DNA of 64,000 nt from an uncultured bacterium (GTDB lineage: Bacteria > Omnitrophota > Gorgyraeia > Duberdicusellales > CBEUCJ01). The notes beneath the pieces are model-generated. The model did no database searches. It saw only the letters and a program-made list of their open reading frames with translations, and was not told the origin of the DNA. Positions 1 to 64,000 of the stretch are shown here, piece by piece. The position numbers were made by a program, and so were the translations under genes. Position 1 is the stretch's first letter, and each line of letters opens with the position of its first letter. The stretch covers positions 131,754 through 195,753 of the forward strand of contig CBEUCJ010000001.1 of NCBI GenBank assembly GCA_965541615.1, written 5' to 3'.

Positions 1-720
1 TTAGAAGTAAACCCCAGAGCTTCAAGAACTATTCCTTTTATATCTAAAGCAATAGGTGTGCCTTTGGCTAAATTAGCAGCAAAAGTAATGGTGGGTAGGA
101 CTTTAAAAGAATTAGGTTTTACAAAAGAAATAATCCCTCCATATTTTTGTGTAAAAGAATCTGTCTTTCCTTTTAATAGATTTCCAGGCACAGATATTAT
201 CTTAGGACCTGAAATGAAATCTACAGGAGAAGTTATGGGAATAGACTTTGATTTTGGGTTGAGTTTTATAAAGTCTCAAATTGCAGCTTCTCAAAATTTA
301 CCTAAAAAAGGATGTGTTTTTATCAGTGTTAAGAATGAAGATAAACGTGATATTGTGTTTATTGCAAAAAAGCTTCAAGATTTAGGGTTTGAGATAATCT
401 CTACAGAAGGTACAGGTAAAGTTTTGAATAGATATGGAGTAAATGCTAAAATAATTCCAAAAGTTTCAGAAGGAAGACCTAATATTTTGGATTACATAAA
501 AGATAAGAAGGTGCATTTGATAATAAATACTCCTTCTGGAAGGATACCTAGGAAAGATGAGGTAAAGATTAGATCTCAAGCTATAATGCATAATATCCCT
601 TGTATTACTACTATTTCTGGAGCTCAAGCTTCAGTAAATGGGATTGAAGCTTTGTTGAAAAAAGATTTAGACATTAAGTCTTTGCAAGAGTATTATAAAT
701 TAATTAAATATGATTCATGA
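1..720 (+). CDS. carB: Carbamoyl-phosphate synthase large subunit, C-terminal part (MGS-like domain); 5' end lies outside the window
   Basis: The frame is open from nt 1 (LEVNPRASRTIPFISKAIGVPLAKLAAKVMVG...), which matches the conserved CarB C-terminal/MGS-like region. The ORF-track M at 58 is internal. Confidence 0.8.
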   Translation, partial: LEVNPRASRTIPFISKAIGVPLAKLAAKVMVGRTLKELGFTKEIIPPYFCVKESVFPFNRFPGTDIILGPEMKSTGEVMGIDFDFGLSFIKSQIAASQNLPKKGCVFISVKNEDKRDIVFIAKKLQDLGFEIISTEGTGKVLNRYGVNAKIIPKVSEGRPNILDYIKDKKVHLIINTPSGRIPRKDEVKIRSQAIMHNIPCITTISGAQASVNGIEALLKKDLDIKSLQEYYKLIKYDS

Positions 721-1105
721 AATTTCTATCTCTACAAAAAGGAAGACAGAATTTATAGATATTACTTCTGAGGTCAATGAGATTGTGAGAAAAGAAAACG
801 TTCAAGAAGGAGTGTGTGTAGTATTTTGTCCTCATACCACAGCAGGTTTGGTTATAAATGAAAATGCAGATTTTAGTGTAAGAAAAGATATTATAAGTAG
901 TTTACAAAGACTAATTCCTGAAGACGAAGTTTATTCTCATTTAGAGGGAAATTCACCTGCTCATATTAAGTCTTCAATTTTAGGAAATTCATTGACAGTT
1001 TTTATAGAGAACAAAAAATTAAAATTAGGTACTTGGCAAGGAATATTTTTTTGTGAATTTGATGGTCCAAGAAGCAGGAAAATTTGGGTTAAGATATTAA
1101 AATGA
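710..1105 (+). CDS. YjbQ/UPF0047 family protein (secondary thiamine-phosphate synthase-like)
   Basis: 131 aa with YjbQ-like motifs (CPHTTAGLVINENAD, LEGNSPAHIKSS). Overlaps the upstream gene. Confidence 0.7.
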   Translation: MIHEISISTKRKTEFIDITSEVNEIVRKENVQEGVCVVFCPHTTAGLVINENADFSVRKDIISSLQRLIPEDEVYSHLEGNSPAHIKSSILGNSLTVFIENKKLKLGTWQGIFFCEFDGPRSRKIWVKILK

Positions 1106-1875
1106 TAGCTTTGTTTGGATTATTAACTGTAGTTGTTCTTTCTATAATCTGTGTAAGAATAGGTGCTATTGCTTTAGAATTAACAGGTCTCTCACCTGAA
1201 GTAGCTGCTTTTCAAGCACAATCTGCTTTTTCGGGCACAGGTTTTACTACTTCTGAATCTGAAATTATAGTTTCACATCCTGTGAGGAGAAAAATAATTC
1301 GTATCTTGATCTTATTAGGAAGCATGGGGATCACTTCATCTATAGCTACTTTGGTCTTAACATTTGTAGGACAATCTGTAGAGACTATGCTTATAAGAGC
1401 AGGTATTTTAACAATAGGTTTGCTTGCAATTCTGTTATTCGCTCGTTCAAAATATATTTATAGAGTGATGAAAAAAATTATTACAAAAGCATTAGAGAAA
1501 TGGACGCAAGTTCGTATTTATGATTATGAGCAAATTTTAGGTTTAAGTAAAGGTTATACTATTTCCAAGATTACCGTAAAACCTGAAAGTTGGATGGCAG
1601 GTTGTAAATTAAAGGATTTGAAATTAGATTTAGAAGGAACTTTAGTTTTAGCTATTTACAGGAAAGTAAATGGAGAAGAAAAGTTTATAGGTGCTCCCAA
1701 AGGAGACACAGTAATTCAAAAAGGTGATGTTTTAATATGCTATGGTAGAGAAGACGCAAGTAGAGGGTTATCACAAAGATGTAAAGGAGCAGAAGGTAAC
1801 AAAGAACATGAGATGCAAGTTCAAAAAGAACAGCAATTAGCTAAGATGAGAGAGATAAGAGGAGGTTTTGATTAA
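1102..1875 (+). CDS. Membrane protein with C-terminal TrkA-C (RCK_C) domain
   Basis: N-terminal TM helices and a C-terminal RCK_C-like segment (KITVKPESWMAGCKLKDLKL...VLICYGRED). Confidence 0.55.
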   Translation: MIALFGLLTVVVLSIICVRIGAIALELTGLSPEVAAFQAQSAFSGTGFTTSESEIIVSHPVRRKIIRILILLGSMGITSSIATLVLTFVGQSVETMLIRAGILTIGLLAILLFARSKYIYRVMKKIITKALEKWTQVRIYDYEQILGLSKGYTISKITVKPESWMAGCKLKDLKLDLEGTLVLAIYRKVNGEEKFIGAPKGDTVIQKGDVLICYGREDASRGLSQRCKGAEGNKEHEMQVQKEQQLAKMREIRGGFD

Positions 1876-1890
1876 AAGGAGGCAGAATCT

Positions 1891-2688
1891 ATGCCAGAGT
1901 TGCCAGAAGTAGAAACTATTAAAAGAGAGTTAGAGAAAGTAATATTAAATAAGAAGATAAAAGATGTAATTATAAAAAAACAAAAAGTTGTAAAAGAACC
2001 TGCACCAAAAAAATTTAAAGAGAATTTGAAAGGAGAGAGAGTTAAGGAAATAATAAGAAAAGCAAAAGTTTTGATATTAAGATTAGAAAAAAATTTTTTG
2101 ATAATCCATTTAAAGATTTCAGGATGGATTTTGTATGGAAAAGAAGAAGAAAAATCAGCTGTGAGTATTCTTTTTGAGGATGGTAACTACTTAAACTACA
2201 TGGATCAGAGATTATTAGGAGAATTAAGATTAAGGAAAGATTTTAAGGATTTAAAGTTTATAAAAGAACTAGGTCCTGAGCCTTTTGAGTTTACTTTAGA
2301 AGAGTTTAAAGAAAAAGTGAAAAAGAAAAAGACAAAGATAAAGCTTTTATTGATGGATCAAAAATTTATTTCAGGAGTAGGAAATGTTTACGCAGTTGAG
2401 AGTTTATTTAGAGCAAAAATTAATCCTTTAACACCTGCCAATAAGCTCTCTGATGAAAAGATTCAGGAACTTTTTAAAGCCATTTTAGAAGTCTTAAAAG
2501 AAGCTATTAAATATAAAGGAAGTTCAGTAGATACTTACAGAGATATTTATGGTAAAGAAGGAAAAATGACCTGCAGATTAAAAGTCTATGGAAGAGAGTC
2601 TGAACCCTGTTTTATTTGTAAGACTCCTATTAAAAAGATAGAGTTAGGAGGAAGGAGCACCTATTTTTGTCCTAAATGTCAAAAATAA
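1891..2688 (+). CDS. mutM: Formamidopyrimidine-DNA glycosylase
   Basis: N-terminal MPELPEVE, H2TH region, and a C-terminal CxxC...CxxC zinc finger (CFICKTPIKK...YFCPKCQ). GGAGG RBS. Confidence 0.9.
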   Translation: MPELPEVETIKRELEKVILNKKIKDVIIKKQKVVKEPAPKKFKENLKGERVKEIIRKAKVLILRLEKNFLIIHLKISGWILYGKEEEKSAVSILFEDGNYLNYMDQRLLGELRLRKDFKDLKFIKELGPEPFEFTLEEFKEKVKKKKTKIKLLLMDQKFISGVGNVYAVESLFRAKINPLTPANKLSDEKIQELFKAILEVLKEAIKYKGSSVDTYRDIYGKEGKMTCRLKVYGRESEPCFICKTPIKKIELGGRSTYFCPKCQK

Positions 2689-3449
2689 AGATTTTAGAGT
2701 GTCCTATAAAGAATGTTGAGAGCGTAACTAAAGATACTTTTAAGATAGAATTAGAATCTGAATACTTAGCAAAGAATTCTTATCCAGGTCAATTCCTCCA
2801 TATAAAGATAGATGAGGATTTAAGTTTAAGACGCCCTTTCAGTATCCACAGAATTAAAAAAAATAGAGTTCTTGTACTCTTTAAAGTTAGAGGAAGAGGA
2901 ACATCCCTTCTTTCAAAAAAACAAAAGAATCAAAAGTTAAATGTAATAGGCCCTTTAGGAAGAGGATTTAAAATTCCTAAAGTTTTAAAAGAAGGAGAAA
3001 TAATTATTCTAGCAGGAGGAGGTTTGGGGATAGCTCCTCTTTATTTTTTAGCTCAGAAGATAAAAGATTTAAAATTTAAGAAAAATAAAATTTTTTGTAT
3101 TTTAGGTTTTAAAGAAAAGAAAGATGTAATCTGTGAAGAGGATTTTAAATCCTTAGGATTTAAGACTTATATTGTTACTGAGAAAACAGGCGTTAAAAAA
3201 AATCTTGTGGATTTTTTAGAAGAATTTGTTAAAAATAAAAAAGGTTATATATATTTGTGCGGTCCTAAAGAGATGATCAATTCTCTTAAAGAAAAGAAAT
3301 TTAAAGATTTTAAAATACAGGTCAGTTTGGAAAATTTTTTAGGTTGTGGAATAGGAATGTGTAAAGCTTGCAGTATTTTGACTAAGGAAGGAACTAAATT
3401 GGTATGTAAAGATGGGCCTGTTTTTGATATAGAAGATTTAAAAATTTAA
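2676..3449 (+). CDS. pyrK: Dihydroorotate dehydrogenase electron-transfer subunit
   Basis: FAD/NAD-binding fold with a C-terminal Cys cluster (CGIGMCKACS). Lies next to pyrD. Confidence 0.8.
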   Translation: MSKIKILECPIKNVESVTKDTFKIELESEYLAKNSYPGQFLHIKIDEDLSLRRPFSIHRIKKNRVLVLFKVRGRGTSLLSKKQKNQKLNVIGPLGRGFKIPKVLKEGEIIILAGGGLGIAPLYFLAQKIKDLKFKKNKIFCILGFKEKKDVICEEDFKSLGFKTYIVTEKTGVKKNLVDFLEEFVKNKKGYIYLCGPKEMINSLKEKKFKDFKIQVSLENFLGCGIGMCKACSILTKEGTKLVCKDGPVFDIEDLKI

Positions 3450-3464
3450 ACTAGGAGGCAGAAA

Positions 3465-4619
3465 ATGCAAGAGCCATTCGTTTCAATAATAATACCTGTA
3501 AAAAATATGGAAAGAACTATCGAAAAGATGTTTGAGTATTTAAGTGAAGTAGATTATCCAAGAGAAAGGTTAGAGATAATAATAGTTGATGGTGGTAGCA
3601 AAGACAGAACAGTAGAGATAATTAAGAATTATCAAAAAGAAAATCCTTTTATAAAGTTAATTCAGATTCCAGATTGTCCTTCACCAGGCTTTGCTAGGAC
3701 CAGAGCTTTAAAAGAAGCTAAAGGAGATTTTATTTTCTTTACAGATGCAGATTGCGCTCCATGTAAAGATTGGATCAAAAAGATGTTAAAAGTATTTGAA
3801 AGAGATGAAAAAATAGGAGCTGTTGGAGGAGAAATTTACACTCTAAGAGTAGATCCTAACAATTTAGTAGAAATTTACTGTGAAGCTTTTGGATTTAATA
3901 GAGTTTCTTGGAGATATGGGAATTTAGGAGAAGGTTACTTTCCAGATTTAAAAGATTTTACTCCTACTGAAATTTGTGGACACAGAGCTTACTTTTTTGT
4001 TACTGCAAATGTAGCTTATAGAAAAGAAGCTGTAGAGTCTGCTGAAAGAAGATTCTGGGAACTGCCCACAGGTGAAGATATAGATTTCGGTTTAAGAGTA
4101 AGAAAGAATGGAAATTGGAAGTTTTATTTTTTACCTTCAGCTTCTGTAAGACATATGCATAGAGCAGATTTAAAGTCTTTACTAAAAGTATGGAAATCTT
4201 ATGGAACTGCTCACCCCCCACTCTTATATGAACATTCTAAAAAATATTTTGAAATTGTGTTCCAATTTTTAGGAGAGTACCCAAATTTACCTGTTTTAAA
4301 ATTTCCTTTTCCAATAAAAGGATTTCTTTATATAGGAAACTTTCATCTTATGCATATTTTTCTTTTCCTGTTTTTATTAAGTTTTGCTTTTTGTTGGATA
4401 TTTCCTTTATCTGTTTGGTGGAAAATTTTTAGCTGGGTATTTCTTGCTGCGACTTTAATATTTTCATTTAAATTTTTTAGACCAGCCTTTAATATAGAAC
4501 CCTACAATAAATGGTTTGAGTTCTGTAAGATGAAGTATTTAACTAATTTATATTTCATTTTGGGAGGATTAAAAGGTTCCTTAAAGTATAAGACTTTCTG
4601 TATAGAACCCAGTTTCTAA
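3465..4619 (+). CDS. Family 2 glycosyltransferase with C-terminal membrane domain
   Basis: N-terminal GT2 fold (SIIIPVKN...DGGSKD...FFTDADC) followed by several hydrophobic helices. Confidence 0.75.
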   Translation: MQEPFVSIIIPVKNMERTIEKMFEYLSEVDYPRERLEIIIVDGGSKDRTVEIIKNYQKENPFIKLIQIPDCPSPGFARTRALKEAKGDFIFFTDADCAPCKDWIKKMLKVFERDEKIGAVGGEIYTLRVDPNNLVEIYCEAFGFNRVSWRYGNLGEGYFPDLKDFTPTEICGHRAYFFVTANVAYRKEAVESAERRFWELPTGEDIDFGLRVRKNGNWKFYFLPSASVRHMHRADLKSLLKVWKSYGTAHPPLLYEHSKKYFEIVFQFLGEYPNLPVLKFPFPIKGFLYIGNFHLMHIFLFLFLLSFAFCWIFPLSVWWKIFSWVFLAATLIFSFKFFRPAFNIEPYNKWFEFCKMKYLTNLYFILGGLKGSLKYKTFCIEPSF

Positions 4620-4651
4620 AAAATTAAATTTTAAAAAACAAAGGAGGCAAA

Positions 4652-5008
4652 ATGAATCTGTTTTATCTTTTCTTAGGGATAATTTCAGGAATTTTAAGTG
4701 GATTTTTAGGGATAGGAGGAGGTTCAATCTTAATACCTGCATTTGTGTATTTATTGGGTTTGAGTCAACACCAAGCACAAGGCACTACTTTAGCTTTAAT
4801 GGTTCCTCCAATAGGATTGATGGCTGCTTTAAGGTATTACTTTGAAGGAAATGTGAATTTAAAAATAGCTTTCTGGGTTTGTATTGGATTTTTTTTCGGA
4901 GCTTTTTTAGGAGCTGATTTTGCTCAGAAAGTATCAGATACTTTGCTTAAAAAAATTTTTGGATTCTTTTTGTTATTAATTTCTTTAAAAATGATATTTG
5001 CAAAATGA
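4652..5008 (+). CDS. TSUP/TauE-SafE (DUF81) family membrane protein, half-size unit
   Basis: 118 aa, 4 TM. Gly-rich GIGGGS motif typical of DUF81. Confidence 0.6.
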   Translation: MNLFYLFLGIISGILSGFLGIGGGSILIPAFVYLLGLSQHQAQGTTLALMVPPIGLMAALRYYFEGNVNLKIAFWVCIGFFFGAFLGADFAQKVSDTLLKKIFGFFLLLISLKMIFAK

Positions 5009-5904
5009 AGCCAGATTTAACGATAAATTTAAAAGAAGTAAAATTAAAAAATCCAATAATCTTAGCTTCTGGCGTAGTTGGATTTGGAAAAGAGATCGTT
5101 AAGTTTTTTGATATAAATAAATTGGGAGCTGTAGTTACAAAGACTATTACTTTAAAACCCAGGATAGGTAATCTTCAACCTAGAATTTATGACTTAGGTT
5201 TCGGGGTTTTAAATTCCATAGGTTTAGAAAATCCTGGCTTAGAAGGATTTAAGGAAAAATATGCAGATTTTTTATCCTCTTTAAATACCTGTGTATTTGT
5301 AAGTTTATATGGAGAAAGTTTTGATGAGTATAAGGTTTTGATAAGAGAATTAGAAAATTTTAATTTTAAAGGATATGAAATAAATCTTTCTTGTCCTAAT
5401 ATTAAAAAGACTCTAAAGTTTTCTCAAAAAAAATTTTTTAATTTTCTTTCTAAATTGAGAGAATTGACTAAAAAACTCTTAGTAGTAAAATTAGGTTTTC
5501 ATCCAGAGTTAGTGACTATTTGTAAAATATGTGAAAATGCAGGAATAGATGCTTTAACCTTAATCAATACTCTTCCAGCTATGGCACTAGATATTGAAGA
5601 AAGAAAACCTGTTTTAGGAAATATAACAGGTGGTTTGAGTGGAAGGTGTTTAAAGCCTATAGCTTTAAAATGCGTGTGGGAGGTTTCAAGAAAGATAAAA
5701 ATACCTGTTATAGGATGTGGAGGAATATTCGATTTTAAAGATGTAATTGAATTTTTGTTGAGTGGAGCTTGTTGTATACAGATAGGTGTAGCAAATTTAA
5801 TAGACCCTAAAATAAGTCTAAAGATTCTAAAAGATTTACAAAAGTATCTTAAACAGAAAGGGATTAATTCTATAAAAGAAATAATAGGAAGATTAGATGC
5901 CTGA
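5005..5904 (+). CDS. pyrD: Dihydroorotate dehydrogenase catalytic subunit (class 1B)
   Basis: Conserved NLSCPN motif and the class 1 DHOD TIM-barrel pattern. Overlaps pyrF. Confidence 0.9.
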   Translation: MKPDLTINLKEVKLKNPIILASGVVGFGKEIVKFFDINKLGAVVTKTITLKPRIGNLQPRIYDLGFGVLNSIGLENPGLEGFKEKYADFLSSLNTCVFVSLYGESFDEYKVLIRELENFNFKGYEINLSCPNIKKTLKFSQKKFFNFLSKLRELTKKLLVVKLGFHPELVTICKICENAGIDALTLINTLPAMALDIEERKPVLGNITGGLSGRCLKPIALKCVWEVSRKIKIPVIGCGGIFDFKDVIEFLLSGACCIQIGVANLIDPKISLKILKDLQKYLKQKGINSIKEIIGRLDA

Positions 5905-6565
5905 ATTAATCTTAGCTTTAGATTTAGATAAAGAAAAAGAAATAAAAGAATGGCTCAGTCTCACAAAAGATTATTTAAATTATTATAAGATTGGGATAAG
6001 AAGTTTTGTAAAAATAGGTCCTAAATCTGTTAGATTAATAAAAAAATTTAATAAGAAAGTATTCTTAGATTTAAAATTTTTTGATATTCCCAACAGCATG
6101 ATAAAAGCTGGAAAAAACGCTATAGACTTAGGAGTAGATTTATTAAACTTTCATCTTTTAAATGAAGAGTCTAGTTTAAAGGGAACTATCAAAGAACTAA
6201 AAAGCTATTCTGAAAAGAAAGGGAAAAAAGTCTTATTTTTAGGAGTTACTCTTCTTACAAGCATAAACTTTAAAAAGAACATAGAGCAAAGAGTATTAAA
6301 ATTAGCAAAGAAAGCAAGATCAATAGGTTTTGATGGTGTAATATGTGCAGGTAGAGAATCTAAAATAATAAAAGAAACTTTAGGGAATGATTTTATAACT
6401 GCCTGTCCAGGAATAAGATTTGAACCTGTATCTGATGATCAAAAAAGAGTAAGTGCTCCTCAAAGAATTAAAAAATATGTAGATTTTTTTATAATGGGAA
6501 GACCCATTTTAGAATCCAAAGATCCTTTAAAAACTATAAAGAAAATTTTGAGGTTAATAAGATGA
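5897..6565 (+). CDS. pyrF: Orotidine 5'-phosphate decarboxylase
   Basis: LILALDLD start, DLKFFDIPN motif, 222 aa. Confidence 0.85.
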   Translation: MPELILALDLDKEKEIKEWLSLTKDYLNYYKIGIRSFVKIGPKSVRLIKKFNKKVFLDLKFFDIPNSMIKAGKNAIDLGVDLLNFHLLNEESSLKGTIKELKSYSEKKGKKVLFLGVTLLTSINFKKNIEQRVLKLAKKARSIGFDGVICAGRESKIIKETLGNDFITACPGIRFEPVSDDQKRVSAPQRIKKYVDFFIMGRPILESKDPLKTIKKILRLIR

Positions 6566-6888
6566 AAGATTTTGAGGAAATTTTAGAAGAGGTAAAAAGG
6601 ACAGAAGATAAAGCAGAAGAGATCATAATTCAAGCTAAAAAGCAAGCAGAATCTGTTGTAAATTCTGCTTATTTAAAAAGAGATGAGATATTTAAAGAAT
6701 ATCAAAATAATTTTGAGAAAGAATTTGAAAAGTTTAAAGCTCAAGTAGAAAAAGAAATTGAAACTGAGATTTTAAAAATGAAGGAAGAACTTCAAGTCAA
6801 ACTAAAAAAGTTGAAAGAAAAAAGAGAAGAGTTAATAGAAAAATTAAAACAGTATTTAGTTTCTTTAATTAAAGAAAAATGGCAATAG
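6562..6888 (+). CDS. A/V-type ATPase subunit G/H (coiled-coil stator subunit)
   Basis: 108-aa charged coiled coil, first gene of the V-ATPase operon. Confidence 0.6.
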   Translation: MKDFEEILEEVKRTEDKAEEIIIQAKKQAESVVNSAYLKRDEIFKEYQNNFEKEFEKFKAQVEKEIETEILKMKEELQVKLKKLKEKREELIEKLKQYLVSLIKEKWQ

Positions 6889-8744
6889 AAAGAGTAAAAA
6901 GAGTTGAACTTTTAGGGGTAGAGGAAATAAAAGAAGAATTTATAAAAGAATTGCAAAAACAAGAACTTTTACATTTAGATTTTATTTCTTTTCCTAAAAA
7001 TCTTCCTGAATTAAGCACGGTAGAAACTGCTATCAATATACTTTCAGAATTTGAAGATAAAAATTTTTTAGGAGATATGTTTAAAGAGCCAGTTTTTTTG
7101 AAAAAAGAAGAAATAGAAAATATAGATCAAACAAAACTTTTAGAAGTAAGCAAAGAGATTATTCATTTGAAAAATAAGTTATCTCAACTTAAAGAGAAGA
7201 AAAAACAGCTTTTAAAAGAAATAGAAGAGTTAAATTTTTGGAAATTTTTAAACTTTTCTTTAAAGGATTTTCAAAATTTAAATATTTTTTCTTTTGTATT
7301 CATTAAAGTATCTGAAAAAGATTTAGATAAATTAAAAAAAGAATTAAAGATAGAAGCAGCTATCAAGGAAATTTACAGAGTCGATAAGTTTAAGATATTG
7401 GTCGTTATTACTTTCAAAGACAAAGAATCAAATTTGAGAAATTTTTTAAAGTCAAAAAATATTTTTATTTTGGATTTACCTTTAGGAATAATGAGAAAAA
7501 ATCCTGAACTTTCTCTATCTGAGCTAAAAAATCAAATGGAAAGAGAACTTAACATGTTAAACTCTGAATATGAGAATGTTTTAAAAGAGATTTCAAAGAA
7601 ACAAAGTTTTAAAAAAGAGTTAATGATTTTATATGAGTTTTTATACAATTCTAATCTATGCAAAGATACTTTAAAAATTCTTCCTAAGACCAAAAGATTT
7701 TTTGGTGTAACAGGTTGGATGTTAGAAAAAGATGAAAAAAAATTTTTTAATTTTTTAAAGAGGTTTGAAGGTAAAGTTTACGTAAAGATAAGAGAACCTT
7801 TAAAGACAGAATCTCCTCCTGCAAAGTTAAAGAATCCTCAGATTATTTCTCCTTTTGAAATCCTTACTACTATGTATGCGCCACCTTCTTATTATTCTTT
7901 AGATCCTACAGTGTTTTTGGCTCCTTTCTTTTTCTTTTTCGTAGGAGTATGTATTTCAGACGCAGGTTATGGTTTAGTATTGAGTGTCCTTTCTTTTTAT
8001 ATTTTAAAGAAAAAAAAGTTGAGTTCTAAAGCAAAGTTATTTTTTAAGTTATTAGGTTACTTAGGAATCTCTACTTTTTTTGTGGGTGTTTTTTTAGGAA
8101 GTTTTTTTGGTATAGAACTTCCCTTTAAATTGATAGATATGAAGACTTCTCCTTTTGAGTTCTTAATATTTTGTTTTTTGGTAGGATTGGTTCAAATTTT
8201 ATTAGGTCTTTTTTTAAAAGCTTATTTGAGTCTTAAAAGAAGAAATTACAATCAATTTCTTCTTCAGGTTTCATGGATAGGGATATTAGTTTGTTTGCCA
8301 TTGTATTTTTTGGTAAAATCTCTTCTTTTGAAGTATCTTTCTATTTTATTTTGTATAGGGGTAATCTTATTTTCTTCAGAGAGTAAGAATGTAATAGTTA
8401 GGTTCTTTAAAGGACTTTATGAACTTTATGGAATTACCAGGTATTTATCAGACGTTCTTTCTTATTCAAGATTGTTAGCTTTAGGTATGGCTACAGGAGT
8501 AATAGCTATGGTGATAAATATTTTAGCAGAATTCTTTTTCAAAATTCCTGTTTTAGGTCTTATTTTAGGAGGAATTTTTTTGGTTTTTGGGCATTCTTTT
8601 AACATTTTTATAAATCTTTTGAGTGGATTTATACATTCAGCAAGATTGCAATTTGTAGAATTTTTTCCAAAATTTTTTGAGTTAGGTAAAAAATATTTTG
8701 AGCCTTTTAGAATAGTAACAAAGTATACCAGATTAATAAATTAA
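6879..8744 (+). CDS. atpI: A/V-type ATPase subunit I (a-subunit)
   Basis: 621 aa with a hydrophilic N-terminal half and a polytopic C-terminal half. Correct operon position. Confidence 0.8.
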   Translation: MAIERVKRVELLGVEEIKEEFIKELQKQELLHLDFISFPKNLPELSTVETAINILSEFEDKNFLGDMFKEPVFLKKEEIENIDQTKLLEVSKEIIHLKNKLSQLKEKKKQLLKEIEELNFWKFLNFSLKDFQNLNIFSFVFIKVSEKDLDKLKKELKIEAAIKEIYRVDKFKILVVITFKDKESNLRNFLKSKNIFILDLPLGIMRKNPELSLSELKNQMERELNMLNSEYENVLKEISKKQSFKKELMILYEFLYNSNLCKDTLKILPKTKRFFGVTGWMLEKDEKKFFNFLKRFEGKVYVKIREPLKTESPPAKLKNPQIISPFEILTTMYAPPSYYSLDPTVFLAPFFFFFVGVCISDAGYGLVLSVLSFYILKKKKLSSKAKLFFKLLGYLGISTFFVGVFLGSFFGIELPFKLIDMKTSPFEFLIFCFLVGLVQILLGLFLKAYLSLKRRNYNQFLLQVSWIGILVCLPLYFLVKSLLLKYLSILFCIGVILFSSESKNVIVRFFKGLYELYGITRYLSDVLSYSRLLALGMATGVIAMVINILAEFFFKIPVLGLILGGIFLVFGHSFNIFINLLSGFIHSARLQFVEFFPKFFELGKKYFEPFRIVTKYTRLIN

Positions 8745-8755
8745 GGAGGTGAACT

Positions 8756-9229
8756 ATGAGTTGGGGTATAGTTTTGGCTATATTAGGAGGAGCTTTAGCT
8801 GTAATTTTAGGGGGTATAGGTTCTTCAATTGGGGTAGGGAAAACAGGTCAAGCTTCTAATGGAGTAATGAGCGAGAATCCTGAACACTTTGTACCTTTAA
8901 TGCTATTAACAGCTTTACCTGGAACTCAAGGAGTATATGGATTTTTGATAGGATTTATTTTAGCTATGAAGTTAGGATTGTTAAAAGGAGAGTTAGCTTC
9001 TTTAGACCTTTATCAAGGAGCAGCTATGTTCTTTGCTTGTCTACCAGTAGGAGTAGCAGGTTTGGTTTCGGCTATCTATCAAGGAAGAGTATGTGCTACA
9101 GGAGTATATATGGTTTCCAAACAGCCAAAGGAATTTGTAAAGCCTTTAGTTTTGGCAGTGTTCGTAGAGTTTTATGCAGTTTTAGGATTATTAATTTCAA
9201 TATTGATTTTAAATGGAATTAAATTATGA
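8756..9229 (+). CDS. atpK: A/V-type ATPase proteolipid subunit K (c-subunit)
   Basis: 157 aa, duplicated hairpin rich in Gly/Ala. Good RBS (GGAGGTG). Confidence 0.85.
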   Translation: MSWGIVLAILGGALAVILGGIGSSIGVGKTGQASNGVMSENPEHFVPLMLLTALPGTQGVYGFLIGFILAMKLGLLKGELASLDLYQGAAMFFACLPVGVAGLVSAIYQGRVCATGVYMVSKQPKEFVKPLVLAVFVEFYAVLGLLISILILNGIKL

Positions 9230-9660
9230 AGGAGTTATCAGAGCTTTTAAACAAAATAATTTTAGAGAAAGAGAAAGAAAAAGAAGAGATTCTAAAGAAC
9301 GCTCAAATAAAAAAGGAAGAGATTTTAGCTTCTATTAGAAAAGAAGCCCAAAACTATTTTTCTGAAATATTTTTAAAAAAGAAAGAAGAGTTAAAAAAGA
9401 AAAAAAGAGAGATTTTATTTGAAGAAAAATTAAAAAATAAAAGATTGCTTTTACAAGAAAAAGAAGAATTAATAAAAGATGTTTTTAAAGAAATTAAATT
9501 ATTTTTAGAAAAAAATTCTAATTTTATCCCTAAAAAAGAAATCGTTAAGAAAGATGAGAAAATTCAGCAAAATCTTACAATAGAAGAGTTTTTAGAATTT
9601 TTAAAAGAGAATTTTAAAGGAACTCTTTTGAAGATAATAGATGATGAGTTACGATTATAG
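9226..9660 (+). CDS. atpE: A/V-type ATPase subunit E
   Basis: 144-aa Lys/Glu-rich coiled coil in the expected operon position. Confidence 0.65.
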   Translation: MKELSELLNKIILEKEKEKEEILKNAQIKKEEILASIRKEAQNYFSEIFLKKKEELKKKKREILFEEKLKNKRLLLQEKEELIKDVFKEIKLFLEKNSNFIPKKEIVKKDEKIQQNLTIEEFLEFLKENFKGTLLKIIDDELRL

Positions 9661-10306
9661 TTTTTCTTTGGGCAGAATAGGTGCATTAGAAAAGAAGTTG
9701 ATTTCTCCAGAATATTTTTATGAGATTCTAAAGTTTGATTTTCCTGAAGGTCTTTCAAAATTAAGAGATAAGTTTTTTGGTGATTTAAAAGATTTTGAAG
9801 ATATAGATATGTTTTTTTTAAAAGAAGAAGATTATCTTTATGAAAATTTGGAAGTTCTTTTAGAAGAGAAATTAAGAATATTTTTGAAGAAAGCATTCGA
9901 TTTAAATTTTATAAGTAAGAATCTAAATTTATTGAATTCTGAATATTTAAAGAAATATTTTCTTCTTTCAGTAAAATTAGAGAATGCTCTTTTAGATTTG
10001 AGAAGAAAATATTTAGGGATAAAAAAAGATTTAAACTTGCGTGATTTCCCTTCTTCTTTTATAAAAGAAGCTCAAAGTTTAATAGATGAGGGTAAAATTT
10101 ATCTTTTACATTTTTTAAAGATAAGATTTCTTTTGAGATTTTTAGAAGAATTTAAAAAAAATCTTTTAGGAGCTGAGATAGTTTTTTGGTATTTTTTTAA
10201 TAAGAAATTTCAATATGATATTTTAAAATTTATTATTATATGCAAAATGAGAAAAATTGAGATAAATAAAATAAAGAATGTTTTGGAGGTGAGTTTTGGA
10301 AAGTAA
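9641..10306 (+). CDS. atpC: A/V-type ATPase subunit C (d-like)
   Basis: Assigned by operon position between E and F. 221 aa is shorter than typical for this subunit. Confidence 0.5.
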   Translation: MMSYDYSFSLGRIGALEKKLISPEYFYEILKFDFPEGLSKLRDKFFGDLKDFEDIDMFFLKEEDYLYENLEVLLEEKLRIFLKKAFDLNFISKNLNLLNSEYLKKYFLLSVKLENALLDLRRKYLGIKKDLNLRDFPSSFIKEAQSLIDEGKIYLLHFLKIRFLLRFLEEFKKNLLGAEIVFWYFFNKKFQYDILKFIIICKMRKIEINKIKNVLEVSFGK

Positions 10307-10562
10307 GATTTTGTTTATAGGAAAAGATGAACTTGCAGAATTCTTTAAAATATTAGGATTTGAATCTTTAAAAGTAGAAGATTTAGAAAGGATAAAAGAA
10401 ATGCAAGATTTTAAGATAATTTTGTGTGAAGAAGATCTCTATGAAAAACTTTTAGAGAAATTTAAAGATAGAATAATAGTTCCTTTTTGTAATCTAGAAG
10501 AAAAAAAAGAGCTTTTAAAAGAGAATATTTATCACTTAGTAAAAGAGACAATAGGCAAATAA
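10296..10562 (+). CDS. atpF: A/V-type ATPase subunit F
   Basis: 88 aa, in the position immediately before the A subunit. Confidence 0.65.
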   Translation: MESKILFIGKDELAEFFKILGFESLKVEDLERIKEMQDFKIILCEEDLYEKLLEKFKDRIIVPFCNLEEKKELLKENIYHLVKETIGK

Positions 10563-10565
10563 AAA

Positions 10566-12311
10566 ATGAAACCTCAAATTGTAAGAGTATCAGGTCCTTT
10601 AGTGGTAGCAAAGAATTGCGTAGGAGCAAAAATGCACGAGATGGTAAAGGTGGGTGAAATAGGTTTAGTAGGTGAGATTATAGAACTAAGAGAAGATTTA
10701 GCTTTTATTCAGGTCTATGAAGATACAACAGGCATAGGTCCTGGAGAACCTGTAGTTTTGTTAAATAGACCTTTGAGTGTGGAATTAGGACCTGGTCTAT
10801 TAGGTAAGATATTCGATGGGATTCAAAGACCTTTAGATAAAATTTATTCTGAAAAAGGAGATTTTATAGAAAGAGGAATAGAAATTTTTGCTTTAGATAG
10901 AAAGAAAAAATGGAAATTCACTCCTGTTAGAAAAAAAGGAGAGTTTGTTAAAGAAGGAGATATTATAGGAGAAGTAAAAGAGACTCCTTTAATCACCCAC
11001 AAAATATTAGTTCCTCCTCAGATTGAAGGCAAAATCTGTGAAATTAAAGAAGGAGAGTTTAGTGTGGAAGAAGAAGTAGCTGTAATAGAAACTTTGAGAG
11101 GAAAAGTTCCTGTTAAACTTTACCAAATTTGGCCAGTAAGAGAAAAAAGACCTTTTAAAAAAAGGTTAATGCCTTCTGAGATTTTAGTGACTGGTCAAAG
11201 GATTTTAGATACTTTTTTTCCTTTAGCTAAAGGAGGAACAGCTTGTTGTCCAGGTCCTTTTGGAGCAGGCAAAACTGTCTTACAACATCAATTAGCAAAG
11301 TGGTCAGATGCTCAAATTATAGTTTATGTTGCTTGTGGAGAAAGAGGGAATGAGACTGCAGATTTATTATTAAGTTTTCCAGAGTTAAAAGACCCTAGGA
11401 CCAAAAGACCTTTGTTAGAAAGAACCATTATAATAGCTAACACCTCTAATATGCCAGTAGCTGCCCGTGAAGCTTCAATCTATACAGGTATTACCATTGC
11501 AGAGTATTTTAGAGACCAAGGTTACAATGTAGCTTTAATGGCAGATTCCACTTCAAGATGGGCTGAAGCTCTGAGAGAAATTTCTGGAAGGATGGAAGAG
11601 ATGCCTGGTGAAGAAGGATACCCTGCATATTTACCTGCAAGATTAGCTGAATTTTATGAGAGGGCAGGAAAAGTTATTACTTTAGGATCAGATGAGAGGA
11701 TAGGTTCAATAAGTATAATAGGGGCAGTCTCTCCTCCAGGAGGAGATTTATCAGATCCTGTAGTCCAAGGGACTTTAAAGGTAGTTAAAGCTTTTTGGGG
11801 TTTAGATGACAAGTTAGCTAACGCTAGACACTTTCCAGCTGTAAATTGGTTAATAAGCTATTCTTTATATAATCAGCTTTTAGATGAGTTTAAAAAAGAA
11901 AAAATAGCTGAAGATTTTGAAATGCTAAGAATTGAAGCTATGAAGATTTTAGAAGAGGAAGAAGAATTAAAAGAAATAGCCAGATTAGTAGGATTAGAAG
12001 CTTTATCTAATTATGATAGATTGAAGTTAGAAATAGCTAGATCTTTAAGAGAAGATTTCTTGCATCAGAATGCTTTTGATGAAACAGATACCTATACTTC
12101 TTTAAAAAAACAGTATTTAATGCTCAAATTAATTATGAAATTTTATGAAGATGCAAAAAAAGCTTTGGAAAAAGGAAAAGATTTAGATAAAGTAGTAAAA
12201 GTCTCTTCAAGATTTATGATTTCAAAAGCAAAGTTTGTAAGAGAAGAAGAGTTTGAAGAGTTTTTTAAAGAAGTTTCAAAAAAAATAGAATTAGAATTAG
12301 ATGAAATTTAA
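10566..12311 (+). CDS. atpA: A/V-type ATPase catalytic subunit A
   Basis: P-loop GPFGAGKT, 581 aa including the non-homologous insert region. Confidence 0.95.
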
Positions 12312-13686
12312 AGAATACCAAACAGTCTCACACATCCAGGGTCCTTTATTAATAGTAAGGAAAATAGAAGAAGTAAAGTATGCAGAGTTAGCTGAAATAA
12401 TTTTATCCAATGGCCAAAAGCGTTATGGAAAAGTATTAGACGTTTCAGAAGATTTAGCAGTAGTTCAAGTTTTTGAAGGCACTCAAGGATTAGATACAGA
12501 AAATTCTAAAATAAGGTTTTTAGGTAAATCTGAAACATTTGGAGTAAGTAAAGAGATTTTAGGAAGAGTGTTTACTGGAAGAGGAGCACCTCGTGACGGA
12601 TTACCTTTACCTCCAGCTGAAGAATTTTTGGATATAAATGGTTCACCTATAAATCCTGTAGCAAGAAGTTATCCTAATGAGTTCATTCAAACAGGAATAT
12701 CAGCAATAGATGGAATGAATCCTTTAGTAAGAGGACAAAAGCTTCCTATATTTTCAGGCTCAGGTTTGCCTCACAATAGATTGTGTGCTCAAATTGCCAG
12801 ACAAGCAAAGGTTTTGGGTAAAGAAGAAAAATTTGCAGTAGTATTTGGAGCTATGGGAATAACTTTTGAAGAAGCAGAATTTTTCATTCAAGATTTTAAA
12901 AAGACAGGAGCTTTAGAGAGATCAGTTTTATTTATAAATTTAGCAGATGAACCTGTAATTGAGAGAATTTCTGTACCTAGATTTAGTTTAACTTGTGCTG
13001 AGTATTTAGCTTTTAAATTGGATATGCATGTTTTAGTAATTCTGATAGATATGACTTTTTACTGTGAAGCTTTGAGAGAGATTTCATCAGCTAGGAAGGA
13101 AGTTCCAGGAAGAAGAGGTTATCCAGGTTACATGTATACAGATTTAGCTACTATTTATGAAAGGGCAGGAAGAATAAAGGGTAAAAAGGGTTCTGTAACT
13201 TTGTTACCTATTTTAACCATGCCTGATGATGATAAAACTCATCCTATACCAGATTTAACAGGCTACATTACAGAAGGACAGATAATTTTATCACGTGCTT
13301 TACATAAAAAAGGAATTTATCCTCCTATAGATGTTTTACCTTCTTTATCTAGATTAAAAGATAAAGGAATCGGTGAAAATAAAACTCGTAAAGATCACAG
13401 TTATGTTTTAAATCAGTTGTTCGCTTTATACGCTAAAGGACAGGAAGTTAGAGAATTAGCTTTAATTTTGGGAAGAGAAGCTTTAACAGATTTAGATAAA
13501 ATTTATTTAGAATTTGCTGATAGATTTGAAGCTGAGTTTGTAAAGCAAGGAGAATTTGAAGAAAGAGATGTTATTAAGACTTTAGATTTAGGTTGGAAAT
13601 TATTGAGAATGTTTCCAAAAGAAGAATTAACAAGAATAAAGCCAGAAATTTTAGAAGAATATTATGAGATTAAAAGTAAATCCTAA
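12301..13686 (+). CDS. atpB: A/V-type ATPase subunit B
   Basis: 461 aa with the conserved B-subunit core (SGSGLPHN... [13 protein letters not shown]). Confidence 0.95.
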
Positions 13687-14275
13687 CAGAATGGAATTAT
13701 TGAGACTAAAAAAGAGAAGAATTTTAGCTCAAAGAGGATATGATCTATTACAAGACAAATTAGAAGAATTAATAGCAGAGTTTCACAGGATTAATAGAAA
13801 AGCAAAGCTTTTATTAAAAAAATGGGAAGATATTTTTAATCAATTTATAGAAGAGTTAATTTTTTTAAGGGCTCAGAGTAAAAAAGAAAATATAAAAAAG
13901 ATTTTGGAAAATTTGGATTTATTAAAAGTAGAAATAGAATTCAAAAGAATTTTAAATTTAAAAATTCCAAAGTTTAAGATAAAAGATTCTTTAGAATTTA
14001 AATATCCTTTAGAAGAAACTCTGCCTCAATTTGATAAAGTTTATATTTTGAGAAAGGAGTTTTTAGAAGTTTTTTTTCAGGTGATAGAAATTTACTTATC
14101 TTTAAAACTCATTTCTTTAGAAATCGTAAAAACAAGAAGGAGAGTAAATGCTCTTCAATACATTTTGATTCCTACAATTGAAGAAAGTATAAAATATATT
14201 GAAGAGAAACTATCAGAATTTGAGAGAGAATTTCTGATGAGAATATTGAGGATAAAAGAAGTGATAAGAAAATGA
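13664..14275 (+). CDS. atpD: A/V-type ATPase subunit D
   Basis: 203-aa coiled coil, last conserved gene of the operon. Confidence 0.75.
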
Positions 14276-14466
14276 TAAAAGATTTTTCTAAATGGCAGGC
14301 TTTTGAGAAGGAACTTATAAAGAAAGGAAATCTTTTGAAGAAAATTTTAAAGATTTTTGAAGAGATGTATAAACAAGCTCTTTTTTTAAAGTGCTACCTC
14401 CCAAAAAATCCTCTTGAAGGAATAGAAAAAGACATAATCTTAACTAAAGTAATAAATAGTGTTTAA
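14272..14466 (+). CDS. Small hypothetical protein, translationally coupled to atpD
   Basis: 64-aa ORF overlapping the atpD stop by 4 nt. No recognisable motif. Confidence 0.3.
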   Translation: MIKDFSKWQAFEKELIKKGNLLKKILKIFEEMYKQALFLKCYLPKNPLEGIEKDIILTKVINSV

Positions 14467-14536
14467 AAAATTCTTTAAAAAATTCGATGAAAGTTTAAAT
14501 TTAAACCTTAAAGAAAAGTTTTCTAAAATCAAAAAA

Positions 14537-14546
14537 TTGATATAAT
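14537..14546 (+). promoter_or_regulatory. Extended -10 promoter (TGaTATAAT) for tRNA-Val
   Basis: TTGATATAAT sits about 18 nt upstream of the tRNA 5' end. Confidence 0.45.
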
Positions 14547-14563
14547 TATTAAGTAATTTAAAA

Positions 14564-14638
14564 GGGCGGGTAGTTCAGCCTGGATAGAACGCTTCCCTTA
14601 CAAGGAAGAGGTCGGCAGTTCAAATCTGCCCCCGCCCA
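14564..14638 (+). tRNA. tRNA-Val (anticodon UAC)
   Basis: Acceptor pairs GGGCGGG/CCCGCCC. Anticodon loop CTTACAA, T-loop GTTCAAATC. No CCA is encoded. Confidence 0.9.
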
Positions 14639-14776
14639 GGTTTATAGAGATATTTCTATTCTATTTATTTTGAAAAAAATAAATATTCAAATGTCAATTT
14701 ATTTGTCTATTTAATGTTATATTTATTTGACATTTAATTAGAATATATGTTACAATTATTATGGAGGTGATAAAAA

Positions 14777-15100
14777 GTGCTTACTTTTGAAGAAAAGACG
14801 ACTTTAGTAGGGATCTCAGAGTTAAGGACAAAGATGAAGGAGATTTTAAAACAAGCTAAAGAAAATAGGGTATTTATTGGCAAAAGAAACAAATTAATTG
14901 CAGTATTGTTAGATATAGAAGAATACAGAAAGATGGAGAAGGTTTTAGAAGAGTTAGAAGATTTTGCCTTAGGATATTTGGCTCATCGTAGAGAAAAAAT
15001 TTCTTATAAAAAGCAATATTTAGACATAGAAGAGGTAGAAAAAATAATAGATGATATGGAAGATCAAATTCCATCCCCTTGTAGTAAAAGAAGACCTTAA
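14777..15100 (+). CDS. Phd/YefM-family antitoxin
   Basis: GTG start after a GGAGGTGA RBS. The N-terminal fold (TLVGISELRTKMKEIL...NKLIAVLLDIEEY) is typical of Phd/YefM. Confidence 0.8.
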   Translation: MLTFEEKTTLVGISELRTKMKEILKQAKENRVFIGKRNKLIAVLLDIEEYRKMEKVLEELEDFALGYLAHRREKISYKKQYLDIEEVEKIIDDMEDQIPSPCSKRRP

Positions 15101-15338
15101 AAGAATAGACCCTTCTTGGAGAAGGAGAATCATAAAAACAATAAAGAAAAAGCTATCAGTAGATCCTTCAAATTATGGTGAACCTTTAAAGGGAATATAT
15201 AAAAAATACTGGAAATTGAAAGTAGGAGATTATAGAGTTATATATAAGATAGAAAAAAAAGAAATAGTAGTATATGTAATTAAAGTTGGAATAAGAAAAG
15301 ATTATAAAGTCTATAAAGAACTTTTTTACAGAATCTAA
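15051..15338 (+). CDS. RelE/ParE-family toxin
   Basis: 95 aa ending in ...YRVIYKIEKKEIVVYVIKVGIRKDYKVYKELF. Overlaps the antitoxin by 50 nt. Confidence 0.8.
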   Translation: MIWKIKFHPLVVKEDLKRIDPSWRRRIIKTIKKKLSVDPSNYGEPLKGIYKKYWKLKVGDYRVIYKIEKKEIVVYVIKVGIRKDYKVYKELFYRI

Positions 15339-15368
15339 AAAGATAGTGTTGCATATTTTTTATAATTA

Positions 15369-15396
15369 TTGAAAAAAATCAAAGTTGTTATATAAT
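15369..15396 (+). promoter_or_regulatory. Sigma-70-like promoter for tRNA-Asp (TTGAAA, 16-nt spacer, TATAAT)
   Basis: -35 at 15369-15374 and -10 at 15391-15396, about 11 nt upstream of the tRNA. Confidence 0.45.
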
Positions 15397-15407
15397 TTTT
15401 CTACAAT

Positions 15408-15486
15408 GGGGCCGTCGTCTAGCCTGGTTTAAGACCCCGGACTGTCGATCCGGTGATCGTGGGTTCAAATCCCATCGGCCCCGCCA
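15408..15486 (+). tRNA. tRNA-Asp (anticodon GUC), CCA encoded
   Basis: Acceptor pairs GGGGCCG/CGGCCCC. Anticodon stem CCGGA/TCCGG with loop CTGTCGA. T-loop TTCAAAT and a terminal CCA. Confidence 0.85.
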
Positions 15487-15617
15487 TTTGGGACAAAGGG
15501 AATAACTGCTGACACCGAAGGGACATCTGAAGTAGGCGGTTGTTCTTTTACATAGATATTTCTAAATATAAGTTAGCTAAATAAGTAAAAGAAAACTTAC
15601 TTTTTAAGACTTTAGGA

Positions 15618-15998
15618 TCAGAAACGACGTGCTAAGTATTTCCCTTTAGAGAGGACAGAATTTTTAAATAGAGGAGATTTATCTAACTCTTCTTTTGTAT
15701 ACACAAACAAGTCTACATTTAATTCCAGATCTTTAAAGTAATCTATGAAATCTAAGGGTCTGTCTATAAATCTTTTATGGGAATAGCTCACTATAATGAG
15801 AATATCTATATCACTGAGAGGGGTAGCTCTATTTTCTGCTAAGGATCCAAAAAGAACCACACTTTCAACATTTCTGTCGTCAGCGATAATCTTGTGAGCG
15901 ATACTCTTCAATCTTTCTAAGAGAACTTCTCTATTTAGCCAGAATACCTTCACAGAACCGTAAGATTTCTTTACAATCACTGATCGCATTTTCAACAT
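15618..15998 (-). CDS. Minimal nucleotidyltransferase (MNT) of a HEPN/MNT toxin-antitoxin module
   Basis: GS...D.D nucleotidyltransferase motif ([22 protein letters not shown]). Overlaps the HEPN partner gene. Confidence 0.75.
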
Positions 15999-16207
15999 CC
16001 TCTTTCTTGTAGTCCTCTTAGTAAATCATAAACTGAATGACCCCATGCTTGACCTGAAAGCTTTTGATATAAAGCTTTAACTGCTTTTTCTGCTGCTTGT
16101 TGAGAGATGAAACATGCCCACTCAAAAAAACCTTCTTTTAATTGAGAACGTGCACTTTCTAAATCTCTTTTAGCTTGCTTAAACCAGTCAGAACTCCTCT
16201 CAGGCAT
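15992..16207 (-). CDS. HEPN-domain protein (partner of MNT)
   Basis: 71-aa helical protein with an ...[10 protein letters not shown]... HEPN-like core, in 5' overlap with the MNT gene. Confidence 0.65.
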
Positions 16208-16591
16208 TTTAGGAGAATTATATCATAAATTATATTTGTCTTCCAACTACTCATATGCTCCATTTAAAAAGGTCCCATCCCTTTAGTTTAGAGTGTGCAT
16301 ACGATTTGGTATTAAACATTTCCACTCCTGAGATGGAAATGGTTACTTTGAATTTATAAAACCAGAAAAATCATTACCCAACTTAAAAACATATCCTTTT
16401 AGCATCAATAATCTACAATCAACCTTTAAAACAAATCGCAAAAGAACTTAATTTAAGTTATGAAGATGTGAGGCAGAAGAAGAGTTAAGGGGGTGAGAAA
16501 AATGAAAAATTATTTGATTTACTTGTCAGCAAAAAGGATTCCACAGGAAGGAAAGTTTTATTTTCAATTTAGTTATTTTCACAGTTTTTGA

Positions 16592-16912
16592 TTAAAATGT
16601 AATAACTTTATCACACTTTTTTACTATATCATATAAATCTTTCATTGTAGAAAGAGGACAAGTTTCTGAACCTTCTGATTGGCGAATTTTTAGACAACTT
16701 CCACAGGCAAGAATTTTACCACCATTTTCAATAAATGTTTGCATTTGTTCTGTAACCTTAAATTTATCTGTATCTAAGGATTCACATTCTACTCCTTTTG
16801 CAAGTAAAAATATTTCTACCTCATCATTCTCTTTTAAAGTAAAGTTTCCAAATCTAAAAGCATTCCATACAGTTTCAGAGTCGTTTGAGTAAATTATGAT
16901 TCCCAACTTCAT
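16592..16912 (-). CDS. DsrE/DsrF-like (YchN-like) sulfur-relay family protein
   Basis: 106 aa with a GGKILACGSC motif region. Confidence 0.6.
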   Translation of the reverse strand: MKLGIIIYSNDSETVWNAFRFGNFTLKENDEVEIFLLAKGVECESLDTDKFKVTEQMQTFIENGGKILACGSCLKIRQSEGSETCPLSTMKDLYDIVKKCDKVITF

Positions 16913-17044
16913 AGTTTGCCTCCTTTCGAGTACATAATACTTTTATTTGGTTCTTATAATATACCATTTTTTTAAATATTTTTGGAATTTTTTTGTCACA
17001 TTTCCCTTATTTCCTGACATATCTCTATAAGGAGGAAAATAAAA

Positions 17045-17323
17045 ATGAGAAGAAAAGAAATAACCCAAATCTATCAAATAATCAACAAAACTTTCAGAGA
17101 CATAACTCTGACTTTTGCTGGATTAGCCTTGGAAAATAACTTCAAAGATGAGGCAATCACAGACTTTGCCAATTGCCTTGAAGATATCTATTATCAAACC
17201 TTAAACAAAATAGAAAAACTCGCAAAGAAAACCTCTTATTTTGAATTTAACACAAAAGAATATCTGCATCCTCATCCAGCAATAGTAAAATTGTTAAGAA
17301 TTTTTAACTTGGTACCAAAGTAA
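17045..17323 (+). CDS. Hypothetical protein
   Basis: 92-aa ORF with a GGAGG RBS and no recognisable motif. Confidence 0.35.
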   Translation: MRRKEITQIYQIINKTFRDITLTFAGLALENNFKDEAITDFANCLEDIYYQTLNKIEKLAKKTSYFEFNTKEYLHPHPAIVKLLRIFNLVPK

Positions 17324-17373
17324 GGTAAAATTTTATTTTGTTGTATTAAAGAAGATTGTTTTTATAAAATATA

Positions 17374-18273
17374 TTGAAAGAGTTAAAAATGGCAAAGTGT
17401 GTATCTTGTAAAAAATCTGCTCAAATAAAGATTGCTTTTGCTCCTTTTTGTGAGAGTTGTTTTTTAAAGCACTATCAAAATAGAGTAGAAAGATTAATTA
17501 AAAAATTTAAACTTATAAAAGAGAAAGATAAAATTTTAGTTGCAGTTTCAGGTGGTAAAGACAGTATGAGTTGTGCACATGTTTTAAGTAAATTCAGACA
17601 GAGATTTAAATTTGAAATGGGAGTCTTACACATAGATGTAGGAGTCTCAGATTGCACCAATGAAAATACTGAAAATATAATCAGAGATTTTTGCAATGAA
17701 TACAAAGTTCCTTTTTATCTTTTAAAAATAAAAGAATATTTAGGTTTAGATATAAAAGAGGTATCTAAAAAAATAAGAAGACCTATATGTTCAATCTGTG
17801 GGATGGTTAAAAGGTACGCCTTAAATAAATTTGCTCGTGAGAATGGATTTAATAAAATAGCTACAGGTCACTGTGCAGATGACATTACTTTACTTTTCTT
17901 TAAAAACTGGTTCTCTTATTATTTTGATTGGATAGCTAAATTTAAGCCTATTATGCCATCAAATCATCCTAAAATAGTTACCCGTATAAGACCTTTATTT
18001 GAATGTTTAGAAGAGGAAAATTTAACATATGTAAAGCTCAATAAAATAAAAATAGCAGGTTGCTCTAAATATTCTTATTCAGTAAGAAAAGATAAACTAA
18101 AAGAAATATTAAAACTCATAGATTCAAAAAAACCTGATTTTAAGATAAATTTTGTAAGAGCTTTAGAGAGAGTAGAAATAAAAGTAAAAGAACCCGATTC
18201 CATTAAAGAATGCATAAAATGTGGTGAACCCACAGACAAAGAGATCTGTGGAGTATGTAGACTTAAAATGTAA
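17374..18273 (+). CDS. PP-loop ATPase tRNA sulfurtransferase, TtuA/NcsA-like
   Basis: N-terminal CxxC..CxxC, PP-loop SGGKDS, internal CSICG...GHCADD, and C-terminal CIKCG...CGVC zinc finger. Confidence 0.75.
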   Translation: MKELKMAKCVSCKKSAQIKIAFAPFCESCFLKHYQNRVERLIKKFKLIKEKDKILVAVSGGKDSMSCAHVLSKFRQRFKFEMGVLHIDVGVSDCTNENTENIIRDFCNEYKVPFYLLKIKEYLGLDIKEVSKKIRRPICSICGMVKRYALNKFARENGFNKIATGHCADDITLLFFKNWFSYYFDWIAKFKPIMPSNHPKIVTRIRPLFECLEEENLTYVKLNKIKIAGCSKYSYSVRKDKLKEILKLIDSKKPDFKINFVRALERVEIKVKEPDSIKECIKCGEPTDKEICGVCRLKM

Positions 18274-18294
18274 AAAAGTAAATTTTTTGAACTT

Positions 18295-18322
18295 TTGACT
18301 TTCATAAGTTCTTTTATATAAT
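18295..18322 (+). promoter_or_regulatory. Sigma-70-like promoter (TTGACT, 16 nt, TATAAT) immediately upstream of cysK
   Basis: The -10 ends 7 nt before the ATG at 18330, which suggests a leaderless or near-leaderless transcript. Confidence 0.4.
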
Positions 18323-18329
18323 TAAGTTT

Positions 18330-19244
18330 ATGAAGGTAGCAAAATCTGTTTTAGACTTAATTGGTAATACCCCTTTAGTAAGATTAAGAAAGATAGAAAA
18401 AGGATTAAATGTAAAATTAGTAGCGAAATTAGAATTTTTTAATCCAGCTAAAAGCTTAAAAGATAGAGTAGGATTTTTTATGTTAAAAGATGCTGAAAAA
18501 AAAGGTTTAGTCAATAAAAATACACTTATTATTGAAGCTACAAGTGGTAATACAGGAATAGCTTTAGCAGTTGTGTGTGCTTATAAAAATTATAAATTGA
18601 TTTTAACTATGCCAGAAGATGTTTCAGAAGAAAAGAAAAGACTTCTTTCTTTATTTGGAGCAAAGTTAATTTTTACTCCTTCAAAAGAAGGAATGAGAGG
18701 AGCAATAAGAAAAGCAGAAGAACTATCAAAAAAGTACTCTAATTCCTTTTTTGTTCGTCAATTTGAAAATCTGGCAAATCCTAAGGCACATTACCTTACT
18801 ACTGCTCAAGAGATTTGGAAAGATACCGATGGTAAAGTAGATATATTAATAGCAGGAGTTGGAACAGGAGGCACTATTACAGGTGTAGCTAAGTTTTTAA
18901 AAAAGAAAAAGAAGGAGATAAAAATAATAGCTGTAGAACCTAAAAATTCAGCTGTATTGAGTGGTAAAAAACCAGGTATTCATAAAATTGAAGGGATAGG
19001 TGCAGGTTTTATTCCTAAAATTTTAAAAAAAGAATTATTAGATGAAGTAATATGTGTAGAAGATGAAAAAGCTATCAAGATGACTAAAAGATTAGCAAGA
19101 GAAGAAGGGATTTTGGTAGGTTTATCTAGTGGAGCTGTTCTATGGGCAGCTTTACAGATAGCTAAGAGAAAGGAAAATAAAGGTAAGTTAATAGTTATGA
19201 TTTTTGCTGATAGCGGAGAAAGATATTTATCAGAGTTAGCTTGA
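18330..19244 (+). CDS. cysK: Cysteine synthase (O-acetylserine sulfhydrylase)
   Basis: PLP-binding lysine motif (NPAKSLKDR), SGNTGIALA, and a GTGGT glycine loop. Confidence 0.9.
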   Translation: MKVAKSVLDLIGNTPLVRLRKIEKGLNVKLVAKLEFFNPAKSLKDRVGFFMLKDAEKKGLVNKNTLIIEATSGNTGIALAVVCAYKNYKLILTMPEDVSEEKKRLLSLFGAKLIFTPSKEGMRGAIRKAEELSKKYSNSFFVRQFENLANPKAHYLTTAQEIWKDTDGKVDILIAGVGTGGTITGVAKFLKKKKKEIKIIAVEPKNSAVLSGKKPGIHKIEGIGAGFIPKILKKELLDEVICVEDEKAIKMTKRLAREEGILVGLSSGAVLWAALQIAKRKENKGKLIVMIFADSGERYLSELA

Positions 19245-19262
19245 AAATATGGAGGAAAAATT

Positions 19263-20039
19263 ATGGAGGCAATAATCTCTAAAGCAATCCTTGAAACATT
19301 TTTTAAAGAATTTAAGGAATACTTAGAGGTAGATGTAGCTATTGCAGGGTGTGGTCCTTCAGGATTAGTATGCGGATATTATTTAGCAAAAGAAAAGGTT
19401 AAAGTAGCTATATTTGAAAGACAATTAAGACCTGGAGGAGGTATTGCTGGTGGGGGGATGATGTTTAATAAAATAGTATTAGAAGAATCTGCTAAAGAGA
19501 TTTTAGAAGAGTTAGATATAAATGTTAAAAAATACAAAAAAAATCTCTATGTAGCAGATGCTTTGGAAGTAACAAATGGTTTATGTTTTAAAGCTATAAA
19601 AGCAGGGGTTAAGATTTTCAACCTTATAAATGTAGAAGATGTCGTAATAAGAAAAAATAAAATTGCAGGTTTAGTCTTAAACTGGAGTGCAGTAAATTGG
19701 GCACAACTCCATATAGATCCTTTAGCTGTTAAAGCAAAAGTAGTAGTAGATGCTACAGGTCATGAAGCTGAAATCTGTAAGATTATAGAAAGAAAGTTAG
19801 GAACTGTATTTTGCACTCCTTCAAGTAAAGTAGAAGGAGAAAAATCTATGTGGGCAGAAAAAGGTGAATCTGAACTTTTAAAAAATACTAAAGAAGTATA
19901 TCCAGGTTTGGTGGTATGTGGTATGGCAGCAAATGCTGTTTTTGGTGCAGAGCGTATGGGAGCAATCTTTGGAGGTATGTTTTTATCAGGTAAAAAAGCC
20001 TCTAGAATCATTATAAAAAAATTAAATAAAGATGGCTAA
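19263..20039 (+). CDS. thi4: Thiazole synthase Thi4 family (thiamine thiazole biosynthesis)
   Basis: FAD/NAD dinucleotide fold (AIAGCGPSGL) and a Thi4-like GGGMMFN motif. Confidence 0.8.
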   Translation: MEAIISKAILETFFKEFKEYLEVDVAIAGCGPSGLVCGYYLAKEKVKVAIFERQLRPGGGIAGGGMMFNKIVLEESAKEILEELDINVKKYKKNLYVADALEVTNGLCFKAIKAGVKIFNLINVEDVVIRKNKIAGLVLNWSAVNWAQLHIDPLAVKAKVVVDATGHEAEICKIIERKLGTVFCTPSSKVEGEKSMWAEKGESELLKNTKEVYPGLVVCGMAANAVFGAERMGAIFGGMFLSGKKASRIIIKKLNKDG

Positions 20040-21210
20040 AACGATAGCTGAAATAAATGAGAAGATAAAAAAAGGTAAAGTAGTAGTAGTTACAGCAGAA
20101 GAGATGAAAGAGATTGTGAGAAAGAAAGGTGAAAAAAAAGCTGCAGATTATGTGGATGTAGTGACTACTGCTACTTTTGGTCCTATGTGTTCTTCAGGTG
20201 CTTATTTAAATCTCCCAAATACTGCTCCAAAGATTAAATTAGGAGGAGGTAAAGTCTACATTAATGGAGTACCTGCTTATGCAGGATGGGCAGCTTATGA
20301 TATTTACATAGGAGCTACAGCTTTACCAGAAGATGACCCTCGAAATAAAATTTATCCTGGAGAATTTAAGTATGGAGGAGGTCATGTAATAGAGGATTTG
20401 GTAAGGGGAAAAGATTTAAGATTAGAAGCTAAAGCCTATGGAACAGATTGTTATCCTCAAAAAAGGTTAGATATTACTATTAATATTAAAACTATCCCTC
20501 AAGCAATTTTATTTAATCCAAGGAATGCTTATCAAAATTATAATGTGGCTGTAAATTTATCTAACAAGATTATTTATACTTACATGGGAGTTTTAAAACC
20601 AAATCTGGGCAATGCAAATTACTGTAGTGCAGGTCAACTCTCTCCCCTTTTGAACGATCCTTTTTATAAGACTATAGGAATAGGCACAAAAGTATTTTTA
20701 GGAGGAGGAATAGGTTTTGTATGTTGGTCAGGAACACAACACAACCCTAATGTAGAAAGGACCCAGAGAGGAGTGCCTACTCAGCCTGCAGGTACTTTAG
20801 CTTTAATAGGAGATTTAAAGCAGATGTCTCATGAATTTTTAAGGGGAGTGAGTATTTTAGGTTATGGAGTAAGTTTGAGTGTAGGAATAGGTGTGCCTAT
20901 TCCTATATTAAATGAAGAGATGGCTTTTTATACCTCAGTAAGAGATGAGGAAATTTTTGCTCCTGTAATAGATTACAGTAAAGATTATCCTGAATCTACA
21001 GGCAGAATAATAGCAAAGGTAAGCTATGCAGATTTAAGGAAAGGTAAGATTAAAATTTTAAATAAAGAAGTCCCCACAGCAAGTTTGTCCAGTTATGCAA
21101 AAGCTCGCCAGATAGCTCAAATTTTAAAATCTTGGATAAAAGAAAAAAAATTCTTTTTAACCGAACCTGTCTCGCCTTTACCTTTTTCACAAAATTACAA
21201 GGATGATTAA
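20032..21210 (+). CDS. DUF39/COG1900 family protein (homocysteine-biosynthesis sulfur-incorporation enzyme family)
   Basis: 392 aa with conserved DUF39 blocks (VDVVTTATFGPMCSSGAYLN, GGGIGFVCWSGTQHNP). Confidence 0.7.
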   Translation: MAKTIAEINEKIKKGKVVVVTAEEMKEIVRKKGEKKAADYVDVVTTATFGPMCSSGAYLNLPNTAPKIKLGGGKVYINGVPAYAGWAAYDIYIGATALPEDDPRNKIYPGEFKYGGGHVIEDLVRGKDLRLEAKAYGTDCYPQKRLDITINIKTIPQAILFNPRNAYQNYNVAVNLSNKIIYTYMGVLKPNLGNANYCSAGQLSPLLNDPFYKTIGIGTKVFLGGGIGFVCWSGTQHNPNVERTQRGVPTQPAGTLALIGDLKQMSHEFLRGVSILGYGVSLSVGIGVPIPILNEEMAFYTSVRDEEIFAPVIDYSKDYPESTGRIIAKVSYADLRKGKIKILNKEVPTASLSSYAKARQIAQILKSWIKEKKFFLTEPVSPLPFSQNYKDD

Positions 21211-22219
21211 AACCTTAAACGATGTATTAGTTTGGTTAAGAGAAGATAAATATGAGAATTTGATATTTTTATTTAAAGAAGCTGACAGATGTAGAAAGGA
21301 ATTCGTTGGAGATAAAGTCCATTTAAGAGGACTTATAGAATTTTCAAATTATTGTATAAGAAACTGCCTTTACTGTGGTTTAAGAAGAGAGAATACTAAA
21401 TTAAAACGCTATCGTATGGAAATTAAAGAGATTTTCAAACAAGTTAAACTCATCCAAAAATTGGGTTTTAAAACAGTAGTCCTTCAATCTGGAGAGGACC
21501 CTTATTATAGAATAAAAGATCTATGTAGACTTATAGAAAAAATTAAGAAAAAATTAAACTTAGCTGTAGCTTTATGTATAGGAGAAAGAAGTTTTAGAGA
21601 TTATAAAGATTTGAAAGAGGCAGGAGCTGATAGATACCTTCTTAAGTTTGAGACTTCAGATTACAAGCTTTATAAAAAATTAAAGCCAGACAGTTCTTAT
21701 AAGAATAGATTTAGATGTTTAGAATATCTTAGGAGATTAGATTTTCAAACTGGTTCAGGGAACATAGTGGGTTTACCTTTTCAATCTTTGGAGAGTTTAG
21801 CACAAGATATTATGTTATTTAAAGAGTTAGATTTAGACATGATAGGGATAGGACCTTTTATACCCCATCCCAATACACCTTTAAGAGAATTTTCTTCTCC
21901 AAAATTAGAATTAGTTTTAAAAGTTATAGCTTTGACAAGACTTATAACTAAAATTACTCATATTCCAGCTACGACTGCTATGGGTACACTTTATAACAGA
22001 GGAAGAGAAAAAGCTTTAGAATGTGGAGCAAATGTGATAATGCCAAATGTAACTCCTCAAAAATATAAAAAATATTATCAAATATACCCCAATAAAGTCT
22101 GTGTTAAAGAGAATCCGAAAGAATTTAAAATTTATATTGAAAAATTTCTTGCTTCTATAGGAAGAAAGATTGCCACTGATTTTGGGCATAGTTTAAGAAA
22201 GAATCTGGTATTTTTTTAA
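21203..22219 (+). CDS. Radical SAM protein, HydE-like (BioB/HydE family)
   Basis: CxxxCxxC (CIRNCLYC) with extensive block similarity to [FeFe]-hydrogenase maturase HydE as recalled from memory (SGEDPYY, AGADRYLLKFETS, IGPFIPHPNTPL, IPATTAMGT, CGANVIMPN). Confidence 0.75.
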   Translation: MIKTLNDVLVWLREDKYENLIFLFKEADRCRKEFVGDKVHLRGLIEFSNYCIRNCLYCGLRRENTKLKRYRMEIKEIFKQVKLIQKLGFKTVVLQSGEDPYYRIKDLCRLIEKIKKKLNLAVALCIGERSFRDYKDLKEAGADRYLLKFETSDYKLYKKLKPDSSYKNRFRCLEYLRRLDFQTGSGNIVGLPFQSLESLAQDIMLFKELDLDMIGIGPFIPHPNTPLREFSSPKLELVLKVIALTRLITKITHIPATTAMGTLYNRGREKALECGANVIMPNVTPQKYKKYYQIYPNKVCVKENPKEFKIYIEKFLASIGRKIATDFGHSLRKNLVFF

Positions 22220-22229
22220 ACTGATTAAA

Positions 22230-23264
22230 ATGAAAAAAAGAGTAGGAGTAGCAATAAGTGGAGGCATAGATTCAGCTGTGGCAGCTTTTTTGCTTAAAAA
22301 AGCAGGTTTTGAAGTGGTAGGTTTTACAATGTATTTAGGTATAAACAACTTTAAATCCCATAGTATAGAAGATGCAAAGAAAGTATGTGAGAAGTTAGAG
22401 ATACCTCATTATGTTTTAGATTTATCAAATGAATTAGAAGAGATAGTAATAAAAAGGTTTATTAATGAATACTTAGAAGCAAAAACCCCTAACCCTTGTG
22501 TAGAATGTAATAGGTTTATAAAATTTGGAGTTTTTTTAGAAAGAGTGCTTTCAGCAGGATGTGATTTTTTTGCTACAGGTCATTATGCAAAGATAAAAAA
22601 AGTTGGAGATGATTTCTTATTGAAGAAATCTAAAGATAAAACAAGAGACCAAACTTACTTTCTTTATTCTATAGACAAAGAGAAATTTAAGTATATAATC
22701 TTTCCTTTAGGTAATTTTACTAAAGAAAGAGTGAAAAAAATAGCTCAAAAATATAAACTGTGTGAAAATCTAAATTCTGAAAGTCGTGATATTTGTTTTG
22801 TACCTCAAGGTGATTACAGAAAATTTATTTTAGAAAGAGTAAAAGAAATAAAACCTGGTCCTATTTTTGATTTGGAAGGTAATTTTTTAGGGATGCATAA
22901 AGGGATAGTTTTTTATACAGTAGGTCAAAAAGAAGGTTTAGGGCTAATAACAAATAAACCTTTATATGTAATAAATATAGATGCTAAGAAAAATCAAATA
23001 ATAGTGGGAGAAAGAGAGTTTTTAAAAGCAAAAGGTTTGGTAGCTGGTAGAGTAAATATTTTAGTAAAAAGATTACCTCCAGAAGCTGAGGCCAAAATCA
23101 GATACTCTCATAAACCTGCTAAATGTAGAGTTTTTTTAGAAAATGGTAAATTAAAAATAATATTTTATGAAAAACAAGAAGCTATTACTCCTGGGCAGTC
23201 TGTAGTTCTTTATCAAAAAGATGTGGTTATTGGAGGAGGGATTATTGAGGAGGTTTTAAATTGA
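22230..23264 (+). CDS. mnmA: tRNA-specific 2-thiouridylase
   Basis: PP-loop SGGIDS and the conserved catalytic Cys regions. 344 aa. Confidence 0.9.
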   Translation: MKKRVGVAISGGIDSAVAAFLLKKAGFEVVGFTMYLGINNFKSHSIEDAKKVCEKLEIPHYVLDLSNELEEIVIKRFINEYLEAKTPNPCVECNRFIKFGVFLERVLSAGCDFFATGHYAKIKKVGDDFLLKKSKDKTRDQTYFLYSIDKEKFKYIIFPLGNFTKERVKKIAQKYKLCENLNSESRDICFVPQGDYRKFILERVKEIKPGPIFDLEGNFLGMHKGIVFYTVGQKEGLGLITNKPLYVINIDAKKNQIIVGEREFLKAKGLVAGRVNILVKRLPPEAEAKIRYSHKPAKCRVFLENGKLKIIFYEKQEAITPGQSVVLYQKDVVIGGGIIEEVLN

Positions 23265-24163
23265 ATATTCAAAAAGAGATCGAAAAGCTAAAAAAGGAAA
23301 AAAATGCTATAATTTTAGCTCATAATTATCAATTGCCTGAAATTCAAGATATAGCAGATTTTGTAGGCGATTCCTTAAATTTAAGCATTAAAGCTAAAGA
23401 CACAAAAGCTCAAATTATAATTTTTTGTGGAGTCCACTTTATGGCTGAGACTGCCAAAATCTTATCACCACAAAAGAAAGTTTTAATTCCTGTTAAAGAA
23501 GCAGGGTGTAGCTTAGCTGATAACATTACTGTCCAACAGATAAATAAATTAAAGAAAAAGCATCCTAATGCAAAGGTTTTATGTTATGTTAATACCACAG
23601 CTAAGATAAAAGCAAAGAGCAATGTAGTATGTACTTCAGCTAATGCTGTTGAGGTAACAGAAAAAGTTTTAAAAGATGAAGAGGTAATTTTTATTCCTGA
23701 TAAATATTTAGGTTTATATACGATGAGAAAGACAAATAAAAAATTTATATTGCATTCAGGTTACTGTCCTGTCCATGTGAGTATAAGAAAAGAAGATATA
23801 GAAAGACAGAAAAAACTCCATCCAAAAGCTAAAATCTTAGCGCATCCAGAATGTTTACCTGAAGTAATAGATTTAGCAGATAAAGTCTTATCTACAGAAG
23901 GAATGTGCAGGTACGCTAAAAAAACTAAATTTCAAGAGATGATAATAGCTACAGAAATAGGGATCTTACATAGATTGAGAAAAGAAAATCCTAAGAAAAA
24001 GTTTTATCCTGCTTCAAAAACAGCAGTATGTCCTTTCATGAAGGTCATAAGATTAAAGGATGTTTTAGACTCATTAAAATATGAAAGGTATCCTGTTGAG
24101 GTACCTCTCTCTGTAAGGTTAGGTGCTTATAGAGCTATTCAAGAGATGTTAAAAGTAAGCTAA
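23261..24163 (+). CDS. nadA: Quinolinate synthase
   Basis: 300 aa with the NadA triple-repeat architecture and conserved Cys residues. Confidence 0.85.
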   Translation: MNIQKEIEKLKKEKNAIILAHNYQLPEIQDIADFVGDSLNLSIKAKDTKAQIIIFCGVHFMAETAKILSPQKKVLIPVKEAGCSLADNITVQQINKLKKKHPNAKVLCYVNTTAKIKAKSNVVCTSANAVEVTEKVLKDEEVIFIPDKYLGLYTMRKTNKKFILHSGYCPVHVSIRKEDIERQKKLHPKAKILAHPECLPEVIDLADKVLSTEGMCRYAKKTKFQEMIIATEIGILHRLRKENPKKKFYPASKTAVCPFMKVIRLKDVLDSLKYERYPVEVPLSVRLGAYRAIQEMLKVS

Positions 24164-24179
24164 ATCGTTACTCAAACTT

Positions 24180-24899
24180 ATGTTAAGAGTAGAAAATTTA
24201 TATGTAGAGGTTGGAGGCAAAACAGTAGTTAAAGACGTGCAGCTTTTTATTAAAGAGAATGAAGTAGTAGTTCTATTTGGTCCAAATGGAAGTGGGAAGA
24301 CAAGTTTGGTAAAAGCTATAATGGGGTTTGGTGGTTATTCGATAAAGAAAGGTAGAATTCTATTTAAAAATAAAGATGTAACTTTTATTCCAATAGAAGA
24401 AAGAGTCAAATTAGGTATAGGTCTAATGCCTCAACATCCTCCGAAAGTAAGAGGTGTAAAATTAATTCAGTTAGCTGAATTTTTATGTAATGATAGAGAA
24501 AGGATTAAAAATTTAGCAGAAAGCTTTCTTTTACAAGACCTTTTATACAGGGATGTAAATGTAGATTTTTCAGGAGGTGAGATTAAAAGATCAGAATTAT
24601 TCCAACTCTTTCTTCAAAACCCTGACCTTTTACTTTTAGATGAACCTGAATCAGGAGTAGATATTGAGAATATATCTATAATGGGTAAGATGTTGAGAAA
24701 ATATTTAGAAAATAAAGGAAAATCAGCTCTTATAATTACACATACTGGTTACATTTTAGATTACGTACCTGCTCATAAAGGATACGTGATGATAGAAGGT
24801 AGCCTACATTGTGTAGGTTCACCTAAGGAAATATTTAAAAGAATAAAAGAAGTTGGTTATGAAAAATGTAAGGAGTGTAAATGGCAAATGAAAAAATAA
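24180..24899 (+). CDS. sufC: Fe-S cluster assembly ATPase
   Basis: Walker A GPNGSGKTS, ABC signature FSGGE, and the SufC-typical C-terminus. Confidence 0.85.
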   Translation: MLRVENLYVEVGGKTVVKDVQLFIKENEVVVLFGPNGSGKTSLVKAIMGFGGYSIKKGRILFKNKDVTFIPIEERVKLGIGLMPQHPPKVRGVKLIQLAEFLCNDRERIKNLAESFLLQDLLYRDVNVDFSGGEIKRSELFQLFLQNPDLLLLDEPESGVDIENISIMGKMLRKYLENKGKSALIITHTGYILDYVPAHKGYVMIEGSLHCVGSPKEIFKRIKEVGYEKCKECKWQMKK

Positions 24900-25978
24900 A
24901 GGAAATTTTAAAAGAAGATTTTGAAGCGTTAACTTCTTCTGGTATAGAATTTACTAAAGAAAAACATTCAGCAAATTTTTTTCAACAAGATGATGAAGTT
25001 TTATTTTCTAAAAGTTTTTTGGAAGGAGTAGAGATATTAGACATAAAAAAAGCTTTAAAAGATTCAGAGGTAAAAAATTATTTAGGAAAAGGTTTTAAAA
25101 TTTTAAATAAAAACCACCCTACAGATATTTGTGGAGGTTATTTTATAAGAGTGAAAAAATCTAACACTGTAGAGATTCCTATTCAAGCATGTCTTTTTTT
25201 AAAAAAGAGAGGTTTTAAACAAAAAGTTCACAATATAGTAATAGTAGAAGAAGATGCTAAAGTTTATATTATTACAGGATGTGTAGCTTCCCAAAGTTCT
25301 AAAGAAAGTTTTCATTTGGGAATCTCTGAATTTTTTATTAAAAAAGGAGGTTATTTAAACTTTACAATGATCCACTCTTGGCATAAGGATGTGAAGGTAA
25401 GACCAATGAGTGTAGCTGTTGTAGAAGAAGGAGGAAATTTTGTTTCAAATTATATATGTTTGAAACCTGTAAAAGAAGTGGTTATGTATCCTATAGCTGT
25501 GTTAAAAGGTAGAAATTCTAAAGCAAGTTTTAATTCTTTAATAATGTCTCATTCAGATTCTTATCAGGATATAGGAGCAAGAGTTATTCTAAAAGAGGCT
25601 AATACTCAGGCAGAGATTATCTCAAGGAGTGTGAGTTTAGGGGGTAAGATTGTTGTGAGAGGTCATCTAAAAGCAGAAAGTAAAGATGTAAAAGCTCATT
25701 TAGAATGTAGAGGTTTGGTCTTTTCAGATAAAGGGAGTATACATGCTATTCCTGAGTTAGAGACACACTTTAAAGATGTAAATCTTTCTCATGAAGCTGC
25801 TATTGGAAAGATAAGCAGAGATGAGATAGAATATTTAAGGTCTAAAGGATTTAATGAAAAGCAAGCCCAATCTTTAATTATAAGAGGTTTTATGGACGTA
25901 GATATTTTAGGCTTGCCAGAATCTTTAAAAAAAGAGATTAAAAATATAGAAGAAAATATTCTAAAAGAGAGTTTTTGA
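24881..25978 (+). CDS. SufB/SufD family Fe-S cluster assembly protein
   Basis: 365-aa beta-helix family protein immediately after sufC. Confidence 0.75.
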   Translation: MANEKIKEILKEDFEALTSSGIEFTKEKHSANFFQQDDEVLFSKSFLEGVEILDIKKALKDSEVKNYLGKGFKILNKNHPTDICGGYFIRVKKSNTVEIPIQACLFLKKRGFKQKVHNIVIVEEDAKVYIITGCVASQSSKESFHLGISEFFIKKGGYLNFTMIHSWHKDVKVRPMSVAVVEEGGNFVSNYICLKPVKEVVMYPIAVLKGRNSKASFNSLIMSHSDSYQDIGARVILKEANTQAEIISRSVSLGGKIVVRGHLKAESKDVKAHLECRGLVFSDKGSIHAIPELETHFKDVNLSHEAAIGKISRDEIEYLRSKGFNEKQAQSLIIRGFMDVDILGLPESLKKEIKNIEENILKESF

Positions 25979-26841
25979 ATTTAAAGATGTCAAAAATATT
26001 TAAAAAGATTAGTTTTATCTTATCCTTTTTAATATGTATTAACGTATCTTCACAGGTTAAAGATTCAAAGTTAAAAGAGTTACGTATGCAAATAGTTCTT
26101 TACAATTTAGTAAAGAATCTTTATCTCACTAAAGAACAAGCAGAATTTTTATTAGAAAAAGCTAAAGTAGCCAAAAATTTAAAGGAAGATTTTGAAGAAA
26201 AGTTTAAAGAGATATTTTCTCAACAGAAGCAAATTTTGAGTGATTTGAAAGAAATATTGAAAGAGGAAAGCGGAGTAATTCCTCAAAAACTTAAAAAAGA
26301 GTTGCATAAAACCGAGTATGAGCTAAAAAAGCTTCGCAAAGAATATATTCAAAAATTAGATGAAATAGTTAAAGAGGTAAAATCTAAGCTCTCAGATTCT
26401 CAAATTTACATAATTGAAAATTTTAAACCCTGTCTCATTCCTCCAAAAAGTTCTAAATTAATAGGCCAAGCTTTTTCTTCAAAAAGGTTAGAAAAAAAGT
26501 TAGAGTTTTTAAGAAAACTTCCTTGTCAAGAATACATATTTAAAAGAGATAGATTTATAGAGAATTTTTTAAATCATATTTTGTTGAGATTTCCGAAAAT
26601 AGAAGAAAAGAAATTAGAAGAGATTAGGGAGAATTTAGTTGAAATTTTAGATAAAATGAGAGAATTGTCAGATATAGATTTCTCACTTCAAAAAGAGCAA
26701 ATATTAGAGGAAATAAAAAATATTTTTTCTCCTAAATTTTCTTTCAAAGAAAAAAACATAGATGACAAAATACTCCATTTTTTACTTAATCCTCAAATAA
26801 TACCTATTTTGGAGGAGATTTTGGAAACCACAAATTTTTGA
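25975..26841 (+). CDS. Hypothetical secreted coiled-coil protein
   Basis: N-terminal signal peptide and a Lys/Glu-rich body with no enzyme motifs. Confidence 0.4.
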   Translation: MNLKMSKIFKKISFILSFLICINVSSQVKDSKLKELRMQIVLYNLVKNLYLTKEQAEFLLEKAKVAKNLKEDFEEKFKEIFSQQKQILSDLKEILKEESGVIPQKLKKELHKTEYELKKLRKEYIQKLDEIVKEVKSKLSDSQIYIIENFKPCLIPPKSSKLIGQAFSSKRLEKKLEFLRKLPCQEYIFKRDRFIENFLNHILLRFPKIEEKKLEEIRENLVEILDKMRELSDIDFSLQKEQILEEIKNIFSPKFSFKEKNIDDKILHFLLNPQIIPILEEILETTNF

Positions 26842-26984
26842 AAATTTTACTTATAGTAGAGAGCCACATAATTTTATTTTTTCTTCTCAACACATAGATT
26901 CCAAAGTAAGATAAAGATAGTTTATTATTTAGAAAAATTGGATTGAGAGGTTTATGTGCATTCTAAAAGTAGAGATAGGTTAAT

Positions 26985-27443
26985 TTATTCTAATACATCT
27001 CCAAAGGTACTATTACAACCAGCAGTAGAGGTTACAGCTGAGTTTGGATCAGTATATCTTATTATTCCACTTTCGTCCACACAGAAGGAACGTCTACCCG
27101 TTATTCCGTAAGATTGAGGGTAAGCTATAGCTATAAAGGTATTTGTACTACCTGTAAGATTAAAATAGTACCCTCGTTTTAAACAAACTGGATCGCTACA
27201 TCCCAAGATACTATCAATATAAGGAGGGGTCACACTACCTAGTATATTCAAATCACTAGGGAAAGTAGGATGTACTGCTTTATAAGCTTGAGCTGCAGAG
27301 GAGATGAGGCGTAAAGAAGCAATTGCAATAGCTTCATTGGTGTTTAGTCTTGTGCGTAATAAATTGAAAATGACTAAAGCTGCTAATGAGGTAATGATGA
27401 CTACTACAATCATAATTTCTACTAAAGTAAAACCTTTTTTCAT
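26985..27443 (-). CDS. Type IV pilin / pseudopilin (prepilin-type N-terminal cleavage/methylation domain)
   Basis: N-terminus MKKGFTLVEIMIVVVII (G|F cleavage site, Glu at +5). C-terminal Cys pair typical of the pilin D-region. Confidence 0.8.
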   Translation of the reverse strand: MKKGFTLVEIMIVVVIITSLAALVIFNLLRTRLNTNEAIAIASLRLISSAAQAYKAVHPTFPSDLNILGSVTPPYIDSILGCSDPVCLKRGYYFNLTGSTNTFIAIAYPQSYGITGRRSFCVDESGIIRYTDPNSAVTSTAGCNSTFGDVLE

Positions 27444-27716
27444 TTTTGATTATTTTTTTATTTTTTAATTCTCTTAAAATTTATCGCTGAAAATTTAGAA
27501 TGTCAAGCTATAGTTTTTATAGACAGTTTAGTTAATCAATTCTTAAAGAAAACAATAACTGATGATTATCTTTTCTTGATAGTAGATGCAAATATGTAAA
27601 GATATCTCCCCAAAATAAAAGAAAAAAACCTGTAATATAGGTATAAAAGAAGACTTATCTTGCAAAATCCTTTATTATAGTATCTGCTGAAAATGAAATA
27701 AACTATACTAACTTTT

Positions 27717-28263
27717 TCTTTGATTTAAAAGAAAAGGGCTTAGAAGGCAAAAATCTAAAAATGCTTATCTGTGATAGTAAAAAATCAATAGAAAATGCCT
27801 TTTTGTTTGTATATCTCAACAAAGATATTCAAATATGCTCTATTCACTATGTAAGAGAGGTTTTAAGACACATAAAAAATAAAAAATAAAAAATAAAAAA
27901 TTGCCTCCTTTATAAGAAAAAAAAGACATAACAATCTTTATAAATCAAAAACAAAGAATGAGTTTTTAAATAACCTAAACACTCTCAAAAAAGAATATCG
28001 AAATAAAGAACCCTAAATTCTTTAAAATCTTACTTAAAAACATAGATAAAACCTTAACCTTCTATAACTATCCAGAAAAATACCATTCCTTAATAAAGAG
28101 TACCAATTTAATAGAGAGATTCTTGAGGGATATAGAGCAATTAACAAGATACTGGACAGGGTTTAAAGATGAAAAGAGTGCAAATAGAGTTATTTATCTA
28201 TTAGTAGAAAAGAAAGATTTAATAAAAACAATAACTCTAACTATGAAGGGTATAGCTGTATGA
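27717..28263 (+). pseudogene. IS256-family (Mutator-like) transposase remnant, N-terminally truncated and interrupted by stops
   Basis: Translated fragments carry the IS256 signature blocks (...LICDSKKSIENAF...IQICSIHYVREVLRHIK... and ...LTFYNYPEKYHSLIKSTNLIERFLRDIEQLTRYWTGF...) split over more than one frame with in-frame stops. Confidence 0.7.
27874..27901. repeat. (AAAAAAT)x4 microsatellite inside the transposase remnant
   Basis: Four perfect tandem heptamers, which introduce a stop into the transposase frame. Confidence 0.8.
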
Positions 28264-28323
28264 ATTTACACAATTTTGTTGACAGTACCCTTGAAAGCGC
28301 TTTCTTGAAATTAAATTTTTAAT

Positions 28324-28920
28324 ATGCTATACTTTAATTCAATGTTAAATACCCAGATTTTAAGTTCTTTAAATTGTATAGATTTTTTAATAATTTTTTT
28401 ATCTTTGAGGATCCTTTTTATCTCCTTTAAAGAAGGTTTTTTAACTGAATTTTTAAAGACTTTAAGCGTATTTTTAAGTTTTTTGATAGGGGTGCATTTT
28501 TCTCCTATAATAGCAGAGAAGATAAAAAATAAGTTTCCTTTACGTTTAGAAGGTTTGGATAGTTTTATATTTTTAGTTATAACTGTATTGAGTTTTATAA
28601 TTTTTAGTCTTATAAGAAAGGGATCCAGAATTATTTTTAAAAGTGAAAAGGAAAAGTTAGGACTTTTAAATAGATTTTTTTCTTTAATATTAGGTAGTGT
28701 AAGAAGTTTATTTGTGGGTTGTATTGTTATTTGCATTTTTTTATTTTCAGAGATTAATTATTTAAAAAAAATAACTGAAAAAGCGTATTTTTATCCAGTT
28801 TTGATGAAATTTACAAAATCTACATATAAAGTCTTTTACAAAAAATTTATAGTAAAAATTTGGCCTCAATACCCTTTTAATGAGGAGGTAGAAAAATATG
28901 AAGTTGGAAAAGTTTTATAA
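28324..28920 (+). CDS. cvpA: CvpA-family membrane protein
   Basis: 198 aa with 4-5 TM helices and a CvpA-like N-terminus. Confidence 0.55.
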   Translation: MLYFNSMLNTQILSSLNCIDFLIIFLSLRILFISFKEGFLTEFLKTLSVFLSFLIGVHFSPIIAEKIKNKFPLRLEGLDSFIFLVITVLSFIIFSLIRKGSRIIFKSEKEKLGLLNRFFSLILGSVRSLFVGCIVICIFLFSEINYLKKITEKAYFYPVLMKFTKSTYKVFYKKFIVKIWPQYPFNEEVEKYEVGKVL

Positions 28921-29854
28921 AAAAGTAGTTGAGATAGGTATTAAAAACGACCCTCGTCCTAAAGAATTTATTGAGAAGTTATTAGAAGAGAAAAAAAAGG
29001 AATATGAAAAATTGGAAGATAAAAAGAAAGAGTTTTTTGATAAGGATAATTTTTGGAATCCATTTAGTGATACTCGTGTGTTTTTTGAGGATTTAGACAT
29101 AGAGATTAAAACTCTCATGGTAGGTATAGACATAGAAGCTCAAGAAGTTTTAGCTTTTGATAGATTAAGAAAAGAATATTCTTTAGATTTATTGATTGCA
29201 CATCATCCTGAAGGTAAAGCTTTAGCTAACTTTTATGAGGTAATGGATTTGCAGGTAGATATTTTAAAAACAGCAGGCTTTTCTTTAAGTTTAGCTGAAG
29301 ATTTGCTTTCAGAAAGAAAAAAGCAGGTAGAAAGAAAAATACTTCCTTTAAATTTTTTAAGGACTATAGATTTAGCTAAAATTTTTAAAGTTCCTTTAAT
29401 GTGCATTCATACTCCAGCAGATAACTGTGTTTACCAATTTTTAAAGAGATATTTTGAAGAAAAAAAGCCTCAGAGATTAAAAGATATTATAGAATTACTT
29501 TTAGAACTCCCTGAGTACAGAGAAGCAGAAAAAAATAATTTTGGTCCCAGAATACTAAAAGGAAACCCTAACAATAGAGTAGAGAGGATTTTTTTAGAAA
29601 TGACTGGGGGTACAGAACCTCATACTCAAATTTATCAAGAGTTAGTAAAAAAAGGATATGATACTATAGTAAGCATGCATTTATCTGAAGAACATTTTAA
29701 AAAAGCTTCAGATTCTAAATTGAACATTATAATCAGTGGACATATTTCTTCTGATACATTAGGTTTGAATCTGCTTTTTGATGAGATAGAAAAAGAAGAG
29801 CCTTTAGAATTCGTAGAAGTTTCAGGTTTTAGAAGATTTAGACACACAAAATGA
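28898..29854 (+). CDS. Nif3-family dinuclear metal centre protein (YqfO-like)
   Basis: LIAHHPEG and ISGHISSDTLG motifs. Conserved position upstream of dnaG-rpoD. Confidence 0.7.
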   Translation: MKLEKFYKKVVEIGIKNDPRPKEFIEKLLEEKKKEYEKLEDKKKEFFDKDNFWNPFSDTRVFFEDLDIEIKTLMVGIDIEAQEVLAFDRLRKEYSLDLLIAHHPEGKALANFYEVMDLQVDILKTAGFSLSLAEDLLSERKKQVERKILPLNFLRTIDLAKIFKVPLMCIHTPADNCVYQFLKRYFEEKKPQRLKDIIELLLELPEYREAEKNNFGPRILKGNPNNRVERIFLEMTGGTEPHTQIYQELVKKGYDTIVSMHLSEEHFKKASDSKLNIIISGHISSDTLGLNLLFDEIEKEEPLEFVEVSGFRRFRHTK

Positions 29855-31632
29855 TACCCCAAGATTTTGTTCAGGAAGTTTTAGATAAAACAGATATTGT
29901 AGAACTAATATCTTCTTATATACCTTTAAAAAAGTCTGGATCAAATTTTAAATCGCTCTGTCCTTTCCATACTGAGAAAACGCCATCTTTTTTTGTGAGT
30001 CCTCAAAAACAACTTTTTCATTGTTTTGGTTGTGGAGTAGGAGGGAATGCTATTCATTTTTTAATGAAGTATGAAAATTTATCTTTTTATGAAGCTTTAA
30101 AGACTTTAGCTGAACGCGCAGGACTTAAAATGCCTAAAATTCAGGATTCACAGAAAACTTTAAAGACTTCTCTTTATGAGATAAATGAATTAACAGCCAA
30201 AGTCTACAATGCTTATTTAAAGAAAAAGGGAGAAAATGTTATTAAGTATTTAGCTTCCAGAGGTATAGATAAAGAACATATAGATAAATTTTTATTGGGA
30301 TTAGCTCCTAACAGTTGGGATTTTTTAATAAACTTTCTAAGAGAGAAAAATATTTCTTTATCTCTTATAGAAAAAGCAGGTTTAGTATCTCAGAGGGAAG
30401 ACGGTGGGTTTTATGACCTTTTTAGAAATAGATTAATGATTCCAATCTTTGATATAAAAGACAGAATAATTGGTTTTGGAGCAAGAAGGTTGAAAGAAGA
30501 TGCAAATATTCCTAAATACATAAATACTCCTCAAACAGAAATCTATAACAAAGGTAAGACTCTATTTGGATTAAATTTCTCAAAAGAATACATTCTCAGA
30601 GAGAAAAAAATATGTATTGTAGAAGGTTACTTTGATATGATAGTACCTTTTATTAAAGGTCTAAAAAATATAGTAGCTTGCTTGGGCACAGCTTTGACTT
30701 CTGATCAGGTTCAGCTTATCAAAAGGTATACTGATAAGGTGATAATGATTTATGATCAAGACGATGCAGGAAATTTGGCTACTTTAAGAGCTTTGGGTTT
30801 GTTTTTAGAAAAAGAAATAGATGTAAAGGTGTGTTGTTTACCTGAAGGTTTTGATCCAGATAGTTTTGTTAGAGAGCATGGAATAGAAAGATTTAAAACT
30901 TTAGTGAATGATTCTGTAGATTTTTTAGAATTCGTTTTAAAAATTTTATTTAAAAAGTTTGATCCTTCTCAAGTAAAAGGAAAGATTCAGATTATCAAGG
31001 AGTTATTACCTATATTAGAAAAGATAAAAAATCAAATCCTCCTTTCAGAATATATAAAGATCATATCTCAAAGGTTAAATGTAAAAGAAAACTCACTCTA
31101 TTTAGAACTCCAAAGGAAAAATAAGAATAAATCTCTCATATCTGAAGAGATATTTAAAAGTTATCAAAAATTTTTATCTGTAGAAAGAATGCTTTTAAAG
31201 ATTATTTTAGAATTTCCTGAGACTTTTAGTATAGTCAAAGAAAAATTAACTATACATGACTTTGAAGATTCAGCAGTAAAAAAGGTGTTAGAAAGTATCT
31301 GGGATTTAGATAAGATTCCTCAACTAAAAGAATTGAGTTCCATATTTTCAGGAGATGAACAAATAAACAATCTTTTAAGTGAAATCTCTTTTGCAGAAAT
31401 AGAAGAAAGCAAAGTTTCTCAGATATTAAGAGATTGTGTATTAAAGGTAAGTATAGATTCTAAAAAAAGATACTGTAGAATGTTGAAGGAAGAAATAGAA
31501 AAAGCTCAAAGAGAGGGCAATGAAAAATTAGCTTTAGAGCTGTTAAGAAAATATAATATTTTGAGGAAGGTGATCGAAAATGAGAAAAAAGAGATTACAA
31601 AAAGATGTAGAGAGAATTGTAGAGTTAAGTAA
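29851..31632 (+). CDS. dnaG: DNA primase
   Basis: Zinc-binding [11 protein letters not shown]...CFGCG and a TOPRIM core (EGYFD...DQDDAG). Confidence 0.95.
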
Positions 31633-33112
31633 GAAGAAAGGTTACCTTACTTATGATGAGTTAAATCACTTTTTATCAGAAGATATCTACACCCCTCAAG
31701 AGATAGATTATGTTTTAGATCTTTTAGATCAAAGAAAGATAGCAGTAGTAGAATCTGAAGAGGCTTTACAATTTGAAAAGCCAGAGAGGACCTCTGCAGA
31801 TATTGAAGAAAAATACTTACCTTTAGATGATCCTGTAAAGATGTATTTAAAACAGATGGGAAAGATACCTTTGTTGAGTAGAGAAGAAGAAATAAGATTA
31901 GCTCAAAGGATAGAAGAAGAAGAAACCAAATACAGAGAAATAGTGCTAAGACTACCTCTTTCAAAAGAATATGTTATAAAATTAGCCAAAAGCATTCTAA
32001 AAGATGAAGTAAATGTTGATGAAGTTATAAAAGGAGAGATAAAGAGTAAGGAGAGAGAAAAAAGGAGAATAGCTAAATTATTGGAAAGATTAAAAAAAGA
32101 AAAAAAGGATACTTTAAAGTTGCTAATGGAGTTTAATTTAGTGATTTCAGTAATAAATGAGATAGTAAAAGAATTTGAGGAAAAGATTAAAATTTTAGAA
32201 AGAATAGAAAAAGAAATAAAATTATTTAAAAAAAGTAGAAGATATCAAATGGCTAAACACTTAAGTAGAGAAAAGAAAAAAATAGAAAGACTCTTGAGTG
32301 CAGATTTAGAAGGAGCAAAGAAGATCTTAGAAGAGATCAAAGAACGTCAGGACCATTTTAATCAAGCTAAAAAAGAATTAGTGGAAGCTAATTTGAGATT
32401 GGTAGTGAGTATTGCTAAAAAGTATGTGAACAGAGGTTTATCTTTTTTAGATTTAATTCAAGAAGGAAACATTGGTTTAATAAAAGCTGTAGAAAAATTT
32501 GAATATAAAAGAGGATACAAATTTTCTACATATGCTACTTGGTGGATAAGGCAAGCTATTACCAGAGCTATAGCTGATCACGCCAGAACCATCAGGATAC
32601 CTGTACATATGACAGAGACCATAAACAAAATAGCCAGGATTTCTAGACTTTTTATTCAAGAAAAAGGAAGAGAGCCTACTCCTGAAGAATTAGCCAAAGA
32701 ACTAAAGATGCCTACAGAAAAAATAAAAGAGATTTTAAAAGTAGCTCAACAACCTATCTCTTTGCAGACTCCAATTGGAGAAGAAGGAGAGACTCACTTT
32801 GGAGATTTTATAGAAGATAAAAAAGCAGTCTCTCCTGCAAATGCTACTATCTATTCTATGCTTAGAGAAGAGTTATGGACGGCTTTAAATACTTTGACTG
32901 AGAGAGAAAGAAAGATATTAATTTTAAGATTTGGTTTAGAGGATGGCCAGCCTAGGACTTTAGAAGAAGTAGGAAAAGTCTTTAATGTTACTAGAGAAAG
33001 AATAAGGCAGATAGAAGCAAAAGCCCTCAGGAAATTAAAGCATCCCACCAGGTCTAAGAAATTAAGAGTCTTTTTAGATATGACTTTTGCCCAAGAGAGA
33101 GGAGCTTATTAA
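31580..33112 (+). CDS. rpoD: RNA polymerase primary sigma factor (sigma-70)
   Basis: Regions 2-4 are conserved ([51 protein letters not shown]). Confidence 0.95.
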
Positions 33113-33115
33113 TTA

Positions 33116-34453
33116 ATGAGAGAGATTAAGATAGAGAACATCTTTACAGTTTCAGAATTAAATAATCTTGTTAAAAATATCATTAACAGAGAACTTCCAG
33201 AAGCAGTCTGGGTATGTGGAGAGATTCAGGATTTGAGAAAAAGGTTGGGTAAAAAACATGTGTATTTTAATTTATGTCAAAAACATCCAGAGGTAGATGA
33301 GATAATAGCAAAAGTTAAGTGTGTTATATTTGAGAACACACTCCCTTTTATTGAAAAAAGATTAAAACAACAAGATATCTATTTAACTTTAAAAAATGAT
33401 ATTGAAGTAAAACTATTATGCAAAATAGATTTTTATCCAAAATGGGGAGAATTTAGATTAATAATCATAGATATAGATCCTATTTATACTTTAGGAAAGT
33501 TAGCTCAAAATAGGCAAAGACTCTTACGTGAATTAGAAGAAAGAGGACTATTAAATAAAAATAAAAATTTACCTTTTCCTTTAGTCCCTTTAAAAATAGG
33601 TTTAGTTACTGCTTTTGATTCAGCTGCTTGGCATGATTTTCTATCTGAATTAAGAAGTTCTGGTTTTGGATTTAAGATTTATTTTTATGACGCTTATATG
33701 CAAGGAGAGTATACAGAATCTGACATTATAAAAGCATTAGAGATTTTTAATAAATTTAGTAAAGAAGAGTTAGATGTGATAGTTATAACTCGTGGAGGAG
33801 GTTCTACTGCAGATTTGAGTTGTTTTGATAATATAAAGATAGCTGAAAAAATAGCTAATTCTAAATTTCCTGTTTTAACTGCTTTAGGGCATCAGATAAA
33901 TAATACGATTATAGATTTTGTCTCATACACTTCTTTAAAGACACCCACAGCTATAGCTCAGTTTTTAGTTTTGAAAGTAAAAGAATTTTTAGATAACTTA
34001 AATTTTTTATGGGAAGAGGTTTTAAAGATATCTCAACAAAATTTATCTAATGCAAAAAATCAGCTTCTAAATTATCTTTTTAATTTTGAAAGAAATTTGA
34101 ATTCTTATTTTTCACAAAGTAAAAATGATATTTTAGAAAAAGAGGTTTTGTTTAAACATAAATTGATTGATTTTTTTAAGAATAAGAAAGATTCTCTAAA
34201 GGAGACTTTGGAAGACTTAAAAGAAGGTTATGAAAATATTTTTAAAAATAAAAGAGTGTTTTTAGAAAATGCAGAGGAAAAAATAAAATTATCAGATCCT
34301 AAAAAGATTTTGAAAAGAGGATTTAGTATAACTAGAATAGGGAAAAGAGTTTTAAAAGATACAAAGCTTTTGAAAAATGGAGAAAAGGTAAAGACTTTTC
34401 TTTACAAGGGTAGTTTTGAGAGTATAATCTCAAATATTATAGATGAAGTATAA
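33116..34453 (+). CDS. xseA: Exodeoxyribonuclease VII large subunit
   Basis: N-terminal OB-fold and the conserved ITRGGGS motif. 445 aa. Confidence 0.9.
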   Translation: MREIKIENIFTVSELNNLVKNIINRELPEAVWVCGEIQDLRKRLGKKHVYFNLCQKHPEVDEIIAKVKCVIFENTLPFIEKRLKQQDIYLTLKNDIEVKLLCKIDFYPKWGEFRLIIIDIDPIYTLGKLAQNRQRLLRELEERGLLNKNKNLPFPLVPLKIGLVTAFDSAAWHDFLSELRSSGFGFKIYFYDAYMQGEYTESDIIKALEIFNKFSKEELDVIVITRGGGSTADLSCFDNIKIAEKIANSKFPVLTALGHQINNTIIDFVSYTSLKTPTAIAQFLVLKVKEFLDNLNFLWEEVLKISQQNLSNAKNQLLNYLFNFERNLNSYFSQSKNDILEKEVLFKHKLIDFFKNKKDSLKETLEDLKEGYENIFKNKRVFLENAEEKIKLSDPKKILKRGFSITRIGKRVLKDTKLLKNGEKVKTFLYKGSFESIISNIIDEV

Positions 34454-34649
34454 ACAGGCTTTCCAAGAATTAAATAAAATTTTAAAAGATTTGCAGTCAG
34501 AAGATATCGATGTAGATGAACTCACAGATAAAGTAAAGAGGGCTTTAGAATTAATTAAAATTTGCAAAGAAAAGATAGAGAAGACAGAATTAGAGGTAAA
34601 AAAAATTATTGAAGAGTTTCAAAGATCTTCTTTAGAAAAGGAGGTGTAA
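34443..34649 (+). CDS. xseB: Exodeoxyribonuclease VII small subunit
   Basis: 68-aa helical protein overlapping the xseA stop. Confidence 0.8.
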   Translation: MKYKQAFQELNKILKDLQSEDIDVDELTDKVKRALELIKICKEKIEKTELEVKKIIEEFQRSSLEKEV

Positions 34650-34855
34650 GATTTTAGTAGGTTTACTCTTAATAATAGCAGGTATATTGATAGCTATATA
34701 CCCTGAACTTCTTTCTTTGATCGTTGCTTCATTTTTAATTTTTTTAGGTTTACTTATAGTTTTAATAAGTTATTACTATAAAAAGGAAGCAAAGAGATTT
34801 GAAAATCCTTTCATAGATTTCTTCTTTAGATTTTAATACCCCCCCTTCTTTCTTA

Positions 34856-34884
34856 TTGACATCTCAAAGGAAGCGTGTTAATTT
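34856..34884 (+). promoter_or_regulatory. Sigma-70-like promoter (TTGACA, 17 nt, TGt-TAATTT) upstream of proC
   Basis: Consensus -35 TTGACA at 34856-34861. The ORF-track TTG start coincides with this hexamer. Confidence 0.4.
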
Positions 34885-34909
34885 AAAATCCTCAAAAACT
34901 AAAGATATT

Positions 34910-35737
34910 ATGGAGAAGAAGATAAAAATAGGTATTATTGGTTTAGGGAATATGGGTACAGCTATATTGAGAGGTTTGGTAAAGAAGTTAAATAGAGCTA
35001 ATTTATTTGGATATGATAAAGATAGAGAGAAAAATAAGATAATAAAGAAAAATTTAAAGATAAACATTTGTGAAAGTATAGAAGATTTAGTCAAAAAAAG
35101 TAAAGTTACGTTTCTCTGTGTAAAACCCCAAGATTTGAAAGAAGTTTTGAAAGAATTAGAAAAAACATTATCTTCAATAAAGGAGAAAAAAATATTTATA
35201 AGTATAGCTGCAGGCATACCTTTAAAATTTTTAGAGAAGTATTTAAAAAATAATCCTGTAATAAGAGTAATGCCTAATTTAGGAGCTAAAGTCTTTGAAT
35301 CTTTGAATGCTTATAGTTGTGGGAAATTTACAAAAGAAGATGATGAAAAGATAGGTGTTAGGCTTCTAAATAGTTTTGGTGTTTCTATTAAAGTTAAAGA
35401 GTCTTTTTTAGATAAAATTACTGCTTTAAGTGGGTCAGGATTAGCTTATTTTTTTTATTTTTTTGAAGCTTTAGAAGAGAGTGCAAAAAAATTAGGGTTT
35501 TCTGAGTCAGATTCTAAGTTTTTAGTTTATCAAACGATGAAGGCTTCTTTGAAATTATTAGAATCAGAGAATTTAAATGCTCAGAGTTTAAGGAAGAAAG
35601 TAACTTCTAAAAAAGGAACTACTGAAAGAGCTATAAAAATATTTAAAGAGAATAAATTTAAAGAGATAGTCTACAAAGCTGTAAGGCAAGCTCAAAAAAG
35701 AGCAAAGGAGCTAAGTAAGGAGGTTTTAAATGCCTAA
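34910..35737 (+). CDS. proC: Pyrroline-5-carboxylate reductase
   Basis: Rossmann motif IGIIGLGNMG sits directly after the ATG at 34910. The 18 extra codons from 34856 overlap the predicted promoter. Confidence 0.85.
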   Translation: MEKKIKIGIIGLGNMGTAILRGLVKKLNRANLFGYDKDREKNKIIKKNLKINICESIEDLVKKSKVTFLCVKPQDLKEVLKELEKTLSSIKEKKIFISIAAGIPLKFLEKYLKNNPVIRVMPNLGAKVFESLNAYSCGKFTKEDDEKIGVRLLNSFGVSIKVKESFLDKITALSGSGLAYFFYFFEALEESAKKLGFSESDSKFLVYQTMKASLKLLESENLNAQSLRKKVTSKKGTTERAIKIFKENKFKEIVYKAVRQAQKRAKELSKEVLNA

Positions 35738-36590
35738 GATAGGAATAATTGGAGGTAGTGGCCTTTATGAGTTAGAAGGTTTAAAAGTTAAAAAGAAAGT
35801 AAAGATTAAAACTCCTTTTGGAAAACCTTCCTCAGAAATAGTTATTGGAGAATTTGAGAACAAAGAAATAGCTTTTTTAGCAAGACATGGTAAAGCTCAT
35901 ACTATTCCTCCAACTAGCATAAATTACAGAGCGAATATTTTTGCTTTAAAAGTTTTAGGAGTAGAAAGGATAATTTCAGTTTCAGCTTGTGGTTCTTTTA
36001 AAGAAGAATTAAAACCCAAAGATTTTGTTATTCCTTTACAATTTTTTGATAGGACAAATCAATGTAGAAAAATGAGCTTTTTTGTTGAGGAAGGTATTGT
36101 AGCACATGTTGGTTTTTCAGAACCTATCTGTAAAGATTTAGCTCAACTAATTTATAAAGCTTGTCAACAGGTTCAAGTTAACGTTCATTTTGGAGGTGTA
36201 TATGTGAATATGGAAGGTCCTCAATTTTCTACTTTAGCTGAGAGTTTATTCTATAAATCTCAGGGATTTGATATTATAGGAATGACAAATTTAGCTGAAA
36301 GTAAATTAGCTAGAGAAGCTGAAATCTGTTATGCAAGTTTGTGTGCAGTTACAGATTATGATTGTTGGCATCCTTCTCATGAGACTGTTACTGCTCAAAT
36401 GGTAATAGAAAATCTAATGACTAATGTAGAGAATGCTAAGAAAATATTAAAAATTTTGATTCCTCTTATTCCTGAAGAAAGAAATTGTAAATGTAAATCA
36501 GCTTTAAAAGATGCAATAGTTACCCCTTTAAAAGAGGTACCTAACAAATTAAAGAAAAAATTAAAACCTATAATTGGTAAATATCTATGA
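35730..36590 (+). CDS. mtnP: 5'-methylthioadenosine / purine nucleoside phosphorylase
   Basis: N-terminus IGIIGGSGLY and PNP/MTAP family blocks. Confidence 0.85.
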   Translation: MPKIGIIGGSGLYELEGLKVKKKVKIKTPFGKPSSEIVIGEFENKEIAFLARHGKAHTIPPTSINYRANIFALKVLGVERIISVSACGSFKEELKPKDFVIPLQFFDRTNQCRKMSFFVEEGIVAHVGFSEPICKDLAQLIYKACQQVQVNVHFGGVYVNMEGPQFSTLAESLFYKSQGFDIIGMTNLAESKLAREAEICYASLCAVTDYDCWHPSHETVTAQMVIENLMTNVENAKKILKILIPLIPEERNCKCKSALKDAIVTPLKEVPNKLKKKLKPIIGKYL

Positions 36591-39358
36591 GAGACTATAA
36601 GAATACATTAAATCTTCCTCAGACAGATTTTAGTATGAGAGCTAATTTAAAGGAAAAAGAATTAAAGATCCTTTCTTTTTGGAAAGAGACTGATATTTAT
36701 AAAAAGATGTTAGAAAAAGGAGATTTGAATAAGATATTTATACTCCATGATGGTCCCCCTTATAGTAATGCTTCTATTCATATAGGCCACGCTCTAAATA
36801 AAATATTAAAAGACATAATAATAAAATACAAATCTTTTTTAGGTTATAGAGTGCCTTTTATATGTGGATGGGATTGTCATGGGCTCCCTGTAGAACTCCA
36901 ACTGATGAAAGAGTTAAATATTACTAGTAAAGAGCAAATAGATGTTTTAGATTTTAGGAAGAAAGCTACAGATTTTGCTTTAAAATTTGCTCAGATTCAA
37001 AAAGAAGAATTTGAAAGGTTAGGAGTATTTTCAGATTGGAGCACATCTTATTACACATTATCTCCTAAATATGAAGCTGAAGTAATAAGGTTATTTGCGG
37101 AGTTAGTAGAGAAAGGATTTATATATAGAGGTTTAAAACCTGTTAACTGGTGTAAACATTGTCAGACTGCCTTAGCTGAAGCTGAAGTAGAGTATAAAAA
37201 TAAGACTTCCCCTTCAATTTATGTTCTTTTTGAGGTTAAAGATCAAAAAACTTTTCCTCAAAATACTTATTTTTTGGTATGGACTACGACTCCTTGGACT
37301 TTAGTATCAAATACTGCTTTAGCTGTTAATCCTACAGCTGAATATGTATTAATCTCTTTAGAAAATAAATACATAATTATTTTGAAAGATTTAAAAGAAA
37401 AGATTTTAGAAAAGGTTAAGATAAAAAATTGTAAAGTGTTAAAAGAATTCAAAGGAAAAGATTTAGAAGGAATATTAACTCAACATCCTTTTATCGATAG
37501 AATTTCACCTGTAGTCTTAGGAGATTTTGTTTCTAAAGAAGAAGGAACAGGTATTGTACACATAGCTCCAGGTTTTGGTCAAGAAGATTTTGAGTTAGGT
37601 TTAAAATATAATTTAGATATACTTGTGCCTGTAGATGAGAAAGGAAGATTTAAAGAAGAAGATTTTGTTCCTCAAGATTTAAGAAATAAAGATGTTCATA
37701 CTGCTGACAATCTTATAATTGAGATTTTAAAGCAAAAAGATAAGTTATTTATTTCAGAGAACATTACGCATTCTTATCCTCATTGCTGGAGATGTAAAAA
37801 ACCTTTAATATTTAGGGCTACAGAACAGACTTTTTTGAATATAGAAAAGAATAATTTAAGAAAGAATTTATTAAAAGAGATTGAAAAGATAAGATGGATA
37901 CCTCCTCAAGGAAAGGAAAGAATATATGCTATGGTTTCTGAAAGACCTGATTGGTGTCTATCAAGACAGAGAATTTGGGGTTTAGGGATACCTGCTTTTA
38001 TATGTAAAGATTGCAATTTTTATATTTTGGATAAAGATTTAATCTTAAAGATAGCAGATTTAATAGAAAAAGAAGGAAGTAATATTTGGTTTGAAAAACC
38101 TGTTTCTTTTTTCTTGGGATCTCATTATAAATGTCCAAGATGCAAAAGCAAAAATTTAAAGAAGGGAACAGATGTCTTAGATGTTTGGTTTGAATCAGGA
38201 GCGAGTTTTAGAGCAGTTTTAATGAAAAGAGAAGAATTAAAATTTCCAGCAGATATTTATTTAGAAGGTTCAGACCAACATAGAGGATGGTTTCAGGTTT
38301 CATTGATTTTGAGTTATGCTACTCAGAATAAAGCTCCTTTTAGAGATGTTCTTACTCATGGATTCGTAGTAGATGAAAAGGGAAGAAAGATGTCAAAATC
38401 TTTAGGAAATGTAATTAAACCACAAGATATATGGACAAAATATGGAGCTGAAATTTTAAGATTATGGGCGTGTTCAGCTAATTACCATTTAGATATAAAG
38501 ATTTCATCAGATATTATTTTGAGGATAGTAGATTTCTATAGAAAAGTAAGAAATACTTTTAGGTTTTTATTAGGAAATTTATATGATTTTTCTCCAACCA
38601 AAGATATGATAGATTTTAGTAATTTATTATATTTGGACAAAATTTTCCTTTCTAAGCTCTCTGAACTCACTTTAAAAATAAAAAAATTTTATGAAGAGTA
38701 CGCTTTTTATAAGATTTATCAAAATGTTTACAATTATTGTGTAAATATTTTGAGTGCAATTTATTTTGATATTTTAAAAGAGAGATTGTACACTCATCCT
38801 AAAAAATCAAATTCTAGATTGTCTTGTCAGACAGTACTTTTTTATATTTTAAGAACATTAGTAAGGATTTTAGCTCCTATAATGAGTTTTACTTGTGAAG
38901 AAGTTTGGCAGCATATGAGAAAAATGGGTTTTGAAGAAAAAGAATCTGTTTTTTTAAGCAATTGGCCTAAAGAAGTAGAGGATTTTTTAGATAAGAGTTT
39001 ATTAAAAGATTTAGAAAGACTTCTTCTTTTAAGGGATAAAGTAAACAAAGCTTTAGAAATAAAAAGACAGGAAGGTTTAATAAGAGCTTCTTTGGAAGCA
39101 GAGTTAGATATTTATCTTTCAAAAGAAGAATTAGATTTCTTTAAAGGATTAGATATTGACTGGAGAGAATTTTTTATCGTTTCAAAAGTAAATTTTTCAG
39201 AGGGAAAAGAAAGAATAATAGTTGAGAAAGCTAAAGGTCAGAAATGTCAAAGGTGTTGGTGTATAGATGAGAGTGTAGGTGCAGATACTGAATTTCCAGA
39301 TCTATGCAGAAGATGTATTAAATTTTTAAAGGAGGCTAATTATGGGAAGAAGACCTAA
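36587..39358 (+). CDS. ileS: Isoleucyl-tRNA synthetase
   Basis: HIGH (HIGHAL) and KMSKS motifs plus a C-terminal zinc-binding Cys cluster. 923 aa. Confidence 0.95.
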   Translation: MRDYKNTLNLPQTDFSMRANLKEKELKILSFWKETDIYKKMLEKGDLNKIFILHDGPPYSNASIHIGHALNKILKDIIIKYKSFLGYRVPFICGWDCHGLPVELQLMKELNITSKEQIDVLDFRKKATDFALKFAQIQKEEFERLGVFSDWSTSYYTLSPKYEAEVIRLFAELVEKGFIYRGLKPVNWCKHCQTALAEAEVEYKNKTSPSIYVLFEVKDQKTFPQNTYFLVWTTTPWTLVSNTALAVNPTAEYVLISLENKYIIILKDLKEKILEKVKIKNCKVLKEFKGKDLEGILTQHPFIDRISPVVLGDFVSKEEGTGIVHIAPGFGQEDFELGLKYNLDILVPVDEKGRFKEEDFVPQDLRNKDVHTADNLIIEILKQKDKLFISENITHSYPHCWRCKKPLIFRATEQTFLNIEKNNLRKNLLKEIEKIRWIPPQGKERIYAMVSERPDWCLSRQRIWGLGIPAFICKDCNFYILDKDLILKIADLIEKEGSNIWFEKPVSFFLGSHYKCPRCKSKNLKKGTDVLDVWFESGASFRAVLMKREELKFPADIYLEGSDQHRGWFQVSLILSYATQNKAPFRDVLTHGFVVDEKGRKMSKSLGNVIKPQDIWTKYGAEILRLWACSANYHLDIKISSDIILRIVDFYRKVRNTFRFLLGNLYDFSPTKDMIDFSNLLYLDKIFLSKLSELTLKIKKFYEEYAFYKIYQNVYNYCVNILSAIYFDILKERLYTHPKKSNSRLSCQTVLFYILRTLVRILAPIMSFTCEEVWQHMRKMGFEEKESVFLSNWPKEVEDFLDKSLLKDLERLLLLRDKVNKALEIKRQEGLIRASLEAELDIYLSKEELDFFKGLDIDWREFFIVSKVNFSEGKERIIVEKAKGQKCQRCWCIDESVGADTEFPDLCRRCIKFLKEANYGKKT

Positions 39359-39740
39359 AAAGCTTACAAAGAAAGAATTGAAAGAATTTAAAAAGATACT
39401 TTTAAATATGAGAGATAACATACTTTCTGAGATTGAACATATCTCTAAAAATACTCGAGAAACTCAAAAAGAATCTGCAGGAGATCTATCAGCTTACACT
39501 CTTCACATAGCAGATGTAGCTTCAGATAACTTTCAAAGAGAGTTGAGTTTAGAATTAGCTTCCAATGAGAGAGAGCTTTTATTTCAAATAAAAGAAGCTT
39601 TAGAAAGAATAGAGCAAGGCACATACGGAATCTGTGTTATGTGTAAAAAACCCATTCCTAAGACTAGATTGAAAGCAATCCCTTACACTCAGCTTTGCAA
39701 GAAATGTCAGGAAAAGCGTGAGAAAGAATCTGGTTTTTGA
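39342..39740 (+). CDS. DksA/TraR-family C4-type zinc finger protein
   Basis: Coiled-coil N-terminus and a C-terminal CxxC-(17)-CxxC. Confidence 0.75.
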   Translation: MGRRPKKLTKKELKEFKKILLNMRDNILSEIEHISKNTRETQKESAGDLSAYTLHIADVASDNFQRELSLELASNERELLFQIKEALERIEQGTYGICVMCKKPIPKTRLKAIPYTQLCKKCQEKREKESGF

Positions 39741-40173
39741 TATTTTTTTCTTTTTTTCATTATTTTTCTTAGATAGATTAACTAAATACCTTTCTCTTAA
39801 ATTCTTAGAACAAAGGACAAAAGATTTAGGAGTATTTACTTTAAGATTAGTTAGAAATACAGGAGGAGTTTTTGGTATAGGAAAAGGTTTATCTTCTTTA
39901 TGGATAATAATTTCAATAATTATTTTCTTTGTATTTTTGTATTGGTATTTTAGAGAGATAAATTTTCTTTCTAAAGTACACAGGTTAGGATACATTTTTA
40001 TTTTGGAAGGAGCTTTTTCTAATATTTTAGACAGATTTTTTTATGGTTATGTTATAGATTTTATAGATTTTAAAGTTTGGCCAGTCTTTAACCTTTCAGA
40101 TACATTTATAACTTTAGGTATACTAATATTCATATTCAGATTTTGGAGTGAGAGAGGAAATAAAAATAGATAA
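39718..40173 (+). CDS. lspA: Lipoprotein signal peptidase (signal peptidase II)
   Basis: RNTGGVFG and FNLSD motifs, 4 TM, 151 aa. Confidence 0.85.
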   Translation: MRKNLVFDIFFFFSLFFLDRLTKYLSLKFLEQRTKDLGVFTLRLVRNTGGVFGIGKGLSSLWIIISIIIFFVFLYWYFREINFLSKVHRLGYIFILEGAFSNILDRFFYGYVIDFIDFKVWPVFNLSDTFITLGILIFIFRFWSERGNKNR

Positions 40174-41038
40174 AGACGCACTAGGTAAAAGGTTAGATGT
40201 TTTTTTATCTCAATATTTAGAAAAAAAATTTTCCCGTTCTCAAATTCAGGAATTAATTAAAAAAGGAAATATAAAAGTCAATCAAAATCTGGTAAAGCCT
40301 TCTTATAAAGTCAAAGAGAATGATTTAATAACTTTAGAATATGAAGAAAAAAATATCTCCTTAAAACCTTATCCTTTCAAAATAAAAATTTTGTATGAAG
40401 ATGATTGGCTCTTAGTTGTAGATAAACCAGCAGGTATATTGGTTCATCCAACTTCTAAAGAGAAAGAAAGAACTTTAGTAAATGCACTCTTATATTTATC
40501 AAAAAAACTATCAAAAGTTAATCCTGAGAGACCAGGTATTGTACATAGGTTAGATAAAGATACTTCAGGTCTATTATTAGTTGCAAAAGAAGATTTTGTA
40601 CATTTTAAATTAAGAGAAATGTTTTCTAAACACTTAATAGAAAGAGAATATATAGCTTTAGTGGAAGGAATCTTAAAGATAAAAGAAGCAAAAATATCTT
40701 TACCTTTAGCTCATTCTAAAAATAATTTTACTCATATTAAAGTTTCATTTTTAGGTGCAAAGAAAGCTGTAACTTTTTATAAAATTTTAAAAGAGTTTAA
40801 AAAAGCAAGTTTAGTTTTAGCAAAACCTTTGACAGGTAGAACCCATCAAATTAGAGTCCATTTTAAATTTTTAGGACACCCTATAATTGGAGATAAAAAA
40901 TATTCAAATACTCATTTTGAAAGGATGTGTTTACACGCATATAGTTTAAAGTTTGTTCATCCTGTAACTAAAAAAGAGATGTTTTTTAAAGTAACTTTAC
41001 CTAAAGATTTTAGAGAAGTGCTTCTAAAATTTATTTAG
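40148..41038 (+). CDS. rluD: RluA-family 23S rRNA pseudouridine synthase (RluD-like)
   Basis: N-terminal S4 domain and the catalytic HRLDKDTSGLL motif. Confidence 0.9.
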   Translation: MREEIKIDKDALGKRLDVFLSQYLEKKFSRSQIQELIKKGNIKVNQNLVKPSYKVKENDLITLEYEEKNISLKPYPFKIKILYEDDWLLVVDKPAGILVHPTSKEKERTLVNALLYLSKKLSKVNPERPGIVHRLDKDTSGLLLVAKEDFVHFKLREMFSKHLIEREYIALVEGILKIKEAKISLPLAHSKNNFTHIKVSFLGAKKAVTFYKILKEFKKASLVLAKPLTGRTHQIRVHFKFLGHPIIGDKKYSNTHFERMCLHAYSLKFVHPVTKKEMFFKVTLPKDFREVLLKFI

Positions 41039-41064
41039 TATGTTAAAATTAGTCTCTTATAAAA

Positions 41065-41346
41065 ATGAGAAAGTCAGTTATTCTGACTAAGAAAGAAGAT
41101 AAAAAAGATGACCACTTCAAAATTATTCATGTAGATAAAGAATTTGATTTTGTGATAATAAATGCAGGGAAATTAGATAATATGAAAGAGGGAAGAATCT
41201 TAGAAATTTTAGATAGAAATTTTAAAAGTTTGGGAAAGATAAAAATAGAATACGTTTATGATAAAGTATCAGCTTGCAAGTTTTTGCCAGGTGTAAAGAA
41301 GAATTTAGTGTTAGAGACTTTAGAGGTAAGACCTGTAAATGAATGA
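41065..41346 (+). CDS. Hypothetical protein
   Basis: 93-aa ORF with no confident family match. Confidence 0.35.
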   Translation: MRKSVILTKKEDKKDDHFKIIHVDKEFDFVIINAGKLDNMKEGRILEILDRNFKSLGKIKIEYVYDKVSACKFLPGVKKNLVLETLEVRPVNE

Positions 41347-42652
41347 TTGGTTTTATGTAGAGCCTACTAATACCAAAATAGAAGGAGAGATTTTTCTTAA
41401 AGGGGATAAATCTATAACTCATCGTTTAATTATTTTTTCAAGTTTAGCTAGAGGTAAAACTGTAATATTTAATCCCTTAAAATCTGAAGATACTTTAGCT
41501 ACATTAAATATCTTTAAAAACTTGGGTGTTGAGATTGAAGTAGAAAAAGATAGGATGAAGATCAAAGGAAGGGGTAAATATGGTTTGATAGCTCCTTTGA
41601 AAGCTTTAGATTGTAAGGAATCTGGAACTACTATTAGGATTTTGGCAGGATTGCTCTCTGCACAAAAGTTTAGTTCAGTTCTTAGAGCTAAGAAATCTCT
41701 TTTAAACAGACCAATGAAAAGAGTATGCGAACCTTTAAGATTAATGGGAGCTGATATCAAAGGAAGAGTAAAAGATTCTGAAGAGTTTCCGCCATTGAGA
41801 ATAAAAGCTGTTAAATATCTAAAAGGGATAAAGTATAATTTGCCTGTAGCTTCAGCTCAAGTAAAATCTGCTTTGATACTGGCTTCTTTGTATGCTAAGG
41901 GTTCTTGTGAGATAACAGAGCCCTTTAAATCCAGAGATCATACTGAAAGAATTTTAAGTTTTTTAGGAGCAGATATTAAAATAAGGGGTAAAAAGATAAT
42001 AATTAAAAATTCTTTTTTTAAAACTCCCAAAAGATTCTTTATCCCAGCAGATATTTCTTCAGCTTCTTTTTTTATAGCTTTAGCTTTATTAAAAAAAGAT
42101 TCTCATATTAAAATTAAAGATGTTAGTTTAAATCCTACAAGGATTGGTTTTTTGAGAATCTTAAAAAGGATGGGAGCAAAGATTAAACTTTCTTACAAAG
42201 AAAAAGAACCTGAACCCTATGGAGATATAGAAGTCTTCTACTCAAAATTAAAATCTACATTTATAAAAGAAGAAGAAGTTCCTACTTTAATAGATGAACT
42301 CCCTTTATTTATGGTCGTTGCTACTCAAGCAGAAGGAATAAGTTATATTAGTTCCTGTAAAGAGTTGAAAGTAAAAGAGACTGACAGATTAAGATCTATG
42401 ACAGAAAATCTTAGAAAAATGGGAGCCAAAATTTGGATAGAAAAAAAAGGCAATGATTATCAAGTAATAATAAAAGGCCCTACTAAACTCAAAGGCAGAA
42501 TTTTAAATAGTTATTCAGATCATAGGACTTTTTTATCTTTGGTAGTAGCAGCTAATCTTGCAAAATCTGTAAGTAAAATTTCAAATAAAGATTGTGTAAA
42601 TAAATCTTTCCCAGAATTTTTTAAGATTTATAAAATTCTTTTTATTAGTTAA
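41339..42652 (+). CDS. aroA: 3-phosphoshikimate 1-carboxyvinyltransferase (EPSP synthase)
   Basis: LKGDKSITHR and downstream EPSP-synthase blocks. 437 aa. Confidence 0.9.
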   Translation: MNDWFYVEPTNTKIEGEIFLKGDKSITHRLIIFSSLARGKTVIFNPLKSEDTLATLNIFKNLGVEIEVEKDRMKIKGRGKYGLIAPLKALDCKESGTTIRILAGLLSAQKFSSVLRAKKSLLNRPMKRVCEPLRLMGADIKGRVKDSEEFPPLRIKAVKYLKGIKYNLPVASAQVKSALILASLYAKGSCEITEPFKSRDHTERILSFLGADIKIRGKKIIIKNSFFKTPKRFFIPADISSASFFIALALLKKDSHIKIKDVSLNPTRIGFLRILKRMGAKIKLSYKEKEPEPYGDIEVFYSKLKSTFIKEEEVPTLIDELPLFMVVATQAEGISYISSCKELKVKETDRLRSMTENLRKMGAKIWIEKKGNDYQVIIKGPTKLKGRILNSYSDHRTFLSLVVAANLAKSVSKISNKDCVNKSFPEFFKIYKILFIS

Positions 42653-42714
42653 AAAATTTTGAAAAATAATTTTATTGACACTCTTTAATCAGTTTGATAA
42701 ATTTTTGAAAGAAT

Positions 42715-43785
42715 ATGGAATTAAGATTTAAAGAGAAATTAACTAAATTTTTTCATACTTTACTTTCTGTTTTTACTCATGATATAGGTATAGATTTAGG
42801 TACAGCCACTACTTTAGTATATGCAAAAGGTGCAGGTATTATTCTGTGTGAACCTTCAGTGGTAGCTATTCAAAAAGGTACTCGTAAGGTCTTAGCTGTA
42901 GGAGAAGAAGCTAAAAGGATGTTAGGTAAGACTCCAGGTAATATCGTAGCTATTAGACCTCTAAAAGATGGAGTGATAGCTGATTTTGAAGTTACAGAAT
43001 GTATGTTGAGATATTTTATAAAAAAAGTGAATCCTCATAAATTTTCAGGAAGACCCCGAATGGTGATAGCTATCCCTTCAGGTATTACTGAAGTAGAAAA
43101 AAGAGCAGTTAAAGAATCTGCTTATAGAGCAGGAGCAAGAGAGATATTCTGGGTAGAAGAACCTATAGCTGCTGCAATAGGTGTAGGTTTACCAATAGAA
43201 GAACCCACAGGATGTATGATTATCGATATTGGAGGAGGTACGACTGAGATAGCTGTAATTTCTTTAGGAGGAATAGTATTTGCAAAGTCTATTCGTATAG
43301 CAGGTGATGAGATGGATGAAGCCATAGCTGAATATATGAAGAAGACATACAATCTAATGATCGGCGAAAGGACAGCTGAAGAGATAAAGATAAAAATAGG
43401 TTCAGCTTATCCTTTAGAAGAAGAATTAGAGATGGAAGTAAAAGGAAGAGATTTAATAACAGGATTACCTAAAACTATAAAGATTACTTCTGAAGAAGTT
43501 AGAGAAGCTTTAAAAGCACCGATCAATGAAATCTTAGAAGCTACAAAGGTCTCTTTAGAGAAGACCCCACCAGAGTTAGCTGCAGATTTGATAGAAAGAG
43601 GCATAGTATTAGCTGGTGGAGGAGCTTTGTTAAGAGGATTAGATAAATTGATAGCTGAAGAAACAGGTTTACCAGTATTTATTGCAGAAGATCCCATTAC
43701 AGCTGTAGTTCAAGGTACTGGCAAGGTTTTAGAAGAATTTAAGTATTTAAAAAATTTAATTGTTACCTCTCGAGGAGAAGAATAG
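42715..43785 (+). CDS. mreB: Rod shape-determining protein MreB
   Basis: Actin-fold motifs ([18 protein letters not shown]). Confidence 0.95.
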
Positions 43786-44476
43786 AGTAAAATTTTATAT
43801 CCCTTTTTTAATCTTTTTAATTTTAATTTATATTTTTCTAAGAAAAAAATTAATTTCTTTCTTTTATAAATTTGCAGATACCTTAACTCCTTACCCTTCT
43901 CAACTAGAAACTTTAAAAAAAGAAATAGTTTTTCTAAAAGCAAAGCTTGTTTCTTTGAAAAGTTTGGAGGCAGAAAACAAAAGATTAAAAGAGCTTTTAG
44001 GTTTAAAGGATGAAAATAAGAAAATAATTGTTTCTAAGGTTTTAAGAGTAAATATTTCAGGAGGACACAGAGAAATTTTAATAGATAAAGGCAAAGAAGA
44101 TGGTTTAGAAAAAGGAATGTATGTTTTTAAAAAAGAATATCTTATAGGTCAGATAATAGAGACTTTTGAAAATATGAGTAGAGTCCTTTTAATAAATGAT
44201 GCACACTTTTATTTACCAGTTTATGTTAAAATTTCAGAATCAGAGAGAGAAGAATGCTTATTGAAAGGAAATTTGAAAGGAGAGTTGGAGTTAGAGTTTG
44301 TAGAAAATTTTGAAAAGATAAAAATAGGCAACAAAGTTTATACTCAAAAGTTTTCTTCTTTATTACCAGATATATACATAGGAAAAGTTTACTTTGTTAA
44401 TCCAGAGCAAAAGATAATTAAAGTCTCATCTCCAGCTGATCTTAAAAATTTTGATTTTGTAGTTATTTATAAATGA
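43760..44476 (+). CDS. mreC: Rod shape-determining protein MreC
   Basis: N-terminal TM helix and coiled coil, located after mreB. Confidence 0.75.
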
Positions 44477-44835
44477 GATTTGTTATTTTCTTTTTTTGTT
44501 TTCTTATTCAGACTAAACTCAGCTTTTTAAATTTAGATTTGGATTTTTTAAGTAGCTTTTCTTTAGCTTTCTTTACTAAGAGGAAGAGGTTATTTCTTCC
44601 TACACTTTCTTTTTTTATTAAGGATATTTTAGAATTGAATTTATTCCCTTATACTCTTTTAATCTTTTGTTCCCTTTTATTTTTTAAAAAGAGATTTTTG
44701 AAAGATATTTATTTTTATCTTGCTTTTTTTAGTTTTGAGTGCACATTATATTTATTTAAGAATATCTTTTTCCCTTTTTATTATTACCTCCCTTTTAATA
44801 TAGCTTTAACTTTATTTTTAAGAAAATATGTATAG
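44473..44835 (+). CDS. mreD: Rod shape-determining protein MreD (polytopic membrane protein)
   Basis: 120-aa hydrophobic protein between mreC and mrdA. Confidence 0.55.
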   Translation: MRFVIFFFCFLIQTKLSFLNLDLDFLSSFSLAFFTKRKRLFLPTLSFFIKDILELNLFPYTLLIFCSLLFFKKRFLKDIYFYLAFFSFECTLYLFKNIFFPFYYYLPFNIALTLFLRKYV

Positions 44836-46477
44836 AAATCTAATAGTTATTATCTTACTCTTTTTTTTAGCTGATTACACACTCTTTAATCTTCAGATAG
44901 AAAATTACAAGCTCTATAAGAGACTTTCAGAAAGAAACTGCATAAGGTTTATTCCTCTGTATGGAAAAAGAGGCAGAATTTTAGATGCAAAAGGAAGATT
45001 GTTAGCTGAAGATAAAGAAGTGTATAATTTAGCCGTAAATTCTTCGGAGTTAAGCAGAGAGAGTTTAAATTTTTTGAGTAAAACATTAAAGATATCTATC
45101 AAAGAGATTAAAGATTTAATAAAAAAAAATTATAATTATTTTTTTCCTACCATATTAAAGAGAAATTTGAGTAAAAAAGAAATTTTTTTATTTAAAATGA
45201 ATGAAAAATTTTATCCTGAAATCACTGTTTTGAAAACATTTAAGAGAAGATACAATTTTAGAAAAATATTCTCTCATGTTTTAGGGTATACTGTGAATCT
45301 CACTCCTATTAAAAAACAAATTTTTAAAAAATATGGTTTAGATATTCCTAAAAGAGAAGGGGCAAAAGGTATAGAGAAGATCTTCGATGAATATTTAAGA
45401 CCTGAAAATGGAATAATAGAAATAAAAGTAGATTCCAAACTTAAAATTATAGAGATTTTGGCGATTAAAAAACCTAAAAAAGGAAAAGATATCCAACTAA
45501 CTTTAGACGCAGAATTTCAAAAAGTAGCTTTTTCAGCTTTGAAAAATTTTAAAGGTGTAATTATCTTTGGAGATATAAAAGGTAAAATTATAAGTCTGGT
45601 AAGTAAACCTAGTTTTGATATCCAAAGATTTGTAGATAAAGATAATGAGTATATAAAAAAAATAATGCAGTCTAAAAATGCTCCTCTTTTAAATAGAGCT
45701 ACTCAAGGAGTTTATCCTCCAGGTTCTATATTTAAGCTAGTATTAAGTGTGGGAGCCTTACAAGAAAATTTGATTTCAATAAATGATAAATTCTTTTGCA
45801 GTGGAGAGTTTAAATATGGAAATAGAATATTTAAGTGTTGGTCAGAACACGGATATCAAAATATAATTTCAGCTATTAAGAATTCATGCAATGTGTATTT
45901 TTATAATCTAGGTTTAAAGATGGGCAAAAAAAATATTTTAAAATATGCAGATCTTTTAGGATTTTCTCAAAAAACAGGGATTGAATTAGAAGAAAAAAAA
46001 GGATACTTACCTTCTGGGGATCTTTCAGAAACTAATGTTCTTAATATTTCTATAGGTCAGGGCAAAATTTTAGTTACGCCCATTCAAGTTTTTAAATTAA
46101 TGTGTTTCATTGCTAACAAAGGTAATTTAGTTAAACCTTACCTTATAAAGAGAATAGGAGAAATAGAATTTAAACCCGAATTGAAACCTTTAGGAATTAA
46201 AGAAAAAAATCTTGAGATAATAAAGATGGGAATGAGGAGAGCTGTTCAAGATGGTACTGCACAGATATTAAGTAAATTAAAACTTAATATATGTGCTAAA
46301 ACTGGGACTGCTCAGAATCCTAAAAAACCTCATAGTTGGGTAGCAGGTTTTTTCCCTTACAAAAAACCTAAATATGTGTTTGTGGTATTGCTTGAGCATG
46401 GAGGTTCAAGTATAAACGCTTGCAAGATAGCTTTTAGATTTTTGAAAGGACTTAAAGAAAAAGGGTTAATAAGATGA
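44828..46477 (+). CDS. mrdA: Penicillin-binding protein 2 (elongasome transpeptidase)
   Basis: Transpeptidase SxxK (GSIFK), SxN (NSCN) and KTG (KTGTA) motifs. Confidence 0.9.
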   Translation: MYRNLIVIILLFFLADYTLFNLQIENYKLYKRLSERNCIRFIPLYGKRGRILDAKGRLLAEDKEVYNLAVNSSELSRESLNFLSKTLKISIKEIKDLIKKNYNYFFPTILKRNLSKKEIFLFKMNEKFYPEITVLKTFKRRYNFRKIFSHVLGYTVNLTPIKKQIFKKYGLDIPKREGAKGIEKIFDEYLRPENGIIEIKVDSKLKIIEILAIKKPKKGKDIQLTLDAEFQKVAFSALKNFKGVIIFGDIKGKIISLVSKPSFDIQRFVDKDNEYIKKIMQSKNAPLLNRATQGVYPPGSIFKLVLSVGALQENLISINDKFFCSGEFKYGNRIFKCWSEHGYQNIISAIKNSCNVYFYNLGLKMGKKNILKYADLLGFSQKTGIELEEKKGYLPSGDLSETNVLNISIGQGKILVTPIQVFKLMCFIANKGNLVKPYLIKRIGEIEFKPELKPLGIKEKNLEIIKMGMRRAVQDGTAQILSKLKLNICAKTGTAQNPKKPHSWVAGFFPYKKPKYVFVVLLEHGGSSINACKIAFRFLKGLKEKGLIR

Positions 46478-47541
46478 GAGTGTATATTTGTTTAATTTTA
46501 ATAACTTTAGTTAGTTGTATACTAAATTACAGCGCTATGAGTTATAACTCAAGATTAGTCTTTACAGAAAGGTTTGCCAAACACTTAATATTTTTATCAG
46601 TTGGCTGGTTATTCTTTTTATTCTTTAAAAAGAAAAAGAATCTAAAGGTTTATGAATTCAGCACACTCTTATATTTTCTTACAATTTTACTTTTAGTATT
46701 ACTATTTTTTTTCGGTAAAAGAATAGGAGGAGCTGTAAGATGGTTTAGAATAGGTACATTTTCTTTTCAACCTTCAGAGTTATCAAAACTTAGTCTAATT
46801 TTATTCTTAAGTTTTTGGTACCATAGATATTTATCAGAGTACAGTCTTTTTACCAAATATAAAATTTTAAAAGAGTTTTTTTTACCTTTATTTTTTACGA
46901 GTATTTTTTCTATACTTGTTTTCTTTCAGCCAGATTTAGGTACCTCTTTAGAGCTTCTTTTATTTTTCTTCTTAATTTACCTTTTGCTCCCTTTTAAAAA
47001 ATACCCTCTAATCTTTTTAATAGTTTTTTTTGTTATCCTGTTACCTTATATTTTTTCACATCTAAAACCTTATCAACAAAATAGAATATTAGTTTTTATA
47101 AATCCTCAAATAGACCCTTTAGGAGCAGGTTTCAGCACTATGCAGGCAAAGATAGCTATAGGTTCAGGTGGATTAGTAGGAAAAGGATTTTTAAAAGGTT
47201 CACAATCTCAATTAAATTTTTTACCTGAAAGGCATACTGATTTTGTATTTAGTGTTTGGTGTGAAGAGTGGGGGTTTATAGGAGCTAACTTTTTATTTTT
47301 CTTGTATTTTTATCTTTTTTATTTGATATTAAAAGAATTTCAAAATTCTCTTACAAATTTTAAAAGAATGATTTGCTTAGGTGCTTTAATCCATTTTTCA
47401 TTACATTTTTTTATAAATATCTTTATGTGTTTAGGATTGTTACCTGTGGTAGGTTTACCTTTACCTTTTTTAAGTTATGGTGGTTCACACACTTTAATAA
47501 ATTTTATTCTTTTAGGCTTAGTTTTTAATAAATATCTTTGA
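46474..47541 (+). CDS. rodA: Peptidoglycan glycosyltransferase RodA (SEDS family)
   Basis: About 10 TM helices and SEDS conserved blocks. Follows mrdA. Confidence 0.85.
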   Translation: MRVYICLILITLVSCILNYSAMSYNSRLVFTERFAKHLIFLSVGWLFFLFFKKKKNLKVYEFSTLLYFLTILLLVLLFFFGKRIGGAVRWFRIGTFSFQPSELSKLSLILFLSFWYHRYLSEYSLFTKYKILKEFFLPLFFTSIFSILVFFQPDLGTSLELLLFFFLIYLLLPFKKYPLIFLIVFFVILLPYIFSHLKPYQQNRILVFINPQIDPLGAGFSTMQAKIAIGSGGLVGKGFLKGSQSQLNFLPERHTDFVFSVWCEEWGFIGANFLFFLYFYLFYLILKEFQNSLTNFKRMICLGALIHFSLHFFINIFMCLGLLPVVGLPLPFLSYGGSHTLINFILLGLVFNKYL

Positions 47542-47569
47542 TATAATTAATAAATAATTTCTGTTAAAA

Positions 47570-48625
47570 GTGAAGAAAATAGTTTTAATTACTGGTTCTT
47601 GTGGATTAGTAGGAGCAAGCTGTTCTGAATTTTTTTCTAAAAAAGGTTTTAAAATCATAGGAATAGATAACAATACAAGAGAAAGATTATTTGGGAAATT
47701 AGGTTCTATCAATAAGATTAAATACTATCTTAAAGAGAAAATTTCAGATTACACACATTTTGATTTAGATATTTGTGATGAAAAGAATATAGAGGATCTT
47801 TTTAAAGAATATAAATTTGATCTAATAATTCACGCTGCTGCTCAACCTTCACATGACTGGGCAAAGAAATACCCTTTATTCGATTTTAAAATAAATGCTT
47901 ATGGAACTCTTATTCTTTTAGAAAATTTTAGAAAATACAACTCTCAAGCTGTTTTCATATTCTTATCGACTAACAAAGTATATGGAGATAAAGTAAATTA
48001 TTTACCTTTTGTAGAGTTAGAAAAAAGATTTGATCTTTTACCTTCCCATCCTTACTATAAAGGAGTAGATGAAAAAATGGGTGTAGATAATACTTTACAT
48101 AGTCTTTTTGGAGCTTCTAAATTATCTGCAGATATTTTAGTTCAAGAATATGGTAAATACTACGGTTTAAAGACAGCTTGTTTTCGATGTGGTTGTATCA
48201 GTGGAAAGTTTCACTGTGGTGTAGAGCTTCATGGATTTTTATCTTATCTTGTAAGGTGTTTTATTTTAAATAAAAAGTATGTAATCTATGGTTATAAAGG
48301 AAAACAGGTAAGAGATAACTTACATGCTTATGATTTGGCAAAAGCTTTTTATTTATTTTATCTCAATCCTAAATATGGAGAAATCTATAATTTAGGAGGA
48401 GGTCGTTTTTCCAATGTCTCTGTTCTTGAAGCTATTTCTATCTGTGAGAAGATTTGTGGTAAAAAGATAGAAATAGAATATAAAGATGAAAATAGGATAG
48501 GTGATCATATTTGGTGGATTACAGATAATTCTAAGTTTAAAAAAGATTTTCCTGATTGGGAGCTTACTTATAATGTAGAAAAGATTATAGAGGAGATTTA
48601 TTTATTTCAGAAAAATAATTTTTAA
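47570..48625 (+). CDS. NAD-dependent sugar epimerase/dehydratase
   Basis: GTG start, Rossmann motif ITGSCGLVGAS, and a YxxxK catalytic dyad region. Confidence 0.8.
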   Translation: MKKIVLITGSCGLVGASCSEFFSKKGFKIIGIDNNTRERLFGKLGSINKIKYYLKEKISDYTHFDLDICDEKNIEDLFKEYKFDLIIHAAAQPSHDWAKKYPLFDFKINAYGTLILLENFRKYNSQAVFIFLSTNKVYGDKVNYLPFVELEKRFDLLPSHPYYKGVDEKMGVDNTLHSLFGASKLSADILVQEYGKYYGLKTACFRCGCISGKFHCGVELHGFLSYLVRCFILNKKYVIYGYKGKQVRDNLHAYDLAKAFYLFYLNPKYGEIYNLGGGRFSNVSVLEAISICEKICGKKIEIEYKDENRIGDHIWWITDNSKFKKDFPDWELTYNVEKIIEEIYLFQKNNF

Positions 48626-49736
48626 AATAACAAATATTAAAATCAAAAACTTATTATCTTATATAATAGCTGCTTTCCTTTTCTTACGCCCTTTCATTAG
48701 TGATCTTACTTTTGAAAAAATAGAGATTTATTTTTCATCTCTTTTTGATCTGTTTCTCTTTTTAGAAATATTTAAAAAATTCAAAAAAAAGTTTTATGCT
48801 AAATTAGTCTCTTTCTTTTTCTTAAGCTTATTAATTAATTGCGTTTATTCTCACTCTCCTATTTTAAGTACAATTTACTTTTGTAAAAAATATGTCTTTT
48901 GTCTACTCCTTTTTTATTTTTTTCTTTTAAAAACAGAAAGAGAGCTATTTTATAGAATAATTATACTTAGTGCTTTTTTTATTCTCCTTCTTAGCTTACA
49001 TGCTCATTTTGTAGTTGCGACTCATTTAAAAGAAAAGAGTGCCTCTTGGTTTATCTATGAGTTTCTTTCTCGAAAAAGGTTATTTTTTCCTTTTGTGTTA
49101 CCAGCACATTTAGCAGGATTTTTATCTATGGTTATGTTTTTCCATTACAGGACTATTTCTAACAAATTTTTGAAGATAAGTGGTTTGGTGTTCTTTCTTT
49201 TTGGCTTACTTTTAACACAATCTATAGCAGCAGTCTTTTCTCTTTTAATGAGTGTTTTTCTATGTTTATTAATTAAAAAGAAATACAAAAGAATTTTTCT
49301 TTTACTTATACCTTCTATTTTTTTGTTAGCTTTGGTATTCTTTTTACGTCTTCAATATCATAAGGACTTTACTCAACCTTATTTTTCTCTTTTAAAAAGA
49401 ATTGAATATTTTAAAGAGACGATAAAATTAATTTCTAAACATCCTCTTCGAGGAGTGGGTATAGGTTTATTTTCTTTAAAAAATACATTGTTTTCTCATA
49501 ATCTCTTTCTTCAATTATGGGCAGAAGCAGGATTTTTAAGTTTTGTATTATTTTTAATTATTTGTATCTTTTTTATAAAGAAAGGAATGAGAGTAAAAGA
49601 AGAAAAAGATTTTTATATTTTTATAGCTGGAGTATGTTTTCTCATACATAACTTAGTAGATTTTACTTTCTTCACTTTGCAAGTTTCTTTTTTATGGTGG
49701 ATTTGTTTGGGAGTAATTTTAAGTAAGAGCGAGTAA
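48573..49736 (+). CDS. O-antigen ligase / Wzy_C-family polymerase-like membrane protein (the ORF track gives only the C-terminal 213 aa, from 49095)
   Basis: Wzy_C signature H-N-x-x-L-x-x-x-x-E-x-G (SHNLFLQLWAEAGF). The frame is open and hydrophobic for about 175 additional codons upstream of the first ATG (back to 48573) but has no in-frame ATG/GTG/TTG there. Confidence 0.55.
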
Positions 49737-50687
49737 AATTACTTTTAAAGAACATAAAAAAGATAATCCAAAAAAAATAAAAAACCACAGAAATTTTTTT
49801 AAAAAAAGAAAGATACTGCTACTTGCCCATAGAGATGTTAAGAAATAAATTAAGAAAAGAGAAAAATAATAATTATTGGTTTTTCTAAATAATCTTAAAA
49901 AAAGATGGTCTTGAGTTTTTTTAAAAGGGAAGATTCTCTTTTTAATTCTTACAAGTATAAGAAATAAAGTATCTAATATAGGCAATCCTAAGAGTAATAC
50001 AGGAACAAAGATAGCAAAAACATTCTCTAAATTAGCATAGTCAATATACATGCTGATTCCTGCAAAAAGAAATCCTAAAAAATGGCTCCCAGAGTTTCCC
50101 ATAAACATCTTTGCAGGAGGAAGATTAAAAATATAAAAAATACTTAAAGAGACAAAAAGAGAAAAGAAAAAGAAGGAAAGTAAGTAATCTTTAAGAAGAA
50201 TACAAATAAAGAGAAAAAAAAGATTAACAATTAAACTTACTCCACTACATAATCCATCTTTTATATCTAAAAGATTAAAAGCATTCATAATTCCTATTAT
50301 CCAAAGAAAAGAAAGTATAAAATTTAAAAAGGAAGGAAAAAAATATATTTGAATTCTTTTAGCAAAAATAAGAAAGATAAGACAAAAAAATATATGTAGA
50401 ATAAACTTTTTTTTAAGATCAAATTCTTTTAAATCATCAAAAAATTCGATTAAAAAAATTAGAAAAGAAAACAAAAGCAAGATTTTAAAATCTTTATCTA
50501 AAGAAATGTTTTCAATAAATACAAATATAAAAAAGCTAAGGAAAAAAGAAAGAATAATTCCCAATCCTCCTAAAAAAGAGACTTTTTCTTTTGTTTTAAA
50601 AATATTAAACTTAGAAGAAAAAAAAGAAATAAAAGAAAATATAATTGGAGTTATAATTAAGGGATAAAAAAATATACTTACTTTCAT
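49719..50687 (-). CDS. Polyprenyl-phosphate glycosyl-1-phosphate transferase (WecA/MraY family)
   Basis: N..DG.DGL-type motif (NAFNLLDIKDGLCSG) and FMGNSGSHFLG. Polytopic membrane protein. Confidence 0.75.
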   Translation of the reverse strand: MKVSIFFYPLIITPIIFSFISFFSSKFNIFKTKEKVSFLGGLGIILSFFLSFFIFVFIENISLDKDFKILLLFSFLIFLIEFFDDLKEFDLKKKFILHIFFCLIFLIFAKRIQIYFFPSFLNFILSFLWIIGIMNAFNLLDIKDGLCSGVSLIVNLFFLFICILLKDYLLSFFFFSLFVSLSIFYIFNLPPAKMFMGNSGSHFLGFLFAGISMYIDYANLENVFAIFVPVLLLGLPILDTLFLILVRIKKRIFPFKKTQDHLFLRLFRKTNNYYFSLFLIYFLTSLWASSSIFLFLKKFLWFFIFFGLSFLCSLKVILLALT

Positions 50688-51784
50688 AATTTTTGATAAA
50701 GCATCTCTATTTCTCTAATATAACGCTGATAAGACCAATATTCTGTATTTAATCTTTCTCTTTCTTTTTTTATTATTCTATTCCATTCATCTATATTCTT
50801 CAACATTTCTACACATATTTTCCCTAAATTTTTTATATCTTTAAACTCTACTACAAGCCCTTGTTTTTTATTTTTTACAATATCCAAAACTCCTCCTGTG
50901 TTGGTTACAATTAAAGGTATGCCACTTATTACTGCTTCTATTACCGATAAAGGAAGCCCTTCCCAAAGAGAAGTTAATACAAAAATAATCGTTTTTTTAT
51001 AAAAATATGTAATATCTCTTTGCCATCCTAAAAGAAATACATTTTTATCTAATCTTTTCTTTTTTATTAATCTTTTTATTTTTTTTCTTAAAGGTCCATC
51101 TCCTAAAATATAAAATTTAATTTTAGGAAAAATCTTTAAAACATCTTCTGCCATATTTAAAAAATACTTTAAACCTTTCTGAGGTTTTAAAGAAGAGACA
51201 GTGATGATAAAATTATTTGAATTTCTTTCTTTAAATACTTTCTCAAAAATATTCGTTTCAATTCCATAATGAATAAGTTTTAATTTGGAAATAGGAATTA
51301 TTTTTTTGCCTTCATTTAGGTCTTTTTTAGAGACTACAATGATTTTTTTTGTAATTTTAGCTGTCAGTTTTTCTAAAAAAAGATAAAGATAATAACTCAC
51401 AGGAGAGATAAATTTGTGGAATGGCCAACCATGCACTGTGTAGACAATATTTTTGCAACCTGCAAAGAAAGCAGCCCATCTGCCTAAAAAACTTGCTTTT
51501 GGAGAATGGGTGTGAATAATATCAAATTTATGCTTCTTTATATATAAAAATATTTTTATGAAGGCAAATATATCATAAAAAATGTTTATTTCTCTTTTTA
51601 ATTCTTTAATTAGGTAAACTTTTAAATAAGGAATCTTTAAAAAATCTTTTTTTAAAAATCCATAATCACCTGCTAAAAGGAAAAGTTTATATTTTTTAGG
51701 ATCAAGATTTTTAATGAGAAGTAAAAGCTCTTTTTGAGCTCCTCCTAATTCTAAATGAGTAATGATAAACAATATTTTTTTCAT
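50684..51784 (-). CDS. GT4-family glycosyltransferase
   Basis: GT-B fold with the E(x7)E region (LTSLWEGLPLSVIEA). Confidence 0.8.
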   Translation of the reverse strand: MKKILFIITHLELGGAQKELLLLIKNLDPKKYKLFLLAGDYGFLKKDFLKIPYLKVYLIKELKREINIFYDIFAFIKIFLYIKKHKFDIIHTHSPKASFLGRWAAFFAGCKNIVYTVHGWPFHKFISPVSYYLYLFLEKLTAKITKKIIVVSKKDLNEGKKIIPISKLKLIHYGIETNIFEKVFKERNSNNFIITVSSLKPQKGLKYFLNMAEDVLKIFPKIKFYILGDGPLRKKIKRLIKKKRLDKNVFLLGWQRDITYFYKKTIIFVLTSLWEGLPLSVIEAVISGIPLIVTNTGGVLDIVKNKKQGLVVEFKDIKNLGKICVEMLKNIDEWNRIIKKERERLNTEYWSYQRYIREIEMLYQKL

Positions 51785-52881
51785 AGTTTGGAGAAAAGAT
51801 CATTAATTTTAGATTCATAAAAAGAAAAAGAAAACTCTTTAGGTAAAAAAAGTTTTTTTTCTGAAATAGGTTTTTTTATTTTTTGGATAACTTTTTCTAA
51901 TTCATTTAACTCAAATATATTTCTGCTTTTGAAGATCTCTTTTATCTCTTTTGCTCCTCCTTTGAAAGGGAAAAATACATATTTACCATAAAAAATAGCT
52001 TCTAAGATAGCTATTCCAAAAGGCTCTTCTTTTAAAAAAGGAAAAACACAAATATCTGATAAAGATAAGATTTTATCTATGTCTTTTCTGAAACCTAAAA
52101 GATATACATTTTTTAATCCTTCTTTTTCAATAAACTTTTTTATTTTCTTCTTATAAAGTTTATTTTTTAAAGTAAAAGGAGTAATCTCTCCTACAATTAA
52201 GATGATTAAATTTTTCTTTTCTTTAATCACTCTTTTATAAGTCTTTAAAAATTCAAGTTGGCCTTTTTCTGGATGGATACGGGAGATGATACTCAAAATT
52301 ATAGATTCTTTAGGAAAGCCCATTTCTTTTCTTAAAATAAATTTATCATAAAAATTAAATCTTTCTTCATCTACCCCTTCATATATAAGATATGTTTTTT
52401 TAGAAAGAAAAAGTTTTTCTTTTATCGCCTGAGATTGTACAACTATAACATCAGAAAGTGCAGAAACTATTTTTCCCAATATATAATTTAAAGGCGAAAG
52501 GAAAAAGAATTCTCTTATATACCAAACGTGTTTTTTAAAAGTTATTTTTGCTACCAAAGATGAAAAATAAATTAATAAAGAATTAGTAACGATAATGTCA
52601 ATGGGTTTTTTAATTACATAAAAAGAAAAATAAAGAAAAGAAAAAAGAGAAAATAAAAGAAACTTTAAATAATAAATTGGAGAAAGAGAAAAGATCAAAA
52701 CAGGAAGAGGAAAGATAATAATTTTTACATTCAATTTTTTTAATTCTTCTTCTAAAGGCCCCTTTTTAGGAATAACACAGATAATCTCAAATTTTTTTGA
52801 TAACGCTTTTATTAAATTGATCAATCCTCTTTCAGCTCCATAAAGATAATTTCCTGGGTTAAATATAAGAATTTTTTTCAT
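51781..52881 (-). CDS. GT4-family glycosyltransferase
   Basis: GT-B fold (FPFLKEEPFGIAILEA). Confidence 0.75.
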   Translation of the reverse strand: MKKILIFNPGNYLYGAERGLINLIKALSKKFEIICVIPKKGPLEEELKKLNVKIIIFPLPVLIFSLSPIYYLKFLLFSLFSFLYFSFYVIKKPIDIIVTNSLLIYFSSLVAKITFKKHVWYIREFFFLSPLNYILGKIVSALSDVIVVQSQAIKEKLFLSKKTYLIYEGVDEERFNFYDKFILRKEMGFPKESIILSIISRIHPEKGQLEFLKTYKRVIKEKKNLIILIVGEITPFTLKNKLYKKKIKKFIEKEGLKNVYLLGFRKDIDKILSLSDICVFPFLKEEPFGIAILEAIFYGKYVFFPFKGGAKEIKEIFKSRNIFELNELEKVIQKIKKPISEKKLFLPKEFSFSFYESKINDLFSKL

Positions 52882-53723
52882 TTTTTGAGCATGTTAGGTA
52901 ATTCTTTAAATATCTGAAAAAAATAAGGATTAGTAAGAGCAAAATATAAAGATCTGGTTATTTCGTAAGGAAAGCTTTTTAAGAAAAATAAGAAAGATTT
53001 TTTCTTATGATATTTTAATATAACATATAATCTGTTTCTAAAGCACAAATATTTTCTTAATTTTTTAGATATAGGAAAGCCTCCTCCATAATGAAAACAG
53101 ATAAGTTGAGGAAAAAAATTAGTCTTAATATTATATTTTTTCATTTTCATATATAAATCTAATTCTTCAAAAAGAAAAAATATTTTATTATCGAAGACTT
53201 CTCCTTTTTCTTTTATTTTTTCTAAAATTTCCTTTTTAAAGATAGCACAACATAAATTAGGAGCATCTACAAAAAAGGAAGAAGAAAACTTTTTTGGAGA
53301 TTGGTTTTTTCCAATATCATATATTCTATAGAAAGAGCTTATTTTCAATCCACAAGAAAAGATTTTTTTATTTTTTTGATTGATAATTTTAGGAGCAATG
53401 ACAAAATCTATTTTATTTTGAGATATTATTTTTTCTAATTCAAAGAAAAAATTTTTCTCTAAAAAAGCATCACTATCCATGAACATAATAAAATCTCCAT
53501 TTGCTTTTTTAATACCTTCATTGCGAAAAAAACAAGCTCCTTTATTTTCTTTAAATGGAATTATTTTGAAATTATTCGATAATTTTAAATTTTTTTTCAA
53601 AGATATTTTCCCAACCAGAAGAATTTCTATTTTATAAGATTTTTTTTGGTAAAATGATGAAAGAAAATTTAATGTTGAAGGGATTAAATCATTTCCTATA
53701 GGGATAATTACAGATATTTTCAT
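52878..53723 (-). CDS. GT2-family glycosyltransferase
   Basis: N-terminal ISVIIP and a DxD motif (DSDAF). Confidence 0.75.
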   Translation of the reverse strand: MKISVIIPIGNDLIPSTLNFLSSFYQKKSYKIEILLVGKISLKKNLKLSNNFKIIPFKENKGACFFRNEGIKKANGDFIMFMDSDAFLEKNFFFELEKIISQNKIDFVIAPKIINQKNKKIFSCGLKISSFYRIYDIGKNQSPKKFSSSFFVDAPNLCCAIFKKEILEKIKEKGEVFDNKIFFLFEELDLYMKMKKYNIKTNFFPQLICFHYGGGFPISKKLRKYLCFRNRLYVILKYHKKKSFLFFLKSFPYEITRSLYFALTNPYFFQIFKELPNMLKK

Positions 53724-54296
53724 GGAAGTTTATTATACATAAGTTTTAAAAACAAACAAACTTTTTAAGTAAGATATTGTAAAATATCTTATATAAATTC
53801 TTTAATGACCTAAACAAAAAAGACTATACCCTTCTAAAAGAAAGGAAATGGCAGGTTTGTGAAAAAGTTAATTTAATTCTGAAGGAATTTACTCCTAAAA
53901 AGCACTTAAGTAAGGATATTTTGCTGAAGAAAGTATCTTCACAAGATATGAAAAGTAAAGCAAGTAATAAAAGAATTATTAGAATATACTCTAAGTAAGG
54001 AATTAGAAGCTATGATCAAAAGCAAAAAGATACCAACATACAAAAAGTAGCGTTAAATATTTAATTAGGCAGTATAATTAATCAATTTTTGAAGAAAAAA
54101 ACTAATTGATAATTATTTTTCCTGATAAAGATATTTTCTCAAGATAAAAAATAAGGAATTGAGTTAAATATATTTTATCTGTAGCGATGAGAAATATATA
54201 GGAAATACCTTAAAAGAAAATTATCAGAAACATAGAAAAAAGAAGAATTTTTTAATAAAATTAGCTTTAATAAAATTGTTTTAAAGGAGGTGCGGT

Positions 54297-54590
54297 ATGT
54301 GTAGAGAGGAGATAATAGAAAAAATTTTAGTACCCAATGAAGAGATAATTTCATTTAAGGAGATTGATGGAGAGATCGTTTTTTTTCACAAAGAAGAGAG
54401 AAATCTTTATGAATTGAATGAGACAGCAAATTTTATTTGGAAAGAGTTAATTAAAGGAAAGAAACCTAAAGATGTTATAAGAAGTATGCAAAAAAAGTTT
54501 AAAGAAATAAAAAAAGAAGTTTTAGAAAAAGATGTTTTGGATTTTATAAAAAAATTAATTGACAAAAAAATATTTTTGGTCAAAAAATGA
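54297..54590 (+). CDS. PqqD-family protein (RiPP recognition element, RRE)
   Basis: 97 aa with the PqqD signature (LYELNETANFIWKEL...G...P.DVI..M...F....E.LEKDVLDFIKKLIDKKI). GGAGGTG RBS. Confidence 0.8.
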   Translation: MCREEIIEKILVPNEEIISFKEIDGEIVFFHKEERNLYELNETANFIWKELIKGKKPKDVIRSMQKKFKEIKKEVLEKDVLDFIKKLIDKKIFLVKK

Positions 54591-54674
54591 ATAAAAAATT
54601 ACATAAGGATGTAACTGGAGATGTAAACATTGTTATATAATTAAGAATTCGATAAAAGGTATTAACTTTTTCAA

Positions 54675-55880
54675 ATGGATCGAGAGTTTGAAGTAATCAA
54701 ATACTTAACAAAAGAAGTAGTATATGGAAGATATAAAGAACATTTGATAAATTTTTTAACTTCTACTAAGTTAGAGTGGGAAAAGTTAAAGTTCATGTTA
54801 CTTTACAATGAGTTAGCTTCTTTTTTATATATAATATTAAAAAACAATTCCTTATCTCTTCCTTTTGATTTTCTTTCTTTTCTTAAGAATGTCTATTATA
54901 GAGACTTATTTAGATATATTGTATTATTTAATGAGTTATTGACTATACTAGATGCGGCTAATAAGAAGTCAATTCTTATCATACCCATAAAAGGTTTTTC
55001 TATCGGTGAAGAGTATTACAAAAAATTCGGTTTTAGACCTTTGAGTGACATAGATTTATTAATTAAAGAGGAAGAATTAGAAAAAGGAATAAAACTTTTA
55101 TGCGAATTAGGATATGAGAAAAATTTTTTTGGAGCTAAAGAAAGTTATTGGCGTAATAAACAATGTCATATAAACTTTCTAAAAAGAAATAAAAACGGAT
55201 CTATTCTAGTAGAACTTCATTGGTCTTTAGATTTTAAAAGAGACAATAAATATGCCCTTTCTTGTTTATGGAAAAGATTGAAGAAAGTAAAAATAAAAGA
55301 TAAAGAAATTTTTGTTATGGCACCAGAGGATACTTTATTTTCTCTAGCACTTCATCAAAGAAGATTTGGGAAAGTATTTAATCTCAAATATATTTGTGAT
55401 GTAGGCATTATCTTAGAAAAGGAAAAACTTAATTGGGAATATATAATCGAGGCTGCTTATCGAGAAAGAATTAAAGCTTCTTTGTATTTTTTACTATATC
55501 AGACACAGATTATTTTAGATAAAGATCTCAGTAAGTATTTAAAAAAACTAAGAATTAGTTCTTGGCATAAAAGACTAATTTCTTGTGTTATTAGAAAATA
55601 TACAAAATCTTTTATAACTCCTTTTAATCTAAAATATGTCTATACAATTTGTCATTTTCTTCTCTACGACAATATACTCTATCCTATCAAATACGTTTTT
55701 ACTGTTCCTCAGGAACAATTTGCAAAATTTTATCATCTTCCTTTTTATACACCAACTACAGAGAGACTTTATAAACTAAGATATTTATATATTCCTTATA
55801 AAACTGTTAAGGAATTGTTGGATAGGAAAATCTTTAAACGGAATTTTTTAGAAAAATTTAATAGCTGTTTATTTTTGTAA
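54675..55880 (+). CDS. Uncharacterised nucleotidyltransferase (PF14907/NTP_transf_5-like)
   Basis: 401 aa with a GFRPLSDIDLLI nucleotidyltransferase motif. This family is recurrent in RiPP cassettes. Confidence 0.6.
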   Translation: MDREFEVIKYLTKEVVYGRYKEHLINFLTSTKLEWEKLKFMLLYNELASFLYIILKNNSLSLPFDFLSFLKNVYYRDLFRYIVLFNELLTILDAANKKSILIIPIKGFSIGEEYYKKFGFRPLSDIDLLIKEEELEKGIKLLCELGYEKNFFGAKESYWRNKQCHINFLKRNKNGSILVELHWSLDFKRDNKYALSCLWKRLKKVKIKDKEIFVMAPEDTLFSLALHQRRFGKVFNLKYICDVGIILEKEKLNWEYIIEAAYRERIKASLYFLLYQTQIILDKDLSKYLKKLRISSWHKRLISCVIRKYTKSFITPFNLKYVYTICHFLLYDNILYPIKYVFTVPQEQFAKFYHLPFYTPTTERLYKLRYLYIPYKTVKELLDRKIFKRNFLEKFNSCLFL

Positions 55881-56608
55881 GAAGAAGGAATATAAATATA
55901 AATATTCTCTCTTTTCTTTACTACTTCTAAACCTTTCTTAATTAAATGTGATCCTACGCCTCTAGCACGATATAATAGTTTTACATAAGGACCTAGAAAT
56001 AAAATATTATGAGAATTTTTATCTTTTAATATCCAAAGTTTACCTATAGGGATTTTCTCTATTACAGCTACAAGTTTATAGAGAATTACCCAAGAGGGAT
56101 TAGGAAAAAAAATATTATAAAAACTTCTAAATAAAATTTCTTCCTCTTCTTTTCTAACTAAAATATACTTCACCTTCTTTAAAGGAAATAATTTTTTTAA
56201 TAATTTTCTAAAAAAATTAGAAGAATAAAGAATTTCTGTAAATAAATAAGTCGATTCTTTTAAAAAAGAAAAGAAGTTTACAAAAATATAATATAAAAAA
56301 GTATTTTCAAATTTTAAATATTTCAACTTATCTTTTCTATATACGCCTATCACTTTTCCCAAGATATCCTTTGCTTTAACTTTTTCTTTTTTCCAAAAAT
56401 TGAAATCTCCTTTGGTATAAATAATATTATTGTTTTTATCTATTTTTATAACTCTATGGCATATGTACTGCCTTTTTTTTCTAAAAATAATAATATCTCG
56501 AAGAAAAATCTGTGATAAGTTAGTTTTTTTGACTAAAATTTTTTCTTGATTTCTTATAGTAGGATACATACTTTGACCTCTTGAGAGTAAATAAAAGATT
56601 CTTCTCAT
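55796..56608 (-). CDS. Signal peptidase I (S26, Ser/His SipW-like)-GNAT acetyltransferase fusion protein
   Basis: N-terminal S26 boxes (GQSMYPTI, YICHRVIKI with His in place of the bacterial Lys, TKGDFN). C-terminal GNAT motif A (YRARGVGSHLIKKGLE). Confidence 0.55.
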   Translation of the reverse strand: MRRIFYLLSRGQSMYPTIRNQEKILVKKTNLSQIFLRDIIIFRKKRQYICHRVIKIDKNNNIIYTKGDFNFWKKEKVKAKDILGKVIGVYRKDKLKYLKFENTFLYYIFVNFFSFLKESTYLFTEILYSSNFFRKLLKKLFPLKKVKYILVRKEEEEILFRSFYNIFFPNPSWVILYKLVAVIEKIPIGKLWILKDKNSHNILFLGPYVKLLYRARGVGSHLIKKGLEVVKKRENIYIYIPSSYKNKQLLNFSKKFRLKIFLSNNSLTVL

Positions 56609-57389
56609 TTAATAATTTTTAATTAATTCCAAAATTATTAAGAGTGAGAGTTTCAAAAAATCTTTGTTTTATATTCGGGATGACTTCCATAGAGATTTTC
56701 ACCAAAAAATTAATCAAAAGATATTTTCATCTTCTATAAGTACCCCATATTTTTATCCCTTTCTACTAAAACTTCAAATTCAGATATATCATTAACTAAT
56801 AAAGCAGTCAATAGTTTTGTTATTACTTCCATAAGAAAAATAGCAATTAGCTCAGATTTTGTTTTATTGTGATGTTTTTATTTTTTAAACAAATTTTGGA
56901 TTAGAGAGTTTATAGTGAAACATTGTTTCTTTATAAAATATCAAGAAGATAAAAAGCATATTCTCTCCTTAAGAGACGAGTATTTTTTAATTGAAGAGAT
57001 GAAAAAACCAAGACTAAGATAGGCTGATATATTCTCATACTGCCACAAATAGAATATCAGAACAAAATTAAAAGATAAAAAAGTTGCAGAGAATTAAAAA
57101 AATATAGAGTTTTTGAATATAATCAAATCGATGTAAAAAAGATTCAAAAATATTCCTAACCTTTGGGTTTATATGGAAGGATTTGATATTTCCAAATGTT
57201 AAATAGCTTTTGGAGAATTATCTGCAAGAGATAGTTTCTACGTTATACTGTAAAATTTTTACATAATCATTTATTTCAAAACAAAAGTAGAAGCATTTGA
57301 GCATTCTTAATCAGAGGAAAATATCTATTCTCTTTAAAAGAAAAAGGAGTAAAATATAGAAAATAGTTTTTTAAAAACATTAAAAATTT

Positions 57390-57473
57390 ATGGATAATGT
57401 AGTGTTAAGAACCTGCTCATTTTCAACTTTAGAGATTATTTTCTATTTTTCAATTTTGTTTTTAGAAAGTTAA
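57390..57473 (+). CDS. Candidate 27-aa small ORF immediately upstream of, and coupled to, the radical SAM gene
   Basis: ATG...TAA ends 1 nt before the rSAM ATG and encodes MDNVVLRTCSFSTLEIIFYFSILFLES. No clear SD sequence. Confidence 0.2.
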   Translation: MDNVVLRTCSFSTLEIIFYFSILFLES

Positions 57474-57474
57474 T

Positions 57475-58560
57475 ATGAGAAAAAGAGATAAAAATATCCT
57501 TTTTACCCCTTTTCTTATCCAATGGCATATTACCGAGAGGTGTAATTGGAACTGTTTGCACTGTTATAGGAAGAGAAATTCATGTGTAGATTTACCCTTA
57601 AGTGATTTGAAGTATATTCTTCATCAGTGTTTGGGATTATTGGAAGTCTTAGATGTAAAAGATGTGCGAATAAATATTGGAGGAGGGGAGCCGTTTTTAA
57701 GAGAAGATATTTGGGATTTCATAAAGATATTAAAGAAATACAAAGAGATAAAATTGTATATTATGACAAATGGGTCTTTAATTTCTAAAGATGTAGCAAG
57801 AGCACTTTCAAAGATTAAAACTCTTAAAGGAGTTCAGGTAAGTATGGAAGGGTTAAAAGAAACTAATGATAAAATAAGAGGAAAAGGGAGTTTTGAGAAA
57901 ATAGAAAGAGCCATTCGAACTCTAGTCAAGTATAATATTTTTACTAGAGTTTCAGTGACTCTTACAAAGTTAAATTTAGAAGAAATAGAACCCTTGGTAT
58001 CATATCTTAAGGAGTTAGGAGTAAATAATGTCGGTATAAGACGGTTTGTTCCCGTAGGAAAAGGAGAAATTTTAAAAAAGTATATGCTTTCACCATTGGA
58101 GACGAGGGATTTTTATCTATTTAGAGAAGAACTTATGGATAAATATTGTGATAAAAATTTTACAATTTCTTATGGATGTGAAGATGGACTTCTTGTTCAA
58201 GAGGTTGAGAAAATAAGTAAGAAAAGGAGGAAATATCTATACTATACAAATTGTGCAGTATTAAGAAGGAGGGCTCTTACTATTCTTGATAATGGAGATA
58301 TACTTTTGTGTAGGAGGCTTCCTATAAAGATTGGCAATGTTTTTGAAAAAAACTTAGAAGAGATTTTCTTTTTTTCAACACTTGTTCAAAAAATGAGTAA
58401 TTGGAGGAATTTTCTTTCGTATTGTGAAGATTGTCCTTTTTTTTCTTATTGTTTAGGAGGAGCAAGATGTATTGCCTATGGATTCTTTAAAAAAATAGAT
58501 GCACCAGATCCTCAATGTTGGAGGCTCTTTACAGTATTACCTAATTCTGGTATAATTTAA
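57475..58560 (+). CDS. Radical SAM/SPASM-domain peptide-modifying enzyme
   Basis: CxxxCxxC (CNWNCLHC), GGGEPF, and a C-terminal SPASM Cys cluster (CEDCPFFSYCLGGARC). Confidence 0.85.
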   Translation: MRKRDKNILFTPFLIQWHITERCNWNCLHCYRKRNSCVDLPLSDLKYILHQCLGLLEVLDVKDVRINIGGGEPFLREDIWDFIKILKKYKEIKLYIMTNGSLISKDVARALSKIKTLKGVQVSMEGLKETNDKIRGKGSFEKIERAIRTLVKYNIFTRVSVTLTKLNLEEIEPLVSYLKELGVNNVGIRRFVPVGKGEILKKYMLSPLETRDFYLFREELMDKYCDKNFTISYGCEDGLLVQEVEKISKKRRKYLYYTNCAVLRRRALTILDNGDILLCRRLPIKIGNVFEKNLEEIFFFSTLVQKMSNWRNFLSYCEDCPFFSYCLGGARCIAYGFFKKIDAPDPQCWRLFTVLPNSGII

Positions 58561-58578
58561 CAAAAAAGGAGTAAATAA

Positions 58579-58731
58579 GTGAAAAAGAAATTCTTAATTA
58601 ATTTTCAAGAAAGTAAGAAGAAAGATGCCATTCAAAAAAAAGTTTATCAGAAACCAAAGATAAAAAGAGTTGTCTACAAGAAGAAGAAGCTTCCTGTAGC
58701 TATAGCACAGAGTTGCGCCCTTTGTGTATAG
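58579..58731 (+). CDS. Candidate RiPP precursor peptide (50 aa; not in the ORF track, which stops at 60 aa)
   Basis: GTG start 7 nt after a GGAG (AAAAGGAG) RBS. Encodes MKKKFLINFQESKKKDAIQKKVYQKPKIKRVVYKKKKLPVAIAQSCALCV: a Lys-rich leader and a Cys/Ser-containing C-terminal core. Lies between the rSAM/SPASM gene and the HprK-like kinase. Confidence 0.5.
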   Translation: MKKKFLINFQESKKKDAIQKKVYQKPKIKRVVYKKKKLPVAIAQSCALCV

Positions 58732-58744
58732 TTATTTTTAATAA

Positions 58745-59635
58745 ATGCCCTTTTCCTACCAAATAGTCCTTAATAATTTCTCTCTTTCCTTGCATATACA
58801 AGCTGAAAGTTATGTTATTCAGATAATCAGGAAATTCTTACTATATATTTCTCCATGGATTAGAATAGAGAAAATAAAAGGGTACGATAAGAATTTTCAG
58901 ATTTATTTAAAGCCTCTTTCAAAGCCATCTGTAAGACTTCTAGGTGGAGGAAACAAAATTGTGAAGGAAGAAATTAGAAATAAAGATGAGTTTATAATAT
59001 GGTCATCATGGGATGGCTCTTTTTTAAAGACCGATCTTAGGAAAAAAATAGCATATGGAGAATTAGGGAAAAATGAAGTAATAGGTATTTCTATCTTAAG
59101 ACGTTGGTTTGAGACTTTTGTATTCTTAAATAATTGTATTTTTTTACATTCAGCTAATATAAAAGTTAAAAATACATTGAGTACTCTTCTTATAATAGGC
59201 GACTCTGGAAGTGGAAAGAGCACCTTATCTTCTCTTATAAGAAATTATTTCCATTTTAAAGTCATAGATGATGATATAACAGGGTTATTGGATTTTAAAA
59301 AGATTTACTCTTTTTCAATTAGATTTATTTCTTCTTTGGGAAATTTTTTAGAAGTAGAGGCTCTAAAGTTAGAACCAATAGGAATTCCCAGGTTTATTCT
59401 ATTTGTAGAGAGAAAGAAGACAATGTCTAAATTGTGCAGATTAACTTCTAAAGAAGCTTTTAAAAGAGTATGTTTTTTTGCTGAATTTTCCTCTTTTGAT
59501 AATAAAATGTTTGAGCATAAGGTGAAGATTCTAGATAAATTAATAAATCAATGTAATTGTTTTTTGTTAATAAATGGTAAAGATATTTCTAAAGATCCTT
59601 CAAAATTAATCTCACTTTTTTCTTATATTATTTGA
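58745..59635 (+). CDS. HprK-related P-loop kinase (HPr kinase C-domain-like)
   Basis: FLHSANIKVKNTLSTLLIIGDSGSGKSTLS...FKVIDDDITGL parallels the HprK P-loop (GDSGVGKSE) and the following ADD segment. Confidence 0.65.
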   Translation: MPFSYQIVLNNFSLSLHIQAESYVIQIIRKFLLYISPWIRIEKIKGYDKNFQIYLKPLSKPSVRLLGGGNKIVKEEIRNKDEFIIWSSWDGSFLKTDLRKKIAYGELGKNEVIGISILRRWFETFVFLNNCIFLHSANIKVKNTLSTLLIIGDSGSGKSTLSSLIRNYFHFKVIDDDITGLLDFKKIYSFSIRFISSLGNFLEVEALKLEPIGIPRFILFVERKKTMSKLCRLTSKEAFKRVCFFAEFSSFDNKMFEHKVKILDKLINQCNCFLLINGKDISKDPSKLISLFSYII

Positions 59636-60584
59636 CATTTAAAAACTTATCCCATGGGATATGGAGTCTACCCATTATACATTCACCTTTTTCATCTAAT
59701 GTAGGCAACAATAAACATCGAAATTTGCAATAAGGAAGAAGATAGCAATTTTTACACACATCTTCTATTTTTTCTCTATGTTTAAAAGGATATTTTGTGG
59801 TTTTTTTCTTTGTACACGAACTTAAAGATCCATCTGTGTCAATAACCGTTACTCCTTCTGTACAGAAATAGGAACAACCTATCATAGGAATTAATTTATA
59901 TCTTTGAGGAACTAATAAGAAAGAAAAATATCTAACTAAAGAATTTTTACCAAAATAATGATTAAAATCATAGAGTAGTCTATTTAAAATGTCGAAAAAA
60001 TCGTGATGGGGCAAATAATCTTTTCTGTTTTTCGAAAAAACAGGAATTTCTCTTTCCCAAAATATTTCATCTATTAGTTCTTCCTTTAAGAGTTTAATTA
60101 CCAATGAGATTAACCAGTTATATGATGTTTTTCGCAGTAAAGTAACTACTACTTTTATTTTAATATTTTCTTTCTTAACATATCTAAGATATTTAAAAGC
60201 TTCTTTTTGATTTCTCCAAAAATTTCTATACTTGTCTAGAGAAATGGTTAAAGTTAAATGGTTACGTTGTATGAAATCTATACGTTCTTCAATTTTATCT
60301 TTTCTAAAGAAAAAATCAGGATTAGAGGTAATTTCTATATCTACGTCAGGAAAGTTTTTAGAGACGATACTTGCTATTTCATTTAATTTATGAATATCTA
60401 TAGTAAAAGGTTCTCCACCGTGGATAATAACTTTTTGGATTTCTTCTTTTTTAATTTTTTTTATAGATTCCATTAATACGGTCGGAGTTATCATTCTCTT
60501 GGGTGTTTTTTTTACATAACAATGAGGGCATCTAAAAGGGCAGTAATTGGTAGTTTCAATGACTAAAGTTTTTGGAAATGTCAT
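59628..60584 (-). CDS. Radical SAM/SPASM-domain enzyme (second maturase)
   Basis: CxxxCxxC (CPFRCPHC), GGEPF, and a C-terminal Cys cluster (CKNCYLLPYCKFRC). Confidence 0.8.
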   Translation of the reverse strand: MTFPKTLVIETTNYCPFRCPHCYVKKTPKRMITPTVLMESIKKIKKEEIQKVIIHGGEPFTIDIHKLNEIASIVSKNFPDVDIEITSNPDFFFRKDKIEERIDFIQRNHLTLTISLDKYRNFWRNQKEAFKYLRYVKKENIKIKVVVTLLRKTSYNWLISLVIKLLKEELIDEIFWEREIPVFSKNRKDYLPHHDFFDILNRLLYDFNHYFGKNSLVRYFSFLLVPQRYKLIPMIGCSYFCTEGVTVIDTDGSLSSCTKKKTTKYPFKHREKIEDVCKNCYLLPYCKFRCLLLPTLDEKGECIMGRLHIPWDKFLNVK

Positions 60585-61573
60585 TTCTCATTGCTCATTG
60601 CCCTTTCAGCTTCTAATAATATACAATTTACTTCTTTACTTTCTTCAACAGTAAACATTGAAGGAGTTTTAAGAATTACAGGGATTTCTAAGATGATTGA
60701 TACTATTTTAGTTGGAATATTTTTAAATCTAGATGGAATCCATAATTTTGTATATTCTCGAGGTAATAATTCTTTAGCTATTCTCGAATAAGAAAAATTT
60801 TTATACTCTTCTTTGATTAAATGAGAGAGCTCATGTTTTGATAAAATTTTTTTAATCAAGTAGAGTTTTTTATTAAGTCGTATTAATTTTTTTAACATTA
60901 TTGAAGAAGGATGGAAAGCGTATGTCTTGTAAACTATATGATCATCTTCTTTTATATTTATATTCCGGAACACTCCTAATGTGGAGAACCTGTATTTGGG
61001 CGATGTTTTGAAAAATATAGGGAAATATATTTTATCTTCTGCCCCACAATGTTTGTAGATTTCTAAATATGCATTTTTTATCCTTTCTCTTTCCTCAGAA
61101 TTCTTAAATATTTTATTAAAGTTTATTACCTTTGGAGAAACGAATAAAATAATATCTCTTATTTTGTTATCTTTATGTAATGTGATAGATTTAATTGTAC
61201 GGAATTTTAGAAATTGTAATTTGTCTTCTCTTACTGCCATATAGTAGATGTCATCATTGGGACGATAAGGTAAGGCTTTGTAGGAAATGGAAGGAAAAAG
61301 CAGACGGTTATTTTTTATTTTTCCATAAAGAAGAATACTTTCTTTGAATGATAGATATTTAGCATTGTTGAGCAAAGTTTTTATTTTATTTAAAGATATT
61401 TCTCCATTATCTATCAGGTCTGAATATTTTGCTTTAAGTAGATATATAGACGTATAATAGGGAATTCTTTTTTCTGAGAGAAGCCAAAAATAAAGAGCAG
61501 CTAATACCGTGAGACAAATTATTAGTAGGAATGAGATTTTTGTTTTTTTAGAGAATTTCAATATGTGAGTCAT
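60581..61573 (-). CDS. Hypothetical membrane-anchored protein
   Basis: 330 aa with an N-terminal TM helix and no recognisable domain. Overlaps both flanking genes. Confidence 0.4.
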   Translation of the reverse strand: MTHILKFSKKTKISFLLIICLTVLAALYFWLLSEKRIPYYTSIYLLKAKYSDLIDNGEISLNKIKTLLNNAKYLSFKESILLYGKIKNNRLLFPSISYKALPYRPNDDIYYMAVREDKLQFLKFRTIKSITLHKDNKIRDIILFVSPKVINFNKIFKNSEERERIKNAYLEIYKHCGAEDKIYFPIFFKTSPKYRFSTLGVFRNINIKEDDHIVYKTYAFHPSSIMLKKLIRLNKKLYLIKKILSKHELSHLIKEEYKNFSYSRIAKELLPREYTKLWIPSRFKNIPTKIVSIILEIPVILKTPSMFTVEESKEVNCILLEAERAMSNEK

Positions 61574-63059
61574 TATTCACCTCCTCTTTTATTATTTCTT
61601 CCATATTTTTAAATACCACTTCCTTATTTTCAAAAAAAATATTGCTTCCTACTTTAAGAATATTTTTTACTTTTCCTTGAGAAATATTTTTTAAACTCTT
61701 ATTTCTTAATTTTCCTATTATAGCAAAGTACTCATCGCTCTCCTTTTCTTTAAATACTCTTATTATATTTTCAAAGTTTTTTCGAAGAAAATCCCTATAA
61801 TAATTATTCCATAAAAAGGAAAGATTTCTAACTAATAAAATATACTTAATATTTTTTTCTTCTACAAAAAATAATTTAGAAATTTCCACCCTTTTAACTA
61901 ATATCACTTTTTTATTTAAGAGTTTTATGGACTTAATTACTTTATCTATAGGTATTGTATCAGGTATAAAACCTTTGTAGTTTCCACATGGTAAGAGAAT
62001 TCTATCTTTAAATTCGTTCTTAATTTTGTTAAATGTATTAAAGTCACCCGTTATTTCTATTCTATCTTGCATTACTCTTATACATATATATTCTCTGTTT
62101 AAAAGATAATTTCCGACTAATAGAAATCCTCCAATAAATGGAGTATTTTTGTTTGTAAAAAAATATAATCCTATATCAGATATTCTTTTATTTAATGGGA
62201 AAAAAGGAGCTTTATTGAACCAAAAAAAGACGGCACGGATGATATAGAGGAGGACAATAATTTTAACTTCAAGCATATCTGTGCTTGCTATACTCCAGTT
62301 AGGTATGAAGCAGGGGGGTAGGTATAGGAAACTTTCAAGAGTAAAAGTGCCTCTTTTGTTTTTATGGATAAAGAATACGCTATGGTTATCTTCGTTTATG
62401 CAAGACGATTTTAAGCGGGTTACTCTATGGATAGTTACTATAGGAAGAAAATCGGGAGAGATTTTCATTAAATTACATAAGAAAGCACTATTTTTTAGAT
62501 AATTTATCCTGACTTTATTTTTTTCTATAATAACATTTATAAAAGAGTCTATAAATATTTCAAAAATTCCATCTTTTTTATTATGATTTACTAAAGAAAC
62601 TCTATATTTTCTTATTCTGTCTATAGTTTTTATGAAGAGCTCTTGAATTGTCTCTTTTTCTAAAAATAATATTTTATAGAGAATATCACCTGTGGGGGTA
62701 AGAACAAGTAAAGGATACAATAGATTTAAATTAAAAGGCTTTTCCGTATTTATTTTTATACTTTTGAAGAGAAAAACCTTTTCCTTATTATATATTTCTA
62801 TCCAAACACCAAAGTTAAAGAAGACTGATCTATCTTTTTCTTCTGATGTAGTATGAAAATTTTCGAAATTAATAATTTCTCGTCTTGAGAAATAATTTAT
62901 GAGCTCTTCGTTCTTATAAGAAATCATATAAGAAATCAACGGAATGATATGTGTTTTCTCCTTTTCGAAATACAAAGATTTTTCCAAAAAGTTTTTGTAA
63001 TCAGATAAATTCTCTTTATTTTTATAATCTTCCAAAAATCTTCTAATTAAAGTCGACAT
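61548..63059 (-). CDS. Hypothetical protein (503 aa)
   Basis: Long ORF in operon with the neighbouring genes. No recognisable motif. Confidence 0.4.
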   Translation of the reverse strand: MSTLIRRFLEDYKNKENLSDYKNFLEKSLYFEKEKTHIIPLISYMISYKNEELINYFSRREIINFENFHTTSEEKDRSVFFNFGVWIEIYNKEKVFLFKSIKINTEKPFNLNLLYPLLVLTPTGDILYKILFLEKETIQELFIKTIDRIRKYRVSLVNHNKKDGIFEIFIDSFINVIIEKNKVRINYLKNSAFLCNLMKISPDFLPIVTIHRVTRLKSSCINEDNHSVFFIHKNKRGTFTLESFLYLPPCFIPNWSIASTDMLEVKIIVLLYIIRAVFFWFNKAPFFPLNKRISDIGLYFFTNKNTPFIGGFLLVGNYLLNREYICIRVMQDRIEITGDFNTFNKIKNEFKDRILLPCGNYKGFIPDTIPIDKVIKSIKLLNKKVILVKRVEISKLFFVEEKNIKYILLVRNLSFLWNNYYRDFLRKNFENIIRVFKEKESDEYFAIIGKLRNKSLKNISQGKVKNILKVGSNIFFENKEVVFKNMEEIIKEEVNNDSHIEIL

Positions 63060-64000
63060 TTTTTAAATTATTAAAGAATAATTTTGCTAGCTTTAGAGAG
63101 TATAGATAATCTTCAGAAAAAATTCTATCCTTAGGATACATAAAAGGTATAAATCCATTTTTAAGAATTATTCCACTAAGGTTAAGGATAACTTTCTTAT
63201 TTTTCATTTCTATTAATGAAAGTTTCTCCAAACATGCTAAATGATCTTCTAGTAATTGAAAAAGAGAAGGAGGCAACATAGCTTCATAACACCAATATAA
63301 GAGAAGTCGGAATCTAGATACCTCTAAGGAGATATTTTTTTCTTTTTTAAAAAGAATATTCTCTAAACCACGTTTTTTTATATTTAAGAAATACTGAGGG
63401 GGATTAGGGTTTACTTTATTTAGATCATAATAACGTGTTTCTGCAAGAGGTCCTAAACCTATTTGGATAGTTTTTCCATTGAAAATTTCTTTATTAATCT
63501 TTATTTCCTCATAGGGAAAACTTTTTGTCGTTTTTTTAAAAGTAAATCTAATTCCTGCTCCTCCCTTTCTTATGAACAAATTATTTTTTATAAAGTTATT
63601 GCTCACTATGAAAGAGAAAAGAATCCTTTTTATAATGTCTTCTAAGAAGGAGTATTTTGGAGAGTAGATTTTGTTCATTCTTTTTTTAGAACTGTAGTTA
63701 TAAAGAGTAATAAAAATTTCTTTATTATCTTTGAAGTTTTTTAGGAAAGATATAAGATTTATTAAATCTGTTAAATAATTAAAATTAACTTCAGGATAGT
63801 CTATAATAAGATCAATATTTAAACTCAAATCTAACTCTAATACATTTTTTATGCCTTCTAGTACTGTATCCTTTGTATAACGTCTTTCCATTTTTTTTAA
63901 AATACTATTTCTAAGACTTTCTACCCCTAGAGAGATATAATTGAAACCAATATCCTTCAAATTCTTAAGGAAATTTTTGTCTATGCCATATTTATCAGGA
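63043..64000 (-). CDS. Radical SAM-family protein, C-terminal portion (N-terminus beyond the window end)
   Basis: The frame stays open to the window edge. The ...GFNYISLGVESLRNSILKKMERRYT... block is typical of the radical SAM core downstream of the CxxxCxxC loop, which would lie outside the window. Confidence 0.55.
   Translation of the reverse strand, partial: PDKYGIDKNFLKNLKDIGFNYISLGVESLRNSILKKMERRYTKDTVLEGIKNVLELDLSLNIDLIIDYPEVNFNYLTDLINLISFLKNFKDNKEIFITLYNYSSKKRMNKIYSPKYSFLEDIIKRILFSFIVSNNFIKNNLFIRKGGAGIRFTFKKTTKSFPYEEIKINKEIFNGKTIQIGLGPLAETRYYDLNKVNPNPPQYFLNIKKRGLENILFKKEKNISLEVSRFRLLLYWCYEAMLPPSLFQLLEDHLACLEKLSLIEMKNKKVILNLSGIILKNGFIPFMYPKDRIFSEDYLYSLKLAKLFFNNLKNVDFN

Follow-up and report, generated by a model that had tools for sequence, protein, structure and literature searches.

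The radical SAM protein encoded at positions 21203-22219 of the window (the whole 64-kb stretch of DNA that was analysed) is, by every sequence test applied, a normal orthologue of HydE, the maturase of [FeFe]-hydrogenase. We consider it reasonably probable that it is a canonical HydE belonging to a dispersed maturation system, and that its operon neighbours, including DUF39, reflect a lineage-specific rearrangement. Of the two readings offered in the original prediction, a dispersed hydrogenase-maturation system fits the data best; a HydE paralogue that had joined DUF39 in a novel chemistry of sulfur insertion was not borne out, because the protein clusters within canonical HydE and the DUF39-HydE pair is not conserved.

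The hydE gene lies in a tightly packed plus-strand run spanning 17374-26841. Six sulfur-related ORFs (TtuA-like to MnmA) had been proposed, with DsrE-like and Suf genes near the block, and their positions, strand and families are confirmed, the families by profile scores; however, the block does not end at MnmA, since NadA, SufC, SufB and one further ORF continue the run to 26841. The features are as follows.

16592-16912, minus strand: DsrE/DsrF-like small sulfur-relay protein, divergent from the block (PF02635, 43.3 bits)
17374-18273, plus strand: TtuA/TtcA-family PP-loop tRNA thiolase-like protein, 299 aa (PF01171, 56.6 bits)
18330-19244, plus strand: cysteine synthase A, CysK (TIGR01139, 439.2 bits; cutoff 351)
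19263-20039, plus strand: Thi4, sulfide-dependent ADP-thiazole synthase (TIGR00292, 330.8 bits; cutoff 148; PF01946, 279 bits)
20032-21210, plus strand: DUF39/HcyBio (COG1900) of the stand-alone homocysteine-biosynthesis type, L-aspartate-semialdehyde sulfurtransferase (PF01837, 510 bits, full length)
21203-22219, plus strand: HydE-type radical SAM protein (TIGR03956, 341.7 bits; cutoff 254.6)
22230-23264, plus strand: MnmA, tRNA 2-thiouridine(34) synthase (NF001138, 378.2 bits; cutoff 284)
23261-24163, plus strand: NadA, quinolinate synthase, a [4Fe-4S] enzyme (NF006878, 417 bits; cutoff 294)
24180-24899, plus strand: SufC-like Fe-S assembly ATPase (PF00005; TIGR01978, 162.6 bits, under the cutoff of 212.8)
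24881-25978, plus strand: SufB/SufD-like scaffold, minimal SUF/SMS-like (PF01458, 144 bits)
25975-26841, plus strand: 288-aa ORF with a hydrophobic N-terminus, overlapping SufB by 4 nt, last of the run

The TtuA-like protein, whose translation may in fact begin at an ATG at position 17389, is assigned at the family level only, since it scores 195.7 bits on the TtuA model NF049949 against an equivalog cutoff of 450; it carries an SGGKDS PP-loop, CxxC pairs at the N- and C-terminus, and C139/C142/C230. MnmA has a CxxC pair (C90 and C93) and C189. The SufB/SufD-like protein scores under the cutoffs of both TIGR01980 (176.9 bits) and SmsB (161 bits), and the final ORF had no match in the Pfam scan, a 283-aa gene being likewise located 3' of SufB in the sister locus L001. 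The Thi4 and DUF39 ORFs overlap by 8 nt, as do those of DUF39 and HydE (ATGATTAA, 21203-21210), for which 4 nt had been claimed. The strongest sigma-70-like site of the region is found at 18295-18322 (11/12 match), and promoter-like sites in the region are not more numerous than expected from shuffling. The order of the block recurs in GCA_053996315.1, a separate assembly from a sister lineage (loci L001/L002), whose HydE is 82% identical.

The HydE-like character of the radical SAM protein, recognised in the original prediction, is supported by both profile scores and phylogeny: the scores set it far apart from BioB, ThiH and PylB, and the tree places it within canonical HydE. The next best models after TIGR03956 were PylB (155 bits; cutoff 348), BioB (106; 225), HmdB (75; 321), HydG (71; 312) and ThiH (64; 380), and membership in each of these families, which have the TIM-barrel radical SAM fold and the CX3CX2C motif in common with the window HydE, was rejected. 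A phmmer search against PDB gave 345 bits for Thermotoga maritima HydE, 103.5 for PylB, 66 for HydG, and 46 for BioB and ThiH. Compared with this characterised maturase (TM1269; PDB 3CIW/3CIX/7O1P), the window protein is ~51% identical over the whole barrel and keeps, in T. maritima numbering, the CX3CX2C cysteines C63/C67/C70, M224 and M291 (thioether Fe relay), K309, R54, R155, R180, T268, T269, Q107 and E161, the functions of which have been described (PMC10114646, PMC11826987). Among canonical HydEs, 94 columns reach 90% conservation or more; the window protein departs from seven of these, and members of the canonical set from 3.0 on average (sd 4.1, max 18). Unlike T. maritima HydE, it has Ala (A123) in place of T134, a residue that contacts the CN ligand in QM/MM models; Ala is present in 6/6 strain variants, whereas T134 is invariant in canonical HydEs (42/42). 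The auxiliary-cluster cysteines C319 and C322 are also missing, as in a known subset of HydEs for which this cluster is dispensable (PMC10114646). Furthermore, its gene is not encoded with hydG/hydF but between DUF39 and mnmA.

In a neighbor-joining tree of 92 unique HydEs, the window HydE and L002 join L044, which adjoins hydA, hydF and hydG (67% bootstrap), and the group falls inside the radiation of hyd-clustered HydEs. HydEs encoded in a sulfur context are not monophyletic in this tree but interleaved with hyd-clustered ones, without long branches, and they score 337-385 bits on the HydE equivalog, as high as canonical proteins. The two closest homologues outside the lineage (62% identity) are L106, with the order TM1266-AspA-HydF-HydG-x-HydE and GcvH and GcvT nearby, and L105, a solitary hydE in a genome sharing Fpg-PyrK-TauE-PyrD-PyrF synteny with the window.

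HydA, HydG and HydF were not found in the 64-kb window by tblastn with seeds from canonical loci or by Pfam scans covering almost every ORF of 100 aa or longer, in agreement with the absence already noted in the original prediction. This absence is weak evidence, because hydE is often dispersed: of the 37 HydE loci flanked by 5 kb or more on each side, 17 lack any further hyd gene inside 8 kb. Locus tags of clostridial hydE, hydG and hydF are likewise far apart (PMC9431212). The absence of hyd genes from 64 kb, the T134A replacement, the missing C319/C322, the occupation of the NIL/ferredoxin-IscS-IscU slot and the recurrent sulfur linkage all count against a canonical-HydE reading.

The DUF39 protein is 70-75% identical to stand-alone entries of ~400 aa annotated as homocysteine biosynthesis protein or L-aspartate semialdehyde sulfurtransferase, and C53, C140 and C198 are common to it and the relative L100. 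[quoted passage not shown] The NIL/ferredoxin and COG2122 had been treated as one protein in the original prediction, which was mistaken, since the MA1822 type and the ApbE-like MA1715 are two separate proteins (PMC5764234). A NIL/ferredoxin gene lies immediately 3' of DUF39 in 4/5 close relatives, a position held by hydE here, and neither NIL/ferredoxin nor a COG2122-like gene is present anywhere in the window. One further reading would make HydE the working DUF39 partner, taking over from NIL/ferredoxin (and COG2122) when sulfide is incorporated into aspartate semialdehyde, or serving some other thiolation that depends on DUF39. The 8-nt overlap, suggestive of translational coupling, and retention of the pair in the 82% sister would agree with this; however, the adjacency is seen only in this lineage and that sister, with 0/90 among the other unique HydE loci and 0/5 among close DUF39 relatives, making a new DUF39-HydE chemistry unlikely. 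In addition, the window DUF39 shows no changes suggestive of a new partner relative to its NIL/ferredoxin-partnered orthologues, to which it is 70-75% identical, the HydE has not diverged from canonical HydE, and in D. vulgaris DUF39 and its partners (DvMF_1464, DvMF_0262, DvMF_0044) are dispersed (PMC5764234). We therefore regard such a partnership as very improbable, the earlier intuition being right about the slot that hydE fills and probably wrong about joint chemistry.

Operons of the Rrf2(IscR/CymR)-cysteine desulfurase-(IscU)-MnmA type occur as cymR-yrvO-mnmA in Bacillus subtilis and as iscR-iscS-iscU-mnmA in clostridia. Their Omnitrophota-type counterparts read CysK-DUF39-NIL/ferredoxin-ApbE-like-IscS-MnmA-NadA in L100 and CysK-DUF39-x-IscS-IscU-MnmA in L104, and the corresponding window order is CysK-Thi4-DUF39-HydE-MnmA-NadA, so that hydE occupies exactly the position of NIL/ferredoxin, COG2122-like, IscS and IscU genes. 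The CysK...MnmA-NadA order and content are the same (identities of 73% for DUF39, 60% for CysK, 54% for NadA and 47-55% for MnmA), and both versions combine cysteine provision with tRNA thiolation and Fe-S supply. Unlike these operons, the window block contains SufC-SufB 3' of NadA and additional TtuA-like and Thi4 genes, and has hydE instead of Rrf2, IscS and IscU, none of which is found in the 64 kb. Recurrence of hydE in Rrf2/CysK/IscS/MnmA/ThiI operons was observed in several lineages.

Arrangements without hydG/hydF include CysK-ThiM-HydE-MnmA (L035 and L047), MnmA-OAHS-CysK-HydE-ThiI (L006), HydE-ThiI (L020), Rrf2-IscS-HydE (L072), HydE-NifS-NifU (L030) and divergent IscS and HydE (L065), a linkage not obviously predicted by simple co-regulation. 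Of the 37 well-flanked loci, 7 show a context of this kind. Sulfur-operon HydEs, in this lineage and in others, might act independently of hydrogenase, replacing IscS-IscU and mobilising sulfur or Fe-S(H) by radical attack on metal-bound cysteine sulfur for the adjacent thiolation and Fe-S enzymes. Pfam scans revealed no Aminotran_5 desulfurase in the 64 kb, the chemistry of HydE is a radical C-S cleavage of cysteine (PMC10114646), and T134A falls at the CN-contacting site, all in favor of such a role. However, the residues handling Fe(CO)2(CN) species are conserved except T134, the scores and tree positions of sulfur-context HydEs are those of canonical ones, and in an Omnitrophica relative (L003/L004) a HydABC-type [FeFe]-hydrogenase is encoded immediately after Rrf2-CysK-ThiM-HydE-MnmA. 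IscS and hydE also occur together in L072, L030 and L065, which means that hydE cannot be a mere stand-in for IscS, and no hydrogenase-free genome with a sulfur-context hydE has been encountered so far. A second, sulfur-mobilising role of HydE thus has a small chance and seems unlikely to explain the locus. Loss of the [FeFe]-hydrogenase, leaving a functionless hydE that travels with the operon, would also account for the missing hyd genes and the fixed T134A, but is extremely improbable: purifying selection on hydE argues against it (dN/dS of 0.09 relative to the 82% sister at dS ~1.1, similar to neighbouring, essential genes), seven variants from two lineages all retain an undisrupted ORF, and HydE is 62% identical to that of L105 when housekeeping genes are 33-45% identical.

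Under the preferred reading of a canonical HydE, the hydE of this low-GC anaerobe, probably Omnitrophota-like, lies apart from hydG, hydF and hydA and would have moved into a lineage-specific ~9.5 kb operon of cysteine-, sulfide- or Fe-S-cluster-consuming enzymes (TtuA-like, CysK, Thi4, DUF39, MnmA, NadA and SufCB), whose counterpart in related genomes is Rrf2-CysK-DUF39-NIL/ferredoxin-(COG2122-like)-IscS-IscU-MnmA-NadA. DUF39 would be an ordinary homocysteine-pathway enzyme, close to hydE as a by-product of operon rearrangement, and its partners, together with hydA, hydG, hydF and the rest of the hydrogenase system, are expected elsewhere in the genome. The co-location of the operon genes may reflect a common need for cysteine and Fe-S supply.

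The radical SAM gene hydE is one of ten ORFs that follow each other without interruption on the plus strand, with gaps of no more than 56 nt and overlaps of 4 to 19 nt at five junctions. The gene order of this run, assigned by family scans, is listed here with the other window loci discussed.

Features of the window
4652-5008: 118-aa ORF between a glycosyltransferase gene and pyrD, aligned with the TauE/SafE sulfite-exporter profile over its C-terminal half only (positions 130-237 of 237)
14564-14638: tRNA-Val
14777-15338: Phd/YefM-ParE toxin-antitoxin pair
15408-15486: tRNA-Asp
15618-15998, minus strand: nucleotidyltransferase
15992-16207, minus strand: 71-aa HEPN-like ORF overlapping the nucleotidyltransferase
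17374-26841, plus strand: TtuA/TtcA-family PP-loop protein, CysK, sulfide-dependent Thi4, stand-alone DUF39/HcyBio, HydE, MnmA, NadA, SufC-like, SufB/D-like, 288-aa ORF without family
20032-21210, plus strand: DUF39/HcyBio (COG1900/PF01837)
21203-22219, plus strand: HydE
57475-58560: radical SAM/SPASM protein; several ORFs without Pfam match, each about 300-500 aa long, come after it (to 63960)
58745-59635: ORF without Pfam match
60581-61573, minus strand: ORF without Pfam match
61548-63059, minus strand: ORF without Pfam match

ORF and family scans confirmed that all six sulfur genes named in the original prediction are real, but the full block is longer than proposed there (ten ORFs, to 26841), and the DUF39 gene shares 8 nt with hydE (ATGATTAA) rather than 4. 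A DsrE-like gene is located upstream of the operon on the opposite strand, and neither an Aminotran_5 desulfurase nor an Rrf2 regulator is encoded anywhere in the 64-kb window. Searching the whole window with Rfam at the gathering threshold returned two tRNAs and nothing else, and control of the operon by a riboswitch or other RNA was therefore rejected; promoter-like sites were uninformative (47 observed vs 49.8 expected), and no terminator-like site stood out inside the block. G+C content is about 29% across the whole window, the rest of which is occupied by housekeeping genes (pyrimidine synthesis, V/A-type ATPase, DnaG and RpoD, IleRS, MreBC/PBP2/RodA, and glycosyltransferases). The toxin-antitoxin pair, flanked by the two tRNA genes, and the minus-strand genes after it (14564-16207) make up a small islet of mobile or defence type shortly before the sulfur operon, and the region 57475-63960 may hold a cluster for peptide modification or one of another, uncharacterised kind. 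A 117-aa TauE is found at the same PyrK-TauE-PyrD position in the related locus L105, which suggests that the short TauE is a conserved gene of half size rather than a fragment.

Comparison with the sister lineage (GCA_053996315.1, loci L001 and L002), whose HydE is 82% identical to that of the window, revealed that the operon is mosaic (window 17289-24042 vs L001 6085-12858). Nucleotide identity is 92-97% across TtuA-CysK-Thi4 (17289 to about 20100; dS 0.14-0.22) and falls to 68-86% from inside DUF39 onward (dS 0.7-1.2), and this drop suggests that the 5' 2.8 kb of the operon recently recombined or was transferred between the two lineages.

The original prediction had described the radical SAM protein as HydE-like, and this assignment was upheld: it scores 341.7 bits against the NCBIfam equivalog TIGR03956 (cutoff 254.6), and its best match among solved structures in PDB is Thermotoga maritima HydE (TmHydE, 345 bits), followed by PylB (103.5), HydG (66), and BioB and ThiH (about 46). 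Membership of the PylB, BioB, HmdB, ThiH and HydG families was rejected, as NCBIfam scores were all far below the respective cutoffs (PylB 155, BioB 106). The protein is 51% identical to the crystallized TmHydE and retains the CX3CX2C motif (C51, C55 and C58, aligned with Tm C63, C67 and C70). Six of the seven residues handling Fe(CO)2(CN) (Tm M224, M291, K309, R54, T134, R155 and T269) are also kept, and T134 is replaced by Ala123; R180 and T268, mapped on TmHydE, are conserved. M224 and M291 are the methionines that ligate and relay Fe(CO)2(CN) species, and K309 takes part in a proposed radical relay (PMC10114646, PMC11826987). Among the auxiliary-cluster cysteines (Tm C311, C319 and C322), the first is conserved as C300 and the other two are replaced by F308 and Y311. 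HydE proteins fall into two subsets with respect to this cluster, which is non-essential (PMC10114646); unlike TmHydE, the window protein thus belongs to the known subset without C319 and C322.

T134 belongs to a set of four polar residues for which contacts with the CN ligands have been reported. It is invariant in all 42 hyd-clustered HydE sequences (hyd denoting hydA, hydG and hydF), and codon 123 of the window gene (21569-21571) specifies Ala in all six strain-level variants and Thr in the sister lineage. At columns with at least 90% conservation among canonical HydEs, the window protein differs at 7 of 94 (canonical set: mean 3.0, sd 4.1, maximum 18), so its overall divergence is inside the canonical range. 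The dN/dS of hydE relative to the sister lineage is 0.09, like that of adjacent genes. Judged by sequence, phylogeny and constraint, the window radical SAM is an orthodox HydE.

The context counts given here come from 106 loci (L001-L106) collected by similarity to the window protein, which do not represent a random sample of HydE diversity. The first 99 loci and the window yielded 92 unique HydE sequences, whose neighbourhoods were annotated with seed proteins; a search of genome contigs with the single HydE protein gave 12 distant loci (43-52% identity). In a bootstrapped neighbor-joining tree of the 92 sequences (p-distance-derived distances, BioB as sole outgroup, deep nodes weak), the window HydE and that of its sister cluster with L044, where hydA, hydF and hydG are adjacent (67% bootstrap), within a radiation dominated by hyd-clustered HydEs. 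This placement speaks against the recruited HydE paralogue that had been proposed.

The closest proteins outside the lineage are 55-62% identical to the window HydE. The two closest, both at 62%, occur in different settings: L106 is a textbook maturation cluster (TM1266-like, aspartate ammonia-lyase, HydF, HydG, one further gene, HydE; GcvH and GcvT nearby), and at L105 hydE stands alone, in a genome having the Fpg-PyrK-TauE-PyrD-PyrF-V-ATPase synteny in common with window 1891-12311, its housekeeping proteins being only 33-45% identical to those of the window. A hydG, hydF, hydA or TM1266-like gene is found within 8 kb at 41 of the 92 unique HydE loci. Solitary hydE genes are common, since 17 of the 37 loci flanked by 5 kb or more on each side lack hyd neighbours (20 have them), and hydE, hydG and hydF have locus tags far apart in clostridial genomes (PMC9431212). 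A large clade of hydE loci, partly from Elusimicrobiota and Gastranaerophilales MAGs (L076, L080, L096, L091, L070, L077, L082, L093, L010 and L018, with HydE at about 10 kb in each), has neither hyd nor sulfur genes within 10 kb on either side, and genes for trigger factor, PBP1 and MinD-like proteins are among its neighbours. HydA, HydG and HydF are likewise not encoded anywhere in the 64-kb window, as noted in the original prediction.

DUF39 is a standard homocysteine enzyme. It matches PF01837 over its full length (510 bits, profile positions 1-349 of 349) and shares 70-75% identity with numerous stand-alone orthologues (about 400 aa), most of which carry Omnitrophica or Omnitrophota labels. 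By the names of its best DUF39 and HydE matches alone, the window lineage would be Omnitrophota-like. The proposed DUF39-radical SAM module did not survive the neighbourhood check: the two genes adjoin only in the window and in L001/L002, which carry the same TtuA-to-SufB block, and the pair is absent from the 90 other unique HydE loci and from five DUF39 relatives. Canonical placement and non-conserved adjacency, the two outcomes that the idea of a recruited paralogue had named as contrary to itself, were essentially both obtained. In the five DUF39 relatives, the following gene encodes the NIL/ferredoxin partner of DUF39 (NIL/Fd) in four and HydE in none.

Gene orders at DUF39 relatives
L100 (6608-13540): Rrf2-CysK-DUF39-NIL/Fd-AbpE_bact-IscS-MnmA-NadA
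L101: DUF39-NIL/Fd
L102, L103 (5257-9621): Rrf2-ThiI-CysK-DUF39-NIL/Fd
L104 (6423-12340): Rrf2-CysK-DUF39-x-IscS-IscU-MnmA

The Omnitrophota-type relatives (L100, L102, L103 and L104) share a conserved operon, Rrf2-(ThiI)-CysK-DUF39-NIL/Fd-(COG2122-like)-IscS-(IscU)-MnmA-NadA, which places the anaerobic homocysteine pathway inside an IscR/IscS/MnmA unit. In the window, tblastn with three NIL/Fd seeds gave no match at E<=1e-2, and the L100 AbpE_bact seed gave none for COG2122 (ApbE-like). DUF39, NIL/ferredoxin and COG2122 are not one protein but three, and their genes are far apart in D. vulgaris (PMC5764234); a missing neighbour is therefore no evidence of a missing partner, and by analogy the NIL/Fd gene may be located elsewhere in the genome.

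The window shares with L100 and L104 the conserved frame CysK...DUF39...MnmA-NadA, within which hydE of the window lineage occupies the slot of NIL/Fd, the COG2122-like gene, IscS and IscU in the relatives; in contrast to these operons, SufC-SufB come after NadA in the window. Moreover, several lineages carry hydE, without hydG or hydF, in operons of the Rrf2/CysK/ThiM/IscS/NifU/MnmA/ThiI kind.

Sulfur contexts of hydE
L003/L027, L035 (7988-12069), L047 (8235-12054): Rrf2-CysK-ThiM-HydE-MnmA
L003/L004 (7761-16577): the same arrangement, followed directly by a HydABC-type [FeFe]-hydrogenase
L006 (2098-12045): MnmA-OAHS-CysK-HydE-ThiI
L020 (1371-3481): HydE-ThiI
L072 (7954-11029): Rrf2-IscS-HydE
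L030 (128-3149): HydE-NifS-NifU
L065 (8663-11011): IscS and HydE, divergent

Such a context was observed at 7 of the 37 well-flanked HydE loci, and the sulfur-context HydEs all pass the HydE equivalog (337-385 bits). The association between hydE and sulfur genes looks real, because by a rough estimate, for a gene set chosen post hoc, only a few percent of genomes would place a random gene within 8 kb of any of about eight such sulfur genes; how many independent events it reflects is uncertain given the weak deep nodes of the tree. In Bacillus, the MnmA, ThiI and NadA genes lie beside dedicated cysteine desulfurases, which makes the position of hydE suggestive. We found no paper linking HydE with DUF39/COG1900 or MnmA, and none on the recurrence of hydE in sulfur operons. 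Betz 2015 reportedly includes a HydE genome-context network, in which the cysteine/Fe-S association of hydE may already have been reported, and we make no claim that the pattern is new.

With fair confidence, we favour a canonical HydE whose gene has been drawn into a cysteine/sulfide/Fe-S operon, with hydG, hydF and hydA elsewhere. Under this reading HydE keeps its established role, in which its radical adds to the sulfur of the HydG synthon's cysteine, pyruvate is released by S-C-beta cleavage, and Fe(I)-S units are formed for the [2Fe] subcluster; the genes that hydE has joined either supply or use up cysteine, sulfide and Fe-S clusters. The sulfur context is compatible with this canonical role, because HydABC directly follows the arrangement in L003/L004. 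Alternatively, the same chemistry might operate without a hydrogenase, mobilising sulfur or Fe-S units for the adjacent enzymes in place of IscS-IscU. The in-situ replacement of the IscS-IscU slot within a conserved frame and the recurrence of hydE in sulfur operons without hydG or hydF agree with such a function, but the active site is unchanged except at T134, the sulfur-context HydEs are interleaved in the tree of 92 sequences and form no separate clade, IscS is present alongside hydE in three cases, and HydABC is a neighbour in one; we thus consider it rather unlikely. It is also unlikely that HydE orthologues in Rrf2/CysK/IscS/MnmA/ThiI-type operons have a second, hydrogenase-independent role, as a radical SAM cysteine C-S lyase making Fe-bound sulfide or [2Fe-2S]-like units, which in sulfide-type anaerobes like the window organism would replace the missing IscS-IscU and feed MnmA, TtuA, NadA or DUF39.

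That HydE is a working partner of DUF39 seems highly improbable, the lineage-specific overlap of the two genes being its sole basis, and a functionless hydE relic is barely credible in view of the strong purifying selection on the gene. The protein is HydE and no DUF39-specific paralogue; most likely it is part of a dispersed maturation system, and the organism probably makes an [FeFe]-hydrogenase with scattered maturation genes.

As an annotation result, the gene is hydE, a known family member in an unusual operon. The part worth following is the recurrence of hydE without hydG/hydF in cysteine, Fe-S and tRNA-thiolation operons, here at exactly the IscS-IscU position of relatives. Finding such hydE genes in hydrogenase-free genomes would point to sulfur mobilisation by a radical SAM enzyme and give this well-studied maturase a second function; otherwise, H-cluster maturation would appear to be tied to the regulon that supplies cysteine and Fe-S clusters.

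Follow-up and report, generated by a model that had tools for sequence, protein, structure and literature searches.

The 64,000-nucleotide stretch of DNA analysed here (the window), probably of Omnitrophota origin, carries towards its end a conserved, previously unstudied gene set that appears to modify a tiny Cys-containing ribosomal peptide, and its best explanation is probably that it represents a new, uncurated member of the RiPP-type families, for which a maturation route can be proposed. The cassette core comprises four genes, coding for a discrete PqqD RRE, a radical SAM (rSAM)/SPASM maturase, a precursor of ~50 aa, and an HprK-related P-loop protein, and is accompanied in most loci by an NTP_transf_5 protein and a soluble fusion of an S26 peptidase to a GNAT domain. 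A sequence-only reading had assigned a PqqD RRE, rSAM/SPASM enzymes, an HprK-like P-loop protein, and a PF14907-type nucleotidyltransferase to a RiPP-like maturation cassette; that central idea stands, whereas its SynChlorMet, rSAM-pair, and GC points do not. It also gave no precursor gene, overlooking a 50-codon ORF at 58579–58731, and placed the block at the window end, although the block in fact continues beyond it, as seen on the contig of a strain variant (L001; 99.35% identical to the window DNA).

We compared ten independent loci, viz., the window, L005, L007, L008, L010, L011, L211, L212, L214, and L215. The nine further loci, several of them labelled Omnitrophota/Omnitrophica, were reached via homologues of the rSAM/SPASM enzyme (45–56% identical to that of the window), so that its presence is by construction and the counts pertain to these ten loci. 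PqqD, rSAM/SPASM, a small ORF, and an HprK-like P-loop protein occur together in 10/10, NTP_transf_5 in eight, and the S26-GNAT fusion in five, with the latter two both absent within the available flanks of L005 and L007. The expectation that the PqqD, rSAM/SPASM, P-loop, NTP_transf_5, and S26-GNAT genes are kept together in related genomes was thereby borne out. Pfam and NCBIfam HMM scores were judged against the model cut-offs (GA for Pfam).

The PqqD-family peptide-binding protein (97 aa; 54297..54590, plus strand), a discrete RRE already called as an RRE from the sequence, is recovered by PF05402 with 51.5 bits against a GA of 23.4; the identity of its orthologues is 33–48% in eight related loci and 28% in the ninth, L215, where the gene was found by family HMM. 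The rSAM/SPASM maturase (361 aa; 57475..58560, plus strand) is without an N-terminal RRE, matches Radical_SAM (79 bits) and SPASM (27.1 bits; GA 21.5), and displays a CX3CX2C motif and eight further Cys residues that are invariant in 41 homologues. Its AF2 model (pLDDT 92.9) finds SuiB, SkfB, anSME, CteB, and PqqE as the best folds (TM ~0.7), and the top PDB sequence matches of the family profile are the sactipeptide and ranthipeptide thioether synthases SkfB and CteB, whose substrates likewise have Cys-containing cores. In contrast to the CteB-type enzymes, where the RRE is fused N-terminally, the window RRE is a separate PqqD, and the identity is ~20%. Since the structural neighbors include the non-thioether enzymes SuiB, anSME, and PqqE, the modelled fold would accommodate more than one type of reaction. 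The best curated models are those of the ACGX-system (TIGR04340; 154 bits, cut-off 400), GeoRSP (TIGR04303; 131 bits), and SbtM (TIGR04082; 129 bits), with cut-offs of 350–400 bits across the three. Several related precursors, e.g., those of L011 and L214, resemble the ACGX-system in having Cys/Gly/Ala/Ser-rich tails with ACG-x units; unlike it, the rSAM scores lie well under these cut-offs and the window core has just two Cys and no repeat.

Between the rSAM/SPASM and P-loop genes lies the candidate precursor ORF (58579..58731, plus strand), which codes for a 50-aa peptide, MKKKFLINFQESKKKDAIQKKVYQKPKIKRVVYKKKKLPVAIAQSCALCV, from a GTG start with AAGGAG 7 nt upstream. Small ORFs occupy the same position in 9/9 related loci, and when the 547 window ORFs are searched with a profile of ten peptides from the other loci, this one is retrieved at E 2.4e-7 (runner-up 0.5), while the motif Y..P.[ILMVF]K.[IV] is found in this ORF and no other of the 547. 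The family shares a Y-x-x-P-x-Φ-[KR/E]-x-[V/I] leader and a stretch made up mainly of small residues and including Ser/Thr; the spacing from the Tyr to the first Cys is 21–30 residues (11 peptides), a Ser/Thr lies at most eight residues before the first Cys in 11/11, the last residue is aromatic in 6/11, and Cys plus one aromatic or hydrophobic residue forms the end in 5/11. Core length and Cys count (1–12) are hypervariable, and a single locus encodes two distinct precursors; the window precursor is identical in the strain variant. Curated peptide models gave no match to the precursors of these loci. Directly upstream of the gene is a promoter-like site (TTTACA-17-TATAAT with TG; 58528..58556, plus strand), which, as a consensus match, is the top sigma-70-like one (11/12) within 53.6–60 kb, and a pattern match at the ORF end marks a terminator-like hairpin with a T-rich tail (58705..58727, plus strand). 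These sequence features make the ORF a good candidate for the substrate gene of the cassette.

The HprK-related P-loop protein (296 aa; 58745..59635, plus strand), similar to ScmC and HprK_rel_A, is assigned from its orthologues and family profile and is proposed to be a peptide Ser/Thr kinase. Taken on its own it is weakly HprK-like (HprK_rel_B, 16.9 bits), such that the earlier HPr-kinase-like call does not follow from the window protein; it holds once the orthologues, present in 9/9 related loci at 26–39% identity, are considered, as these reach up to 54.9 bits with HprK_rel_A, and the family profile aligns with an HPr kinase across the His, Walker A, and DD motifs (hhalign, 77.5% probability). 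The single-sequence AF2 model of the window protein was unusable (pLDDT 36). The NTP_transf_5 nucleotidyltransferase-fold protein (401 aa; 54675..55880, plus strand) is recovered, as previously called, by PF14907 at 121 bits, with orthologues 46–58% identical in L008, L010, L011, L211, L212, and L214 and 28% identical in L215. In L010 it forms a single polypeptide with a second rSAM/SPASM, and in L211 and L214 its gene lies in an operon together with those for rSAM/SPASM and PMT_2. On the minus strand, the 270-aa protein at 55796..56608 combines a soluble S24/S26 peptidase domain (ER/archaeal-type, Ser-His) with a GNAT-like domain, the start having been chosen because the catalytic-Ser motif is otherwise lost. 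Its domain scores alone are marginal (Peptidase_S24 24.3 bits, GA 23.3; sigpep_I_arch 48.2, cut-off 51.85; GNAT 17.9, below GA); what sustains the earlier call of an S26-GNAT fusion is the retention of GQSMxPT, CHRV, and GDxN in its orthologues (L212 and L161 have variants) and of a GNAT-type YR[AV]RG in 4/4 full-length ones. Orthologues in L008, L211, L212, and L214 are 36–41% identical, and a search of the fusion for TM segments found none. We propose that it acts as a leader peptidase and N-acetyltransferase.

By analogy to PqqD/PqqE, MftB/MftC, and the lasso B1 protein, PqqD would bind the leader (Y23-x-x-P26-x-I28-K-x-V) and hand the peptide to the rSAM/SPASM enzyme, which would modify the Cys-containing C-terminal core (…AQSCALCV). 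A sacti/ranthi-type Cys thioether is the likeliest product, if only tentatively favored over another crosslink or an oxidation. The HprK-like protein would then phosphorylate the Ser/Thr found ahead of the first Cys throughout the family (Ser45 in the window), and NTP_transf_5 would attach a glycosyl or nucleotidyl group to the phosphorylated residue. This decoration is possible rather than probable and is modelled on the lasso peptides paeninodin and pseudomycoidin, whose systems also feature a PqqD RRE, an HPr-kinase homologue, a nucleotidyltransferase, and a YxxPx[L/I] leader. There, once the kinase has phosphorylated a Ser of the precursor, the nucleotidyltransferase attaches a hexose to the phosphate (PMC8498205; PMC10368454), a precedent for such a pair acting on a RiPP Ser (PMC8498205), and YxxPxL leaders occur in kinase-containing lasso clusters (PMC10368454). 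Unlike the lasso systems, the central enzyme here is an rSAM/SPASM, the peptidase is of S26 type, and the conserved Ser/Thr is internal as opposed to the C-terminal phosphorylated Ser; family searches found neither a lasso cyclase (Asn-synthetase-like) nor a B2 transglutaminase-type peptidase among the window proteins. As a last step, the S26 domain may cleave at the small-residue stretch before the Cys core (VAIA|QS in the window, a site guessed from small-residue patterns), and the fused GNAT may acetylate the new N-terminus to yield a product of 6–11 residues.

Downstream, a convergent minus-strand operon abuts this module; its last gene codes for a second rSAM (318 aa; 59628..60584; Radical_SAM 50.8 bits) and shares 8 bp with the P-loop gene, tail to tail. 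This enzyme had been counted with the 57475–58560 one as a second rSAM/SPASM; besides CX3CX2C it does have a SPASM-type Cys motif (CX2CX5CX3C) and four more C-terminal Cys, all kept in the 52% identical L005 orthologue, but no Pfam SPASM match. Preceding it are two large proteins which, as first described, are devoid of recognizable domains in that neither matches Pfam, NCBIfam, or PDB: a membrane-anchored orphan of 330 aa (60581..61573) with one N-terminal TM (residues 9–35), of which the L005 operon holds three paralogues (20–22% identical), and one of 503 aa (61548..63059) with a central hydrophobic segment, whose single homologue among 1.84 billion representatives is a 520-aa protein of L005 (33% identical). 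The third rSAM, cut by the window edge (63043..64000), was rightly recognized: it is HemN-like (class-C-type; hemN 115 bits, below cut-off; CX3CX2C, GGGTP). On the L001 contig it spans 483 aa and follows a HemN-like paralogue of 560 aa that is 54% identical to its L005 orthologue. The second rSAM is present only in the window, L001, and L005/L006, and together with the orphans and HemN-like genes is common only to the window and its closest relative, L005. The pairing of rSAM/SPASM genes seen in the window is not conserved, and the operon (the second rSAM, two orphans, and two HemN-like rSAMs) is probably a lineage-specific add-on outside the conserved core, which may tailor the peptide, e.g., by methylation.

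It is nevertheless quite conceivable, if somewhat less than evenly so, that the 10-kb block comprises two unrelated tail-to-tail units, namely a plus-strand RiPP module from PqqD to the P-loop gene and a minus-strand operon that acts on something else, e.g., a lipid, a cofactor, or part of the envelope. Neither an RRE nor a peptide gene is found within this operon, one of its orphans has an N-terminal TM and the other a central hydrophobic segment, and it is missing from 8/10 loci, seven of which carry a different second rSAM/SPASM absent from the window. Against a chance juxtaposition, the overlap of the P-loop and second rSAM genes is retained in L005/L006 despite divergence of the proteins to 39–56% identity, and methylase-type rSAMs recur near other cassettes (a B12-rSAM in L211 and L212, a HemN-like one in L212). 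Glycosyltransferases also consistently flank the cassette across loci. In the window, a GT2 gene (52878..53723, minus strand; PF00535, 45 bits) heads a divergent GT2-GT4-GT4-PF00953 operon, and its product is 35% identical to the GT2 adjoining the L212 cassette; the GT2 gene is possibly co-inherited with the cassette and might belong to the system.

The constant presence of glycosyltransferases could also be read as favoring a peptide from which a small redox cofactor or metabolite is made instead of a secreted natural product, with C-terminal residues excised and perhaps glycosylated as in mycofactocin. Like the cassette, the mycofactocin (MftA/B/C) and PQQ (PqqA/D/E) systems indeed pair an rSAM/SPASM that lacks a fused RRE with a standalone PqqD-type chaperone and a very small peptide; PqqE is a structural neighbor, the MftC model gives 119.6 bits against the window enzyme, and the aromatic or Cys-plus-one-residue ends of the peptides point the same way. 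Variable, Cys-rich cores and the two precursors of one locus are, in contrast, what is usually seen in RiPP natural products, whereas a cofactor would have a fixed core; all cofactor models score far below cut-off, and the kinase, nucleotidyltransferase, and S26-GNAT are additional to the Mft and PQQ sets; we therefore deem the cofactor reading unlikely. Less likely still is that the rSAM/SPASM is an anSME-like maturase of a neighboring alkaline-phosphatase/sulfatase superfamily enzyme or other envelope protein, with the small ORF incidental: anSME is among the best structural matches (TM 0.70), and the cassette is bordered by Phosphodiest genes in L007, L008, and L212 and by three sulfatase genes in L215, yet neither kind of gene was found near the window cassette, the anSME model yields just 66.8 bits, and the PqqD RRE with a peptide conserved in position and sequence recurs in 10/10 loci.

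Identity with SynChlorMet (TIGR04248–TIGR04251: ScmD, ScmC, ScmE, ScmF), a cassette defined by comparative genomics only and with no mention found in the literature searched, can hardly be upheld. The same kinds of parts are present in one cassette (PqqD-like, rSAM/SPASM, and HprK/ScmC-like P-loop proteins, with weak Pfam ScmC recorded for the L007 and L215 orthologues). Every Scm model, however, falls 3- to 6-fold under its cut-off, refuting the identity at the HMM level: ScmD gives 30 bits (cut-off 100), ScmE 113 (400), and ScmF 72 (400), while ScmC does not match the window P-loop protein at all and reaches 20 bits (cut-off 125) with one of its orthologues. Moreover, the ACGX-system supplies the best rSAM model, and the second window rSAM is not ScmF-like (ScmE 20.5 bits; ScmF absent among its best 25 matches). 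The extra S26-GNAT and NTP_transf_5 and a precursor family of its own further set the present cassette apart.

Composition, finally, provides no sign of the horizontal acquisition hinted at earlier: in place of the claimed ~33%, the GC content of the block is 26.4%, against 28.4% in the remaining window and 24.9% in the adjacent flank, and only the rSAM/SPASM and peptide genes reach 31–32%, within a 1-kb range of 22–36% across the window. The RiPP-type cassette is apparently widespread in Omnitrophota.

Towards the end of the window (54297-64000), an ORF listing combined with HMM scans of the block delineates a gene cassette built around a radical SAM/SPASM protein (57475-58560, +; PF04055, 79 bits, and PF13186, 27.1 bits, each exceeding its GA). 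On the same strand this is preceded by a PqqD-family protein (54297-54590; PF05402, 51.5 bits) and an NTP_transf_5 nucleotidyltransferase (54675-55880; PF14907, 121 bits), and on the opposite strand by a 270-aa fusion of S26 peptidase and GNAT acetyltransferase domains (S26-GNAT; 55796-56608, −; S24, 24.3 bits with a GA of 23.3; sigpep_I_arch, 48.2 bits with a cut-off of 51.85; GNAT, 17.9 bits, sub-threshold). It is followed by an ORF of 50 codons (58579-58731, +) and a gene for an HprK-related P-loop protein (58745-59635, +). The minus strand then encodes a second radical SAM protein, rSAM318 (59628-60584), two orphan proteins of 330 and 503 aa matching no family (60581-61573 and 61548-63059), and a HemN-like radical SAM protein that is incomplete in the window (63043-64000). 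Most of these genes had been called in the sequence-only reading and are borne out here; the 50-codon ORF, which we consider to encode the precursor peptide, had been overlooked. At 26.4% GC, the block lies between the adjacent flank (24.9%) and the remaining window (28.4%), and the argument once built on a value of about 33% falls away.

Homologues of the rSAM/SPASM protein number more than 500; the nearest are 45-56% identical and in some cases labelled Omnitrophica or Omnitrophota, and genomic contexts were retrieved for nine independent relatives. With the window counted as a tenth locus, BLAST and custom HMMs find PqqD, rSAM/SPASM, an ORF of 44-69 aa and a P-loop protein orthologue at every locus, NTP_transf_5 at eight (46-58% identity; 28% in locus L215) and the S26-GNAT fusion at five (36-41% identity). 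Within the block, the co-conservation on which the sequence-only reading had staked itself thus holds on the plus-strand side; it does not extend to the minus-strand operon, whose genes (for rSAM318, the two orphans and the HemN-like proteins) recur in only one related locus (L005/6). In one relative (L010, 7358-9646) NTP_transf_5 is fused to a second rSAM/SPASM in a 760-aa protein encoded directly upstream of PqqD, and in two others (L211, L214) rSAM/SPASM, a PMT_2 glycosyltransferase and NTP_transf_5 share one operon. A Pacebacteria locus with a 40% identical rSAM (L213) has a different context in which PqqD is absent. Searching genome contigs with the rSAM alignment recovered mostly distant rSAM/SPASM proteins (at most 35% identity) and one close locus (L011), and a metagenome DNA-pattern scan for QWHxTExCN yielded, among the matches listed, a broader family 28-36% identical with few useful loci. 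Since PqqD directly abuts rSAM/SPASM in the nine related loci, the order in the window (PqqD and NTP_transf_5, S26-GNAT, a gap, then rSAM/SPASM) is rearranged. The gap itself (56609-57474; 866 bp) is AT-rich (23.7% GC) and contains no ORF longer than 43 aa; neither it nor the block as a whole matches any Rfam family, and tblastn showed no traces of cassette genes within the gap. Just two RNA genes were detected across the window, tRNA-Val(TAC) (14564-14638) and tRNA-Asp(GTC) (15408-15486).

The precursor ORF, with a GTG start and an AAGGAG 7 nt upstream, encodes MKKKFLINFQESKKKDAIQKKVYQKPKIKRVVYKKKKLPVAIAQSCALCV. By pattern matching only, the best sigma-70-like promoter between 53.6 and 60 kb immediately precedes it (58528-58556; an 11/12 match that includes an extended -10), and a terminator-like hairpin lies at its end (58705-58727). 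The 11 peptides from the ten loci share an N-terminus rich in Lys/Arg, the motif Y-x-x-P-x-[I/L/M/V/F]-[K/R/E]-x-[V/I], a spacer, a mostly small-residue stretch with Ser/Thr, and a tail carrying 1-12 Cys that ends on an aromatic residue in six of them. The Tyr precedes the first Cys by 21-30 residues, and all 11 have a Ser or Thr within 8 residues ahead of that Cys. When the window peptide is left out of the profile, a search of the 547 window ORFs of 18 aa or more still ranks it first at E=2.4e-7 (runner-up, 0.5), and no second window ORF matches the leader as a regular expression. The curated NCBIfam peptide models match none of the family precursors. The leader is comparable to YxxPxL, the motif by which RREs recognise lasso-peptide leaders (PMC10368454). 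Peptides with a Y-E/Q-K/E-P-x-Φ leader and other cores (including …CRQCSGCHGCR and …WCFGCTNCNCN), likewise with no curated family match, accompany rSAM/SPASM genes of 31-35% identity in L145 (4909-5031), L166 (345-479) and L199 (1412-1564). A further locus, L161 (5452-9193), combines a YEEPKV-leader peptide, an rSAM broken by a frameshift or assembly error, an HprK-like protein, PqqD, NTP_transf_5 and an S26 peptidase lacking the GNAT domain, adjoined by YcaO and dehydrogenase genes, indicating that the accessory module also occurs with azoline-type machinery. The occurrence of the same leader motif beside these more distant rSAM/SPASM genes implies that the leader/RRE pairing predates the present family. 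The association of a PqqD-like RRE with an adjacent short precursor of conserved leader and variable core is, as far as sequence can tell, that of an RRE-dependent RiPP system.

The rSAM/SPASM family displays the features of the general peptide-maturase class, namely a CX3CX2C core and a C-terminal SPASM region with about 7-8 Cys, there being eight invariant Cys beyond the core, and it has no N-terminal RRE. Its AlphaFold2 model (pLDDT 92.9) resembles SuiB, SkfB, anSME, CteB, TigE and PqqE (TM ~0.7), and in PDB sequence searches the family profile scores best against two thioether synthases, SkfB (E=1e-25) and CteB. We accordingly place it, on sequence and model, among the probable peptide-modifying SPASM enzymes, a position compatible with more than one chemistry. 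An alignment of seven P-loop proteins shows a His about 20 residues ahead of GxSGxGK[S/T], followed by an acidic pair, the His and the G-K-T being invariant; these are the elements of the HprK-type core (His, Walker A and DD). Alignment by hhalign to an HPr kinase sequence, validated against PDB 1ko7 at 8e-125, gave 77.5% probability (E=1.9e-5) over the same region. The window protein scores 13.5 bits with HprK_rel_A (TIGR04352) and 16.9 with HprK_rel_B (TIGR04355), short of the equivalog cut-off of 200, and its orthologues reach 54.9 bits with HprK_rel_A alongside weak ScmC and HPr(Ser) kinase matches. The family profile finds only generic Walker-A matches among PDB sequences, and a single-sequence AlphaFold2 model has a pLDDT of 36, too low for use. 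Judged by these comparisons, the protein is HprK-related and outside every curated family. The S26-GNAT orthologues retain GQSMxPT (GQSMYPT), CHRV, GDxN (GDFN) and a GNAT-type YR[AV]RG; the catalytic Ser in its SMxPT box, a base Lys/His and the GDN box can thus be assigned by motif, with marginal HMM scores, and CHRV marks a predicted Ser-His dyad of the ER/archaeal type. Having no TM segment, the fusion is predicted to be a soluble, presumably cytoplasmic peptidase.

The sequence-only reading was right about the kind of system, and its assignment to a SynChlorMet-like family gives way: none of the four Scm models comes near its cut-off, so this is not a SynChlorMet cassette. ScmD (TIGR04248, cut-off 100) gives 30.4 bits, with orthologues at 24-25, and ScmE (TIGR04250, cut-off 400) gives 112.9, below the ACGX, GeoRSP, SbtM and MftC models, of which the ACGX-system model is the closest curated rSAM model at 154 bits of the 400 called for. 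With ScmF (TIGR04251, cut-off 400) the first rSAM scores 72 bits and the relatives' second rSAM/SPASM 56-60, and ScmF is not among the best 25 matches of rSAM318; with ScmC (TIGR04249, cut-off 125) the window protein has no match at E<0.1 and the L007 orthologue reaches 20 bits. Ten distant rSAMs from genome contigs, scored in search of a genuine SynChlorMet locus, reached no curated cut-off either. The leader motif and the kinase recall lasso peptides; the block and its extension contain neither the Asn-synthetase-like cyclase nor the transglutaminase-like B2 peptidase (Pfam/NCBIfam), so a lasso cluster is likewise rejected. Nor is it a known anti-phage defence system: PADLOC returned only a generic rSAM-core likeness to pVip (86 and 27 bits) and nothing for the remaining eight proteins. 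Our literature search found no paper describing the cassette. We conclude that it is of the RRE-dependent rSAM/SPASM RiPP kind, with an unusual accessory set (HprK-like kinase, PF14907 protein and S26-GNAT) and a new precursor family.

The convergent minus-strand operon is tied to this core by synteny with one relative: the P-loop gene and rSAM318 overlap tail-to-tail by 8 bp in the window and 4 bp in L005/6. rSAM318 carries a canonical CX2CX5CX3C and four further Cys, kept in L005, with no Pfam SPASM match. Seven other loci have a distinct second rSAM/SPASM, mutually orthologous and absent from the window and L005. Profiles of both orphan families found no match in the PDB; the 503-aa orphan has one homologue among 1.84 billion representatives, and word-based homology searches with it or the P-loop protein returned only the query itself. 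A near-identical strain contig (L001; 99.35% identity across 12.4 kb) shows that the block does not stop at the window end, where the sequence-only reading had put its limit: the HemN-like rSAM at the edge is 483 aa long and is preceded by a further HemN-like rSAM of 560 aa, both retaining CX3CX2C and GGGTP. Further out are divergent unknown proteins, then GT9, GT4, amine oxidase and an ABC-2 transporter; the divergent proteins are three (L001, 4453-6816; 73, 142 and ~560-577 aa), match no family, and lie between the HemN-like operon and the GT9 group, those of 73 and 577 aa having signal-peptide-like N-termini. Over 51550-64000 the two strains show 79 differences, unevenly spread (18 in one GT4 gene and 19 in rSAM318, with only eight in the 5.3-kb stretch bounded by PqqD and the P-loop gene, where PqqD, NTP_transf_5 and the peptide carry none), with too few substitutions for an estimate of selection. 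The convergent operon may add lineage-specific tailoring.

In the cassette flanks examined, every close locus sits among GT2, GT4, PMT_2, Wzy_C, Phosphodiest or ABC-2 genes. In the window, the strand opposite PqqD carries, upstream of it, GT2, GT4, GT4 and a PF00953 phosphoglycosyltransferase, adjoined by cell-wall genes and a short Wzy_C-like ORF. The latter (49095-49736, within 48626-49736) encodes only 213 aa after a 470-bp ORF-free gap and may represent an O-antigen-ligase-type gene that has been truncated or has decayed. The flanking GT2 (35%) and GT4 (49%) are orthologous to those flanking the L212 cassette, at identities similar to those of the core genes; this comparison, confined to the cassette flanks, suggests that the cassette may be part of a larger co-inherited island. 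The ABC transporters compared between loci are not orthologous. Alkaline-phosphatase-superfamily genes directly flank several related cassettes and not the window's, with three sulfatases in L215 (3975-8257) and Phosphodiest paired with GT4 in L007, L008 and L212.

On this gene set and precursor family, we propose that PqqD would bind the Y-x-x-P leader and hand the peptide to the rSAM/SPASM enzyme, which would alter the Cys core, a thioether being the leading guess. In a lasso system, a homologue of HPr kinase places a phosphate on a Ser of the precursor, and this phosphate is then hexosylated by a nucleotidyltransferase (PMC8498205). Modelled on this precedent, the HprK-like protein would phosphorylate the conserved Ser/Thr (Ser45), and NTP_transf_5 would attach a glycosyl or nucleotidyl group. 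Cleavage by the S26 domain would fall within the run of small residues, at an A-x-A-like site (VAIA|Q here), and its GNAT partner in the fusion would cap the N-terminus so exposed. A bolder and, in our estimate, improbable extension unites the cassette and the co-inherited glycosyltransferases (GT2 and GT4; PMT_2/GT-C and Wzy_C in relatives) in one pathway, where the kinase and NTP_transf_5 would equip the conserved Ser/Thr with a phosphoglycosyl handle, the flanking transferases would lengthen it and the HemN-like/orphan operon would supply lineage-specific tailoring. The product would be a new class of phospho-glycosylated, rSAM-crosslinked mini-peptides or a peptide-primed envelope glycoconjugate of Omnitrophota.

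The diversity of rSAM-RiPPs as such is expected. To our knowledge, the tailoring pair of kinase and nucleotidyltransferase was previously documented for lasso peptides only; its presence with an rSAM/SPASM system, together with the nucleotidyltransferase-rSAM/SPASM fusion of one relative, suggests a portable RiPP tailoring module. As a leader peptidase, the soluble S26-GNAT protein would be unusual in its combined ‘cut and cap’ action. We know of almost no specialised metabolism in the uncultured Omnitrophota, for which the analysis defines a recurrent, testable RiPP-type family with its precursor, leader motif and minimal gene set. The constant glycosyltransferase association offers a concrete peptide-glycoconjugate hypothesis for the phylum, in what is a well-defined and experimentally tractable orphan RiPP family whose chemistry we infer.

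Follow-up and report, generated by a model that had tools for sequence, protein, structure and literature searches.

A single gene in the DNA analyzed here, a 64,000-nucleotide stretch of an Omnitrophota-like genome (the window) on a contig present in hydrothermal samples, encodes a soluble relative of signal peptidases joined to an acetyltransferase. The 270-amino acid product consists of an S26B-like peptidase domain, a helical linker and a GNAT domain, and both domain assignments are backed alike by HMMs, by an AlphaFold model and by fold matches. The fusion gene is real: the open reading frame (ORF) given in a preliminary description was recovered exactly on the minus strand, with all of the motifs quoted there.

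We propose, with a probability of roughly 45%, that the fusion protein is a cytoplasmic and possibly membrane-associated RiPP maturation enzyme with two heads, one that would cut the leader from a precursor peptide and one that would then acylate the product. This proposal draws on the catalytic residues of the peptidase, on a gene cassette that recurs in several lineages, and on the precursor family encoded within that cassette (Table 1).

Table 1. Features of the fusion gene and its cassette, numbered along the window
Feature	Position	Strand	Evidence
Fusion gene	55796..56608	-	ORF; Pfam/NCBIfam, SEC11 profile, model, Foldseek
Peptidase domain, residues 1-100	56309..56608	-	Pfam S24 residues 4-86; TIGR02228 residues 11-88; SEC11A/C alignment; model beta-domain residues 4-97; residue census
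Catalytic codons	Ser13 56570-56572; His51 56456-56458; Asp68 56405-56407	-	
Linker, residues 101-143, two long helices (104-129, 131-140)	56180..56308	-	Model secondary structure
GNAT domain, residues 144-270; motif A R214-x-x-G217-x-G219; motif B atypical, Ser253 for Tyr	55799..56179	-	
PqqD-family peptide-binding protein (RRE)	54297..54590	+	Pfam PqqD 51.5 bits; top NCBIfam matches are lasso PqqD chaperone models, below cut-off
NTP_transf_5 nucleotidyltransferase-fold protein	54675..55880	+	PF14907 121.2 bits
Radical SAM/SPASM peptide maturase	57475..58560	+	Pfam Radical_SAM and SPASM; top NCBIfam ACGX, GeoRSP and SbtM maturases, all below cut-off
Precursor peptide, 50 aa, MKKKFLINFQESKKKDAIQKKVYQKPKIKRVVYKKKKLPVAIAQSCALCV	58579..58731	+	GTG start, AAGGAG 8 nt upstream
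HPr-kinase-like / ScmC-like P-loop protein	58745..59635	+	P-loop matches only, plus weak HprK_rel_B/A

Results

Start codon and linker of the fusion gene

Translation most likely begins at the ATG at 56606-56608 (Met1), a choice favored because homologues keep the G-x-S-M motif upstream of Met14. Gene callers place the start at Met14, which is preceded by a better ribosome-binding site (AGAGG, 7 nt upstream), and thus report a protein of 257 amino acids (P0001). A start at this codon would delete the nucleophile Ser13. The example exposes an annotation trap, in that gene callers often take the invariant Met of the G-x-S-M motif as the start of such genes and thereby silently drop the catalytic Ser.

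The peptidase domain spans about 100 residues rather than the 110 or so given in the preliminary description, and is followed by two long helices (residues 104-140). The hydrophobic or amphipathic character of these linker helices could allow a hairpin that associates with the membrane; the maximum hydropathy over 19 residues is 1.3 in the window protein and 2.0-2.2 in distant relatives. P0034 is one relative whose linker is hydrophobic.

An anchor-less peptidase of the Sec11/SipW type

The N-terminal domain carries the S26 boxes that had been ascribed to it. Specifically, box B reads G11-Q-S13-M-Y-P-T, a box C-like segment reads RDIIIF, box D reads I-C-H51-R-V-I-K-I with its His at the position of the Lys in LepB, and box E reads T-K-G-D68-F-N. 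The best Pfam match of the domain is Peptidase_S24, at 24.3 bits against a gathering score of 23.3 (E = 2.6e-5), whereas Peptidase_S26, a family of the same clan, remains below threshold (16.6 versus 22.9 bits). The top NCBIfam matches are signal peptidase I families, SipW included. Among these, the archaeal-type signal peptidase I model TIGR02228 yields 48.2 bits (E = 1e-12), slightly below its cut-off of 51.85, and three relatives score above that cut-off (P0041, 62.1; P0045, 56.0; P0034, 54.7 bits).

A profile built from the relatives reaches human SEC11C (E = 2e-10) and SEC11A (E = 9e-10), with the Ser, the His and the Asp of the GD pair aligned. These peptidase scores lie far above chance level. 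Likewise, the N-terminal half of the AlphaFold model resembles LexA and SpsB (Foldseek probability 1.00), and LexA C-domains and the inactive SipA of S. pyogenes also appear among the fold matches. When the window protein and 154 relatives are compared, Ser13 is kept in 142 of 144, His51 in 152 of 153 and Asp68 in 148 of 153. The proposal of a Ser/His dyad of the eukaryote, archaeal or SipW type is thus well founded, given the position of His51, its near-invariance and the SEC11 alignment.

No N-terminal membrane anchor was found: only 10 residues precede the G-x-S-M motif, and hydropathy averaged over 19 residues remains below the usual transmembrane threshold. This absence rules out a true membrane signal peptidase, and the earlier label 'signal peptidase I' therefore overstated the membership of the protein. 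Moreover, because a CoA-dependent GNAT domain resides on the same chain, the peptidase must act in the cytoplasm.

A GNAT domain with an atypical motif B

Motif A of the C-terminal domain (Y-R214-A-R-G217-V-G219-S-H-L) contains the R-x-x-G-x-G sequence that binds the pyrophosphate of CoA. Across the relatives the Arg is kept in 78 of 83, the first Gly in 68 of 83, and a Gly or Ala at the last position in 77 of 83. Motif B is atypical in the window protein, which has FSKKFRL where relatives have F-Y-x-K-x-G-F, such that Ser253 replaces the usual GNAT Tyr. This position is occupied by Tyr in 53 of 76 relatives, by Phe in 16, by Leu in four and by Ser in two. A Tyr general acid in the helix after strand 5 is common among GNATs, but it is not universal.

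The window protein scores below threshold for Acetyltransf_1 (17.9 versus 20.7 bits), but the GNAT domains of its homologues pass Pfam at 26 to 67 bits, with orthologues at the low end (L006, 26.5; L005, 27.4; L014, 26.3) and more distant fusions at 49-67. The AlphaFold model (pLDDT 81.4) displays the GNAT order of strand, helix, three strands, helix, strand, helix and strand over residues 147-261. Foldseek matches this half of the protein to AAC(3), Naa50, Naa60, GCN5 and Hpa2 at E values of 1.5e-4 to 3e-3. The structure prediction suggested at the outset thus supports both folds, and the assignment of a GNAT domain stands on its motif A, its fold and its homologues, although motif B departs from the norm and lacks its Tyr.

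Likeness of sequence or fold does not identify the acceptor of the acyl group. The top fold matches are aminoglycoside acetyltransferases, and Naa50 and Naa60 are among the GNATs of known structure nearest to the window protein. In relatives, the GNAT half obtains its highest score, at 37-47 bits and below the cut-off, with the N-terminal acetyltransferase RimI.

A conserved RiPP cassette

The fusion gene lies among genes for a PqqD protein, an NTP_transf_5 protein, a radical SAM/SPASM enzyme, an HPr-kinase-like protein and a precursor peptide. Locus scans with one alignment (A1) yielded only two genome loci and five metagenome loci; a more diverse alignment (A2) was too variable for this purpose, and its use in a protein search gained few members. 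Conservation of the cassette extends to five independent loci of differing lineage, namely the window, L001, L006 (a Planctomycetia MAG), L014 and L015 (an Acidobacteriota MAG). It comprises PqqD, radical SAM/SPASM, precursor, HprK/ScmC-like, peptidase and NTP_transf_5 genes. The GNAT domain is optional, as the orthologous cassette of L015 encodes a peptidase-only protein. A weak match of 274 amino acids (P0162, locus L007) has no RiPP context and was rejected as a family member.

The PqqD protein most resembles lasso B1 proteins, with TbiB1 (E = 6.7e-7) and TfuB1 as best PDB matches, and a PqqD protein partners the peptidase in seven of eight informative contexts. Two loci, L008 and L016, are bare two-gene units of PqqD and peptidase. 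A YfhO gene adjoins the pair in L008. Orthologues of the window radical SAM/SPASM enzyme, 49% identical to it, are encoded in L006 and L014. For the HprK-like protein, a PDB comparison gives only weak matches to ABC-transporter ATPase domains (residues 130-205), and the orthologues in L014, L006 and L001 match Hpr_kinase_C, ScmC or HprK_rel_A. A PDB search with the NTP_transf_5 protein returned no informative relative.

The precursor has a Lys-rich leader with the motif YQKPKIKRV, which is of the lasso-like YxKPxΦKxV type. Lasso B1 proteins bind a Y-x-x-P-x-Φ motif in the leader, and the precursors of the cassette carry this motif. The pattern Y.KP..K[KR][VI] is found in only six of 1931 small ORFs across all loci, all of them syntenic, and a fifth example occurs in L015. 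By our own reading, each of five precursors carries a small-x-small site shortly before a Cys-containing core (AIA|Q, GAA|G, VAS|S, TTA|C and VLG|S), although the spacing from the YxxP motif to this site varies among the five and such sites are common by chance. In the window precursor, cleavage at A-I-A|Q is possible from its sequence and would leave the core QSCALCV. The setting in a RiPP cassette, as first described, is thus upheld by the precursor, by a PqqD protein like lasso B1, and by radical SAM/SPASM and HprK-like orthologues in five independent loci.

The fusion gene runs opposite to both flanking operons and is transcribed alone, behind a non-coding gap of 866 bp. A tblastn search of this gap with the extra genes found at that position in L001, L006 and L014 revealed no remnant gene. 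The NTP_transf_5 gene converges on the fusion gene such that their 3' ends overlap by 85 bp; L001 and L014 show the same arrangement, with overlaps of 63 and 24 bp, respectively. In the window, L001, L006 and L014 the cassette is flanked by genes for membrane glycosyltransferases or polymerases (Wzy_C, PMT_2), and a glycosyltransferase gene precedes the fusion gene in L005.

Distribution of the fusion and other partners of the peptidase

The preliminary description did not recognize the fusion as a described architecture. We likewise found no curated family and, in the literature searched, no published description, but the fusion itself is common in public metagenome data. The search gave roughly 13,000 hits, and of the 154 clusters listed (50% identity) about 80 contain the fusion and 71 have the peptidase alone. 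Ser, His and Asp are all kept in 69 of 73 fusion relatives. Annotation pipelines label such proteins as either 'signal peptidase I' or 'GNAT acetyltransferase'. Other partners are fused to the peptidase as well. NTP_transf_5 is joined to the peptidase or to peptidase-GNAT in six proteins (P0042, P0090, P0108, P0115, P0118 and P0154), a GT2 glycosyltransferase is a partner once, and in P0077 the peptidase precedes a bacteriocin-type ABC exporter.

Discussion

Proposed function and its alternatives

In the mechanism that we favor, the PqqD protein would grip the YxKPxΦKxV leader of the 50-residue precursor, while the short Cys/Ser core would be modified by the radical SAM/SPASM enzyme, the HprK-like protein and the NTP_transf_5 protein. 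The anchor-less Sec11/SipW-type domain, acting through Ser13, His51 and Asp68, would then remove the leader, probably by cutting after the small-x-small site, and would stand in for the B2 cysteine protease of lasso pathways. Finally, the GNAT domain would transfer an acyl group, most simply acetyl, for which the likeliest target may be the newly exposed alpha-amino group. It is plausible that the enzyme cuts the leader and N-acetylates the new N-terminus, as first suggested. Literature searches turned up no biochemical evidence on the function of the fusion, and the hints that we count in favor of this order of events are the small-x-small sites ahead of the cores, the RimI/Naa50-like GNAT halves and the relative fused to an ABC exporter.

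The peptidase might be a leader peptidase while the GNAT domain acylates something other than a new N-terminus, such as a Lys side chain or an amino sugar supplied through an HprK-like, NTP_transf_5 or glycosyltransferase route, or transfers a fatty acyl group. We consider this division of labor unlikely, though well within reason. Fusions join the module to NTP_transf_5 in various orders and, in one case, to a GT2 glycosyltransferase; the top fold matches of the GNAT domain act on amino sugars; and the cassette has glycosyltransferase genes at its flanks in the window, L001, L005, L006 and L014. Lasso pathways offer a precedent, in that a phospho-hexose decoration is made there by HprK-type kinases together with the nucleotidyltransferase PsmN (PMC6993621; PMC8498205). 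Taken together, the flanking glycosyltransferase and polymerase genes and the GT2 fusion indicate that the pathway may be concerned more with glycosylation or the cell envelope than we propose. However, in sequence the GNAT halves lie closest to RimI and Naa50, both N-terminal acetyltransferases, the cassette showed no gene for an aminotransferase or for amino-sugar synthesis, and fusion to a protease is most simply explained by direct handover of the product between active sites. It is improbable that the fusion instead protects its producer or recycles its product by cleaving or acetylating the mature peptide, in the manner of the acetyltransferase MccE and the peptidase MccF of microcin C producers. 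Such a role would suit a gene that is transcribed alone behind a long gap, an optional GNAT domain, and the common use of acetyltransferases as resistance devices. The tight pairing with leader-binding PqqD, even in two-gene units, points rather to action on leader-bearing precursors; in addition, the cassette has no other leader peptidase, and the exporter fusion P0077 fits processing at export.

Two further readings seem very improbable to us. If the protein were a signal peptidase akin to SipW that serves a secreted protein of the envelope or matrix, and if its GNAT domain acetylated a polysaccharide or envelope component, then it would belong to the adjacent glycosyltransferase/Wzy locus. 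This would agree with its best NCBIfam matches, with the Wzy_C, PMT_2 or glycosyltransferase genes adjoining the cassette in the loci named above, and with YfhO beside the pair in L008. Yet the protein lacks both a signal anchor and any segment above the usual transmembrane threshold, its constant partner is PqqD rather than the gene for a secreted protein, and, since the GNAT domain needs cytoplasmic acyl-CoA, the active site would be separated by the membrane from any Sec substrate. Alternatively, the peptidase-like domain might serve as a LexA/UmuD-type self-cleaving switch, or as a silent peptide-binding scaffold comparable to the pilus chaperone SipA, that regulates or targets the GNAT domain. 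Peptidase_S24 is indeed its best Pfam match, and LexA and SipA are among its fold matches. A LexA-like self-cleaver was rejected in view of a general base that is His rather than the Lys of S24 self-cleavers, and of a profile that matches SEC11 best. The near-invariance of Ser, His and Asp in some 150 diverse relatives argues for catalysis, and the 71 peptidase-only relatives would have nothing to regulate.

Leader removal is the least understood step of many RiPP pathways and often blocks heterologous production. A cut-and-cap enzyme of the kind favored here would be an undescribed type for this step. If PqqD indeed guides these peptidases to leaders, then RiPP proteases come to include the signal-peptidase fold, hundreds of anchor-less genes annotated as 'signal peptidase I' or 'GNAT' are explained, and genome mining gains a new means of spotting radical-SAM peptide clusters in uncultured phyla. 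To judge from the fusions to GNAT, NTP_transf_5, glycosyltransferase and ABC exporter, cleavage may be linked to capping, decoration or export in an assembly line. A broader view, which we consider less likely than not, is that soluble, PqqD-paired Ser/His peptidases of the Sec11/SipW type constitute a new and widespread class of RiPP leader peptidases that replaces B2 non-orthologously. The GNAT fusion would then cut and cap within one complex. The products would represent a new class of peptides with a leader of the lasso type, a Cys core modified by radical SAM enzymes and perhaps phospho-glycosylation, and this class would occur in Omnitrophota, Planctomycetota and Acidobacteriota.

Comparison with known systems

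The peptidase domain shares with Sec11, archaeal signal peptidase I and SipW (S26 subfamily B) its fold, the G-x-S-M-x-P, x-H-R-x and T-K-G-D motifs and a His general base. A helix follows the catalytic domain, as does the C-terminal anchor of SipW. The window protein differs in that its peptidase domain is anchor-less and only about 100 residues long, is fused to a cytoplasmic CoA-dependent domain, and is partnered by PqqD rather than by the Sec pathway. Another minimal soluble S26-family protease is SodX, the maturation protease of nickel superoxide dismutase (about 90 amino acids), whose model TIGR02754 weakly matches the window protein (E = 0.004). SodX cleaves an N-terminal propeptide in the cytoplasm, but it is a Ser/Lys enzyme of the bacterial type with a single protein substrate, and has neither a PqqD partner nor a GNAT domain. 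Similarly, the arrangement in P0077 of an N-terminal cytoplasmic peptidase, an ABC membrane domain and an ATPase is that of C39 peptidase-domain ABC exporters (PCATs). P0077 has a Ser/His homologue of S26B in place of the papain-like Cys protease, and no transporter is fused to the window protein.

The nearest pathway is the B1-plus-B2 leader-processing set of lasso peptides such as paeninodin and pseudomycoidin. Both systems have a B1-like PqqD, a YxxPxΦ leader motif and HprK-like and nucleotidyltransferase-fold proteins, and in both the protease is sometimes fused to a nucleotidyltransferase, the partner being the B2 leader protease in lasso pathways (PMC8498205, a review). The window cassette is distinguished by its Ser/His S26B-homologue protease, its radical SAM/SPASM maturases and its short Cys-containing cores. 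A lasso cluster is ruled out because Pfam and NCBIfam scans of ten ORFs between 54.3 and 64 kb produced no match to a B2 transglutaminase-like protease or to an Asn-synthetase-like cyclase.

The SynChlorMet (Scm) system, which comprises ScmC, the PqqD-like ScmD and the radical SAM/SPASM proteins ScmE/F, is also similar. The HprK-like proteins of relatives match Pfam ScmC, and the PqqD and radical SAM proteins weakly match ScmD and ScmE/F, but all scores are far under the equivalog cut-offs. The Scm cassette is not known to include a peptidase-GNAT gene, and a literature search returned nothing relevant on SynChlorMet or PF14907.

RiPP clusters are known to include GNAT-family N-terminal acetyltransferases, namely GodH of goadsporin and MdnD/MvdB of microviridin. 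The GNAT domain described here likewise resides in a RiPP cluster and could putatively acetylate the alpha-amine freed from a leader. However, GodH and MdnD/MvdB stand alone, whereas the GNAT domain of the window protein is covalently joined to its presumed leader peptidase.

A signal peptidase-like domain joined to a GNAT domain

The fusion gene encodes 270 aa from an ATG lying immediately 3' of a stop codon. Inspection of the ORF bears out every motif quoted in the preliminary description: GQSMYPT (Ser13), ICHRVIKI (His51) and TKGDFN (Asp68) in the peptidase half, and YRARGVGSHL (R214-x-x-G217-x-G219) in the GNAT half. Public gene calls instead list a 257-aa protein (P0001) that begins at Met14, and a ribosome-binding-like AGAGG lies 7 nt 5' of that ATG (codons 1-14 being window 56567-56608, minus strand). 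This AGAGG is itself formed by conserved R-G codons. In the catalytic G-x-S-M motif, the invariant Met is Met14 itself, such that a start there deletes the Ser13 nucleophile. The 13 codons 5' of Met14 are open and encode a conserved strand and G-Q-S, and homologues have N termini similar in length to the version begun at Met1. Judged from these features, Met1 is more likely than Met14 to be the start. Calls beginning at the Met of G-x-S-M recur in about 10 of 154 related proteins, including P0001, P0009, P0012 and P0016.

In Pfam, residues 4-86 match Peptidase_S24 (24.3 bits versus a gathering score of 23.3), whereas Peptidase_S26 falls under threshold (16.6 bits). The GNAT half by itself scores 17.9 bits against the Acetyltransf_1 threshold of 20.7, which orthologues in other loci exceed; the L005 orthologue also exceeds the S24 threshold. 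The top NCBIfam match is the archaeal-type signal peptidase I model TIGR02228 (48.2 bits, E 1e-12, cut-off 51.85), followed by bacterial signal peptidase I and SipW. An AlphaFold2 model (8-sequence alignment as input, mean pLDDT 81.4) comprises a beta-domain (residues 4-97), two long helices (104-129 and 131-140) and an alpha/beta domain with its elements in GNAT order (147-261). When compared with the PDB using Foldseek, the N-terminal half resembles LexA C-domains and SpsB, and the C-terminal half resembles AAC(3), Naa50, Naa60, GCN5 and Hpa2 (probability 1.00 and E 1.5e-4 to 3e-3 for both halves). The identity of both domains, as first proposed, is close to certain.

Seven homologues (38-44% identity) have both halves and keep G-[QSN]-S-M-F-P-T, C-H-R, Y-T-K-G-D-F-N and G-P-Y-V-K-L-L-Y-R-A-R-G-I-G. 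When 1.84 billion cluster representatives were searched exhaustively with a profile, 24 matched at E<=1e-30 and 693 at E<=1e-10. For a residue census, the window protein and 154 proteins from the homologue and profile searches (P0001-P0154) were aligned to the family profile. The fusion recurs in other genomes: 73 proteins contain both domains, 10 further fusions have gene calls begun at the Met of G-x-S-M, and 71 proteins of about 140-150 aa are peptidase-only. Ser13 is kept in 142/144, His51 and Arg52 each in 152/153, and Asp68 in 148/153. The window GNAT domain has Ser253 where most relatives carry Tyr. A profile of the peptidase-only relatives matches human SEC11C (E 2.1e-10) and SEC11A (E 9.2e-10) above bacterial Ser/Lys signal peptidases. 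Because these SEC11 matches lead, and the Ser, His and TKGD box align in register, the earlier assignment to the Ser/His, eukaryote/archaeal/SipW type is correct.

A true signal peptidase was considered and rejected: only ten residues precede G-x-S-M, and no 19-residue hydropathy window anywhere in the fusion protein reaches transmembrane level (maximum 1.3). The linker helices are amphipathic in the window protein and clearly hydrophobic in distant relatives (hydropathy 2.0-2.2). A two-helix hairpin would place peptidase and GNAT on one side of a membrane, a side we infer to be the cytoplasm because GNAT needs acyl-CoA. The enzyme would thereby be a cytoplasmic relative of signal peptidase, perhaps membrane-tethered.

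The fusion gene in its peptide cassette

The fusion gene is flanked by two plus-strand operons. Its convergent 3' overlap with the NTP_transf_5 gene is a conserved, unusual arrangement.

Positions of features in the window and in related loci
Feature	Locus	Position	Strand	Remark
V-type ATPase operon	window	6879-14275
'Methanogenesis marker 16'-like protein	window	20032-21210
RpoD	window	31580-33112
Glycosyltransferase, Wzy_C, epimerase genes	window	47.5-53.7 kb		side of cassette opposite to second block
PqqD-family protein	window	54297-54590	+	upstream operon
NTP_transf_5 protein	window	54675-55880	+	upstream operon
Fusion gene	window	55796-56608	-
Fusion/NTP_transf_5 3' overlap	window	55796-55880		85 bp
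Same	L001	10799-10861		63 bp
Same	L014	10802-10825		24 bp
Gap, fusion gene 5' end to second operon	window	56609-57474		866 bp
Radical SAM/SPASM maturase	window	57475-58560	+	second operon
Promoter-like site	window	58528-58556	+
50-aa precursor ORF	window	58579-58731	+	second operon
Hairpin, then T-rich sequence	window	58705-58727	+
P-loop protein, weak HprK-related matches	window	58745-59635	+	second operon
Second block	window	59628-63960	-
Radical SAM gene	window	59628-60584	-	second block
Radical SAM gene	window	63043-63960	-	second block; continues further in L002
Putative azole-type gene region	L001	2918-7516
PqqD/peptidase-only two-gene unit	L008	3148-3854		overlapping genes
Same	L016	7748-8492		overlapping genes
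Glycosyltransferase/polymerase neighbours	window	47570-53723
Same	L001	12023-12736
Same	L006	13011-14534
Same	L014	12074-13780
Same	L008	3901-6633

The gap between the divergent fusion gene and radical SAM operon holds no convincing ORF, and the extra genes that L001, L006 and L014 carry at the equivalent position have no tblastn match in it. Two proteins of the second block (330 and 503 aa) match no Pfam or NCBIfam model. Elsewhere, the window (GC content about 27%) carries genes for three V-type ATPase subunits (I, A, B) and for a protein with weak similarity to 'methanogenesis marker 16'. The window RpoD has 58-62% identity to many Candidatus Omnitrophota proteins, and its closest named relatives are all Candidatus Omnitrophota, which makes an Omnitrophota bacterium the probable host.

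Related gene sets recur in other loci. L001, a 33-kb metagenome contig, has two PqqD genes, B12-radical SAM, ThiF/YcaO/nitroreductase, ScmC/HprK-like, radical SAM, the fusion, convergent NTP_transf_5 and Wzy_C. The Planctomycetia MAG locus L006 has PqqD, radical SAM/SPASM, a methyltransferase protein, a P-loop protein, radical SAM, the fusion, NTP_transf_5 and PMT_2, and L014 has radical SAM/SPASM, PqqD, radical SAM, HprK-like, glycosyltransferase, phosphodiesterase, the fusion, convergent NTP_transf_5 and PMT_2. L009 carries three radical SAM genes, ScmC and the fusion, and the Acidobacteriota MAG locus L015 carries PqqD, radical SAM, ScmC-like, a peptidase-only relative, a C25 peptidase and NTP_transf_5. 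Among the window, L006 and L014, the radical SAM/SPASM proteins share 49% identity and the P-loop proteins 27-30%. These recurring neighbours, together with a common precursor leader motif, uphold the RiPP setting first described, and the fusion gene very probably belongs to the peptide cassette.

In L008 and L016, a PqqD gene overlaps the gene for a peptidase-only relative, and neither a radical SAM or kinase gene nor a recognisable precursor was found near these two-gene units. With these units included, PqqD stands alongside the peptidase in seven of eight informative contexts, and is therefore its constant partner.

The precursor and its leader

The precursor ORF has a GTG start with AAGGAG 8 nt 5' of it. 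Small ORFs at the equivalent position in five loci, in four of them directly before the HprK-like gene, have a leader motif in common: ...VYQKPKIKRV...LPVAIAQSCALCV (window), ...QYEKPLCKKV...VITTTACDISCTSCIFCSSSCT (L001), ...AYEKPRLKKI...DIGAAGVSSCY (L006), ...LYKKPQMKKV...ELVASSGGGGCSCY (L014) and ...SYSKPEIKQV...EEAVLGSCKSS...CSTSGS (L015). Among 1931 small ORFs from all loci gathered, 6 match Y.KP..K[KR][VI], all of them at precursor positions and two being duplicates of the window genome. Lasso B1 proteins, the PqqD-like leader binders, bind the motif Y-x-x-P-x-Φ. The window PqqD protein finds TbiB1 (E 6.7e-7), TfuB1 and another lasso PqqD chaperone as its top PDB matches, and lasso PqqD models lead its NCBIfam matches. 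Pfam and NCBIfam scans of the cassette ORFs revealed neither a B2 leader protease nor a lasso cyclase, and no NCBIfam model matches the precursor.

Just 5' of the precursor gene is the best promoter-like site of a 6-kb region (11 of 12 positions, TG before the -10 hexamer), and a hairpin with T-rich sequence behind it overlaps the gene's end; both are consensus matches only, with overall site counts near shuffle expectation. Transcription of the precursor may exceed that of the enzymes.

In L001, the same leader family precedes a Cys/Ser/Thr-rich core (…TTTACDISCTSCIFCSSSCT), with ThiF, YcaO and nitroreductase genes 3' of the precursor and a B12-radical SAM gene 5' of it. The three 3' genes are suggestive of an azole-forming set, and the module of leader, PqqD and peptidase seems common to different chemistries.

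Proposed role and comparison with lasso peptide pathways

We propose that the peptidase domain would serve as the PqqD-assisted leader peptidase of the pathway, and that the GNAT domain would acylate the product, most simply at the newly exposed alpha-amine. Small-x-small sites lie ahead of each precursor core and count as a hint in favour, although such sites readily arise by chance. The GNAT halves of relatives are most like RimI, and Naa50 is among the nearest solved GNATs of the window protein, which is a further hint in favour. As caveats, the domain is optional, as the L015 cassette has a peptidase-only protein, and the window copy carries Ser253 in place of the Tyr of most relatives. 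The leader peptidase role is somewhat favoured. A leader peptidase whose GNAT domain acylates the product at any position is the best explanation, tentatively held at a probability of roughly 0.45, and the full cut-then-N-acetylate scheme of the preliminary description is less likely than not.

Membrane glycosyltransferase and polymerase genes (GT1/GT2/GT4, Wzy_C, PMT_2, YfhO) repeatedly adjoin the cassette or the PqqD-peptidase pair, and one relative (P0068) has the order peptidase, GNAT and GT2 glycosyltransferase. These associations suggest a putative glycosylation branch of the pathway, with possible ties to peptide glycosylation or to the cell envelope.

Neither the curated families of NCBIfam and Pfam nor the literature searched yielded a description of the fusion or of the anchor-less peptidase, in agreement with the initial impression of an undescribed architecture; pipelines name relatives 'signal peptidase I', 'S24/S26 family peptidase' or 'GNAT acetyltransferase'. 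The separate parts are familiar, whereas their combination, and the proposed role of an S26B-type peptidase as PqqD-partnered leader peptidase with or without GNAT, appear undescribed.

Other fusions invite comparison with known systems. In P0077, a peptidase with intact Ser/His/Asp precedes a bacteriocin-type ABC exporter, the same layout as in exporters that carry a C39 leader peptidase. Four relatives join peptidase, GNAT and NTP_transf_5 in that order, one has peptidase, NTP_transf_5 and GNAT, and another has NTP_transf_5 before the peptidase. The nucleotidyltransferase PsmN is, we presume, a PF14907 member. Pseudomycoidin receives a phosphate on its C-terminal Ser from an HprK-type kinase, and hexose addition to that Ser phosphate requires PsmN (PMC6993621). 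A review of lasso peptides describes occasional fusions of the nucleotidyltransferase with the B2 leader protease (PMC8498205), and by analogy with such fusions the peptidase described here, itself fused to NTP_transf_5 in some relatives, would occupy the place of B2.
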